NCBI GenBank assembly: GCA_051294905.1
Contig: CM119371.1
Span: forward strand, 18,664,001-18,728,000
Source: Botryllus schlosseri
Taxonomy: Eukaryota
Direction of reading: 5' to 3'
DNA: 64,000 bases
Part shown: positions 1 to 64,000 of the stretch, piece after piece
Layout of the letters: each line of letters begins with the position of its first letter
How positions within the stretch are numbered: position 1 is the stretch's first letter
Notes under the pieces: generated by a model
Told to the model about the DNA's origin: nothing
What the model saw: only the letters and a program-made list of their open reading frames with translations
Database searches by the model: none
Program-made: the position numbers and the translations under genes

Positions 1-436
1 TATGTTGATGTGTGATTTTGTATTCCATACATTCTTTACTATAGCAACTGCTACCGATTTTTGAAAAGATATCTCGTTTGCACTTCTTTTCAAACAAAGT
101 TTTTCATGCTTTTCTAACTCAAAGATATCAGAGTAGGTTACTGAAATCCTAGTGATTCTGCAATTTACTACTGATACTTCCTGACGCTGTGACGATTCCG
201 ATTTCAGTGTGCATCAGAAATGGTATACCCAAGAGTGGCCAACCTGCAGCCATAGAACGAAAATCATGCGGCGGTCATTACATGTTGAAATTTACGTACG
301 TTGGCGGCCGGTAACATGCATTTGAATTAGAGAATGGGATCATAAATTTCTGATTGATTCAATTCAACTTTAATATTTCTTTGCACCTCACGTGATTCAC
401 GGGACTTGGTTTAAATCGTTTTAACATAACATATTG

Positions 437-959
437 TGGAGGTCTACCGATATTGCTTTTGCAGTCCGATACCGATTATCGACACACTCGCAAGGCCGGT
501 TACCGATAGCATAGGTTGATATACATATGGAAGGCGCAGAGAGCCATTTGGCCGAAAATATCGTGTGTTAGGCAAGATGGCCATTGTACATGCCACAGAA
601 AGCTGAACAACAAACAAGCAAACTGAAATTAGAAAGAATTATTGCTGAATTGTTCACATTCATTGAAATCTGGGCTAACCCAAAAAGCAAAACATACTAC
701 AGAATTACAGATCAATCCAGTAGTTGTAATTTGTAATGCAGGAGGCACAAAGTTTTTCTGCATAACCACATAGTAAAACTCGTCCTGCAAGCGTAAATCT
801 GTCCCGTGTCTCCCTTTGTGTCGTTGATTTCTTGAGATTGTGAACTCGGAGCATTAAATCTCCAATATTTTTTCAATATATAAAATATTGGCCTTCAAAT
901 GCCGATATCGATAATCGGGGAAAGTTCCAAATATCGGCCTCGATAATCGGTCGACCTTT
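437..959. mobile_element. Degenerate MITE (GAGGTCGACCGAT-type ends)
   Basis: Left GAGGTCTACCGATAT and right ATAATCGGTCGACCT are imperfect inverted termini with ACCGATA/TATCGG subterminal repeats; no clean TSD. Confidence 0.4.
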
Positions 960-1961
960 TGCACTCTGAGCCTCATGGCACAAATGAGAACCGCATAATA
1001 CGATGATACGCTCACATAAATTAAAACCAATTTGGAATCGTGTGTGTCTCACGAATGAAGGTTTTTGGTACGTTCAAGCGATTCCTATTTTCACTATATT
1101 GACAATTCTGATGGGGGGAGGGGAAGGAATGAATTACATGCGAATAACTGATGCATTCATGCAACATCTATTGTTGCATATAATTGTAATTGTGTACCAG
1201 GAACCCTGTCGTGTTCTACTTGCCGTAGTTTGGATCTACTTGCAAAACTTATATCACTTGTACTTTAGCATAATTTCTAGCAATCATTCTACTTAAGTGG
1301 TGCATGTATTAGTGAATTATTTGACTCTCGGTAGCAAGGGACTTATTTTTTGCGGATAATGAAAGTAGGTTTCTATCTATTATATCTATGCTTCTTGCTC
1401 AAATGTTATATTCATAAGACTACCTCCACTTCAATTGATTCTTCAGCGAGACAGCTACATTTTTACCTGATGTCAGGTAGAACTTAGATTTATTTTAGAT
1501 CTCAATCATTTTTGTTAGTGAAAATGTTGTACGGGTAACCACCTTCCATAAAAATCCCAGCAGACAGAACGTAATACATGGCCTTCAACCTGAGCTACAA
1601 AGAAGTATCATGGCTCCATTAGCTCAGCCATGGGACAACTAAATAATAGTGATATGCAGACGCGAGGTTGCCGTCCGTATTCATTTTTCAAATTTTACTG
1701 GCTTCTTGACTGAATTGTTAAGTAACCTAATAACGCTGTGCACTGCACCAATTTCGAGGCAATTCTAACCTATAGAAGCATTGCTATTTAAGTAGAAGGT
1801 TTTGGATTTATTTATAAAATTATAATCAAAATGTTAGTGGTGAGTGGTGACCTCATTCATTTGTTAGGCTGCCTGAATTGATCCACAACAAATTTGACTC
1901 GATTCCAACCGGTAGACCTGTACCGGTAGTTATTAAAAATGTAGGATTTCTAATCATAGTA

Positions 1962-2773
1962 CCGTAATTTTCTGAATATAGTGCGCCCCCATGTATAATA
2001 CGCACCCGTAAAATGGCGTTAAAATTCTGGGGAAAAGCCTGTAACCATGTATAGTATGCACCCTGCATTCGCAGTACATGAATAGTTGTGTTATAGTACA
2101 CGATGTTGTTCTGTTTTGCGATGTCACTGTCGAACAATCATGACATAACCATCGCTAATCAGTAATCATATTACAATTAACGGCATTGTCTCTAAACCAG
2201 AGTAGATAGTAGCCAAAGCCTGCGAGGCCGGCGACGCGATAGTTCAGGCTAGCGACACACGACATCTTGCGCACGAGGCCTATTACAATTACAGAATACA
2301 GATGCGATTGCTCAGGCCAACGGTTATGTCGGGCGCACCAGTCCTGTTGGAGATGCGACTGATAACGCAAGCGATGATTATATCTTGCGCACATGGCCTC
2401 TTGTGTACGCGATTGTAAAGGCCTGTTGTTGACGCGATGAATCAGCAAGGATTGCCGCGGACGCTTGTAGCTTGTAACGGCTAACTCAACAGGCACTGTG
2501 CAGACGACTCTCGTTAATTGGCAACACGCTTTTTGTTAATTGGCATCACGCTTCTCTATTTAGCAGTGCGTTACCCTCTATAATACGAATTATGTGACAC
2601 GCTGGCTAGAAGTGATGCGCGATTGGACACAAACATGATGAAAGGTGTGATTTCAAGTTTTTGATCGAGGGAGATTTTTTTCAAGGCTTGCTGTACCCAT
2701 GTATAATACGCACTCCCCTATTTTAGGGCAAAAAATCGGTAAAATTTTGCGCATTATACATGGAAAATTACGG
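1962..2773. mobile_element. Non-autonomous TA-flanked DNA transposon (pogo/Tc1-mariner-like MITE)
   Basis: TA-CCGTAATTTTC...GAAAATTACGG-TA termini; internal repeated CCCATGTATAATACGCAC. Confidence 0.7.
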
Positions 2774-3672
2774 TATTTATAGTTATATTACCATACATCC
2801 TCTATTAAAAGGGTTTGTCCTCTTTTTTAAAAATTTTGGTTAAATCTATGTCAAATTTAGATAGATTCAGAGATTTAGGCAATTAGTACTCAAGTAACGT
2901 TCCGGCGTATCTTTCTGGAGTTGAGCCAGAAAATTGACCTTTTTTTAGTCAACCAACAGAGAATTCAAAGAAAGTGCGTATTACTGGAGTCGAGTTGGAA
3001 AAATGACCTTGTTCTTCGTCAATCTTCTACAAACTCGGAATAAATTTATCAATATTTCTGGATTTTACCCCGGTTTTGTGAGGCTGAAAATTTTTGAAAA
3101 TTGTCCTCTGTTCAGATTTCCAAAATATGGTAACCCTAATTTTTAATGATCTATAATAGAAAGATTTTGCTACTGTAAATACTATTTCTTTTCTAATCCA
3201 AAATTTTTTACTCCAATAACTTTGCTTTTACCGGTTGGGATTGAGCCAAATTTTTTTGTACATAGAATTTTCAGATAACCTAACAATTTTATGGGGTATA
3301 TCAATAAATTGATACTGATACCTTTATGTGACTCTGTTCAAGTTTCTGTAAGGTGCCGGCCACTAGCCAATGAAATTTGAAAAATAATTTGTACCGGTAC
3401 CCTTATTTTTATCATATCGCAATGCTTCTGTAGGTTGGAATTGTTGCAAAATAGGAGTGCAGCGTATTTCTAGGTAACTTAACAATTATGTCAACTGTCA
3501 AGTATCCAGTAAAATTTGCCAAATAAAAGGTATTTTCGAGCAGCTTTACTGCGCAGGCGTAAAGTTACCATTGCATGATACTCGCAGGTAATCAATAATG
3601 TCAATAATGAAGTACCTCTACATTTCCAAAATATCTAGTTACATTACTTATGATGTTAGACTACGTCTAGTT

Positions 3673-4813
3673 CAGGGGGTCCGCGAAACCTCTGAATTTG
3701 CAGAATCGTTCGTAGCTAAATTTTTTTTATTAGAAAAATCACGAAGTTTCGCTTCATAACTACTAAAAGTTGATAACTCACATTAACAGAATGGCCCTAT
3801 GAGATGAAATATTCTACTGTGTAAAGTCGTTTTAATTGCCAATAGCGTACTGATACAAACATATTGGTGTTAAGAGATGTTTTGTTATGATTTTGGAAAG
3901 AAATTGTTTGCAAATATCTATTTTCTCTTGTTGTATACGTGACCGCCATTCCGGAATAACTTCAAGATGAGCTTCTAGAGAAATGTCTAGGCTGGATGTT
4001 TATCTGTAAAAACCTGTTTCTCCATTTTGGTGTCATATATGTTGTGATCATACCCAAAGGTGTTGTCGGAAGTGGTGCACGTCATTATCACATTCCCCAC
4101 CATCTATCAGGGTTGTAACCTAGTCATAAGACTCCGAGTCACAAGTCAATCTCACTTTCATAGTTTTGACTCGAGTGAAGTCGAGTCATTTTTAATTCAC
4201 CACCGAGTCAAGTCCGAGTCCAAGTCAGCGTGCAGAGGGCCGAGTCCGAGCCATAGTATTATGACTCGCGTCGGAGTCCATGCCATTGTGTTCACTGCTG
4301 TTTCCAGTTGAGGACTTGATAATTCCACTTAGTGTGGTTACTTTACTCTTCTTCGAAATTATAATTAAATGTAGGTCTTTGTCGTCTTAGTCTTGAGTCA
4401 TATGACTTGTTTCGAGTCATGCGCAAAGACTCCAGTCCAAGTCAAGTCGAGTCATTTTCATATTTTGATAAAATGACTCGAGTCAAGTCGAGTCATTACA
4501 TCCCTGCCACCTATCGATGTGAAGATGGATTTTCGGCACTCACTCATGTCAAATAGACGGCACGCAATTTCAAAACATGTATTTTACAAAATTTAGCCAG
4601 TGAAATAGCTTTGAAAGAACAAAAGTCGTCCCAATTTCCACATAAATAGTAGGCCATGTTAGTTTTTAAGATTACTGGTACAGTTACTATTGGCACAGGA
4701 CAGATAACGGTTGCACGATAATAGAGCTAAATTTGAACTAGAACTTCAGGTATCTGTGGGGTACCGTACGGTCCAAAAGGGGTCCGTGAAGACAAAAACA
4801 TTGAGAACCACTG
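3673..4813. mobile_element. hAT-type MITE hosting the 4108-4506 element
   Basis: CAGGGGGTCC start, TTGAGAACCACTG end, GGGGTCCG subterminal motifs, TSD GTCTAGTT/TTCTAATT (6/8). Confidence 0.55.
4108..4506. mobile_element. hAT-type MITE, GAGTC-rich family, copy 1
   Basis: CAGGGTTGTAA...TTACATCCCTG termini; TSD CCATCTAT/CCACCTAT (7/8); many GAGTC/GACTC motifs. Confidence 0.75.
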
Positions 4814-5276
4814 TTCTAATTGGGTAGTGTTTAAGGCAAAACTATTTGCTTTTTACAATTTGGATTTCAAAACGCAGTACATGTTTTCGCACTATGTTTT
4901 CATCACTATCGTCTGAGAAATTGCCACCACGGGTAGGCCTGCTAGCCATCACAGTAACTGTTGTACCTATTGTACCTATTTGTAGGCTTGTTATTCATTT
5001 TGTGTTAGTTGCGAAAGTAGCCTTCGCTGATTTACATGCTAAAAGCAGGGTTGTAACCAAGTCACAAGGTTCCGAGTCACAAGTCGATTCCAATTTTATA
5101 GTTTTGACTCGAATGAAGTCGAGTCATTTTCTATTCACCACCGAGTCAAATCCGAGTCCAATTCAGTAAGTGGAGCATTGGTTTCTCAAACTGGGTGCGC
5201 GCCTCCAATTCATGGGTATTACTCCGTGTATAATCCGGATTTCATATTTGAGAATCCTCTCTTCAACAGTCATTAC

Positions 5277-6641
5277 TAGGGCGTTTTTTTACATGTCAAA
5301 ATGAGTCAAAATTATGTCAAAATTGTAATGTTAGGTCAGGAAATTTTTAAAATTGTTTACATAGTCAAAAAATTTTTGCAACCTAAATTTTGTTTGTATT
5401 GTAGATGTTTGCACTGTTGATGAACCATAGCCTATATAAAGACTATGGATGAACTTAGCATTAGACATTTTGCAGCTTGTAGCCTACTTTATAGGCCTAC
5501 CTTTGACCCATTGTCTGCTCATCGTGAATCATAAACGGTCAAATGAAACAAATAAGGTGACATATTTTTATGCGCGACGTACAGCAATATCCTAACTGAA
5601 GCAAGACTGCGTGGGCATTGGTTCTTATATCAAGAAATGTACATTGTAAAACTGTGATGTAGGTAGACATTGTCATCATGAAGCAGCACGGTGTGTCGCC
5701 AGCAGTGTACGCACAACTTTAGTGTTGTCAGCCAACAACTGCTGCGGTTGAGCAGTCTTTCTCCATTCTTGGCAATCTACTTAGTACTTCGAAAGGGACA
5801 TAAATAGGGCTGGGCAAAATCGAGTACCTGAGTGATTCGATTCTGAATCACGTAATATGCTTCGAGTCGAGTATCACTCGTTATGACGTCATAAAAGAAT
5901 GTAATATGTCAAAGTTCAAATATGTACCGTTTATGCCCCCACAAGGAATATAATGATTTTTATCCGTCTCATAAATGATAATTTGGTATTTTTTCGACCA
6001 TACCGATTTCATTCCACTTGATTACAAATGTTGTGAGATAATCATGACTTAGGAAATGTGCTACGTCCAATAATCTACGTAGCTTCGTACCATATGTTTC
6101 GTATGCTACGATACCGCCATCCAAGGTTTCAAGGCTTCACAGTGAAAATTAGTATCGAAACTATAATTCTCGTTGATAAATTAACTTTCAGTGGCGAGAA
6201 GCGTATAATTTCAGTACTCGAAAAAATCTTATTTTACTACTCGACTCGTATCAATAAAATTAATACTCGATTCAGATTCGATTACTCGAATCATTGTGCC
6301 CAGCCCTAGACATAAACTTTCTACCCGAGAATGTAGGAAAGTTTCTTTCGTTGTCCCACAACAAATTTTATTTGTTTCTACCATAAACAAAGTTTTTTCA
6401 TAGTCAAAATTTGTCAGATATTTAGATGAAAAAAAAGATTTTTCAGGCCAAACTACTTCGTAAGGATGGACACTGGACAGTTCCAACCAGAACTGAACAT
6501 AAGTAGTACAATTCTAACGTTATATGGGAAATGCCGGAAAACATTCAATTTGCATACATTAGGTCAAAATTTGGTCACAATTAATTTTCTGATTGTCAAA
6601 GAATGTCAAAATTTTGATGTTTTAGGTAAGAAAACGCCCTA
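5277..6641. mobile_element. hAT-type MITE (TAGGGCGTTTT ends)
   Basis: TAGGGCGTTTT...AAAACGCCCTA termini; GTCAAAA subterminal repeats; TSD GTCATTAC/GTCATAAT. Confidence 0.7.
5805..6308. mobile_element. hAT-type MITE (TAGGGCTGGGC family)
   Basis: TAGGGCTGGGCA...TGCCCAGCCCTA; perfect TSD GACATAAA; inverted homologue at 31681-32196. Confidence 0.85.
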
Positions 6642-6789
6642 GTCATAATCTTCCATGCCATAAAATCAAACTATCCGTTGGGATTGTTAGCACTCTGGTT
6701 GCATTTCGTGATATGACGATAAATAAAGGGGGGAGCGAAATTTTTCATTATCATAAAGTGAGGCCTGTCTAACAACGTTTGACAACCAT

Positions 6790-7113
6790 AGGAGTAGGAA
6801 GGAAAGGACGTAGTTTATTTTTGTCCTTGATGTTTATTGCGGCATATACACTACACATACACACGGTCTGTGCATATGCACACCATGAGTGCATGATGTG
6901 CATATGCTGCTGGACAAGAAAGTGCAGATATAGCCTTTACGGCTTTTTAAGTCATCCACCACCTTTCCATGCTATCCCAGCAATGCATGAGCGCCAAGCA
7001 GGGAAGTCATGGATACCAGTGTTACTAATCAGGTCTTTGGTCTGACCCGGTCGGAGATCGAACCCACGACCTACCGATCAAGAAGCCGGACGCTTCACCA
7101 GTACGCTATTTTG
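6790..7113 (-). mobile_element. tRNA-derived SINE, central core resembles the Meta-SINE domain
   Basis: Minus strand: A box TAGCGTACTGG, B box GGTTCGATCTCC, then GGGTCAGACCAAAGAC...TGGTATCCATGACTTCCCTGCTTGGCGCTCA; core family assigned from memory; 3' boundary approximate. Confidence 0.65.
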
Positions 7114-7879
7114 TCAGTAAGTAGAGGGTCGAGTCCGAGTCATAGTGTCATTCTGTTCACTGTTCAGTTTTGAGCTCATCCCACTTTTTACAACTCTGCT
7201 CGAGTGATATAGAATGGCTAGCATTCGTATATAGTGATTTCCCTCAGTCTTAACAGTTTCTGGCCCTATTCTCTAAGTACCAGGACTGACAAACGAAATA
7301 CCAATAATGGAGGACTACTATTCTTTGAAGTTTCAATGCAATGTGTGTCCTGGCCGTCCTAGTCTTGAGTCATATTACTTGGTTCAAGTCATGCACAATG
7401 TCCCAAGTTCAAGTCAGGTTTATACACATAATGGTTCTGGTCAAGTCACTAGAAAATCGCGACTCGAATCTACCTGGCTAAAAGTATGCAAACATTCGAC
7501 CAAATCTAGTGTACGAACTACCTACTCCAGTCCTTCCCAATTTTGTCTAGTCTTCAAAATCGTTACCTCTATTTGAGTCGCATCCTCGACTGCTTTGACC
7601 GTCTTTGACTAGATATTACGAAATAACACATATTATATGCTTCTCGGTTGAAACCTTGGAATTGCAACCAATATGGTTTGAAGATTGAATTATTTTAATT
7701 ATGTTGCGAAGTATGTCAAAATCTGCCTATGATGTGGTTGCTGAACCAATATACGATTGAGATAGTCAATAAACATCTATGAATGCACTGGAATCTAACG
7801 AAGAAAGATTGCATGTGTTATAGTGGTTTCCTTATCTTACTCTCCGCATAATAATGTACAATCCCAGGAAAGCGTTACG

Positions 7880-8203
7880 TTCTCTGTGTTGCAGAAGCTC
7901 TTGTCAGTTGCAAGAGTCAGAGCATCGACCTACTGCGTGAGAACCTTTTCTTCCTCAGTTGCCATTATGTGGAAACATCTCCCAGTTTCTATCACTTCAT
8001 CTGACTCACTATATGTTTTCAAGCGCAAAATTAAAACCGTTCGAACTGCAGTAGTGTTTATTCTGCTCAACAACTATGCACTCCATCTGTTATGCATATC
8101 ATATACTTTTATATGTTATTGCCTCTTGTGTAAAGCGCCCAAGTGTAGTAATGATATATTCGGTGCTTATAGATTATATCCTTATATTATATTATTATTA
8201 TAA
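7880..8203 (+). mobile_element. LINE 3' end fragment (L2-like)
   Basis: Translates RTFSSSVAIMWKHLPVSITSSDSLYVFKRKIKT (ORF2 C-terminal WN.LP..I..S...FK..LKT motif), then TGTAAAGCGC 3' motif and (TAT)n tail. Confidence 0.65.
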
Positions 8204-8246
8204 TAGCATATAACAAACAAGAATAATGTAAAAGGGTAGTGTAAAG

Positions 8247-8964
8247 CAGTGGTTCCCAACCGCCGGTCCGCCAGGTATGTTAAAATTTCATAATTTAATT
8301 TCAAGATGCAATATGGTGAAGGCTTGTCCATTGATAAATAATAAATTTCAAGCTGATTCAGAACTTTGTGAGGTTATATTGGGCCTGGAATCATTTTCGA
8401 TTTGACTTGAAGCTCAAGCCATCTCTGGTGACGACATGAAGTACTGGCTGACTAGCAACAAGTAGGCCTACGAGCAGACTTGCCAAACCACGTAGTAATC
8501 ACGATCATTAGCGTTCGATTCATTCATTTGGTGGATGGCCAGTTATCGCTATTGCCAGGTATTTTTGTGCCGCACATTGTATACGTTTGGTGGGAAATAA
8601 GCAAGGTAGCAGGACGCGGTGCTTGGTCCAACTCCAAAACGGTTCTTCTCTCAATATTGTCGAAGAGAAGAATATATTTGAGTTGACGTAGGCGGTTAAT
8701 CCACGGCCTACGGTGAGAAAGACTGTAATTGACTCGCAGCGGTAGCATGTTTATCTACCTCGATTCACCATTACATGAATACTATTATGAACATATTTGA
8801 TTACGAACAAAATCCTGATACTGTGACTTTCTGGTATTATACTTACAAAAACAGTTGTATGCTTTATATTTTGGGTTCATTTCAGTTTTTGAATGTCCAC
8901 CGGTCCGCAAAACATTATTTGAAATTTTACTGGTCCGCGAGGTGAAAAAGGTTGAGAACCTATG
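8247..8964. mobile_element. hAT-type MITE
   Basis: CAGTGGTTCCCAACC...GGTTGAGAACCTATG; GGTCCGC subterminal repeats; TSD GTGTAAAG/GTCTGAAG. Confidence 0.7.
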
Positions 8965-8994
8965 GTCTGAAGGCTTACATGAATATTCATACTG

Positions 8995-10191
8995 GTGTGT
9001 AAAATTACACCTGTGCTCTTTGCAGGAAATACTTTGCCTACAATAGTGTACAAAACCGGCACGGCTATGCCTGCTGGTGTCAGTAGACATACTTGTGGTA
9101 TTTGTGGACAAGCATGTATTTCAAAATCCTCCTTAAAGAAACATGTTGATATCCATTTTGGTGTCAAAAATCATGAATGCAAAATTTGTTGGAAAAAATT
9201 TGCTCGAAAAGATCATCTCAAGATCCATATTGATGCGCATACCGGTGTCAAGAACCATAGCTGTGATGTTTGCGGGAAAGAATTTTCTCAAAAGACTCAT
9301 CTCAAGACACATATGAATATGCATATCGGTGGCAGGAATTATCTCTGTGCTATTTGTGGGAAGAAATTCGCCTTGAAGGGTGGCCTGGACGCTCACATGA
9401 AGATTCATGCTGGTGTCAAAAATCATTGCTGTGATGTTTGTGGAAAAGCATTTATTGACAAACAGGAATTAAAGACGCATTTTAGTATTCATGTTAGTGA
9501 TGGGAATCATGAATGTTATATTTGCGGGAAAGAATTTTCCCGGAAGAATATCCTGAAGATTCACATGAAGATCCATGTCGGTGTCAAGAATCATGGATGT
9601 GGTGTTTGCGGGAAAGAGTTCTCTCGGAAAAGTGAACTTAACACTCACATGATGAGGCATGCCGGTGTCAGGAATCATGAATGTGGTGTTTGTGGGAAGA
9701 AATTTATTTGGAAGTCTTGTCTCCAAACCCATATGAGTTTTCATGCTGGTATAAAAAAATATAGATATGAATGTGAAGTTTGTGGAAGAGAATTCACCCA
9801 CAAGTCTTCCCGTGACAATCACATGAAAATACATGCTGATGTCAAGAATCATGAATGTGATGTTTGTGGGAAACAATTTACTCGAAGAGATCATCTCAAG
9901 ACGCACATGGATATGCATACAGCTCTGCATCTCTATAGCTGTGGTGTGTGCGGGAAAGAATTTACTTTTAAATCGGCATTCACCAAGCATTGTAAGATGC
10001 ATGTCGGTATATATCATAAATGTGATATTTGTGGGAAAGAATTTGGTCAGAAGTATCAACTCGAGACACACATGCATATGCATGCTGGTTTCAAGAAACA
10101 TAAATGTGATACTTGTGGGAAAGAATACACATCAAAATATGCCTGGAAGAAGCATATTCATATTCACGCTTGTATGACTAGCCATAAGTAA
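8995..10191 (+). CDS. Tandem C2H2 zinc-finger protein, 13 fingers; first in-frame ATG at 9067
   Basis: Long ORF with 13 C-x2-C-x12-H-x3-H repeats and (A/T)GVKNH linkers; may be one exon of a larger gene. Confidence 0.85.
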   Translation: MCKITPVLFAGNTLPTIVYKTGTAMPAGVSRHTCGICGQACISKSSLKKHVDIHFGVKNHECKICWKKFARKDHLKIHIDAHTGVKNHSCDVCGKEFSQKTHLKTHMNMHIGGRNYLCAICGKKFALKGGLDAHMKIHAGVKNHCCDVCGKAFIDKQELKTHFSIHVSDGNHECYICGKEFSRKNILKIHMKIHVGVKNHGCGVCGKEFSRKSELNTHMMRHAGVRNHECGVCGKKFIWKSCLQTHMSFHAGIKKYRYECEVCGREFTHKSSRDNHMKIHADVKNHECDVCGKQFTRRDHLKTHMDMHTALHLYSCGVCGKEFTFKSAFTKHCKMHVGIYHKCDICGKEFGQKYQLETHMHMHAGFKKHKCDTCGKEYTSKYAWKKHIHIHACMTSHK

Positions 10192-10194
10192 GGT

Positions 10195-10500
10195 GACTAT
10201 GCCTGTCAAAAGTCATAAATGTGCTGCTTGTGGGAAGGAATTTACCAGAACATCACGTTTGAAAGGAACTTTAATATTTACACTGGTATAGAAATCGTAT
10301 AAAGGTGTGTACATATTTTTGGGAAAGAAATCTCGCATAGGATTGATCTCAGGATTCATATGGATATTCATGCCAGTGGCAAGCATCAGCGGAGTTTTTT
10401 ATGGAGAAAACAATACCTTCAAGAATGTTATCTGATACCAAAAATCATAATATCGTTACTAGTACGAACTAATTTACTCGAAAATGATATTGAGCAGGCA
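10195..10500 (+). pseudogene. Decayed zinc-finger repeats past the ZNF1 stop
   Basis: Out-of-frame VKSHKCAACGKEFTRTSRLK and further broken GKE/HMDIH motifs. Confidence 0.6.
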
Positions 10501-10988
10501 TATGTATATGTATTGTGCGATTACAATTCATTAAATTAGAATTTTTGGGAACAAAAGTGCTCATAACAGTAATATAAAAATTTTCATGCATGCACGGTAC
10601 CTGATATGTCTTGGTGATGTGTCATGGTAGCAGGGGCAAACTAAATAGGCCAATTCATCATTGGTTCTCTGTGTCAATATCGAATTATTGTTGTTTATCT
10701 GATATCTATCCAAGTCACGTTGATAGCAATATGAAATCAAACTCCCTATGACGTTGCTTCCAATCACTCTTTTAGGTGGAATACCTCCCGTTATCATTTT
10801 TCGCCATGCCTAGCATATCGCCACGTCTAGCATAGCACCCATAAGCTGAAAAGACCTCGCTTCGATCGATGAACAGTACACTCTTTTTCCTGGGTATTTT
10901 TCTTCCATTTTGTCATGTGTGATGCAGCGGTACAGATTCCATCATTTTTACGGCGGAGATGCATTTTGCCTTAAATATTTGGTTCAAA

Positions 10989-11643
10989 TAGGGTTACCAC
11001 ACGTCCTCTGGGACAGTTGTTTTCAAACTATTTTTATACATGCCCACCTTTATGACAGTCGAAAAGTTCGCGCCCCCTAATCATCATGTTTCAAAATGCA
11101 ACCAGAATGCTAGCAATCCGAAAGTTTGATGGCATGGACGGTTGTGACTGCCAATGAGATAACTCTCAAATATGAAATGCAGACTATCCACAAAGCGATA
11201 GCTATGAATTAAAGGTTAATCGCGTGGACCGTGAAAAAAATCAGTTGACCGCAGCTTCGCACCCCTTTCCGGTGCTTTCATGCCACCCCCCAGTGTGAGA
11301 ACAACTGCCCCAGGAGGATTTGTCCTACTTTTCCAGGAAATTGAAAATGTCCTCCGAGGGCGCCTAAATGTCATATTTGGCTATTTGTCGTTCTTTATAG
11401 CTTTAGCAGTCATTCCAATGAACAGTAACAACGAAAAAACGCCATAAAGGACGCAAAATCCATAATGTGGATGTTGGAGCGGGTTTTTAGGGAGTCGGAC
11501 TGTAAAAAAGCCCTTTTTGTTGTCATCACTAGAGGATTTCTCTGTACATATTTTCGAATCTGTAGTTTTTTAGTGCGATATTATAGCATTTATTAGTAGT
11601 AAAATATGTCCTTCTCTCTGTATTTTATAATATGGTAACTCTG
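10989..11643. mobile_element. MITE, TAGGGTTACCA family (related ends near 2790-3138, 35846, 38645)
   Basis: TAGGGTTACCA...TGGTAACTCTG termini, TGTCCT subterminal motifs; hosts 11014-11307. Confidence 0.6.
11014..11307. mobile_element. ~300-bp hAT-type MITE (CAGTGGTTCTCAAAC family)
   Basis: CAGTTGTTTTCAAAC...GTGTGAGAACAACTG; collinear with 14789-15083 and 40598-44462. Confidence 0.7.
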
Positions 11644-13483
11644 GTTCGAACTCGATTTGGATATAATTAGTTGTTCTTCAATTAATGTTTGTTGGATACA
11701 TTAATCACGGACTGGTTTTCAACAGAACGAAGTCCGTGAAAAGCTAGATGTTGTTCAGCAAAGGTAGCTCGTGTGATTTTTGTATAGTGCTTAACTCCCT
11801 GTATGTGTATTTTGGATTCGTATTTAAATTTCTTACGTGTGATCAAATACGGTATTTCGTTCATTGCCAACTCATGTAAATTGCGCGAAGTATAAAAATG
11901 TATTTACTAAACTGCAATAAAGTGCACAACATACAGTAACTTGGATTTCAATTCCCAAGTGATTCGTATACCGGTGTATATAACGCAGAGCGAATGTTTG
12001 TAGTTGTATAATTGACTCCAGAAGGTTGCGTTTACAATTCGCTGCGTGTTTCTTCTTGCGTTCGACGGACCGGCGTAACCACGCCGTACGGCCTTGTTGG
12101 CTGAGGTACCACGACCTGTCTATTGCACACGTACTCGATGGATCACACTGACGAATATATTTTGTTTGTCTCCACGACTTGTAACTTTATTGAATCACGT
12201 ACGGCAATGTAATGGACTTCCGAATCAGCGAATAATCATGAATGGATGTGTCTACGTGGTATTACATACATATATATATCATAGTCGCGAGAGAGTATAT
12301 GCACCAAAACATTGTACGATTTATTTCTCTTATCTATAATTCACACGACAAATAGACGACTCAAGAAGGTCTTTCGGGTTTTCACTTCAGGGAATTAGGT
12401 AAGGTTCACAACACTCCCTATTGCTCAAATCTTAAAATGGCGTGAACAATATATTTCGTTGAAGTGTATATCCAATGCTGCAGAGACCAAACATTTGATA
12501 TCAGAATTAGTCCATTGATAAGCTTGCACAGACGCTATAGCCATGGTATTGGAAACTGATTTAACTAGATATCAATCGAAAGGACTGAAACGTTACTACA
12601 AAAGTACTTGAATAAAGGGATTTTGGTTTATTGCAGATATCGTGAAATCAAAACATCATTTTTTTCAAAATGCTTTCAAGCTACGTGCGTTGTTGTTTAT
12701 TCGAGCATAACACACCTAACGACACAGAGTCTGCGAAAAAATAATTTTCTGCAAAATGTTAGCCGTGTTACATTCTTGCAGAGGTAATGTGGATGTTAGT
12801 GGTTACAATTTTCGAGGGCAAAATAATATTGCAAAGGACAAAAAATATTTAGAGCGATATCAAGTTTTCCGGTTAGAGATTTCGTTGAATTGAAGACAAG
12901 TACATTTCGAGGTATTGATGACAGCTTAATTTGATACAGTGGTATCGAATAAACGATGCATACGAAACTAGCGCCTTGGCCCGGATAGCTTGAAACACCA
13001 AAACAACTAGCAGCTGTGGTGAAGGTGGTCAGTGATGTGGAGGCGGAAGCTGTATAAGATTATAACAACTTGGTTAAGTCTAAGTATGCAGAGCTTACTC
13101 TAGCACTATATGCTACTGGTCACTGCAGCAGAGATGTAGAAAGCAGTCATCGTTTGTAATTGAGTAGAGGTAAAGTAACGAATCCTTCAACTCACATACA
13201 AGTAGTTATGATAAGTAAATATTCTGGATTTAGTTTGTTTCTACTTCAAACAGACTTGAATCATAACAACCACCCAATTCAGTAGGCAAACCCTACTTAT
13301 GTACCCAAAAAAACAATTAATTCCAAAATCAACCCGTACTTGCGAAATATCATTTCGAATTTAAAACGGGATCATTCAGGCATCCATGCTGTTTGGAAGC
13401 AGGCTTGTGTTCTTGAGGACACGGAAATATTGACTTCAACTTTACCTATGAACACGCAACGAGGCATGAGTCAAACCCACGCT

Positions 13484-13954
13484 TAGGGCTGGGTACAATG
13501 ACGCTAGTATTATTTCTAATGAGTCGAGAGTGAGAGATGATTTTTTCGAGTACGGTTATCATGCCATGCCACTAAGAGTTAAATTATCACCTATAATTAT
13601 AGTTTATTATGTTACTCTGAGCCTCCATCTCCGCCATTTTCCAAATTCATGTTTGTGAAACTTATGCGTATGGCGACTTGCGATGTAATATCATGGTTTC
13701 AATCGTATTTTCCACTGTGGTAGCCTTGGAACCGCGATTGGTCGTATCACAGCAATCGTATTATTATGCTACAAATTAGCTTTACATGTTTTGCAATTGA
13801 CATCATATTCTTTGTGGTGGGATAAAATACATATTCGAACCTTCCACATCATTGATACTCTCGTCATAATGAGTGATACTCGATCACCCGACTCGAAGCC
13901 AACTACTCGATTTAGAACCGAAACATTCAGGTACTAGATTGTTCCAAGTCCTCA
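13484..13954. mobile_element. Degenerate TAGGGCTGGG-family MITE
   Basis: TAGGGCTGGGTACAATG start; internal similarity to 31681-32196; decayed right end. Confidence 0.55.
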
Positions 13955-14788
13955 CCACGTTTGAACAGAATTGTTATTTCCTAAAGTTGGTTTAAATCAG
14001 GAAAAATATTTGCAGAAGTGTTAGTACCGGCCGTTTTGTTCTGTTTTTCTAATAAAAAAACGGAATAGCGAACAGCACACAACCATATTGATGGGGCTAT
14101 AATGAAAAAGATTGCGCTGCCTCTACACCTCGAGTTTTGAAAAGTGAATAGTTAGAGGTCTAGTTGCGTATTTGGAAAACTGAGTAGTTCTAGTTCTACT
14201 TGCACATTAAGAAGTTTCTAGTTGCGTTATTTGAAAACTAAGTCGTTCTAGTTCTAGTTAAGAGTTTTTAAAAAGTGAGAAGATCTAGTCCAACATTTTG
14301 AACATCCAGTAGCCTGTAAAAGTATGCCCGAGACGGTTCTTGACAGCGCTAATACCGATCTCGTCTCATATAATATTTATGGCACAGTCCAAGACCGAGG
14401 TGCAGTGGAAAGTTGAATCAAAAGTCCATAAGCTGGTTGGTGTGCTTCTCTGTCGCATGAAAACGTATTTGCTCGCCATATGTATTCAAAGTTGCTGGCG
14501 ACCACGGGGTGCTTCCATTTCAAGCTGAATGGCGCTTACACCTGGAAAAGAAATGACCGGCATTATAATTTAGAAGGGTGGGGATGTGATTGGTATTTTT
14601 GCTGTATTTCCAGGGAGAAATTTCAGATACGGTGAGGTACAGTGATGAACAGCAGTGGGGTGGAGCAAAAATCCAGCACCTACCCGGGTCATTTGATTTT
14701 GAGTCGATCGTTTGAGTTTGAGTCAGTATTGGGATAACTCGAGTCACGACTTAACTCAATCCCATTGTTAAATGACTTGACGCTACTC

Positions 14789-15083
14789 CAATGGTTCTCA
14801 AACTTTTATAGACACGCCCCCCTTTACGATAGTGAAAAATTCCGCGCCACCTTATTGTCATATCATAAAATGAAACCAGAATGCTAGTAAACCCAACAGA
14901 TAGTTTGATGGCATTGAAGGTTATGATTGTTGATGAGAGAATTCTGCAATACGACATTTGGGCTATACACACATCAACAACAATGAATTGCAGGTAAATC
15001 GCGAAGCGCAATTTTTTTTTCTGTTGAACGCAGCCCCTTCAGATGCTGTCACCCCCCTCCCCACCCCAGTTTGAGAACCCCTG
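14789..15083. mobile_element. ~300-bp hAT-type MITE (CAGTGGTTCTCAAAC family)
   Basis: CAATGGTTCTCAAAC...GTTTGAGAACCCCTG; TSD CGCTACTC/CTCTACTC (7/8). Confidence 0.75.
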
Positions 15084-15091
15084 CTCTACTC

Positions 15092-15500
15092 GAATAACCA
15101 CCCTAAACTGACTTGATTTGAGTCATTATTAGGGCCGGGCCAAATTGAGTTCCCTTGTGACACGATTTCGAGCACAGTTCGAGTCGGGTTGATTATCATT
15201 TGAGTCAAAACTTGACTCGAGTTACTGCTTTAAATTGACTTGATCTGAGTCTCGACTGCGACTCAGTGAAATCAAGTACCAGGAGTTTTGATTAAAAGTC
15301 AAGTACGAGTATTTAAATTTAATTTGATCTAAGTTGGCTATAAGGTTCAGAGTTGACTTGGGTCAGATTTTGTAGTGAATTGAATCGACTTGAGTCGCTA
15401 CCCTAAACTGGTTACTACTGGACTGGATAAATCAAGAGGCCTGTGCGACTCGACTTCAAGTCGAGTATTAAGGTTTGAGTCAATTCGAGTACCGCCTATA
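15092..15500. repeat. Degenerate GAGTC/GACTC-rich repeat (similar tracts at ~14690-14780 and 17790-18200)
   Basis: Dense TTGACTCGAGT, TTGAGTC and TAGGGC.GGGCAAA motifs; probably decayed MITEs. Confidence 0.5.
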
Positions 15501-15524
15501 GAAACGACATACCAATATTGATTA

Positions 15525-16817
15525 CCGTAAACCGGGGTAACTTTGGACTTAAGGGTAACTTTGGACACTAAGCAGTAAAAGATTTAAATGGTTATTGATG
15601 AAAAGGGTTGCCGCTGGATGTCCAATTCTTTTTCATGAGGCAACAGTACTACAAGTAGTCTCTATAAAAGGTGGATTCATTTCACTACCAAATAAACTTG
15701 ACCCAACATCAATAAAGTAATGGAGGGGGTCAATTTCGTCAAAATAGATGGCCAATAAACTTCTTACAGCCAAACATAGATAGCATGTGATTCATAGATT
15801 CAAAACTTGGCAGAAGATACCTCTAAGTAGTCTTAATCCATGGCCAAAATCTCAGTGGGCTCACCCTTAGATCAATACAAGAAAATGTGATGTCCAAAGT
15901 TACCCCGTCAAATTTTATCAGAATGGGGCAACTTTGGACAGTGAAAAATGTGATATTTAGAGCTCTGGAAAGTGGCTGCTTCATCTGTGTCAAAGGGTAT
16001 CGTCAACTATATTCCTTATGACCGGCCTGATGGCTTCTTAAAATGGAATGAGAAGGTTAATAAATTAAGAGTTTGCCAAAATATGAAAAAATGGGTAGGC
16101 AATGAGCTGAGAGATTATAATCGGGTGTAAGCTACTTGAAAAACTTATCACATACTCCTAAAGATGCGCCTGCTGAATATGGGATATCGTAAATTACGAC
16201 AAATATATCCATCAGAGGACATAGGAAAGGGAAAATATATCTTTTCTAGAACAGTAATATATTCAAAATCGGCAATAAATCACGCTAACATACTTAATGT
16301 TTGCTGTCGATTGCTGACACTGCCAGTGGGATACCCCATTGTCACCATACGTTATTATAAATTCCAATTGGTGAAGGCATGAGAGAAAATTGAGTAAAGG
16401 GATGAATAAGGGGGCATTAGCCTTCATAAACTACCTATTTTTTTGGGGGGGGAGGGGGGTATTAGGTAAAAATCATGCAATAGGCCAGACATATACTATT
16501 TTGTTTCAGTTTTAGTCACTGCTCTCATCAACTCTTACCAAATAAGCCTCATTTACGAGGTTTCATAAACAATAGAGGGTAAACGCATACAAAAAACTAC
16601 ATTGTCCAAAGTTACCCCACATGCACGGGTAACTTTGGACACGGATAATTTACAAAAATAAGGTACTTATTTATGACCATGAAGATTTTGGATTAGTTAA
16701 TTCTAATCTTTGCTCCATGACTCCAAAAAACACAAAACTTGCCTCCCCTACACCCTAGCATTTCCAAGATACAAAGCGGAATTGTTGAGAATTGTCCAAT
16801 GTTACCCCGGTTTACGG
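15525..16817. mobile_element. Non-autonomous TA-flanked DNA transposon (pogo/Tc1-mariner-like), intact copy
   Basis: TA-CCGTAAACCGGGGTAACTTTGGAC...GTCCAATGTTACCCCGGTTTACGG-TA; internal GGTAACTTTGGAC repeats; near-identical interrupted copy at 29705-34847. Confidence 0.9.
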
Positions 16818-18936
16818 TACGTAGAAAGTCCAAGCACTTATGTTATTTGTTCCAGGTAGATTGTTTTCCCAGTAGCATGTCATCAAATTACAGTCAGTAA
16901 TTCTCGACAATGACTATTTCATAGCGCTCTGCGGCCATGCTGCTATCAATACGTAGCACAAATGTTGTTTCCATGAATATAAGTAACCTGCAACGTGCAT
17001 TGGAAGCTTCGTTATAACTTATAATCCAATGATAGTTAAAGATACCACCATGGATAGAAAGTATGCCAACTTAATAACTGATGGTAAAATAATTTTTAGT
17101 CACAAACGCATTAAAACTTTGTTACCCAAAAATATGGACTGTCACAACTAGAATCATAACCATAAACAAACGATTCCGTTTCAACTACAATATCTAACCC
17201 TAGCCGGCAGAAATGGGCAATTGAGCACTACGAAGCCACTCGCACTCGGGAGTGGTATAACTCTGTACTGAAGATTAATGGTACGAGATATGTTGCTCCA
17301 ACCTCTACTTAAGAACCAAGGCTGACTAGTTCGATTACCCCCGATAATATGTCCTAAGTGGTCAGTAACAAATAATTTCTAGTATTACCGTGTAATGAAG
17401 TAAGTTTTGTCTGCTTGCACTTACTTAGTCAAATAATTCTGTTCATGACATACACGGCGCAAGTGATTCCAAGTGATTCTCAGTCGCGTGAATTCACATT
17501 TGCTTTCGGTAGTTGTTCAAGTTGTTGGCTTACATTAGGGACAGGACAGACCAGAGTTGACATTCATTGGCACGGAAGTGTGAATGTCGGTTTTGTATTT
17601 CTTATTTTCAAGATATGTCGGTTTGAGTTTTTAGATCAAATCAATGCACAAAAAAAATTGATGTCCAATGGCGGTGCGCAGTATCGATTACCCGCCTGGG
17701 TGAAATTTTTAGTTCGAGTCCGTATTGGGATTCACGAATTTGTGCAGTCCTTATTTCGAATGGCTAGATTCTGCCCAAGTTACTACCCCAGCCTGACTTC
17801 ATTTGAGTCCCTAATATGACTGGGAAGAATTGAGTGCTATGATGTATCAATTCCGAGTACTAAGTTCGAGTGGAGTTCATTATTCAAGACATGACTTGAC
17901 TTGACTCGACTCGAGTTACTACTCTAGACTGACTTGATATTAGCCACATCTCGGGCTAGGCAAAATCGAGTTCCCGGGTGATTAAATTCAAAGTCAAGTA
18001 TCCAGTATTGAATCGAGTATCATAGTCGGTGTTGGAATAACTTGAGTCACGTTTTTGAATGACTTGACTCAGCTCAGCTCGACTGGACTAACTACACCAA
18101 ACTAACTTGGGTCATTACTATCTACTAGAAAAAGCTAGTACTGGGGTGATATGGATTCCGAATATAGTATTAAGCTTTGATTCACTTCGAGTATTACCTA
18201 TCGGGATGTAGAATGACGACGTAATAATGAAGTGTAGAATTCAAGTATGTGTATATGTATGTAAATATTGTATTCGGCCAAAAGGAATTGATTCCCAGTT
18301 ACACGTCATCAAAAATAATTTTATAACCATTGACCCTGATTATGGTTCATATGGCTGTGCAATCATATTGTGACACGATCAATACTTACCACAAATGTTG
18401 TTTCGATGAATGCACAAAGCGTTGTGAGTGAGGTTTGCTCTAGATCAGGAGTGGCTAGCTTGAGGCCGCAGTAGAATGATCAAGTGGCCATCTACACATT
18501 ATTTAAATAGCATATTATAGTGTCCGTCAACATGCAATTTGAAGTTATGAATTGGCTCAAATTTATTGGGAGATTTTACTTCAACTAGATAATTTGTTCC
18601 GGAGATTTGATTTTTAGATTTGAATAGTGGTAGTTGAGAAGTAGTAGTGTCCTTGCAATCCGAGCCCCGGAGAACAAATGTGAGCCGCAGAGGGACATGA
18701 TGCGTCACATAACAAAATACCAACGATTTTAAATCGTGTGCGTTACACGAAAAACGTTTTTTGTGATATGTCTGGATGATTCCAATATATTTTGATTATA
18801 ACGACAATCCTGGTGTGAGGTGTAGAAGTACCAGCATGCAACGAAGTGATAAATGACAATGGGCTCACCTCACGGTGCATCATCATTAATTCCGTGCCAT
18901 CAGTCTTCGAAGACGCCATCAGCAGATTCAGCTCCA

Positions 18937-21245
18937 CCAGTAAATCTGATCACATGGTCTGAACAAGGATGAATATTAGATAGTAATATGTGCATGTGCA
19001 CTTTGTGCAGCTACCAACATTATTGATACTGACAAAACCAATCCCAATAACTTTTATGACATTAATGCTCGTGATTTCAATGCGTATAGTAAGTCAATAT
19101 AAATCGATGATGCCGGTGTTCCCGCGTCTTTGTAAATAGCATTATCTATACCGGACATGGTTCGCTACGGGTAGAGTATGTGTGCCTTTTTGAAATGGTA
19201 TACATAATGGGGTGTGTTGAAATAACTCGTCTTAAAAAAGAGAATTGCTTAACTTCCGGAGGTTTTGTTGTATAACGTATGGAGGCACAAGACCAACTTT
19301 GACAGATAAGGCGATCTGATTTCTACAATTAGTAAGTTTTATGCGCAAGATATATCACAAGCAAACAGTGATGGCACAGAAACACCAAGGGTTGTCCGCA
19401 ATGGGAAGTCTCCCAGTAGCCAATTTAACATGAGCATATGGTCATTGGACGTACGCTACATAAGTAGTCAACACGCGGCCATAAACAGGAAAAATGTTGG
19501 AACATCGACTTTAAATGCTAAGTCACCATCAACCAAGATGTCAAGGCTCCCGCAGTGGGTAGCAAGTATGATGACTAGGCTATATCGGTTGTCGATGAAT
19601 TGATTGCTAGTAGGCATGACCGCACAATTTCGGTACTCGAAGAAATAGACTCACACAACTTGTATCAAATTACTACATGTCAAAGTCAGGAATCGGCTCT
19701 TCATCTTACCAGATACAATCTTTTCGTAAATAGGCTGGTATGCAAAAACGGAAGGGTACAACGCCGGTCCTCTCGTAAATCAGCATCGCCAAGGCATGCT
19801 GAAATCAGGATGAGGGTAATAATATCCTTGATCCGAGGATTATCAACAAAAAACTCAAAATAACTCCGCTTCTACTAGTTGTAATTGACTCAAATTTGTT
19901 TTGCATCGTCTTTGAAGACAGCTTAACAATTTCATGGGGTTGACAAAAAAATTTGAATTTTTTTTCAATCTCCCTTATTAAATTAAAATTTTCAATTGGA
20001 TCTGCGGAGTCTTATACTTGTTGGAATTGAACCAAATTTGGTGTGCAGCGTTTTTTAGGGTAACCTGACAATTTAATCAGTGAATGGCTGGAATCCGGGA
20101 AAAAAAGTTATTTTTGAACAGCCCTATTGTACATGATATCCGGAAAAGTCCACAACTATAATGAATTTAATGCCTCTAAATATAGTGCTGTTGCTGTATT
20201 TTGATTTAAAATAGTTTTCTGTATGTAAAAATAACAAGTAGATTGAATTTCCAAACTTTATAGTACGACTAAGTCGATTTTCTATCTACCCATTACTGCT
20301 AAAATGGGAAATTTTGGTCAAAATAGCCCTATGGATTTTCTCCAAAACAAGAACCGATTTGAAATAAACTAAGGTTATGTTCGGAATCAGTGCCCTTCAG
20401 AACCCCACAAACCACTCTTACTTAGTCTGCCTAAAAATATGTGTTGACCAGTGTTATAATCTACGACTGTTTCGGCAGTCTCTGTAAACAAGTATGCGAA
20501 GGAAAAAAACTCTTACTTTTTTCTCACTGGTGAATATTCTTGCTGGTGAATGAGCAGATACTCCAGATTCAAATCTCTGCAGTTGATGTTCAGAAAGTGC
20601 AGTTCCTCGAAGCATTTGATTTGAGTGGTCTTCGAAGACACCCCCACCATCAGCTCTACCGGTAAATCTGATCACATGGTCTGAACAAGGATAAATATTA
20701 GATAGCAGTATGTGCATGTGCAACTACCAACATTATTGACAAAACCAATCCCAATAACTTTTATGACATTAATGCACGCATGGTAAGTCAATATAAATAA
20801 ATCGATGATTCCGGAGTTCCGGCGCATTCGTGGCTAGCATTATCTATACCGGGTTGGGAGTGTTGAAATGACCCGTCTCGAAAAAAGGCAATTGCCTAAC
20901 CCCCAGAAGTTTTGTTGGATACGCTAAGGAGGCCCAAGACCAACTTCAAGAGATGAGGCGTTCTGTTTCTACAATTAGTAAGTTTTATGCGCGAGGTATC
21001 TCAGAAGCAAACAGTGATGGCACAGAAACCCCAAGGGATGTCCGCGATGCGAAGTCTCCCAGTAGCAAATTTAACATGAGCATATTGTCAGTTACATACC
21101 CTACAAAATGGGGCCATGAATAGCAAAAAGGTTAGACAATTCTGCTTTAGATGCTTAATTACAATCAACCAAGATGTAAAAGCTCCCGCAGTGGACAGCA
21201 AGTATGATGACTACCGTATACTACTTGTCGATGAATTGATTTCTA
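18937..21245. repeat. Local direct duplication: ~18937-19610 vs ~20660-21245
   Basis: Collinear blocks such as GTAAATCTGATCACATGGTCTGAACAAGGAT, TTCTACAATTAGTAAGTTTTATGCGC, GCTCCCGCAGTGG. Confidence 0.8.
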
Positions 21246-22835
21246 GTCACGCCCACATCATTCCGGTCTGCGATAACAGACGGGTATACGCCGGTTATGT
21301 CGATATTGTAATATAATATCGATTTTTTTTAAAAACTTGATAGGAATCATGTGCAAATAGAAATGTGACAGACCTACATCTCCACATAACATTTATCAAT
21401 ACCGGAAGATCTGTCCAAATTTATCACAGGGTCAAGGATAGACAGCATTGAGACAGTCGCCATAATGGGGGGAGGGGGGGTGTACTTCTTCTAGACCGGA
21501 ATCAAAATGCTCTGTCTACTGTGATCCCAATATCCAGTCACTTACTAGCAAATTCTATTTTATTACTGGTGCCAAGCCCAGAAAATGGATAGGGTTGCAG
21601 CAGTAAGGGAATCCAGTGCAAAACCCAAGCAAAACAAAAATTTCTATCAGCTGTAGCTACCACTACACTGGAAAAGTAGAATTACACAGATCCTTTAATT
21701 AACAATAAAAAAAATTAAAATTACATCAAAATAGAATTGAAAATTCATTCAAGAATTTTCCGAATCGCAAGTGGACGTTAAACGAGGCGTGGCAAGCTGC
21801 CACAATTTTAAATTCCAGGGTAGACAACATTCTCACATGCCAGATTTCGGCTTATTTCAGTCGCAACTGACCTTGTCAGAGAGTCCAGGTGCACAATTTC
21901 CCCATTTTACGATACTGAAACTGGTCACCTGAAACAACAATACACAATAAGAGCCAACAGACCTTGGTCAGCGAAGATATCGGTTAACGTTGAATTGTCA
22001 TGGTATACTTTGCTACATTGACTTTATCATGCGTCTGGATTACGCCTGCAACGTGGGAAGGCTACCCAATCGCAGCACATAAACGAGCTTCAAAGTAAAC
22101 GAATTTCCAGTTCAGTTTATACAGCCTATGGTTTAAGTACATGCATGACATTAAAAAGTGGATTTTATGTATTGAATTGCAAGCAACTTTTCGCAGGCCG
22201 GATTTGGCCTGCGGGGTGCACATTGCCCAGGCCTGGTCGCTGCTAATTTTGCAAATCTTAAATTTTCTACTGCAATAACTTCGCTTCAGCAGGTTGGCAG
22301 TGGCCAAAAATTGTTTATCGTTATTTTAGACAAATTATCAATTTGATGGGATTGAAATTAAATTATAATTTAAAAAAATTACTTCATAATAAATCCATGA
22401 TTTTTAAACTCCTGCAGCTTCACATCTACCAGTTGGAATTAGGCCAAATTTGGTGTGCAATGTTTTTTAGCCAGCTACCATTTTTATCGAATAGCTGCAA
22501 AAATTTGAAAAATGTGAACAGCCCTAATGTCCGTGCATTTTGAAAGATCAATAGAGCGTAATCACGTGACCCGTCAAACCGTGGACGACTGGACGTGGAC
22601 ATGAACAATTAACTGATTCACCATTTCTATCTTAAGTTTTAATTCATGGCATTACTTCTACCTGTACTCGATTATCGTCTACAGCTGTTTCGACCAGCTC
22701 TGTAAACGAGTATGTGAAGGAAAAAAACTCTTCTATTGACTCACTTGTAAATATCCTTGCTGGTCTATGAGCAGATTCTGTGGATTCAAATCTCTGCAGT
22801 TGATGTCCAGAACGTGCAGTTCCTCGAAGCATTTG
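20450..22835. repeat. Local direct duplication: ~20450-20615 vs ~22670-22835
   Basis: Shared GATTCAAATCTCTGCAGTTGATG...GTGCAGTTCCTCGAAGCATTTGA. Confidence 0.75.
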
Positions 22836-22936
22836 AGCGGTGTAGACACATTGAGTGACACTCGCTGTGATAAGAATACAGTACTGATAAGCAACTGATC
22901 TCAGAGATAGGCTTGAAACCTATGATGTACCTAGGT

Positions 22937-23715
22937 CAGGGTCAGCCAAACCATGGCCTGTAAGAAGGTTTTGAGTGGCCCGCGAACTAATTTACGAAAT
23001 TAGTATTAGTATCAAAAATTAAATTGCCCAGGTAATTTATTGTGAGCTTACAAGGCCAATCAAAAATTGGATTAGCCTGATCGCGGAATTTGGGATGTTG
23101 ATGACTACGGTAAAATATCAATACCATCGCTTTTGAATAGCCAACCAGCCAGACGTAGTAGGGGCCAGACACACTTTTCGTAGATCTTTGTAAATGACCA
23201 AGAATATTTCATGGCAGATTTATTTGACTACAAATTTTTCTTGGAACTTCGCGTGATTCGTTGCCAATCGATTTCATGGTTTTAATATTGTTACACTCTC
23301 CTCAATACTAGAAATTAGAAATACGGCATATTTACAGAATTGAGTCTAACTTTATTCGCAATTATGAAAGAACGTGTCGTCCAACATGCGACTTGGAGTC
23401 TGCACACGCAGAAGGATTGAAACCTTGACACAAAATGATAGACAAATCTTTGCCAAAATCTTCGGTAATGATATGTCCAAGCGGCGAATAATCCTGTCCT
23501 TGCCAAATGAGCCCAGCGGTATACAGAGGCGACCCGCAATATATGCAAGTAACAATGTTATTGACATGCATAATAAGAGAAGTCTTGTCTTCACCGTTAA
23601 CTAACCCAGTTCGCTCCTAGCGGACGACTAAAGAAAGTCATCAACATTCAAGTGGCCCACACAATGTTTCATAAATCTCATGTTGCACTTTAATCAAAAA
23701 TGTTGGCCTCCCCTG
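22937..23715. mobile_element. hAT-type MITE
   Basis: CAGGGTCAGCCAAAC...GTTGGCCTCCCCTG; TSD ACCTAGGT/ACCGAGGT (7/8). Confidence 0.7.
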
Positions 23716-24487
23716 ACCGAGGTCCTCTGCAGTTTAGATTGCAAGAAGTATTTCGACACAATAGAAAACTATATACCACGATTTGTCACTGGAAACATGA
23801 CACTACAGAAATATTAGAATTTACTGGAATATAAATCCTAATCCTCACGCTGTTTAAATATTACCATACCTAAATTTGATGAATTGACGTAATTGTCATC
23901 GATTTTCATAGTCTGGCGTTTCCCTATTGATAGGGCTATACTGAAGAAAATGGGGTAGAGGTCGAATCAGACTTCTTGATGATTTACTGATTTTATACCT
24001 TGTTTTTATCTTGACAGTTCTTGGAGGTACAATTCGAGGGTACGATTTGGATGAATGTATTCGGCAACCATATTCTTGATAACCACATGAGACTTTCATC
24101 GCCACAAATATCAGATCCCAACATACAAGAGGTGTATCACAGGTATTACAAGATTGTTTAAGTACACATGAATGCTGTGAAAAAGATAAAAAACAGTCAC
24201 ATTACAAAATAAAGTGAATGGAAAATAAATCAGAGCCAACATGAAAAACCCAAAAAATATATCACTCCTAATAAAATATGGAAAAATTGGTTATTTGCAG
24301 AACTTCAAAGATGTAACTGGTTAGACATAGCAACGATAGACTGTTTAGCAAGCTCCACGCTTCTGTGTTACGATAGTCCTCATGGTAAATTGCAATTTTA
24401 AAATCTTGATTTTAGGGTGGCGGTCAAGTTATTTGGACCATGACCACAGTTATAATTCCATCCACCAGCGTGTATATATGTATAAAT

Positions 24488-25952
24488 CAGGGGTTCTCAA
24501 CCCGCGGGCCGCATTAGGCCCGCAGACGTTCATTTTGCGGCCCGCGACATCTTTCACCATGATCGCAATTATTAGTGGCACGGTATTGTTACATATCAAT
24601 TTAGCTACTTGGCTCTCTTATCGCACCGTCTGTTTCATTTGATTACTCATTCTTTGATGTGTTCTGGATTCTTGATATAGGCTACGCTCGAGTTTAGATT
24701 GTTGTTTTGAATAGCTATTCGGCTGGACTCTGGTTCAAGGGGACCCCGCTTCGTAGTACACTTTTAAAGAGTGTTTCCCTCGCCGCGAATGATTTGAACA
24801 GAAACAAGAACAAGGAACGGGACATTAAACGTCGAAAACTGGGTTTGTAACTCTGCGGGCAACAATGAATTTGCTTTCTCGGATATAAACGGAAAACCAA
24901 TGTGTCATATTTGTCAACGAACACTTGTAGTAAAGAAGGGTTGAAGCTTACAATGGTACCACGACAGTTTCTTCTGGAGTTATACATATCATCTGATCTC
25001 AGAAAAATCGCTGCTACCTAGGTGTCAAACCAAGCAATTCAAATTTTTGACATTGTTAAAATTGCCGACGACGTTACAGACGCATCGTTCAAAATTGATT
25101 GGAATATCGCTAAACCAAAGAAATCTGCTAGAGAAGGTGTATTTCAATTAAACTTTAACATACTGCAGGAATATTCGCTGTTTCCGGCGCTTAGCACCGA
25201 GGACAACATCTCCTGACAAATTTCGACGCTACAGTTGTCTGATTCAACCGTGACCAGATGAGTAACAGCAATGTCAGTCGATATTTTACCGCATGTTCTG
25301 AAACACGTTGCCGCGAAGACTACTCTAGCCTCGCATTGGACTAATCCACTGGCTCCACATACATTGCAGAGCTAATTATCAGGGTACATTTATCAGAGTG
25401 GGCATATTTGCAGACGAAATGCTGGCGGGGCAAAAGTGGGGAGGGACCAGCGAAAAACATCAACTTGATAAAGCTGACTTTTGTAACTATGGAATGAAAG
25501 GAGAAGGGTTGATTGGTTTGTTCAGAAATGACCCCGAACGCCAGACTTCTTCTCATATATTTGCGAGCTTAAAGTGATAAGTTCCTCAGTACCGAAAAAG
25601 TGACAGTAATTTAAAGCTTGCTCGCTCACGCATTGTAACAGAGAGTTCGGTTCTCTGGAGGGAGAGTTCGAAGGTGCATATAACGACTTGGTAACGAATG
25701 CAATGCACGCTCCATGAAGGGAGTTACTTGCGCCGCTGGAAGATACTTATTCTCATAAAAATAGAGCAACTGCAAACTTACGAACGCCGTCCATCAATGC
25801 TTTAGAATTCATAAAAATGTCCTAAATGCCCGTATACGATTGGTAGCTAGGCTACAGAAGCCCCAAAATAGATGGTAATAATGTTCTGCGGCCCGCAGCG
25901 TCATTTACTGTTAAAATGCGGCCCGTTATACAACGGAAGTTGAGAACCCCTG
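24488..25952 (+). mobile_element. Internally deleted hAT (Charlie/SPIN-like) transposon with transposase remnants
   Basis: CAGGGGTTCTCAAC...GTTGAGAACCCCTG; perfect TSD GTATAAAT; broken frames give EFAFSDINGKPMCHICQ, LQLSDSTVTR*VTAMSVDI and YSSLALD*ST. Confidence 0.85.
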
Positions 25953-25964
25953 GTATAAATCCTG

Positions 25965-26183
25965 AAAACAATTATTCATACAAATTCTTTGTGTAAAAAA
26001 TCTCATTTACGATTTCCTACACAGGCCTGAATATCAAGATGTTTTCTCAAACTCGATTTTGTAGTGAATTCTTTTCAACAAAATTCACATTCATGATTCT
26101 TGAAACCACAAGGAAAATCTATATGCCTCTTAAGATTTCCTTTCAGAGTAAATGTCTTTTCACAAACTTATTACATACTACAT
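25965..26183 (-). pseudogene. Decayed zinc-finger repeats past the ZNF2 stop
   Basis: Minus strand VCEKTFTLKGNLKRH and KNHECEFC*KEFTTKSSLRKHLDI, with stops and frameshifts. Confidence 0.65.
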
Positions 26184-27503
26184 TTATGGCTTTTGATGCC
26201 AAAATGTCTTGTGTCTCTTGAACTGAATATTTTTCAGGAATTCCTTCCCGCATATATCACATTTGTAATTTTTGATACCAGCATGCATAGCCAGATGCCA
26301 AGTCAGGTCTGATTTCTGAAAAAATCCTTTGCCACAGACACCACACCTATGTCTTATAACACCACTATGCCGGGACATGTGATACTCAAACGACTCCTTA
26401 TGCAAGTATTCTTTCCCACAAATATCACAGAAATGGTTTTTGACACCGGCATGCATGGCCATGTGTATTTTGAATCTGTTTTTTATTAGAAATTCTTTTC
26501 CACAAATATCACATCTGTGATTCTTGACACCAGCATGCGTGGCCACGTGTAATTTGAGGCTAACATGCCACGCAAATGCTTTACCACAAACACCACATTC
26601 ATGATTCTTTACACCAGAATGGATATCTATGTGTTTCCTAAGTTCACATTTCCAACTAAATTTTTTCCCACATACATCACATTCATGATTTTTGATACCA
26701 GCGTGCCTTTTCAGATGCGAATTAAGGGAACATTTCAAAGGAAATGATTTCCAACAAACATTACATTTATGGCTTTTGTCACCAGTGTGCATAGCCATGT
26801 GTGTCTTGAGGTCACTCTTTCGCACAAATTCTTTTCCACAGACATCACAATCATGGCTTTTGACACCGGTATGAATGGCCATGTGTTTCATGAGGACTCC
26901 CTTCAGCGTAAATTCTTTTGCACAGACATCACATTCATGGCTTTTGACACCGGCATGAATGGCCATGTGTTTCGTGAGGACTCCCTTCAGCGTAAATTTT
27001 TTTCCACAAACATCACATTTATGGCTTTTGTCACCAGTGTGCATAGCCATGTGTGTCTTGTGGTCACTCTTTCGCACAAATTCTTTCCCACAGACATCAC
27101 ATTCATAGCTTTTGACACTGGCATGAATAGCCATGTGCTTCGTGAGGACTCCCTTCCGCGTAAATTCTTTTCCACAAACATCGCATTCATGGCTTTTGAC
27201 ACCAGCATGAACAACCATGTGTTGCCTGAGGCCACCCTTTGACGCAAATTCTTTGGCGCATACATCACATTCGTGAATTTTGATACCAGTATGAATAGCT
27301 ATGTGTTGCCTCAGGCCACCTTTTTGCTTGAACATTTTCACACAAACCGCACATTCGTAGCATCTGAAATCAGCATGCATAACCTTGTTAGTCTTGAGGT
27401 CATTCTTCTGTGCAAATGCTTTCTCACAGACACCGGCATGCATATCCACGTGTGAGTTGATTGCAAATTTGTTGATGAATAGCTTAGTAATAATCGAAGT
27501 CAT
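26184..27503 (-). CDS. Tandem C2H2 zinc-finger protein, 13 complete fingers plus broken terminal fingers
   Basis: 439-aa ORF with C-x2-C-x12-H-x3-H repeats and (A/T)GVK(S/N)H linkers; same style as ZNF1. Confidence 0.85.
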   Translation of the reverse strand: MTSIITKLFINKFAINSHVDMHAGVCEKAFAQKNDLKTNKVMHADFRCYECAVCVKMFKQKGGLRQHIAIHTGIKIHECDVCAKEFASKGGLRQHMVVHAGVKSHECDVCGKEFTRKGVLTKHMAIHASVKSYECDVCGKEFVRKSDHKTHMAMHTGDKSHKCDVCGKKFTLKGVLTKHMAIHAGVKSHECDVCAKEFTLKGVLMKHMAIHTGVKSHDCDVCGKEFVRKSDLKTHMAMHTGDKSHKCNVCWKSFPLKCSLNSHLKRHAGIKNHECDVCGKKFSWKCELRKHIDIHSGVKNHECGVCGKAFAWHVSLKLHVATHAGVKNHRCDICGKEFLIKNRFKIHMAMHAGVKNHFCDICGKEYLHKESFEYHMSRHSGVIRHRCGVCGKGFFQKSDLTWHLAMHAGIKNYKCDICGKEFLKNIQFKRHKTFWHQKP

Positions 27504-28177
27504 AGAAAACTATATTAAAAAGCAAGAATAGATTAATTTCGCTCGATATTTCAACAGCAAAATTACGGATATTAGACAAGTATTGGTTGTCGAAAAAATT
27601 GAGAAGCCCACATAGTTTACACAGAAAACGCTGTGCTATTATTAGAATGAGTACAATGGCATTCTCAACTATTGTTACCAACAAACGAATGACGGCATCC
27701 AACATCATCACCTCGGTCTCATATGATCCACATGTTAGGTATAAGATAAGTATATCTATGAGGTGATCAAGTGTTTAGTGAAGGTTCTTCATACAAATTT
27801 TATATGTGTGATCAGTGAAAGATGTTGGCTCAAGGTACACTTTGAGAGGTTTCACAACAGATGCCGCATTTGGTATTAGCAACCATGATTGAGCAAGGAA
27901 CTTGAGATAGTACTAAATGCACGAACCAAATTAATTCTGTACTGATCAATAAAAAAACTCGGAAAAGAGAAGAAATCAGAGATCATTAACAAGCTCGAAT
28001 CATTTTCAACGATACTCCACTTACATTCGAGTATTAAAATTGGTATGTGTAGCCTACGTAAAAGTGGCAACGTAACTCACATGAATTGATTCCTATACAA
28101 GAGATTGCAGCAAAATCGTAAAACTGTTTGTCACCGGCTGCCATTTTCGAAAAACTTCACTTCATTTTTAAAAACCG

Positions 28178-28270
28178 AAAAATTGTACATTCCCGGGATT
28201 CGAACAGGGCAACCAAGGTATCGTTCTATTCAAAACTTCAACGCGCAGCCGATTGCGCCACCAAATCGAC
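28178..28270 (-). other. tRNA-like Pol III cassette (SINE head or tRNA pseudogene)
   Basis: Minus strand A box TGGCGCAATCGG, B box GTTCGAATCCC, then TTTTT; no clean cloverleaf or anticodon. Confidence 0.45.
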
Positions 28271-30274
28271 AAGAGCTCCGTGTATGATTACATATATCAA
28301 GAGCAAGCCGAGAAGATGTTGGTGGGAAACATAAATATTAAATTGTGTTCCCTATGAACCGTAGTATAGCTATTTGAAGACAATGGGGTCTTGCGTTCTG
28401 CAAAGGTACAGAATTCATCGTTCTAGAGAGCCCCGGAGTCGGTCGGCATTCTACGTCTAGCAGGCGATGATCAAAACAATATCAACCGATTTAGTCAACT
28501 CGCAACAGGCTGCCGAGAGAGCGAGTCATAGCAAGTGATGCACGCACGTATGATCACTTTGAAGGCTTGTAACTGAAATTGTTGTGAACCTAAATCATTC
28601 ATTTTAGTATTCCCTGACGAAGATTATACAGTCCGGACCATAATGATAAACAGAAAATGCTTATCATTACTGCAACGCAAGGTTTATGGCGTTATTTGGT
28701 AGCACTTCCTACAAATATATACACATGTTTACGGGCAATGAATCAGTTCTTGACTCCGCCATGTTATTTATAGTTTTCAATTCTGAGGGGTGCTTTCAGA
28801 GAGTTACAGTGCCATGCTGTACTTACAGTCGGTGTCTCTTGTATACTGTTTGAGTCACGGACGTGCTAATCTAGACTTTCTATATGTCCCACTTTTTCAG
28901 GAAATCGAAAATCTCCTCCGAGGACTCTTAAATGTCCACATTTTTCTGAATTTATCCACCTTTATATCTTTGACAGCCTAATAACATCGACATCACAGCC
29001 ACTCGATTGGGAAAACCTGGCACATCAATGCAAAAAGGCGTCAAACGGCGCATCATATAACCAAGTCAGTGCGAGGAATTCATCCATCGGTCGACATTTA
29101 ATTCATAACCCGGTTTGTGCATAAAACTATTCCGACGATATGTTTTCTGCTCTCTCCAGGGGCAGAACCACTTTCCACTTGACAGCGTTGTAATCGACGT
29201 TCATTAAAGTGAACAATCCGGTCCTATGTCGACAGAAAAACATTTGTATAACCTTAAGATTTCGCACTAGTTGCCGTTATGTAGTTGTTGTGTGTCTTAA
29301 ATATTAAATCACTCCGGCCAATGTGAGACAAATTTACCGTAAAAGGTACGATTAGCAGAGTGTCACTATTCTAACAAATTTTTAAAAATGCATCGCAATG
29401 TTACGTTTATCTGAATTATTCCACACCAGAAAAAGTAAAATAGCCTACATGCGCGATTTTCATCCGCACCACAATTGTCATCTGCACTTGTGTGTACCAT
29501 CCCACAGGTTGAAAAGCACGGAACTAAAACATCATAACAGCCTCAAGCGAAATTAGCAATATTCTGTTCCCTAATAATTGTGAATACAGTCAGACTGTAG
29601 AGACAGTAAATTGCACTACGTATTCCACTGTCTGTCGATTTGTTAAATAGTTTTGGCACAACTTCAGTTCCTAGCCTACATGCCGAAAATTCACAAAATA
29701 GGTACCGTAAACCGGGGTAACTTTGGACTTGAGGGTAACTTTGGACACTAAGCAGTAAAAGATTTAAATGGTGATTGATGAAAAAGGGTTGCCGCTGGAT
29801 GTCCAATTCTTTTTCATGAGGCAGCAGTACCACAAGTAGTCTCTATAAAAGGTGGATTCATTTCACTACCAGATAAACTTGACCCAACATCGATAAATTA
29901 ATGGAGGGGGTCAATTTCGTCAAAATTGATGGCCAATAAACTTCTTACAGCCAAACATAGATAGCATGTGATTCATAGATTCAAAACTTGGCAGCAGATA
30001 CCTCTAAGTCAGTGATTCCCAACCGCGGCCCTGCGGGCCGCATGCGGCCCCCAGCTAGCCTTTCTGCGGCCCCCACAATAATATTGAGAAATTGATTTAT
30101 GGAAAAAAAAAATTATATTTATAAAATACTCTTGCTTGGCTTGGAGTCTGGAGTTTTCAATTAGGATTGCAGGAAAGTTGTGAGTAGACTGCTAAGATTA
30201 CGTCACTGCTGTTTCAATGCAATGTTCACTAACTTTCCAGTTGGACGAGCAGTACCTATAGATATAGGTATTGA

Positions 30275-31561
30275 CAGGACCGGAACTGCCGCACCGCAAG
30301 TCTCCCAATTGGGGGGAACGAGCTCGAAGGGGGCCCAAAATTATCTAGCGAATTAACATGAATTATAGAGTATTTAATGCAACTTTTTCAAAAAATTTTC
30401 GCGCTGTGCGCGATTTCAAGTTTCCAAGTACCTTCATTATTGGATACTCTTTCCACCAAGATAAAATACGCAAGATTTATAGAAGTGGGCATATCGGCAT
30501 TGGTCATTACCGCGCCACGACGCACGATGACATATAAAGTTTTAGGCCATATAACATGCGACTCCAAGAAGTGTGCCAGAACGATCGACACCGAGAAAAC
30601 CTTGGCCAAAAAGGACTGACCTTACGCTGACCGGAAACTTCGTTATGTATGTACAAAATACATATAGGTATATTTGACCATAGGCGCCTAAATGACTGGC
30701 GCCGAATATTCCTGTCCTGGCAATCTTAACATCACGAGACAAATAGGCTACCATCCTGCAGGGAAGAATTATATGCCAGTGAAGAACTACCAATTGAAAT
30801 CGTGTGCATCTTTTAGTTTAGTACGTTTAGGCGATTCTATATTTTTTGATATAGCAGACTGGAGGTTACGAAATAACATCATGTAACGAACTCGTACCAA
30901 CGGGTCCGCCCTTCCGAATATGTTAAATTATTATTTAGGGCCCTACAGTTTCCAAGACACCTCACTCAGCTCTACCGGTAGATGTAATTACGTGAGCAGA
31001 TAGGACAAGTAATTGAAAGCAATATATATATATATGCAATTCCCGATCTTATTGACCTATATTTTATTTTGAATTATCGAAAATTTTCGCGCTACACGCT
31101 GGCTCACTAAACGCTAATCCTGATTTCGTGGCAGAAGCGAACAACCGGACGGGGTGTCGGTTTATCACCCTATGGGAGCTCAAGACCTAAGTGTTTTGAG
31201 GGGCCTGACGAAGTGCTGTTTCGTTCCTGCCAACGGGAATACGCCCGAAGATATTTAATTATTATGGAGTGGTCCTACCTTTTCAAACACTCACTCGGCT
31301 CAACCGCTCAATCTGATTACGTGAGGAGAGAGAGGATAAAAATCGATACCAATATATATGCAATTCCCGATTATATTGACCGATTCAATCATGAATTATA
31401 TAAATTTTTTGCGCTTCGCGCGATTAGTCGAGAGAAGCTGCCTAAAACGGACATCCGATTTAGATGGTAAACAGCGGTAAACAGCCATCTATAGCCCTAG
31501 CGTTTTTTTTTTTGGGGGGGGGGGGGGGGTGGGGGGCTGACGAAGTGCTGTTACGGCCCTG
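30275..31561. mobile_element. hAT-type non-autonomous element (nested, third level)
   Basis: CAGGACCGGAAC...GTTACGGCCCTG; perfect TSD GGTATTGA. Confidence 0.8.
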
Positions 31562-31680
31562 GGTATTGATAACTAATTTACGGATAGATGTGCAACAAGT
31601 GACTCACGATTGAATACGCCGTGATGCGTACTTCTCGGCCGGCAAAAAATGGCATAATTCGTAGTCCTATAGCTCGCGAC

Positions 31681-32196
31681 TAGGGCTGGGCAAAATGATT
31701 CGAGTACTCGAATCTGAATCGAGTATTAATTTTAATGATTCGAGTCGAGTAGTGAAATACGATTTTTTCGAGTACTGAAATTATACGCTCCTCGCCACTG
31801 AAAGTTAATTTATCAACGAGAATTATAGTTTCAATACTCATTTTCACTGTTGAAGCCTTGAAACCTTGATTGGCGGTATCGTAGCATACGAAACATATAG
31901 TACAAAGCTACGAAAGTTACTGGACGTAGCACATTTCCAAAATCATGATTATGCCACAGAATTGTCACCAAGTGGAATGAAATCGGATGGACAAAATAAT
32001 ACCAAAGTATCATTTATGAGATGTATAAGAGGCATTATATTCTTTATGGTGGCATAAACGGTACATATTTGAACTTTGACTTATTACATTCAGTTATGAC
32101 GTCATAATGAGTGATACTCGATTACTCGACTCGACTCGAAGCATATTACGTGATTCAGAATCGAATCACTCAGCTACTCGATTTTGCCCAGCCCTA
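31681..32196. mobile_element. TAGGGCTGGGC-family MITE (nested, third level)
   Basis: TAGGGCTGGGCAAAAT...ATTTTGCCCAGCCCTA; perfect TSD CTCGCGAC. Confidence 0.9.
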
Positions 32197-33125
32197 CTCG
32201 CGACCCAAGCGTCCGAATACTTTGATATGACGGTGTTTATCGAAAGGAGGTGTCGCGCTGATTCCAAAAATACGAATTGAAATCTCGACAGGGCAATAAA
32301 ACTACCCCGAAATAGCCAGCAAAGGTTGATTGTTCTGAACAACGGGAGCGCGGCAACACAATGGCCAATGGCGTCGAGCGAATGATCGGAACAATGCGAA
32401 TTTTCATATTTTGTTGACTATTTTGGGTTCCTTTCATTGCCCTGGTATTCGTGCGGCCCGACCGTACACTGAAATTCTAAATTTGGCCCTGCCACCGAAA
32501 AAGGTTGGGAACCACTGCTCTAAGTAGTCTTAATCCATGGCCAAAATATCGGTGGGCTCACCCTTAGATCAATACGAGAAAATGTGATGTCCAAAGTTAC
32601 CCCGTCAAATTTTATCAGAACGGGGCAACTTTGGACAGTGAAAAATGTGATATTTAGAGCTCTGGAAAGTGGCTGCTTCATCTGTGTCAAAGGGTATCGT
32701 CAACTATATTCCTTATGACCGGCTTGATGGCTTCTTAAAATGGAATGAGAAGGTTAATAAATTAAGAGTTTGCCAAAATATGAAAAAATGGGTAGGCAAC
32801 GAGCTGAGAGATTGTAATCGGGTGTAAGCTACTTGAAAAACTTATCACATACTCCTAAAGATGCGCCTGCTGAATATGGGATTACGTAAATAACGACAAA
32901 TATATCCATCAGAGGACATAGGAAAGGGAAAATATAACTTTTCTAGAACAGTAATATATTCAAAATCGGCAATAAATCACGCTGACATACGGTGCTTAAT
33001 GTTTGCTGTCGATTGCTGACACTGCCAGTGGGATACCCCATTGTCACCATACGTTATTATAAGTCCCAATTGGTGAAGGCATGAGGGAAAATTGAGTAAA
33101 GGGATGAATAAGGGGGCATTAGCCT

Positions 33126-34447
33126 CAGGCGCGTATCCAGAGCGCGAAAAAAGGGGGGGTTTTGAGTGAAATCACCTATTATGACGTCATAATTACGATC
33201 ACTCGTCTACACGCCAAGGCGAATATTTACGATATATTATAGTTCAATAATTAAAAGAGATTTGCGGTGAGTGGGAGATGTACGAATTCGATACAGACAA
33301 TGCCTGAAATTTCGTGTTTTTACGTTATGATTGAACGAAATTCGTAAATGCTCACATTTAGTCATGAGCCGACTAACGCCGCCGGTCTCCAAGCGCCTAG
33401 TTCCGACCAGAGATGCACGATTTTGTTAGGTTTTGACTATATTATGCGCACAGCCGGTAGTATCGCAGCGGACGAACAAGCGCGGAATAGTGCGGTAGCA
33501 TACACGAGGGCGATCGCGATCGCCACAGAGAGGTGTGGAGTGTACAGCTGCACACGAATGTGTGCATTTCGATGGCTTTACTAGCCGCACGGTTGAGCGT
33601 GTAGTACGCGCGAAGATAATTAGCCCTTAATTGAAGGCACGCAAGTCGCTCTATTAATACAGAGTACACACTGGGATAATAACTTGAGCGACAGAGGACC
33701 TTGTCAGCCGATATCATTACGTTAACTTTACTAATAGGCCTACTCAATTCTCCCGTTCAGCGGCAACATAGGCCTGTATTTGGACGACAGCAAGCCACCT
33801 AACAATCGAGAACGTGGATTGCTAGGCTTGTATTTTGAAATGTGAATGTCAATCGTAGGGCAATTCTCGCCGATAATCGCGAAGACAATGTGGATTTGAG
33901 AACAGCATTGTTGTACCGGTGCCGCCGTGTCTGCGTCTCGCTGATCAATCAACACGCCGTGCAATTCTTAATTAGGATTTCAAGGCGAGTAGGTGTAGCG
34001 AATTCGCGGGCGATGTTCATTGCCGACAACTTTGTCTTTGCAATTACGTATCGGCGGTATCGCGTCGGCCAATTAGATTAGATTTTCCTAAAATGCGTCT
34101 CTCGTTTTAGCAAGGCGAGAGAGAAATCGAGGGAAGAAAGTTGTGAACGTCAGCATCTGCCACAGCTGAAATGTAGCTGAACAAGCGCAGAATTCGTACG
34201 CAATTAGCGAAATATAACGACCTATTTTATCCTTTCGACTAATTCGGCGAATAATTCCAATATTTTGTAGGGGTTTTAGTCCCCTTAAATAACATTAAGA
34301 CGCCATATTCGCCTTCTCATACGTAAAAATGAATATGTTGAACTAATAAATTAGCAAATATTAGAGGCTATATTTAACATGAATTTTTAGGATTTTGAAA
34401 AGGGGGGGGGTTCCGACCCCCTAAAACCCCCCCTGGATACGCCACTG
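33126..34447. mobile_element. hAT-type non-autonomous element (nested)
   Basis: CAGGCGCGTATCCAG...CTGGATACGCCACTG; perfect TSD ATTAGCCT, single at the empty site in copy 1. Confidence 0.9.
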
Positions 34448-35849
34448 ATTAGCCTTCATAAACTACCTATTTTTTTTTTGGGGGGGGGGGATTAGGTAAA
34501 AATCATGCAATAGGCCAGACATATGCTAGTTTGTTTCAGTTTTAGTCACTGCTCTCATCAACTCTTACCAAATAAGCCTTATTTACGAGGTTTCATAAAC
34601 AATAGAGGATAAAGGCATACAAAAACTACATTGTCCAAAGTTACCCCACATGCACGGGTAACTTTGGACACGGATAATTTACAAAAATAAGGTACTTATT
34701 TATGACCATGAAGATTTCGGATTAGTTAATTCTAATCTTTGCTCCATGACTCCAAAAAAACACAAAACTTGCCTCCCCTACACCCTAGCATTTCCAAGAT
34801 ATAAAGCGGAATTGTTGAGAATTGTCCAATGTTACCCCGGTTTACGGTATGGAAGGCAAATAACAGCAATATCTGTTAATTAAGGTATCTGCTCTGCACT
34901 ATTCAGCCTCACAATTCACTAAACCCTCGCCAAGTAAAGTCAACACCGGTAGAGCATTGTTTGACAACTCTGCGATTAGTGAATTTTTAGGCCAATAATC
35001 GGTGAAGCAGATAAATTCGCGAGTAACCTTGAATTGTGTCACCTCGCTGTCATTGTACAGAGCAAAGCCGAATTTCACATTTCAGGATAATTTAGGTGGT
35101 TCTGGCGCCTTTGCATAGTGAAAAAATGTATTTCACATTCACAATATGTGCAACATTACAGCCCTAGATTATTCCCAGTTAATAAATTTGACGATCAGTT
35201 ACGCCTGCTGGCCTTCCATTCTGCTGATGACTCCTAGTTTATGTGTGTCGCTGACTATGGTTAGGGTGAGGCTACAGTTATGAATGCCCCATTGCTTGCA
35301 CCCGAGAACGGGAAATAGTTCAATGGTAACTCGTAAATGAGATGAATCTAGGAGGCGGAGCAAAGAAGTCATGTAAACGGGGCAAGACCAGAACCATAAT
35401 GAAACCCTGTCATGAGATCTATAGATAGCCATGTGAACCAAATCATGGTCACTACTGTACTGTCTTCATTGGTTACACTTTTCAATATAGTATATGCATA
35501 TAAAATCACAAAATATAACATATATGCTATCATGCAGAGCGGACAGTACAAACACATGCAATCTCGCGTATATAGATATAGATATTTGTTGAACAGGTCC
35601 ACTTTTAGTAAACATACAGCGTACGTCACACATAGGCTACATGCTGTGATTTGAGATATGCTTGATTTCGAATGATTCAAATCACATGAACGATAATCAT
35701 CCCCAACTACAGTGGTATATAAACATTGAAATGGGACCAAATATAGGAAAATACGCGTTGCGTCTGGCGCCACACTAGCAGTATTGTAAGTCCGAGAATT
35801 TTAAAAAAGTGTCCTCCTTCCAGACTTCCAAAATATGGTAACCCTAATG

Positions 35850-37759
35850 CAGTGCTTTTCAACCTTTTTGAGCTCCATTCGCACTTTTTTTGTAAAATAA
35901 ATTTCATTTGCACAAACTAACCGAAAATTGTTTTACAACAAGAACATGAAGATACTTAACAACATTTTGTTCAGATGTGCAACAAATTGGCTACTATGTA
36001 TCTAAAGCTATCGAGTGTCTCATTAAAAGGTAACTGTTTTTGCTCAATTTGATTTCAACCATTTCACTAAAACCCGTCTCGGCCAAACAAGTTGTTGGGT
36101 TTTGTACAAGAACGTCTACTAGCGCTTGGATGGCCAGGTCTTAAAGTCTGTTCTGCAATCCTATCCAAAATACAGAGTATTTTTCGCGAGTGAATAATGC
36201 TTGCTGGCAGAAATCGTTTTTGAGAGCTGACATAAAGGTCCCGGAGGCACCAGTTTGTCGAAAGGGTGAAAAATTCACATGTTAGTGTTGAGGCTTTGCC
36301 TTATGTCTTGGAGAATAAGGTCCAAGATGATCAAGGAGAGTAGGCACATTAGCGCTCACTACCTTATGATATGTTACTCCAGCTTTTTTTTTCGATTTTC
36401 CATTTTTCGTCTCCCGAGTAAATGAGAAGAGCAAATAATCTCACAATACTGTGTCACAATACTCTTTAGCTCAATCTAACTTGATAATTCATTACAGTTT
36501 AAAAACGGTAACACAGCTTTCAGACTACCACCAAAATCTGGGTTTTTGTGGCATCTCGCGACCCGAGCCTCACCCATGAAAAGGAATTCATTTTTAATAT
36601 TACAGTAGTATACTACAATTTTACGGACATGCATGACATACAGAATGCGCACACCACAATTCTATACCGAACACAGCTCTACAAAACATGTCTGACTCAC
36701 GCGATTTCAAATTATGGTGAATTTAATTCCTCTGCATGACGCAGTTGTACTACTGTCTATTCAGATTGCAATAACGAGACTATTCCATGCCGACAACGGA
36801 GCATATCCATATCGAAAGGTTTGGCCATTTTTCGGCCAAGGTTGTATCGTCGCTTATGTGTTTGGGACCGCATTTTATCAGCAGTTTGTAGGTCAAAACT
36901 TTACGTCTTCATGTGCCCTGACGCAAAAGTGGTTGGCCTCGAAATGAATGAGTCTCATAGGCCTGAGCTCGCTCGTTGCTCATCCTTACACTAGTTCATC
37001 CCAACGGTCTTCAACCATGTTTTCCAGAAAAACCAGTTGGACAAATCTTGCTATGAATTGTCATGAAAAAGCCATATTTTCAGTGTGTCTCGCTTATTGG
37101 CTACAGTACCCAGCACAGTGACCTTGGTTTTTTGCAATAAATACGATTTTACGGACATGCAGAACGCGCACACCACAAATTCAATCAATTACTACATATG
37201 AACATTGAACAAGCTAGCTCTGGCATCGTGTCGACCCAAAATTATACCCTTTGCGGTACATAATTCAATAAACCTTTGAACGGGTTAAAATTTTGGGGTA
37301 CAGTAACTTGCAATCATGAGTCTGTATGATGGTATTTCTACTATCCTCGTGCCTCACGCTAATCGAACACTTATTACGATATGATGATTGTCATTTTTTC
37401 AACCTGTTGCTGGCTCAGACGGGCTGATATACTGTATGTCTGTCACTACACCAGCTTTCAAACTAGGCTTTCGGTTACAGTACGTATTTATTATAGTGCG
37501 AAAATATCAAATCACTACATGCTTGTGAGAGCTACGATTAGTGGTGCACCGTAAGTCAAACAAGTCTTTACAATTGCGTCTCACCTACAACAGTTACACT
37601 GCCCTTAAATTTCCTGTTTCGGTTTATTTGAATTATCCCATGTCAGCAAAATTAACAATTATTCACGATTTTCATTCGCACTCATTCGGATTTTTCATTC
37701 CCAGTGCTATTTTTTTCATTTGCACAAGTGCGAAGTGTCATACAGGTTGAAAAGCACTG
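35850..37759. mobile_element. Old hAT-type element
   Basis: CAGTGCTTTTCAACCT...AGGTTGAAAAGCACTG TIR; weak TSD. Confidence 0.6.
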
Positions 37760-38999
37760 GCCTAGAGTATTTTAATTATACGCAAGACACATTTGCGATA
37801 TTTTACAGTATATTGCATCCATTCGACAAATAGCCTATATCTCTTATCTGAGGCAATACTGCTGTTGCATTGTCGTTGAGTTGTCAGATCAGGGTCTAAC
37901 ACAGGAAACACGCGTCTACCACTGCGAGTTGAACATTACCAAGCCACACAATACGTGCATGGAACTCAACTCTCGCAGATTTATCAGAGAACATGCGCAC
38001 GCCTTCTTATAACTATACTAAGCCGGACTTAAAGCAGTGGTCGCTTTTGCAATAAATTGCGCGTGATGGGGTTTATTGCACCGAATAATCAACTAATTAA
38101 GTATTCAACTATTCTATGCAAGTGACCTTTCTGTCACGCAAAATTTTTGTCAAAGACAACCGCGGCCTGCCGAGTCTGACCTGACCTTGGACGTTATCGG
38201 ATGCTGCGAGTCAGATTATCCTGATCAAAATTGATCTATGAAAGATAGCTGTATTATGGCTATGTAACTGAAATACTCATCTGAAATCTGATTAGCTGAC
38301 ACGCGGAAGAAGTTCTCCACAATACGTGTACAAACAAACACCTTTGACAGTGAAAAGTACGTGAACACTGCGCTTTCAGCTTTCACTCGACGCTTGTATC
38401 CTCGTGGGTAAATCCCCGAAGTCATAAGTGAGGTATTTGCATCATCTAGCGTCAAACGGCCAATGAAAATTAACAACTTCTGCGGCAAGTGAAATATTAG
38501 TGTTATCGACCGTTCTAATGGTTCTATTAATATCATCTAATGGTGTTTTGAATCAGTACCTTCCTGTTTACACCTTACGATTCGTCTCTATACTTCATAA
38601 TATCATAGCATAGCAATTTACAACGTTGTAAATTGCTATGATCATAGGGTTACCATACGCCCTGTCTCAAGAGGATTTGTCCTCTTATTTTAAAAGTGGC
38701 CTCGGTGGACGCTGAAATGTCCTATTTTTGACAATTGTCTTATTTTTTGAAAATTTTGGTTCAATGCACGTGATTTTTTTTGTGCCGGACATAGTCGTTA
38801 AAACAATGAGCTAGACACGATGCGAGAGGATGTATCATGACATTGTCAAACTGTTGGGTTATAATATTGCAGCTAGTGGACCTTTCACGTACGACAATTT
38901 TATGTAGAATATTTAAAAATCTACAGTTGATTGATCTGATATCAGAGCAATTGAGCGGTGTAGCCTTATCCGGGTTTAGATAGTCGTTATAATATTAAT

Positions 39000-39528
39000 A
39001 AAGCGTTTGGCTGCGTAGATCATAAAAATTCTCATCTCGAAATTGTCGCGTTACGGACTTCGGGGCTCATCATCATTGGTTTATGAAAAGTTACCTCACT
39101 GGACGCCAACAAATGGTTGCAATCTCAGACACCTTGTCCTCTCCTCACCTGGTGACCTGTGGTGTGCCCCAAGGCTCAGTACCTGGACCGGTCCTCTTCA
39201 CCTTATACATCAACGACATTTTTGAAACCTCTTCATTGAACACCACGCTGTTCGCTGATGATACTCAACCCCTCTCTTCCGCATCTTCAACGGAAGAGCT
39301 GGATTCCCGACTAGTGACCAAATGCCGAAAGTCCATGAGTGGACGGCCCAGAATAACCTTTAGATAAACGCCTCGAAATCCCAATAATTGCTGACAGTAA
39401 ATTCCAAAAACAACCGAACCGTTAACATCGCTGGTCAGCCCGTTTCCAACACAGATAATGCCAAATATCTCGGGGTTTTACTGGACTCGGACATGTCCTG
39501 GAAGAGTCATATTCAGTCCCTATAAGAC
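39000..39528 (+). pseudogene. LINE reverse transcriptase fragment (CR1/L2 group); continues at 44626-44690
   Basis: KAFGCVDH, SYLTGRQQMV, GVPQGSVPGPVLFTLYINDI, LFADDT, KYLGVLLDSDMSWKSHI with frameshifts; resumes LDTKLSNKCGLFYRLRHFMS after the hAT insertion. Confidence 0.85.
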
Positions 39529-40958
39529 CAGGGGTTCTCAACTTCTCTTGTATAACGGGCCGCATTTTAACAGCAGAAGACGCTGCGGGCCGCAGAAGAA
39601 TATTTACATGTATTTGTGGGCTACTGTTAAACTTAGGCTAATGTAGCCTATCTACTAGTCGTATACGGCCATGTAGTACGTTTTTATGCATTCTAAAGCA
39701 TTAATGGACAGCGTTCGTAAGTTTGCAGCTGCTACTTGTCGTGAGACTATGTATCTTCTTGCGGCGCAAGTAAATCCCTTCATTGTGTTCGATACCAAGT
39801 CGGTATATTCAACTTCAAACCCTTCCACCAGAGAACCGAACTCTCTGTTTGAATGCGTGAGAGAGCATGTATAAAATTACTGTAACTTTTGCGTTACGGA
39901 GGCTATTATCACATTGAGCTCTGAGCGATATGAGAAGACGTCTGGTGATCGGGGCCGTTTCCGAGGAAACCATCAATCAACTCTTTTTCTTTCCTTCCAA
40001 GCCTGGGGCACTGCAGCAATAATTACAGTGGTCAGCTTTATCAAGTTGATATTTTGCTGGTCCCCTCCCCACGTTTGCCCAGCCCGCATTTCCTCTGCAT
40101 ATATACGTCCACTCTGATAAGATTCAACCGGATGATTAGTTATGCAATATCGGTGGATTCGTCTGAGGCTGGGTTAAAGTATAGTCTACGCGGCAACTTG
40201 TTTCAGAACATGCGATAAAATATCAATTGACATTGATGTTTTTCGTCTGGTCACGATTGAATCAGACGACTGTATCTTTGCAATTCGTCGGGTGATGTTG
40301 TCCTTGCTACTAAGTTCCGGAAACAGCAAATATTCGCACAGAATGTTGAGGTTTTATTGAAATAACACCTTCTCTAGCAGATTTCTTGGGTTTAGCGATA
40401 TTTCAATCAATTTTGAACGATGCGTCTGTAACGTCGTCGGCAATCTCAAGAACTGTTCGCAGTGAGTCTAACACTCTTTGAAAGTGTAGGCCTACTACGT
40501 AGCGGAATTCTCTTGAACTAGAGTCCAGTCGAATACCGATTCAAAACAATAACAATCTGAAGTCAAGCATTTATCAAGAAACGAGAACACATTAAAGCAG
40601 TGGTTCTCAAACTATTTTAGGCAGGCCCCCGTTTTTGATAGGGAAAATTTATTGCCCCCTTATCGTCATATAACAAAATGCAACCAGACTGCTAGCAACA
40701 CAAACGGCTAGTTCGATGGCATGGAAGGTTAAGGCTGTTGATGAGAGAATTCTCAAATATGAAATTCTGACTATTGTAGCGAACCGCTGGTCCTTTTAAC
40801 CCAATGTCCCTAGCTAACGCCAGGCATCCGTTATGAAGGAAATATACTTTGCGTGTATTAGGATTTTAGTATATCATGACAACTTGTAGAACTCTACTAA
40901 CTCTGCATCGTCACAACAACAGCCAGAATTTTCAACACGACGCAGACAACTTCCAACC

Positions 40959-41585
40959 TTGTTGGAACACTCCACATCGAGCCAAGATCGCACTGCTACC
41001 GAACGTAGAGAAACGGCATTCGTGATTAACAAATTACCACGTGTTCAATTTGACGTTCACCAGCCGGAGCACTTTTTCGAAATCGCAGACTTAACGTTTG
41101 AAGCGAATGGTATCTTCACGCAACATGCGCGATCTTGCTTTCTCGTTGTAAACATTAAGCCCGATATCATACGACGCGCACTCGGCGGTCCCATCGACAC
41201 ACGGGATCCTAATAGTTATGACTTGGCCAAAAAAGCGCTGATGCATAGGTTCCATATTCCAATCGACAGCCTCGCAAGTAATTTCAGCAACCTTTTAAAA
41301 GTTGCCAGGACAGGTAACCTAACACCGGAACAGGCATACGACACGGTAGTTCAGTACCACAGTGGCCATGAAGATAGCGAATCCAACAGGAGCATGATGA
41401 AATCAACATTTCATTCCTTACTTGACCAGCGCCTGCAGTCAGCATTACTCTTTCATGTGAGCGAGAAGTCTCTCGACGAGTTACTAGGGATGGCACGAAT
41501 ACTATCTGCACAAATGTCGGACAATGTCCAACACGTTAACGCTGTCCACACCAACACAGTCACACCGTCTCAGAGCACGTGGTAA
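40959..41585 (+). CDS. gag: Gag-like protein of the LTR element (start probably truncated)
   Basis: 208-aa ORF; KLPRVQFDVHQPEHFFEIADLTFEANGI resembles the Gypsy/Mag gag N-terminal KLP.F...P..WF..AE..F...GI motif. Confidence 0.6.
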   Translation: MLEHSTSSQDRTATERRETAFVINKLPRVQFDVHQPEHFFEIADLTFEANGIFTQHARSCFLVVNIKPDIIRRALGGPIDTRDPNSYDLAKKALMHRFHIPIDSLASNFSNLLKVARTGNLTPEQAYDTVVQYHSGHEDSESNRSMMKSTFHSLLDQRLQSALLFHVSEKSLDELLGMARILSAQMSDNVQHVNAVHTNTVTPSQSTW

Positions 41586-43460
41586 TGCGACCAGTTTCAT
41601 TCACAGCAGACAGTTCGGAAACAACCTAGCTGTTCGACGAATTTACGAATGAGCTCCTATCTTTTTAATTTCTCCACCTTCAAGCCGGACAGCATGTCTA
41701 ATCTCTTTCCTACGTGCTCTCTCTTTTTTTTTTGCTTTCATTGTTTTCGCCCTAGTTACACAAACAGCCAGTTTTTCTAGCATTCGCTAATCATCTATTA
41801 GCCACAGGATCGCTACCACTTAGCTGCCATATCAACCTCCCGCTGTGTCTTATTCTCTCTTCGAATCTTAGTATTATCGTGACGTAACCTGGTCAGGTAA
41901 CTAGCGCTGCCTAAGTACAAGGACTGTCTTTTGAGCTCCGTCTGTTCATAACGTTTGAACTTTGCTCACGACACATTTGAGGATCCATCTAGTGCTCCGG
42001 GACACTCGGCATATGTTCATCGTTAGTAAGAGTGAATACCCTAACTCCGAGGACGTCTTCAGAATTATGTGCACACGTGTGACCCCGACCTAGCAGCCCG
42101 CTGCCTCAAAGGCAGTCTTAGGGATTTTTCATCTTTCCTTTTCGCTGATGCCAGCGGGTGCGTAGCCATGGCGCGGTTTCGGAGTGTCTGCTGGCGGATA
42201 CGATGAAACTCGCGTGGAAATGCACCTTCCGTGGTCGAGCGATCGGGGTCGCATGAAGTCTGGAGAAGGATTTGGTACAGTTAGACTCACATCTGAATCT
42301 TTGACTATGTATCGTGTACCGGTTAATATAATGTTCATGTATCGCCCGATAAGAATGTTCACCTTTGCACCCCCATTTCGCGAACAGGTGTGATGGATGG
42401 GTTCCTCTACCACTGACAACACTGCGTATACGCATTATACATGCAGTGGCCGCTTCTTACGATACCGGTCGGCGTAGCACTATACCTTCAAAACTACATG
42501 CTGCATTATAGCATGGCTACCACAGTTACGATTGCACGCGCTAATTCGAATCGTCATTAAGGTCCTCTTCATGTTTAATTCAACGCGTAACACCCTGTTT
42601 AACTCATGTAACGAGAATTGTCCTCCTCATGCGACACAAACCGCGCACGCGACGACACATATCACTCGCAACATTCACAATTTTCATACATCGCTCATCT
42701 CCGGCGATCGAGCTGAATCATAGGCGAACCAGCGGGCCACAGCGTCCTGTCCTATGCTGGGCACTGCCTTCACTCCCGTTTATTACATAGGCTGCCCCGC
42801 CTGGATTGTGGTTATTAGGCTGTGGTAATTGCATTGTTTCATGTACTGTATCTTCTGTACTTTGTCTAGGCTTAGTAATCGTTAGACTTATTTTTTTTTA
42901 TCACGTTATGCTGGCGCCTAGCTTGTTTTCAGCCTACCCGCTCAATTCCCGACCCGGACGACGGTACGCCGCTCATTGGAGATGACATTGGATGCTTGGG
43001 CCACCAGGATATATAACTGCGATCGGTCAATCATGTCTACCACTCGGACAGCGTGACACGCGGACACAACCTCTACTGATTCGCACATTCCATTGCCGAC
43101 AGCCGAACGACGCACAGTTCACGGCTCTGTCTCAAACGCACGACTTCAACAACCAGTTATTGCTCCACGTTCGCCTCAAAGCTTCGTACGAACCGATTCC
43201 TCCGGGATTTGACACCGACGTACAACGGTCACGACAGTACAGCAGCATACGGCAACGGAGTAAGATGACTAGCGCGAATCGCCCGGTTTCGATACCGAGG
43301 TCCGAGATTCAACTGTCCACACGCATGCATTATGACGCCACACGCTCATGGCTTGGTAGCGACACCAACCACCGATCCAGCCCATTCCAGCATCCCTGCA
43401 CGTACCGTCGAGGGTCCTGCACATATTGACTCATTAGTCACTCAGCATGGTGACTTTGTA

Positions 43461-43615
43461 CGAACCTTGCCCCCACGCGCGGCGCGATCGATTTAACTAT
43501 CGTATTGCCACCCCTGGGTGGGTGATTTACTTGCTATGATTTTTTTAAGAACTTTGCCCCCACGCGCGGCGCGATCGATTTAACTATCATATCGCCACCC
43601 CTGCGTGGGTGATTA
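43461..43615. repeat. Two direct copies of a ~65-bp unit inside the LTR element
   Basis: TTGCCCCCACGCGCGGCGCGATCGATTTAACTATC...GCCACCCCTG.GTGGGTGATT occurs twice. Confidence 0.8.
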
Positions 43616-44801
43616 CCTCTTTATTGTTGTTTCTGCATAGGCTACTTTTTTGTAGGCTAGTAGTGTGTTGTAATAATATAAAATTCACTCGGTCCATCAA
43701 TCATTCATAACTGCATGTTTTTGCTTTTGTTGTTAGCTTTAAACCCACGCATTCGCTATCTTCCTTCAGGGCGGATACCGACAACGGTAATTCATTAATT
43801 TGACTCTTCCACGTCACCTAGTTCCGCTCCCTCTCAGAGGGGGGTCGGTGTAGCGAACCGCTGGTCCTTTTAACCCAATGTCCCTAGCTAACGCCAGGCA
43901 TCCGTTATGAAGGAAATATACTTTGCGTGTATTAGGATTTTAGTATATCATGACAACTTGTAGAACTCTACTATCTCTGCTAGTGTTGCGCAAGCGTTGT
44001 AAGCATTGTTACGCCAAACATAGTCCTAGCTAGAGTACTGCCTTTTTCCTGTCACTAGAACTTTACCAACCCGTTCTCATTGGCTAACGCATTACAATCG
44101 CATTCATTGTTACGCATTTTCGGGTATATAAACCCACGTTTCTCTGTGACGGCCCTTGAGATCTGAGATTCACCTCAGCGCCTAACGTATCTCTGCTGCA
44201 ATACATCCGTACCGAGTGAAACTGTGAGTTAAGAAGTCGCCAACCTAAAGACAGCCAGCCAGTCGCCAAGTCAGCTATCTACTGCTCCAGGCACGACACA
44301 GCCCCACCGTCACACTATACACCGAGAAATAACTAGGAATCGGAGATAAATTGCGCCCAGCGCAAATTTTTCTTCAGTTGACCCCAGCTTCGCGCCCCCG
44401 ACGCCTCCCTTCAGATGCTTTCAGGCCCCTAAGGGGATCGTCCTCCCGTTTGAGAACCACTGCTTTCAAGAATGAGTAATCTAACGAAAGAGAGACGGTG
44501 CGACAAAAGAGCTAAGTATCTAAGTTAATTTGTAAAATTACTGTGTCATTAGTAATTGCGTTTATAATGAAAGATGTCGCGGGCCGCAAAATAAACGTCT
44601 GCGGGCCGCGGGTTGAGAACCCCTGCCCTAGACACTAAATTATCAAACAAGTGCGGCCTGTTCTACAGGCTAAGACACTTCATGTCACCATGGGTCTGCC
44701 AGTAAAACTCGGTGAAATTGACATTGGAGAATATAATATAAAAGTAAAAAAACAGATTGTCTGATTGCGCTTGGGCATTTTCGGCCCGTCTGCCATCGGT
44801 T

Positions 44802-44897
44802 GAATATCATCATCCTGCTCTGCTCGAATATCATCATCCTGCTCTGCTCGAATATCATCATCCTGCCCTGCTCGAATATCATCATCCTGCTATGTTC
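44802..44897. repeat. 24-bp minisatellite x4
   Basis: (GAATATCATCATCCTGCTCTGCTC)4 with minor variants. Confidence 0.9.
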
Positions 44898-45074
44898 TTG
44901 TATCTGGTCGACAAACACACAAGTAAGCTCTCGCTGTCAGAGTAGTTATTTTATTGCACTTATCGTCATATGAAAACAGCACGAGATTTCGATGTAATGA
45001 CAATGTGTTACGCCTAGTATAACTACAAATTGAAATAAGCGGCGGCCAGCAAAATGATGACATTCATAGTTGTA

Positions 45075-46038
45075 GGGGAGATGTGGTACCGATGGATCAC
45101 TGGGACCGAAAATACTTTAAAAATTCTCCATGATAATTCTATGATTACACTCCGTGAATTTGTCTACAATTACATGCTGACAGAATCTTTCCTCACATGC
45201 AAAAAAATTCGACCTGCGTAAGTTATATGGTCTGGGACGAATGATTTACGTTTTAAGGGGGTGTAAAGTAAATTTAGATCGACATTTGCATTTTTCTATA
45301 TCACTTTTCAGACTAACAAACCCGCCATACTTTTTGGTGTGAAGTATAGGGCTTGTATCAAGGTATATAATGGCACATATTTTTTGAATCAATACCATCC
45401 TCGAGTGGACAATTTTCAAGTCAAAAACAATATTTATGGGGTAGGGGACCTATGGTACCATAGCCAAATCAAGCAAAATAGATGGACCAACTAATCACTT
45501 AATAACAGAAACTCGCCTAAATAGGCGGTAAATCATAGGTACCTGTGGTGTTTTGTCGCTATTTCGAGGTATTTGAAAGTCAAAATGTCGATTTGCGGGT
45601 AATATGTACGTGGCATCAATTTTGTAAGTTTAGGCGTAAATCAAAACATGATTTTAGGCCAACATTTGAGTGGATAATGAATATAATCTATTTTATGCTT
45701 GAAGGTCGCGATGAAACATTCTTCATTGCCTTTCTGTAGCTTAGCTTATAATACACAACAAAACAAGTTAACAAATGTGAGTTTTTGAGCGTACGTCGCA
45801 TAGGTCCCATGGTCGTGTGCCTTTGGACCCACTGGGTGGGTACCGATGACACGTTCGAGCAACAAGTTTTAAACGTTCATAAATATTTTTTGAGAAAGCG
45901 GATATTCATGTAAATGTCCGCGATAGGTAGAGCTTGTATCGACGTGTTGAAACAGCAAAAGATCCGCTATTATTGGCTGAAGATTTGAGGGCCAGAGATC
46001 ATTTTGCAATTTTTGAACCATCGGTACCACATCTCCCC
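45075..46038. mobile_element. TA-flanked MITE at the 5S array border
   Basis: Perfect 21-bp TIR GGGGAGATGTGGTACCGATGG/CCATCGGTACCACATCTCCCC with TA on both sides. Confidence 0.85.
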
Positions 46039-46276
46039 TACGTAGGCCTATACGTGCGCGTACAAAACAGTTGCAATCAAATTGATCGAGTTTGCGCGAC
46101 AAAAATGCAAAAGCCGCCTACCTACACCCGGTATTTGATCGCTGCGCTGTATTCACGTATGAAGCATCGCGCGAAATTTGTAATTGTAGTCGGCCTAACG
46201 CATTTTCATTATATCGCAATCGTCTTAAAGAAACGGACAATGTCACATAAAACGGCAGAAACTGACACGATCTGTC

Positions 46277-46397
46277 GCCTACGACCATACCACGTTGAAT
46301 ATACCCGATCTCGTCCGATCTCGGAAGTCAAGCAACGTTGGGCCCGGTTAGTACTTGCATGGGTGACCGGCTGGGAATACCGGGTGTAGTAGACGGC
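46277..46397 (+). rRNA. 5S rRNA, copy 1 (3' GTAGAC variant)
   Basis: GCCTACGACCATACCACGTTGAA...GATCTCGGAAGTCAAGC...TTAGTACTTG...GGGAATACCGGGTG, then T-run Pol III terminator. Confidence 0.95.
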
Positions 46398-46751
46398 TTT
46401 TTCATTTTTTTCGCACAAACTCGATCAATTTGATCGCTGCGCTGTATTCACGTATGAAGTATCGCGCGAAATTTGTAATTGTAGTCGGCCTAACACATTT
46501 TCATGATATCGAAATCTCGTGCTGTTTTTACATGACGAAAATTCCAATAAAATAACTACTCTGACAGCGAGAGCTTACTTGTCTGTTTTTCGACCAGACA
46601 CAAGAACAGAGCAGGACGCCAATGATATTCGACCTCTTGTTGGTCAGAAAGTGCCTCGGCGCAATAAGACTATCTATACTATTCTGGCGTCTCGTCGACA
46701 GCATGGCGACGGAAATTGTCACATAAAACGGCACAGATCGTAACCACTGTC

Positions 46752-46872
46752 GCCTACGACCATACCACGTTGAATATACCCGATCTCGTCCGATCTCGGA
46801 AGTCAAGCAACGTTGGGCCCGGTTAGTACTTGCATGGGTGACCGGCTGGGAATACCGGGTGTAGTAGGCGGC
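46752..46872 (+). rRNA. 5S rRNA, array consensus
   Basis: Full-length 5S plus terminator. Confidence 0.95.
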
Positions 46873-47226
46873 TTTTTCATTTTTTTCGCACAAACTCGAT
46901 CAATTTGATCGCTGCGCTGTATTCACGTATGAAGTATCGCGCGAAATTTGTAATTGTAGTCGGCCTAACACATTTTCATGATATCGAAATCTCGTGCTGT
47001 TTTTACATGACGAAAATTCCAATAAAATAACTACTCTGACAGCGAGAGCTTACTTGTCTGTTTTTCGAGCAGACACAAGAACAGAGCAGGACGCCAATGA
47101 TATTCGACCTCTAGTTGGTCAGAAAGTGCCTCGGCGCAATAAGACTATCTATACTATTCTGGCGTCTCGTCGACAGCATGGCGACGGAAATTGTCACATA
47201 AAACGGCACAGATCATAACCACTGTC

Positions 47227-47347
47227 GCCTACGACCATACCACGTTGAATATGCCCGATCTCGTCCGATCTCGGAAGTCAAGCAACGTTGGGCCCGGTTA
47301 GTACTTGCATGGGTGACCGGCTGGGAATACCGGGTGTAGTAGGCGGC
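47227..47347 (+). rRNA. 5S rRNA (ATGCCC variant)
   Basis: Full-length 5S, one substitution. Confidence 0.93.
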
Positions 47348-47521
47348 TTTTTCATTTTTTTCACACAAACTCGATCAATTTGATCGCTGCGCTGTATTCA
47401 CGTATGAAGTATCGCGCGAAATTTGTAATTGTAGTCGGCCTAACGCATTTTCATTATATCGCAATCGTCTTAGAGAAACGGACAATGTCACATAAAACGG
47501 CAGAAACTGTCTCGATCTGTC

Positions 47522-47642
47522 GCCTACGACCATACCACGTTGAATATACCCGATCTCGTCCGATCTCAGAAGTCAAGTAACGTTGGGCCCGGTTAGTACT
47601 TGCATGGGTGACCGGCTGGGAATACCGGGTGTAGTAGGCGGC
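47522..47642 (+). rRNA. 5S rRNA variant (CTCAGA, AAGTAA)
   Basis: Full-length 5S, two substitutions. Confidence 0.9.
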
Positions 47643-48102
47643 TTTTTCATTTTTTTCACACAAACTCGATCAATTTGATCGCTGCGCTGTATTCACGTAT
47701 GAAGTATCGCGCGAAATTTGTAATTGTAGTCGGCCTAACACATTTTCATGATATCGCAATCTCGTGCTGTTTTGACATGACGAAAATTCCAATAAAATAA
47801 CTACTCTGACAGCGAGAGCTTACTTGTCTGTTTTTCGACCAGACACAAGAACAGAGCAGGACGCCAATGATATTCGACCTCTAGTTGGTCAGAAAGTGCC
47901 TCGGCGCAATAAGACTATCTACTATTCTGGCGTCTCGTCGACAGCATGGCGACGGAAATTGTCACATAAAACGGCACAGATCGTAACCACTATCGCGCGA
48001 AATTTGTAATTGTAGTCGGCCTAACGCATTTTCATTATATCGCAATCGTCTTAGAAAAACGGACAATGTCACATAAAACGGCAGAAACTGTCACGATCTG
48101 TC

Positions 48103-48225
48103 GCCTACGACCATACCACGTTGAATATATACCCGATCTCGTCCGATCTCGGAAGTCAAGTAACGTTGGGCCCGGTTAGTACTTGCCTGGGTGACCGGCT
48201 GGGAATACCGGGTGTAGTAGGCGGC
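48103..48225 (+). rRNA. 5S rRNA variant with 2-nt insertion (possible pseudogene)
   Basis: GAATATATACCC, AAGTAA, GCCTGGG. Confidence 0.85.
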
Positions 48226-48280
48226 TTTTTCATTTTTTTCGCACAAACTCGATCAATTTGATCGCTGCGCTGTATTCACG

Positions 48281-48848
48281 GCGTCCTAAACATAGAAGAT
48301 ATGCGGAAACTAGAAATCGCCAAGTTTATGTATCAGTTTCACTGCGGTCGTTGCCCCGAATACTTCAATGACTTCTTTACCTCTGAATCAAAAGCGCACA
48401 AGTACAACACACGCGCGTCCATGTCGTCCAAATATCATATGATCGACCACGAAGATCATCGCTCCATCAAATATGCCGGACCTGATGTGTGGAACAGTAT
48501 CCCGCCGGCCATCCGACAGTCGACGAGCATGTCCACATTCAAGTCGAAATACAAGCAATTACTACTAAATAAATACAGTACATCCTCAAGATTACCGGAC
48601 CACGACTGACCTATCGATCTCGCTTCCCATGACATGCCGCCCTATTTCTTGTCGCATTCTTTTTCTATACTATCTTCTTTACTTTCATTCAGTGTGCATG
48701 CCTCCTCTTTACATCGCCTAGGCCAAGGTGGGTGTCAGATTCCATAGACTACTCCTTGTCGCTTCGACATCTTCCTGTCTTTTCATTGTATCGCATTTTT
48801 GCGGTGTATTGAACTGATAAAATTGCTAATAAACCAATGATGATGATG
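48281..48848 (+). mobile_element. 5'-truncated CR1/L2-group LINE 3' end in 5S spacer, copy 1
   Basis: ORF2 C-terminus (IAKFMY...HKYNTR...YAGPDVWNSIP...FKSKYK), 3' UTR, AATAAA, (ATG)n tail; interrupts spacer TATTCACG|TATGAAG. Confidence 0.9.
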
Positions 48849-48966
48849 ATGAAGTATCGCGCGAAATTTGTAATTGTAGTCGGCCTAACGCATTTTCATT
48901 ATATCGCAATCGTCTTAGAGAAACGGACAATGTCACATAAAACGGCAGAAACTGTCACGATCTGTC

Positions 48967-49087
48967 GCCTACGACCATACCACGTTGAATATACCCGATC
49001 TCGTCCGATCTCGGAAGTCAAGCAACGTTGGGCCCGGTTAGTACTTGCATGGGTGACCGGCTGGGAATACCGGGTGTAGTAGGCGGC
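48967..49087 (+). rRNA. 5S rRNA, array consensus
   Basis: Full-length 5S plus terminator. Confidence 0.95.
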
Positions 49088-49441
49088 TTTTTCATTTTTT
49101 TCGCACAAACTCGATCAATTTGATCGCTGCGCTGTATTCACGTATGAAGTATCGCGCGAAATTTGTAATTGTAGTCGGCCTAACACATTTTCATGATATC
49201 GAAATCTCGTGCTGTTTTTACATGACGAAAATTCCAATAAAATAACTACTCTGACAGCGAGAGCTTACTTGTCTGTTTTTCGAGCAGACACAAGAACAGA
49301 GCAGGACGCCAATGATATTCGACCTCTAGTTGGTCAGAAAGTGCCTCGGCGCAATAAGACTATCTATACTATTCTGGCGTCTCGTCGACAGCATGGCGAC
49401 GGAAATTGTCACATAAAACGGCACAGATCATAACCACTGTC

Positions 49442-49562
49442 GCCTACGACCATACCACGTTGAATATACCCGATCTCGTCCGATCTCGGAAGTCAAGCAA
49501 CGTTGGGCCCGGTTAGTACTTGTATGGGTGACCGGCTGGGAATACCGGGTGTAGTAGGCGGC
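49442..49562 (+). rRNA. 5S rRNA (TGTATGGG variant)
   Basis: Full-length 5S, one substitution. Confidence 0.93.
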
Positions 49563-49736
49563 TTTTTCATTTTTTTCACACAAACTCGATCAATTTGATC
49601 GCTGCGCTGTATTCACGTATGAAGTATCGCGCGAAATTTGTAATTGTAGTCGGCCTAACGCATTTTCATTATATCGCAATCGTCTTAGAGAAACGGACAA
49701 TGTCACATAAAACGGCAGAAACTGTCTCGATCTGTC

Positions 49737-49857
49737 GCCTACGACCATACCACGTTGAATATACCCGATCTCGTCCGATCTCAGAAGTCAAGTAACGTTG
49801 GGCCCGGTTAGTACTTGCATGGGTGACCGGCTGGGAATACCGGGTGTAGTAGGCGGC
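49737..49857 (+). rRNA. 5S rRNA variant (CTCAGA, AAGTAA)
   Basis: As 47522. Confidence 0.9.
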
Positions 49858-50317
49858 TTTTTCATTTTTTTCACACAAACTCGATCAATTTGATCGCTGC
49901 GCTGTATTCACGTATGAAGTATCGCGCGAAATTTGTAATTGTAGTCGGCCTAACACATTTTCATGATATCGCAATCTCGTGCTGTTTTGACATGACGAAA
50001 ATTCCAATAAAATAACTACTCTGACAGCGAGAGCTTACTTGTCTGTTTTTCGACCAGACACAAGAACAGAGCAGGACGCCAATGATATTCGACCTCTAGT
50101 TGGTCAGAAAGTGCCTCGGCGCAATAAGACTATCTACTATTCTGGCGTCTCGTCGACAGCATGGCGACGGAAATTGTCACATAAAACGGCACAGATCGTA
50201 ACCACTATCGCGCGAAATTTGTAATTGTAGTCGGCCTAACGCATTTTCATTATATCGCAATCGTCTTAGAGAAACGGACAATGTCACATAAAACGGCAGA
50301 AACTGTCACGATCTGTC

Positions 50318-50440
50318 GCCTACGACCATACCACGTTGAATATATACCCGATCTCGTCCGATCTCGGAAGTCAAGTAACGTTGGGCCCGGTTAGTACTTG
50401 CCTGGGTGACCGGCTGGGAATACCGGGTGTAGTAGGCGGC
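50318..50440 (+). rRNA. 5S rRNA variant with 2-nt insertion
   Basis: As 48103. Confidence 0.85.
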
Positions 50441-50495
50441 TTTTTCATTTTTTTCGCACAAACTCGATCAATTTGATCGCTGCGCTGTATTCACG

Positions 50496-51063
50496 GCGTC
50501 CTAAACATAGAAGATATGCGGAAACTAGAAATCGCCAAGTTTATGTATCAGTTTCACTGCGGTCGTTGCCCCGAATACTTCAATGACTTCTTTACCTCTG
50601 AATCAAAAGCGCACAAGTACAACACACGCGCGTCCATGTCGTCCAAATATCATATGATCGACCACGAAGATCATCGCTCCATCAAATATGCCGGACCTGA
50701 TGTGTGGAACAGTATCCCGCCGGCCATCCGACAGTCGACGAGCATGTCCACATTCAAGTCGAAATACAAGCAATTACTACTAAATAAATACAGTACATCC
50801 TCAAGATTACCGGACCACGACTGACCTATCGATCTCGCTTCCCATGACATGCCGCCCTATTTCTTGTCGCATTCTTTTTCTATACTATCTTCTTTACTTT
50901 CATTCAGTGTGCATGCCTCCTCTTTACATCGCCTAGGCCAAGGTGGGTGTCAGATTCCATAGACTACTCCTTGTCGCTTCGACATCTTCCTGTCTTTTCA
51001 TTGTATCGCATTTTTGCGGTGTATTGAACTGATAAAATTGCTAATAAACCAATGATGATGATG
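50496..51063 (+). mobile_element. LINE 3' fragment, copy 2
   Basis: Same junctions as 48281. Confidence 0.9.
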
Positions 51064-51181
51064 ATGAAGTATCGCGCGAAATTTGTAATTGTAGTCGGCC
51101 TAACGCATTTTCATTATATCGCAATCGTCTTAGAGAAACGGACAATGTCACATAAAACGGCAGAAACTGTCACGATCTGTC

Positions 51182-51302
51182 GCCTACGACCATACCACGT
51201 TGAATATACCCGATCTCGTCCGATCTCGGAAGTCAAGCAACGTTGGGCCCGGTTAGTACTTGCATGGGTGACCGGCTGGGAATACCGGGTGTAGTAGGCG
51301 GC
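51182..51302 (+). rRNA. 5S rRNA, consensus (HOR position a)
   Basis: Full-length 5S. Confidence 0.95.
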
Positions 51303-51656
51303 TTTTTCATTTTTTTCGCACAAACTCGATCAATTTGATCGCTGCGCTGTATTCACGTATGAAGTATCGCGCGAAATTTGTAATTGTAGTCGGCCTAACA
51401 CATTTTCATGATATCGAAATCTCGTGCTGTTTTTACATGACGAAAATTCCAATAAAATAACTACTCTGACAGCGAGAGCTTACTTGTCTGTTTTTCGAGC
51501 AGACACAAGAACAGAGCAGGACGCCAATGATATTCGACCTCTAGCTGGTCAGAAAGTGCCTCGGCGCAATAAGACTATCTATACTATTCTGGCGTCTCGT
51601 CGACAGCATGGCGACGTAAATTGTCACTAAAAACGGCACAGATCGTAACCACTGTC

Positions 51657-51777
51657 GCCTACGACCATACCACGTTGAATATACCCGATCTCGTCCGATC
51701 TCGGAAGTCAAGCAATGTTTGGCCCGGTTAGTACTTGCATGGGTGACCGGCTGGGAATACCGGGTGTAGTAGGCGGC
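51657..51777 (+). rRNA. 5S rRNA variant b (CAATGTTTGG)
   Basis: Two substitutions. Confidence 0.9.
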
Positions 51778-51951
51778 TTTTTCATTTTTTTCGCACAAAC
51801 TCGATCAATTTGATCGCTGCGCTGTATTCACGTATGAAGTATCGCGCGAAATTTGTAATTGTAGTCGGCCTAACGCATTTTCATTATATCGCAATCGTCT
51901 TAGAGAAACGGACAATGTCACATAAAACGGCAGAAACTGTCACGATCTGTC

Positions 51952-52072
51952 GCCTACGACCATACCACGTTGAATATACCCGATCTCGTCCGATCTCGGA
52001 AGTCAAGTAACGTTGGGCCCGGTTAGTAATTGCATGGGTGACCGGCTGGGAATACCGGGTGTAGTAGGCGGC
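51952..52072 (+). rRNA. 5S rRNA variant c (AAGTAA, AGTAATTG)
   Basis: Box A and loop E region substitutions. Confidence 0.9.
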
Positions 52073-52247
52073 TTTTTCATTTTTTTTCGCACAAACTCGA
52101 TCAATTTGATCGCTGCGCTGTATTCACGTATGAAGTATCGCGCGAAATTTGTAATTGTAGTCGGCCTAACGCATTTTCATTATATCGCAATCGTCTAAAA
52201 GAAACGGATAATGTCACATAAAACAGCAGAAACTGACACGATCTGTC

Positions 52248-52358
52248 GCCTACGACCATACCACGTTGAATATACCCGATCTCGGAAGTCAAGTAACGTT
52301 GGGCCCGGTTAGTACTTGCATGGGTGACCGGCTGGGAATACCGGGTGTAGTAGGCGGC
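52248..52358 (+). pseudogene. 5S rRNA pseudogene d (10-nt deletion)
   Basis: CCGATCTCG-T-CCGATCTCG collapsed to one copy. Confidence 0.85.
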
Positions 52359-52413
52359 TTTTTCATTTTTTTCGCACAAACTCGATCAATTTGATCGCTG
52401 CGCTGTATTCACG

Positions 52414-52981
52414 GCGTCCTAAACATAGAAGATATGCGGAAACTAGAAATCGCCAAGTTTATGTATCAGTTTCACTGCGGTCGTTGCCCCGAATACTTCA
52501 ATGACTTCTTTACCTCTGAATCAAAAGCGCACAAGTACAACACACGCGCGTCCATGTCGTCCAAATATCATATGATCGACCACGAAGATCATCGCTCCAT
52601 CAAATATGCCGGACCTGATGTGTGGAACAGTATCCCGCCGGCCATCCGACAGTCGACGAGCATGTCCACATTCAAGTCGAAATACAAGCAATTACTACTA
52701 AATAAATACAGTACATCCTCAAGATTACCGGACCACGACTGACCTATCGATCTCGCTTCCCATGACATGCCGCCCTATTTCTTGTCGCATTCTTTTTCTA
52801 TACTATCTTCTTTACTTTCATTCAGTGTGCATGCCTCCTCTTTACATCGCCTAGGCCAAGGTGGGTGTCAGATTCCATAGACTACTCCTTGTCGCTTCGA
52901 CATCTTCCTGTCTTTTCATTGTATCGCATTTTTGCGGTGTATTGAACTGATAAAATTGCTAATAAACCAATGATGATGATG
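52414..52981 (+). mobile_element. LINE 3' fragment, copy 3
   Basis: Same junctions as 48281. Confidence 0.9.
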
Positions 52982-53099
52982 ATGAAGTATCGCGCGAAAT
53001 TTGTAATTGTAGTCGGCCTAACGCATTTTCATTATATCGCAATCGTCTTAGAGAAACGGACAATGTCACATAAAACGGCAGAAACTGTCACGATCTGTC

Positions 53100-53220
53100 G
53101 CCTACGACCATACCACGTTGAATATACCCGATCTCGTCCGATCTCGGAAGTCAAGCAACGTTGGGCCCGGTTAGTACTTGCATGGGTGACCGGCTGGGAA
53201 TACCGGGTGTAGTAGGCGGC
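53100..53220 (+). rRNA. 5S rRNA, consensus (a)
   Basis: Full-length 5S. Confidence 0.95.
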
Positions 53221-53574
53221 TTTTTCATTTTTTTCGCACAAACTCGATCAATTTGATCGCTGCGCTGTATTCACGTATGAAGTATCGCGCGAAATTTGTA
53301 ATTGTAGTCGGCCTAACACATTTTCATGATATCGAAATCTCGTGCTGTCTTTACATGACGAAAATTCCAATAAAATAACTACTCTGACAGCGAGAGCTTA
53401 CTTGTCTGTTTTTCGAGCAGACACAAGAACAGAGCAGGACGCCAATGATATTCGACCTCTAGTTGGTCAGAAAGTGCCTCGGCGCAATAAGACTATCTAT
53501 ACTATTCTGGCGTCTCGTCGACAGCATGGCGACGTAAATTGTCACTAAAAACGGCACAGATCGTAACCACTGTC

Positions 53575-53695
53575 GCCTACGACCATACCACGTTGAATAT
53601 ACCCGATCTCGTCCGATCTCGGAAGTCAAGCAATGTTTGGCCCGGTTAGTACTTGCATGGGTGACCGGCTGGGAATACCGGGTGTAGTAGGCGGC
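53575..53695 (+). rRNA. 5S rRNA variant b
   Basis: As 51657. Confidence 0.9.
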
Positions 53696-53869
53696 TTTTT
53701 CATTTTTTTCGCACAAACTCGATCAATTTGATCGCTGCGCTGTATTCACGTATGAAGTATCGCGCGAAATTTGTAATTGTAGTCGGCCTAACGCATTTTC
53801 ATTATATCGCAATCGTCTTAGAGAAACGGACAATGTCACATAAAACGGCAGAAACTGTCACGATCTGTC

Positions 53870-53990
53870 GCCTACGACCATACCACGTTGAATATACCCG
53901 ATCTCGTCCGATCTCGGAAGTCAAGTAACGTTGGGCCCGGTTAGTAATTGCATGGGTGACCGGCTGGGAATACCGGGTGTAGTAGGCGGC
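53870..53990 (+). rRNA. 5S rRNA variant c
   Basis: As 51952. Confidence 0.9.
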
Positions 53991-54165
53991 TTTTTCATTT
54001 TTTTTCGCACAAACTCGATCAATTTGATCGCTGCGCTGTATTCACGTATGAAGTATCGCGCGAAATTTGTAATTGTAGTCGGCCTAACGCATTTTCATTA
54101 TATCGCAATCGTCTAAAAGAAACGGATAATGTCACATAAAACAGCAGAAACTGACACGATCTGTC

Positions 54166-54276
54166 GCCTACGACCATACCACGTTGAATATACCCGATCT
54201 CGGAAGTCAAGTAACGTTGGGCCCGGTTAGTACTTGCCTGGGTGACCGGCTGGGAATACCGGGTGTAGTAGGCGGC
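54166..54276 (+). pseudogene. 5S rRNA pseudogene d (also GCCTGGG)
   Basis: 10-nt deletion. Confidence 0.85.
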
Positions 54277-54331
54277 TTTTTCATTTTTTTCGCACAAACT
54301 CGATCAATTTGATCGCTGCGCTGTATTCACG

Positions 54332-54899
54332 GCGTCCTAAACATAGAAGATATGCGGAAACTAGAAATCGCCAAGTTTATGTATCAGTTTCACTGCGGTC
54401 GTTGCCCCGAATACTTCAATGACTTCTTTACCTCTGAATCAAAAGCGCACAAGTACAACACACGCGCGTCCATGTCGTCCAAATATCATATGATCGACCA
54501 CGAAGATCATCGCTCCATCAAATATGCCGGACCTGATGTGTGGAACAGTATCCCGCCGGCCATCCGACAGTCGACGAGCATGTCCACATTCAAGTCGAAA
54601 TACAAGCAATTACTACTAAATAAATACAGTACATCCTCAAGATTACCGGACCACGACTGACCTATCGATCTCGCTTCCCATGACATGCCGCCCTATTTCT
54701 TGTCGCATTCTTTTTCTATACTATCTTCTTTACTTTCATTCAGTGTGCATGCCTCCTCTTTACATCGCCTAGGCCAAGGTGGGTGTCAGATTCCATAGAC
54801 TACTCCTTGTCGCTTCGACATCTTCCTGTCTTTTCATTGTATCGCATTTTTGCGGTGTATTGAACTGATAAAATTGCTAATAAACCAATGATGATGATG
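54332..54899 (+). mobile_element. LINE 3' fragment, copy 4
   Basis: Same junctions. Confidence 0.9.
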
Positions 54900-55017
54900 A
54901 TGAAGTATCGCGCGAAATTTGTAATTGTAGTCGGCCTAACGCATTTTCATTATATCGCAATCGTCTTAGAGAAACGGACAATGTCACATAAAACGGCAGA
55001 AACTGTCACGATCTGTC

Positions 55018-55138
55018 GCCTACGACCATACCACGTTGAATATACCCGATCTCGTCCGATCTCGGAAGTCAAGCAACGTTGGGCCCGGTTAGTACTTGCA
55101 TGGGTGACCGGCTGGGAATACCGGGTGTAGTAGGCGGC
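55018..55138 (+). rRNA. 5S rRNA, consensus (a)
   Basis: Full-length 5S. Confidence 0.95.
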
Positions 55139-55492
55139 TTTTTCATTTTTTTCGCACAAACTCGATCAATTTGATCGCTGCGCTGTATTCACGTATGAAG
55201 TATCGCGCGAAATTTGTAATTGTAGTCGGCCTAACACATTTTCATGATATCGAAATCTCGTGCTGTTTTTACATGACGAAAATTCCAATAAAATAACTAC
55301 TCTGACAGCGAGAGCTTACTTGTCTGTTTTTCGAGCAGACACAAGAACAGAGCAGGACGCCAATGATATTCGACCTCTAGTTGGTCAGAAAGTGCCTCGG
55401 CGCAATAAGACTATCTATACTATTCTGGCGTCTCGTCGACAGCATGGCGACGTAAATTGTCACTAAAAACGGCACAGATCGTAACCACTGTC

Positions 55493-55613
55493 GCCTACGA
55501 CCATACCACGTTGAATATACCCGATCTCGTCCGATCTCGGAAGTCAAGCAATGTTTGGCCCGGTTAGTACTTGCATGGGTGACCGGCTGGGAATACCGGG
55601 TGTAGTAGGCGGC
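55493..55613 (+). rRNA. 5S rRNA variant b
   Basis: As 51657. Confidence 0.9.
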
Positions 55614-55787
55614 TTTTTCATTTTTTTCGCACAAACTCGATCAATTTGATCGCTGCGCTGTATTCACGTATGAAGTATCGCGCGAAATTTGTAATTGTAG
55701 TCGGCCTAACGCATTTTCATTATATCGCAATCGTCTTAGAGAAACGGACAATGTCACATAAAACGGCAGAAACTGTCACGATCTGTC

Positions 55788-55908
55788 GCCTACGACCATA
55801 CCACGTTGAATATACCCGATCTCGTCCGATCTCGGAAGTCAAGTAACGTTGGGCCCGGTTAGTAATTGCATGGGTGACCGGCTGGGAATACCGGGTGTAG
55901 TAGGCGGC
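55788..55908 (+). rRNA. 5S rRNA variant c
   Basis: As 51952. Confidence 0.9.
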
Positions 55909-56083
55909 TTTTTCATTTTTTTTCGCACAAACTCGATCAATTTGATCGCTGCGCTGTATTCACGTATGAAGTATCGCGCGAAATTTGTAATTGTAGTCGG
56001 CCTAACGCATTTTCATTATATCGCAATCGTCTAAAAGAAACGGATAATGTCACATAAAACAGCAGAAACTGACACGATCTGTC

Positions 56084-56194
56084 GCCTACGACCATACCAC
56101 GTTGAATATACCCGATCTCGGAAGTCAAGTAACGTTGGGCCCGGTTAGTACTTGCATGGGTGACCGGCTGGGAATACCGGGTGTAGTAGGCGGC
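56084..56194 (+). pseudogene. 5S rRNA pseudogene d
   Basis: 10-nt deletion. Confidence 0.85.
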
Positions 56195-56249
56195 TTTTTC
56201 ATTTTTTTCGCACAAACTCGATCAATTTGATCGCTGCGCTGTATTCACG

Positions 56250-56817
56250 GCGTCCTAAACATAGAAGATATGCGGAAACTAGAAATCGCCAAGTTTATGT
56301 ATCAGTTTCACTGCGGTCGTTGCCCCGAATACTTCAATGACTTCTTTACCTCTGAATCAAAAGCGCACAAGTACAACACACGCGCGTCCATGTCGTCCAA
56401 ATATCATATGATCGACCACGAAGATCATCGCTCCATCAAATATGCCGGACCTGATGTGTGGAACAGTATCCCGCCGGCCATCCGACAGTCGACGAGCATG
56501 TCCACATTCAAGTCGAAATACAAGCAATTACTACTAAATAAATACAGTACATCCTCAAGATTACCGGACCACGACTGACCTATCGATCTCGCTTCCCATG
56601 ACATGCCGCCCTATTTCTTGTCGCATTCTTTTTCTATACTATCTTCTTTACTTTCATTCAGTGTGCATGCCTCCTCTTTACATCGCCTAGGCCAAGGTGG
56701 GTGTCAGATTCCATAGACTACTCCTTGTCGCTTCGACATCTTCCTGTCTTTTCATTGTATCGCATTTTTGCGGTGTATTGAACTGATAAAATTGCTAATA
56801 AACCAATGATGATGATG
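56250..56817 (+). mobile_element. LINE 3' fragment, copy 5
   Basis: Same junctions. Confidence 0.9.
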
Positions 56818-56935
56818 ATGAAGTATCGCGCGAAATTTGTAATTGTAGTCGGCCTAACGCATTTTCATTATATCGCAATCGTCTTAGAGAAACGGACAAT
56901 GTCACATAAAACGGCAGAAACTGTCACGATCTGTC

Positions 56936-57056
56936 GCCTACGACCATACCACGTTGAATATACCCGATCTCGTCCGATCTCGGAAGTCAAGCAACGTTGG
57001 GCCCGGTTAGTACTTGCATGGGTGACCGGCTGGGAATACCGGGTGTAGTAGGCGGC
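56936..57056 (+). rRNA. 5S rRNA, consensus (a)
   Basis: Full-length 5S. Confidence 0.95.
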
Positions 57057-57410
57057 TTTTTCATTTTTTTCGCACAAACTCGATCAATTTGATCGCTGCG
57101 CTGTATTCACGTATGAAGTATCGCGCGAAATTTGTAATTGTAGTCGGCCTAACACATTTTCATGATATCGAAATCTCGTGCTGTCTTTACATGACGAAAA
57201 TTCCAATAAAATAACTACTCTGACAGCGAGAGCTTACTTGTCTGTTTTTCGAGCAGACACAAGAACAGAGCAGGACGCCAATGATATTCGACCTCTAGTT
57301 GGTCAGAAAGTGCCTCGGCGCAATAAGACTATCTATACTATTCTGGCGTCTCGTCGACAGCATGGCGACGTAAATTGTCACTAAAAACGGCACAGATCGT
57401 AACCACTGTC

Positions 57411-57531
57411 GCCTACGACCATACCACGTTGAATATACCCGATCTCGTCCGATCTCGGAAGTCAAGCAATGTTTGGCCCGGTTAGTACTTGCATGGGTGA
57501 CCGGCTGGGAATACCGGGTGTAGTAGGCGGC
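57411..57531 (+). rRNA. 5S rRNA variant b
   Basis: As 51657. Confidence 0.9.
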
Positions 57532-57705
57532 TTTTTCATTTTTTTCGCACAAACTCGATCAATTTGATCGCTGCGCTGTATTCACGTATGAAGTATCGCG
57601 CGAAATTTGTAATTGTAGTCGGCCTAACGCATTTTCATTATATCGCAATCGTCTTAGAGAAACGGACAATGTCACATAAAACGGCAGAAACTGTCACGAT
57701 CTGTC

Positions 57706-57826
57706 GCCTACGACCATACCACGTTGAATATACCCGATCTCGTCCGATCTCGGAAGTCAAGTAACGTTGGGCCCGGTTAGTAATTGCATGGGTGACCGGC
57801 TGGGAATACCGGGTGTAGTAGGCGGC
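57706..57826 (+). rRNA. 5S rRNA variant c
   Basis: As 51952. Confidence 0.9.
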
Positions 57827-58001
57827 TTTTTCATTTTTTTTCGCACAAACTCGATCAATTTGATCGCTGCGCTGTATTCACGTATGAAGTATCGCGCGAA
57901 ATTTGTAATTGTAGTCGGCCTAACGCATTTTCATTATATCGCAATCGTCTAAAAGAAACGGATAATGTCACATAAAACAGCAGAAACTGACACGATCTGT
58001 C

Positions 58002-58112
58002 GCCTACGACCATACCACGTTGAATATACCCGATCTCGGAAGTCAAGTAACGTTGGGCCCGGTTAGTACTTGCATGGGTGACCGGCTGGGAATACCGGGT
58101 GTAGTAGGCGGC
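58002..58112 (+). pseudogene. 5S rRNA pseudogene d
   Basis: 10-nt deletion. Confidence 0.85.
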
Positions 58113-58167
58113 TTTTTCATTTTTTTCGCACAAACTCGATCAATTTGATCGCTGCGCTGTATTCACG

Positions 58168-58735
58168 GCGTCCTAAACATAGAAGATATGCGGAAACTAG
58201 AAATCGCCAAGTTTATGTATCAGTTTCACTGCGGTCGTTGCCCCGAATACTTCAATGACTTCTTTACCTCTGAATCAAAAGCGCACAAGTACAACACACG
58301 CGCGTCCATGTCGTCCAAATATCATATGATCGACCACGAAGATCATCGCTCCATCAAATATGCCGGACCTGATGTGTGGAACAGTATCCCGCCGGCCATC
58401 CGACAGTCGACGAGCATGTCCACATTCAAGTCGAAATACAAGCAATTACTACTAAATAAATACAGTACATCCTCAAGATTACCGGACCACGACTGACCTA
58501 TCGATCTCGCTTCCCATGACATGCCGCCCTATTTCTTGTCGCATTCTTTTTCTATACTATCTTCTTTACTTTCATTCAGTGTGCATGCCTCCTCTTTACA
58601 TCGCCTAGGCCAAGGTGGGTGTCAGATTCCATAGACTACTCCTTGTCGCTTCGACATCTTCCTGTCTTTTCATTGTATCGCATTTTTGCGGTGTATTGAA
58701 CTGATAAAATTGCTAATAAACCAATGATGATGATG
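58168..58735 (+). mobile_element. LINE 3' fragment, copy 6
   Basis: Same junctions. Confidence 0.9.
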
Positions 58736-58853
58736 ATGAAGTATCGCGCGAAATTTGTAATTGTAGTCGGCCTAACGCATTTTCATTATATCGCAATCGT
58801 CTTAGAGAAACGGACAATGTCACATAAAACGGCAGAAACTGTCACGATCTGTC

Positions 58854-58974
58854 GCCTACGACCATACCACGTTGAATATACCCGATCTCGTCCGATCTCG
58901 GAAGTCAAGCAACGTTGGGCCCGGTTAGTACTTGCATGGGTGACCGGCTGGGAATACCGGGTGTAGTAGGCGGC
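58854..58974 (+). rRNA. 5S rRNA, consensus (a)
   Basis: Full-length 5S. Confidence 0.95.
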
Positions 58975-59328
58975 TTTTTCATTTTTTTCGCACAAACTCG
59001 ATCAATTTGATCGCTGCGCTGTATTCACGTATGAAGTATCGCGCGAAATTTGTAATTGTAGTCGGCCTAACACATTTTCATGATATCGAAATCTCGTGCT
59101 GTCTTTACATGACGAAAATTCCAATAAAATAACTACTCTGACAGCGAGAGCTTACTTGTCTGTTTTTCGAGCAGACACAAGAACAGAGCAGGACGCCAAT
59201 GATATTCGACCTCTAGTTGGTCAGAAAGTGCCTCGGCGCAATAAGACTATCTATACTATTCTGGCGTCTCGTCGACAGCATGGCGACGTAAATTGTCACT
59301 AAAAACGGCACAGATCGTAACCACTGTC

Positions 59329-59449
59329 GCCTACGACCATACCACGTTGAATATACCCGATCTCGTCCGATCTCGGAAGTCAAGCAATGTTTGGCCCGGT
59401 TAGTACTTGCATGGGTGACCGGCTGGGAATACCGGGTGTAGTAGGCGGC
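59329..59449 (+). rRNA. 5S rRNA variant b
   Basis: As 51657. Confidence 0.9.
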
Positions 59450-59623
59450 TTTTTCATTTTTTTCGCACAAACTCGATCAATTTGATCGCTGCGCTGTATT
59501 CACGTATGAAGTATCGCGCGAAATTTGTAATTGTAGTCGGCCTAACGCATTTTCATTATATCGCAATCGTCTTAGAGAAACGGACAATGTCACATAAAAC
59601 GGCAGAAACTGTCACGATCTGTC

Positions 59624-59744
59624 GCCTACGACCATACCACGTTGAATATACCCGATCTCGTCCGATCTCGGAAGTCAAGTAACGTTGGGCCCGGTTAGTA
59701 ATTGCATGGGTGACCGGCTGGGAATACCGGGTGTAGTAGGCGGC
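59624..59744 (+). rRNA. 5S rRNA variant c
   Basis: As 51952. Confidence 0.9.
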
Positions 59745-59919
59745 TTTTTCATTTTTTTTCGCACAAACTCGATCAATTTGATCGCTGCGCTGTATTCACG
59801 TATGAAGTATCGCGCGAAATTTGTAATTGTAGTCGGCCTAACGCATTTTCATTATATCGCAATCGTCTAAAAGAAACGGATAATGTCACATAAAACAGCA
59901 GAAACTGACACGATCTGTC

Positions 59920-60030
59920 GCCTACGACCATACCACGTTGAATATACCCGATCTCGGAAGTCAAGTAACGTTGGGCCCGGTTAGTACTTGCATGGGTGAC
60001 CGGCTGGGAATACCGGGTGTAGTAGGCGGC
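59920..60030 (+). pseudogene. 5S rRNA pseudogene d
   Basis: 10-nt deletion. Confidence 0.85.
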
Positions 60031-60085
60031 TTTTTCATTTTTTTCGCACAAACTCGATCAATTTGATCGCTGCGCTGTATTCACG

Positions 60086-60653
60086 GCGTCCTAAACATAG
60101 AAGATATGCGGAAACTAGAAATCGCCAAGTTTATGTATCAGTTTCACTGCGGTCGTTGCCCCGAATACTTCAATGACTTCTTTACCTCTGAATCAAAAGC
60201 GCACAAGTACAACACACGCGCGTCCATGTCGTCCAAATATCATATGATCGACCACGAAGATCATCGCTCCATCAAATATGCCGGACCTGATGTGTGGAAC
60301 AGTATCCCGCCGGCCATCCGACAGTCGACGAGCATGTCCACATTCAAGTCGAAATACAAGCAATTACTACTAAATAAATACAGTACATCCTCAAGATTAC
60401 CGGACCACGACTGACCTATCGATCTCGCTTCCCATGACATGCCGCCCTATTTCTTGTCGCATTCTTTTTCTATACTATCTTCTTTACTTTCATTCAGTGT
60501 GCATGCCTCCTCTTTACATCGCCTAGGCCAAGGTGGGTGTCAGATTCCATAGACTACTCCTTGTCGCTTCGACATCTTCCTGTCTTTTCATTGTATCGCA
60601 TTTTTGCGGTGTATTGAACTGATAAAATTGCTAATAAACCAATGATGATGATG
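60086..60653 (+). mobile_element. LINE 3' fragment, copy 7
   Basis: Same junctions. Confidence 0.9.
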
Positions 60654-60771
60654 ATGAAGTATCGCGCGAAATTTGTAATTGTAGTCGGCCTAACGCATTT
60701 TCATTATATCGCAATCGTCTTAGAGAAACGGACAATGTCACATAAAACGGCAGAAACTGTCACGATCTGTC

Positions 60772-60892
60772 GCCTACGACCATACCACGTTGAATATACC
60801 CGATCTCGTCCGATCTCGGAAGTCAAGCAACGTTGGGCCCGGTTAGTACTTGCATGGGTGACCGGCTGGGAATACCGGGTGTAGTAGGCGGC
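60772..60892 (+). rRNA. 5S rRNA, consensus (a)
   Basis: Full-length 5S. Confidence 0.95.
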
Positions 60893-61246
60893 TTTTTCAT
60901 TTTTTTCGCACAAACTCGATCAATTTGATCGCTGCGCTGTATTCACGTATGAAGTATCGCGCGAAATTTGTAATTGTAGTCGGCCTAACACATTTTCATG
61001 ATATCGAAATCTCGTGCTGTCTTTACATGACGAAAATTCCAATAAAATAACTACTCTGACAGCGAGAGCTTACTTGTCTGTTTTTCGAGCAGACACAAGA
61101 ACAGAGCAGGACGCCAATGATATTCGACCTCTAGTTGGTCAGAAAGTGCCTCGGCGCAATAAGACTATCTATACTATTCTGGCGTCTCGTCGACAGCATG
61201 GCGACGTAAATTGTCACTAAAAACGGCACAGATCGTAACCACTGTC

Positions 61247-61367
61247 GCCTACGACCATACCACGTTGAATATACCCGATCTCGTCCGATCTCGGAAGTCA
61301 AGCAATGTTTGGCCCGGTTAGTACTTGCATGGGTGACCGGCTGGGAATACCGGGTGTAGTAGGCGGC
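61247..61367 (+). rRNA. 5S rRNA variant b
   Basis: As 51657. Confidence 0.9.
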
Positions 61368-61541
61368 TTTTTCATTTTTTTCGCACAAACTCGATCAATT
61401 TGATCGCTGCGCTGTATTCACGTATGAAGTATCGCGCGAAATTTGTAATTGTAGTCGGCCTAACGCATTTTCATTATATCGCAATCGTCTTAGAGAAACG
61501 GACAATGTCACATAAAACGGCAGAAACTGTCACGATCTGTC

Positions 61542-61662
61542 GCCTACGACCATACCACGTTGAATATACCCGATCTCGTCCGATCTCGGAAGTCAAGTAA
61601 CGTTGGGCCCGGTTAGTAATTGCATGGGTGACCGGCTGGGAATACCGGGTGTAGTAGGCGGC
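61542..61662 (+). rRNA. 5S rRNA variant c
   Basis: As 51952. Confidence 0.9.
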
Positions 61663-61837
61663 TTTTTCATTTTTTTTCGCACAAACTCGATCAATTTGAT
61701 CGCTGCGCTGTATTCACGTATGAAGTATCGCGCGAAATTTGTAATTGTAGTCGGCCTAACGCATTTTCATTATATCGCAATCGTCTAAAAGAAACGGATA
61801 ATGTCACATAAAACAGCAGAAACTGACACGATCTGTC

Positions 61838-61948
61838 GCCTACGACCATACCACGTTGAATATACCCGATCTCGGAAGTCAAGTAACGTTGGGCCCGGTT
61901 AGTACTTGCATGGGTGACCGGCTGGGAATACCGGGTGTAGTAGGCGGC
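61838..61948 (+). pseudogene. 5S rRNA pseudogene d
   Basis: 10-nt deletion. Confidence 0.85.
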
Positions 61949-62003
61949 TTTTTCATTTTTTTCGCACAAACTCGATCAATTTGATCGCTGCGCTGTATTC
62001 ACG

Positions 62004-62571
62004 GCGTCCTAAACATTGAAGATATGCGGAAACTAGAAATCGCCAAGTTTATGTATCAGTTTCACTGCGGTCGTTGCCCCGAATACTTCAATGACTTCTT
62101 TACCTCTGAATCAAAAGCGCACAAGTACAACACACGCGCGTCCATGTCGTCCAAATATCATATGATCGACCGCGAAGATCATCGCTCCATCAAATATGCC
62201 GGACCTGATGTGTGGAACAGTATCCCGCCGGCCATCCGACAGTCGACGAGCATGTCCACATTCAAGTCGAACAACAAGCAATTACTACTAAATAAATACA
62301 GTACATCCTCAAGATTACCGGACCACGACTGACCTATCGATCTCGCTTCCCATGACATGCCGCCCTATTTCTTGTCGCATTCTTTTTCTATACTATCTTC
62401 TTTACTTTCATTCAGTGTGCATGCCTCCTCTTTACATCGCCTAGGCCAAGGTGGGTGTCAGATTCCATAGACTACTCCTTGTCGCTTCGACATCTTCCTG
62501 TCTTTTCATTGTATCGCATTTTTGTGGTGTATTGAACTGATAAAATTGCTAATAAACCAATGATGATGATG
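62004..62571 (+). mobile_element. LINE 3' fragment, copy 8 (private substitutions)
   Basis: Same junctions; H>R and KY>NN changes in the ORF. Confidence 0.9.
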
Positions 62572-62689
62572 ATGAAGTATCGCGCGAAATTTGTAATTGT
62601 AGTCGGCCTAACGCATTTTCATTATATCGCAATCGTCTTAGAGAAACGGACAATGTCACATAAAACGGCAGAAACTGTCTCGATCTGTC

Positions 62690-62810
62690 GCCTACGACCA
62701 TACCACGTTGAATATACCCGATCTCGTCCGATCTCGGAAGTCAAGTAACGTTGGGCCCGGTTAGTACTTGCATGGGTGACCGGCAGGGAATACCGGGTGT
62801 AGTAGGCGGC
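62690..62810 (+). rRNA. 5S rRNA variant (AAGTAA, GGCAGGG)
   Basis: Full-length, two substitutions. Confidence 0.9.
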
Positions 62811-63164
62811 TTTTTCATTTTTTTCGCACAAACTCGATCAATTTGATCGCTGCGCTGTATTCACGTATGAAGTATCGCGCGAAATTTGTAATTGTAGTCG
62901 GCCTAACACATTTTCATGATATCGAAATCTTGTGCTGTTTTTACATGACGAAAATTCCAATAAAATAACTACTCTGACAGCGAGAGCTTACTTGTCTGTT
63001 TTTCGAGCAGACACAAGAACAGAGCAGGACGCCAATGATATTCGACCTCTAGTTGGTCAGAAAGTGCCTCGGCGCAATAAGACTATCTATACTATTCTGG
63101 CGTCTCGTCGACAGCATGGCGACGTAAATTGTCACTAAAAACGGCACAGATCGTAACCACTGTC

Positions 63165-63285
63165 GCCTACGACCATACCACGTTGAATATACCCGATCTC
63201 GTCCGATCTCGGAAGTCAAGCAATGTTTGGCCCGGTTAGTACTTGCATGGGTGACCGGCTGGGAATACCGGGTGTAGTAGGCGGC
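63165..63285 (+). rRNA. 5S rRNA variant b
   Basis: As 51657. Confidence 0.9.
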
Positions 63286-63639
63286 TTTTTCATTTTTTTC
63301 GCACAAACTCGATCAATTTGATCGCTGCGCTGTATTCACGTATGAAGTATCGCGCGAAATTTGTAATTGTAGTCGGCCTAACACATTTTCATGATATCGA
63401 AATCTCGTGCTGTTTTTACATGACGAAAATTCCAATAAAATAACTACTCTGACAGCGAGAGCTTACTTGTCTGTTTTTCGAGCAGACACAAGAACAGAGC
63501 AGGACGCCAATGATATTCGACCTCTAGTTGGTCAGAAAGTGCCTCGGCGCAATAAGACTATCTATACTATTCTGGCGTCTCGTCGACAGCATGGCGACGT
63601 AAATTGTCACTAAAAACGGCACAGATCGTAACCACTGTC

Positions 63640-63760
63640 GCCTACGACCATACCACGTTGAATATACCCGATCTCGTCCGATCTCGGAAGTCAAGCAATG
63701 TTTGGCCCGGTTAGTACTTGCATGGGTGACCGGCAGGGAATACCGGGTGTAGTAGGCGGC
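63640..63760 (+). rRNA. 5S rRNA variant b plus GGCAGGG
   Basis: Full-length, three substitutions. Confidence 0.9.
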
Positions 63761-64000
63761 TTTTTCATTTTTTTCGCACAAACTCGATCAATTTGATCGC
63801 TGCGCTGTATTCACGTATGAAGTATCGCGCGAAATTTGTAATTGTAGTCGGCCTAACACATTTTCATGATATCGAAATCTCGTGCTGTTTTTACATGACG
63901 AAAATTCCAATAAAATAACTACTCTGACAGCGAGAGCTTACTTGTCTGTTTTTCGAGCAGACACAAGAACAGAGCAGGACGCCAATGATATTCGACCTCT

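Follow-up and report, generated by a model that had tools for sequence, protein, structure and literature searches.

A LINE 3' fragment carried within four-gene higher-order repeats of a 5S rDNA array in Botryllus schlosseri

The window analyzed here, a 64-kb stretch of the Botryllus schlosseri genome (64,000 nucleotides), contains a tandem array of 5S rRNA genes. An Rfam search of the window recovered 36 genes, all on the + strand, from 46277 to 63758. The gene-to-gene periods are 475, 475, 295, 581, 864, 475, 295, 581, 864, six rounds of (475, 295, 296, 852), and 475, 475 bp, and the array and its neighborhood have the following structure.

46133..64000, + strand: 5S rDNA tandem array of 36 genes, open at its right end, with units of 475 bp where the spacer is long and of 295/296 bp where it is short
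44903..46135, − strand: older, inverted 5S 3' end with a spacer of the long type (88-90% alike), interrupted by an inverted-repeat element of 964 bp
46752..51181, + strand: type A higher-order repeat, 2 x 2215 bp (475+295+581+864), the two copies differing at 3 sites
51182..62689, + strand: type B higher-order repeat, 6 x 1918 bp (475+295+296+852), with 5 distinct sequences among the 6 copies
47522..48102, + strand: 581-bp unit, a long and a short unit fused through a ~187-bp deletion, with loss of one entire 5S gene

The periods of 2215 and then 1918 bp reported in the initial annotation are the lengths measured for these two and six units. Two of the six type B copies are identical, and the other four depart from them at one or two sites or just at the end; across both types, seven of the eight higher-order copies are distinct sequences. 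A T250C variant is common to four of the six type B copies, and the type A allele A83C also occurs in one type B gene, which reads as a trace of exchange. The array runs beyond the end of the window, and its last three units there are without LINE sequence, the third being incomplete, as the window stops after its empty site. The junction of the ~187-bp deletion lies near 47991, in imperfect microhomology. This deletion end, the LINE site, the left array edge and the inverted-repeat element fall within ~37 bp of spacer; the chance of 4 among 7 or 8 breakpoints lying so close is 0.05-0.09 and the interval was picked post hoc, so we do not claim a breakpoint hot spot.

A LINE-derived insert occupies one position in the spacer, 58 bp past the end of the 5S gene and on the same strand. 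Among 37 copies of this site in the window, 29 are empty and read ...TATTCACG-T-ATGAAG, the form first described for them, and 8 are filled. Every insert is 568 bp long, with an identical starting base and a terminal (ATG)4 ahead of ATGAAG; the common 5' truncation and tail length noticed at the outset are present in 8/8. The parts of copy 1 and the positions of the other copies are given below, with P0002 denoting the ORF2 of a full-length relative.

48281..48848, + strand: LINE 3' fragment, copy 1 (48279-48852 including both microhomologies)
48279..48280, + strand: 5' microhomology, 2 bp (CG) common to spacer and LINE; runs X1 and X5 have loose ends before 48279; P0002 residues F-G-V
48283..48609, + strand: end of LINE ORF2, last 108 codons plus stop, 104/108 residues identical to residues 882-989 of P0002
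48610..48852, + strand: LINE 3' UTR, with AATAAA at 48828 and an ATG/TGA repeat tail at 48837-48852
50496..51063, + strand: copy 2, identical to copy 1
52414..52981, + strand: copy 3, identical to copy 1
54332..54899, + strand: copy 4, identical to copy 1
56250..56817, + strand: copy 5, identical to copy 1
58168..58735, + strand: copy 6, identical to copy 1
60086..60653, + strand: copy 7, identical to copy 1
62004..62571, + strand: copy 8, second haplotype, with 5 substitutions (2 to the dispersed-family letter, 3 private)

At the 3' junction, the last four bases of the tail, ATGA, are common to LINE and target, so that the tail-target match of the initial annotation amounts to a 4-bp microhomology. 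Derivation of the tail from the target was rejected, as other copies of the family carry the same repeat. At the 5' junction, the CG that ends the target belongs equally to the LINE, which gives a 2-bp microhomology (expected by chance at ~7% of junctions) and a target loss of 1 to 7 bp. A loss had been recognized from the start, but the CG ambiguity means that its size is not strictly the 1 bp then proposed. The reported absence of a target site duplication (TSD) stands: the middle T is missing on either side, and a hidden TSD was dismissed, since microhomology can only enlarge the loss.

The insert was classified from its full-length relative P0002 (989 aa) and not from the 108-aa piece, which matches 0 Pfam families up to E 1. 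The two are 96% identical in amino acid sequence, with four changes in 108 codons; the 102-aa C-terminus described earlier is counted from the first Met, but the open frame to the stop comprises 108 codons. P0002 has Pfam matches to PF03372 (APE endonuclease, E 4e-7) and PF00078 (RT, E 4e-35) with catalytic-type motifs, and by these predicted domains the fragment represents the 3' end of a LINE with APE endonuclease and RT. Neither an RNase H domain nor a C-terminal zinc knuckle has a Pfam match on P0002 up to E 1, no CCHC pattern is present, and neither domain was found among the 120 relatives of P0002 listed. A PHD domain (PF00628), which related subgroups carry at the start of ORF2 or of a single ORF, occurs in 8 of the 120 listed relatives, confirmed in two of the four that were rescanned, and is absent from P0002 itself. 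CR1/L2-group LINEs are not known to have an RNase H or a C-terminal zinc knuckle, and have a short tandem-repeat 3' tail in place of poly(A). On the basis of domain architecture and tail type the LINE probably belongs to this group; the original CR1/L2 assignment agrees with the ORF2 domains and the tail, with CR1, L2, Daphne, Crack and Kiri as candidate clades. Among the relatives listed for P0002 the best reaches only 43% identity, so the LINE family itself may be undescribed.

Contigs placed on a 743-bp stretch number 80365 in run X1, 12621 in X5 and 4882 in X6, with depth peaking over the LINE part, although summed contig depths are not copy numbers. The full-length LINE continuation is seen 5' of 48279, and the ATG/TGA tail extends past 48852 in other family copies. 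Confinement of the family to a 5S target was not found in runs X1, X6 and X23, where the sequence behind the tail agrees at only 0.39-0.45. Outside the 5S array, positions 39025-39522 hold a second, frameshifted LINE piece that belongs to this family or a close one. Judging from sequence, the family is high-copy and dispersed in this organism.

At five of seven diagnostic sites (48363, 48422, 48450, 48451 and 48580), all eight inserts share a letter other than that of the family, the family letter making up 92.5-100% of depth at these sites (runs X1, X5, X6). Such private alleles argue for one insertion spread by recombination, and not for repeated targeting. The flanks were duplicated together with the insert: successive copies have identical runs of 93-4818 bp on their left side and spacer variants in common. 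We put a probability of roughly 0.87 on a single insertion of a dispersed, non-site-specific LINE followed by amplification through array recombination. The initial annotation had likewise proposed one insertion carried along by unequal exchange, and the identical ends, shared private alleles, co-duplicated flanks and heterogeneous 3' flanks of the family elsewhere bear this out.

The two LINE haplotypes are found in at least two different higher-order units. Copy 8, with five differences of which two are ancestral, appears to be a separate lineage, which implies amplification in several steps and not in a single burst. Its two family-type letters possibly reflect gene conversion with a dispersed copy, or CpG decay at 48802. 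The insert was at first described as fixed; this is true inside the LINE-bearing block, but only 8 of the 36 units in the window are filled, and empty joints occur in runs X1, X5 and X6. The word shares of other samples are consistent with their lacking the filled allele (rows X19-X22, with a word share of 0.14 or 0, were left out), and the filled allele is probably polymorphic.

Several other explanations have to be weighed against a single amplified insertion. The match of tail to target over 4 bases, equally good at only 7 of 475 plus-strand unit positions, would suit a family that inserts repeatedly at this spacer base in the manner of Mutsu, a LINE of the Tx1/L1 clade. We regard such recurrent targeting as highly improbable in view of the eight identical truncation points, the five shared private alleles and the heterogeneous 3' flanks of the family. 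The insert moreover sits in the spacer, with 36/36 5S genes in the 64-kb window uninterrupted by insertion, and the ORF2, without a Pfam zinc-knuckle match and with PHD domains among its relatives, is unlike L1/Tx1. Independent insertions with varied 5' ends were not found at the site in this window, where a single 5' end accounts for 8/8. Expansion of one or two real filled units by the assembler is very unlikely. The near identity of the six 1918-bp copies is what this artefact would produce, and none of the listed contigs spans the stretch (contigs and short RNA reads were examined), but the distinctness of seven of the eight higher-order copies, the patterned variants (T250C in 4/6, A83C across types), and the presence of two LINE haplotypes and two unit types all speak against it. 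So does run X1, which has 0.99 of the words including junction words, although X1 may be the assembly source; the copy number of eight is a count in the assembled sequence.

The order and strand of 5S gene and LINE tail also fit the anatomy of SINE3 elements, with a 5S-derived head and a LINE-derived 3' tail (in the available text of PMC5786205), and the upstream 5S gene is damaged 5' of its internal promoter region. Transcription and retrotransposition of the two together as one unit is nonetheless scarcely credible: five runs of 4-7 T (T5, T7 and three more) separate the 5S end from the tail, and the copies lie inside head-to-tail array units, lack a TSD and have flanks that were duplicated with them. 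In RNA run X23, 108 of 109 reads at 48450 have the dispersed-family letter, a weak point given that this is another sample. No dispersed 5S-spacer-LINE chimera was found in the 64-kb window outside the array.

The 5S genes just upstream of the inserts are altered in two ways.

48103..48223, + strand (second copy 50318-50438): LINE-upstream 5S gene, type A, carrying two inserted bases (AT) in loop B; Rfam 91.8 bits
52248..52356, + strand (also at 54166, 56084, 58002, 59920 and 61838): LINE-upstream 5S gene, type B, with a 10-bp deletion and loop C gone; Rfam 80-82 bits
48226..48239, + strand: T5 and T7 runs, Pol III terminator-like, between 5S gene and LINE

The commonest 5S gene of the array scores 103.8 Rfam bits. 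The 10-bp deletion lies between direct repeats, and the type B gene is a probable pseudogene by its sequence. Three further runs of 4-5 T are located within the LINE 3' UTR. Indels are found in the 5S gene just upstream in 8/8 filled units and in 0/28 others, but they represent only two independent events (+2 bp and −10 bp), a coincidence expected by chance in ~1 of 16 cases if there is one indel gene per four-gene unit.

This association raises the possibility that the LINE piece takes an active part in array evolution, silencing or freeing the preceding 5S gene and setting the register of higher-order exchange. Besides the two different lesions, the higher-order periods match the LINE-bearing block, with monomers returning after it, and 5S pseudogenes in Tribolium freemani occur only in LINE-containing arrays, as far as the available text of PMC11202950 goes. 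We consider an active role unlikely, given the chance expectation for just two lesions and a coincidence with the period that is partly circular, because any amplified block brings its contents along. Its fuller form is doubtful to a slightly greater degree: the tail would be non-neutral, inactivating the preceding gene (with two independent decays afterwards) and setting the exchange register as the unit's longest unique stretch, and the cassette would be a SINE3 precursor at the DNA level. If this were true, the cassette (damaged 5S gene with intact internal promoter region, and LINE 3' tail) would need only terminator loss to become a SINE3. No CpG depletion was found as a sign of silencing: the observed/expected ratio is 0.95 outside, compared with 1.49 for the array and 1.22 for the insert. 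RNA run X23 was also set aside as a test of silence, since it comes from a different sample that may be without the filled allele.

The single-insertion reading suggests the following course of events. A 5'-truncated retrotransposition of an APE-type LINE would have left the final ~570 bp of the element in a 5S spacer, immediately past the Pol III terminators. From the anatomy of the insert and the published TPRT model, the ATG-repeat tail would have paired with ATGA at the nick, reverse transcription would have ended early, and 1-7 target bases would have been lost as the cDNA end annealed at the 2-bp CG microhomology. Both 5' microhomology and the loss of a short piece of target have been described for ZfL2 inserts of the L2 clade in the available text of PMC4245944 and PMC2666801. 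The sequence shows a dead copy that has since drifted and separated into two haplotypes. Unequal exchange and gene conversion would subsequently have linked the ~1.2-kb LINE block to different neighbors and multiplied it into the 2215-bp and 1918-bp four-gene units that are present. On this reading the LINE piece is without function of its own here, a passenger and a marker of array turnover.

That a single TE insertion can be homogenized in rDNA has been published before, and fish, Allium and Tribolium freemani offer precedents. The present locus is a clean worked example in which single insertion plus recombination can be told from repeated targeting, two processes that are usually hard to separate, and it adds an animal outside fish and insects. 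As a unique marker inside a 5S array, the insert could be used to gauge how fast a variant is spread or removed by unequal exchange. The case would gain weight if the link between the LINE and the damaged upstream 5S gene proves causal. Neither this locus nor any tunicate 5S higher-order repeat marked by a LINE turned up in the literature searched, a weak negative in that subscription journals are mostly uncovered.

In scenario 1 of Garcia et al. 2024 (PMC10946416), unequal recombination homogenizes a single TE insertion across an rDNA array and leaves many units with identical inserts. Here too the inserts are identical, with the same junctions in 8/8, but the spread is partial (8/36 units) and the case adds four-gene higher-order units, a base-level reading and two haplotypes. 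The available text of the same review terms TE pieces in the 5S spacer relatively frequent and, among animals, lists such insertions for fish only. It cites a second 5S family in Allium schoenoprasum and a LINE in the 5S spacer of Diplodus sargus, where, as here, a spacer TE piece defines a longer 5S unit class beside an empty one; those classes are known from cloning or FISH, and their higher-order arrangement is unstated in that text. The 5S-satellite-Jockey arrays of Tribolium freemani, in which the 5S array is regularly interrupted by LINE copies that vary less among themselves than dispersed ones do (Volaric et al. 2024, PMC11202950), share with the present locus a LINE in a 5S array and damaged 5S genes tied to LINE-containing units. 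The Tribolium elements, by the available account, are ~5 kb long and mostly 5S-associated, whereas here the LINE is a dead 0.57-kb fragment whose family is mainly dispersed, and no satellite is present. Mutsu, a zebrafish 5S-specific LINE of about 5.5 kb that targets the gene repeatedly (as cited in PMC10946416 and PMC11202950), is likewise an APE-type LINE in 5S arrays, but the present insert lies in the spacer and not the gene, and stems from one insertion of a dispersed family. ZfL2-1 and ZfL2-2 have an APE + RT ORF2, 5' truncation with microhomology joining and possible short target truncation, and some CR1/L2-group subgroups have a PHD at the ORF2 start (available text of PMC4245944, PMC2666801 and PMC4120745); the LINE described here resembles them in its APE + RT ORF2, its microhomology-joined 5' truncation and its small target loss.

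The 5S rDNA array holds 36 genes, all on the forward strand. The spacer site of insertion occurs 37 times in the window, 29 times empty and 8 times filled with a 568-bp LINE 3' fragment (copies 1 to 8), whose start and end bases are identical in all eight; seven copies have the same sequence and the last shows 5 differences. Gene-to-gene periods define two higher-order units of 2215 bp (type A) and six of 1918 bp (type B), each holding four 5S genes and a single insert, and insert-free units adjoin the higher-order block on both sides. Filled and empty spacers, common ends and both periods had been described in the initial annotation and are confirmed as written. The eight higher-order copies comprise seven distinct sequences, and the 581-bp unit of type A has lost one entire 5S gene. 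The main features in and beside the array are as follows.

44802-44891: 24-bp minisatellite that arose from an old inverted 5S spacer
44903-46135: left array edge, head-to-head with an older inverted 5S 3' end and long spacer (88-90% alike)
45075-46038: non-coding, MITE-like element of 964 bp, bounded by 25-bp terminal inverted repeats and a duplicated TA
about 46133 to the right window end, forward strand: 5S rDNA array
46752-51181: type-A units (475+295+581+864)
48281-48848: insert copy 1
51182-62689: type-B units (475+295+296+852)
51657-51775 and like copies: 5S variant C60T + G64T, breaking a helix II pair

The older inverted spacer is of the long type, which shows that the 475-bp spacer came first and that the 295-bp spacer derives from it by deletion. 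The MITE-like element lies in this inverted spacer, at a position roughly homologous to that of the LINE, and one X5 contig (X1, X5 and X6 are contig sets from public sequencing runs) carries its apparent empty TA site. The C60T/G64T variant has been multiplied: every one of the six type-B units holds it, as do two right-end monomers, so that the commonest sequence accounts for only 8 of the 36 5S genes.

The insert contains a single long frame of 108 codons to the stop, for which Pfam returned zero matches. Two of 21 candidate longer proteins match this frame at 96% over its entire length; in one of them, P0002 (989 aa), it forms the last 108 residues. In P0002, Pfam recognises an APE-type endonuclease and an RT domain and no other family above the cut-off. 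A profile-free search of cluster representatives found 2488 proteins (E <= 0.001); for the 150 of these that were listed, the matching segment is mostly C-terminal or close to it. For the RT half of P0002, 120 relatives were listed; the best of them shares 43% identity, eight have a PHD domain, and RNase H or zinc-knuckle families are listed for none. In CR1 and L2 subgroups, PHD is described as opening ORF2 or the single ORF (PMC4120745, consulted in part). From this domain architecture and its tail type, the insert is probably a CR1/L2-group LINE.

At the 5' junction, the CG at 48279-48280 is also part of the element itself (2-bp microhomology), and at the 3' junction ATGA is common to tail and target. 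One target T is absent on both sides of the insert, which makes a target-site duplication impossible, in line with the absence noted in the initial annotation; the target loss, put there at 1 bp, is 1 to 7 bp given the microhomologies. A 2-bp match is expected by chance at about 7% and a 4-bp tail match at about 1.5% per site, which gives the 3' match more weight. For ZfL2 inserts (L2 clade) in cultured cells, the parts of PMC4245944 and PMC2666801 consulted describe short truncations of the target and 5' ends joined by annealing.

Among 24 public runs listed, 18 contain at least half of the sampled spacer-insert-spacer words. Four were compared: X1, which may be the source, two further samples (X5 and X6), and X23 (single-cell RNA, 3% read). 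The spacer-insert stretch recruited 80365, 12621 and 4882 contigs from X1, X5 and X6 and 8717 reads from X23, and in all four depth peaks over the insert part. Loose ends 5' of 48279 form a single consensus (agreement 0.74-0.76) that carries ORF2 onward as in P0002, while those 3' of the tail show further TGA units and then disagree (0.39-0.45). Full-length copies therefore exist, the tail is the element's own, and neighbours vary between copies. Over 48600-48850, the dispersed family is well represented in X23, with reads of both strands that come mainly from the 3' end; given the intact ORF2 of P0002, the family may be active. Outside the array, a frameshifted piece at 39025-39522 (89% identity with P0002 along 76 residues) comes from inside the RT region of this LINE family or a close one and is cut on its 3' side by a repeat recurring near 44625 and at 24488-25954.

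At seven sites among the best-supported ones listed, beyond which 76 further rows exist, the array copy departs from the letter found in 92.5-100% of depth in X1, X5 and X6. At five of these seven diagnostic sites the rare letter is common to all eight copies; copy 8 has the family letter at the other two, plus three private changes. The simplest tree from these sequences is one founder insertion whose descendants then divided into two lineages, copies 1-7 and copy 8. The first seven are identical, yet spread over two higher-order units that are alike only for about 1.2 kb around the insert, and the type-A allele A83C occurs in one type-B gene, a trace of exchange between unit types. We infer that unequal exchange and conversion produced the higher-order units, a mechanism that their products fit. 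The single insertion followed by recombination of the initial annotation is thus upheld by the common ends and shared rare letters, with several rounds of copying.

Repeated targeting of the 5S spacer site by the family fails to account for an identical truncation point and private alleles common to the copies, or for the mixed flanks of the dispersed family; interrupted 5S genes are absent from the window. Reading a 5S gene plus LINE tail as a SINE3 also fails, since five T runs separate gene and tail and the flanks are duplicated along with the insert. Multiplication of filled units by the assembler is unlikely from the pattern of variants across copies.

That the insert is a fixed part of the repeat unit, as first proposed, holds only inside the higher-order block; empty joints are seen in X1, X5 and X6. 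A sample with the dispersed family and empty spacers and lacking the filled allele should show a 31-mer share of 0.71; 14 rows from other samples gave 0.56-0.75, and four rows of the possible source sample 0.99, 0.86, 0.81 and 0.75. Non-family letters at 48422, 48450 and 48451 reach 1.1-6.9% in X1 vs. 0.07-0.17% in X5, in contigs that lose rare variants and whose added depths do not measure copy number; this difference, at 48580 and 48802, is slight or goes the other way in one run. Together these values suggest a private or low-frequency filled allele, with one possible-source run as low as the others.

All eight 5S genes directly upstream of an insert carry an indel, compared with 0 of the 28 others. 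The type-A lesion adds 2 bp in loop B; the type-B lesion deletes 10 bp between direct repeats, and loop C with them. Arising from two events, this pattern has a chance of about 1 in 16. In Tribolium freemani, 5S pseudogenes are reported only in LINE-containing arrays (PMC11202950, seen in part), which makes the association worth a test.

Elsewhere in the window there are three further elements.

8983-10191, forward strand: C2H2 zinc-finger ORF, 402 aa between stops
26184-27509, reverse strand: C2H2 zinc-finger ORF, 441 aa between stops, with DNA about 65% similar to that of the first
40775-43980: 132-bp direct repeats (40775-40906 and 43849-43980, 99% alike) bracketing a 231-aa gag-like frame with a weak DUF7041 match (E 0.07)

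The last is probably a young LTR element with an internal deletion.

The array insert is real, well explained and an instance of a known scenario. Our literature search, covering titles and abstract beginnings, found neither this locus nor a unit of this kind in any tunicate. The insert is of use as a base-by-base example in which hitch-hiking can be told from targeting, and as a marker of how the 5S array turns over. In the sections consulted, one of two scenarios that Garcia et al. 2024 (PMC10946416) give is a single insertion spreading through unequal recombination; they describe insertions of TEs into the 5S spacer as 'relatively frequent', with cases in Allium, cereals, banana and fish. 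An insect case is Tribolium freemani, in which, according to the portion of PMC11202950 seen, the elements are about 5 kb long, in contrast to the 568-bp insert described here.
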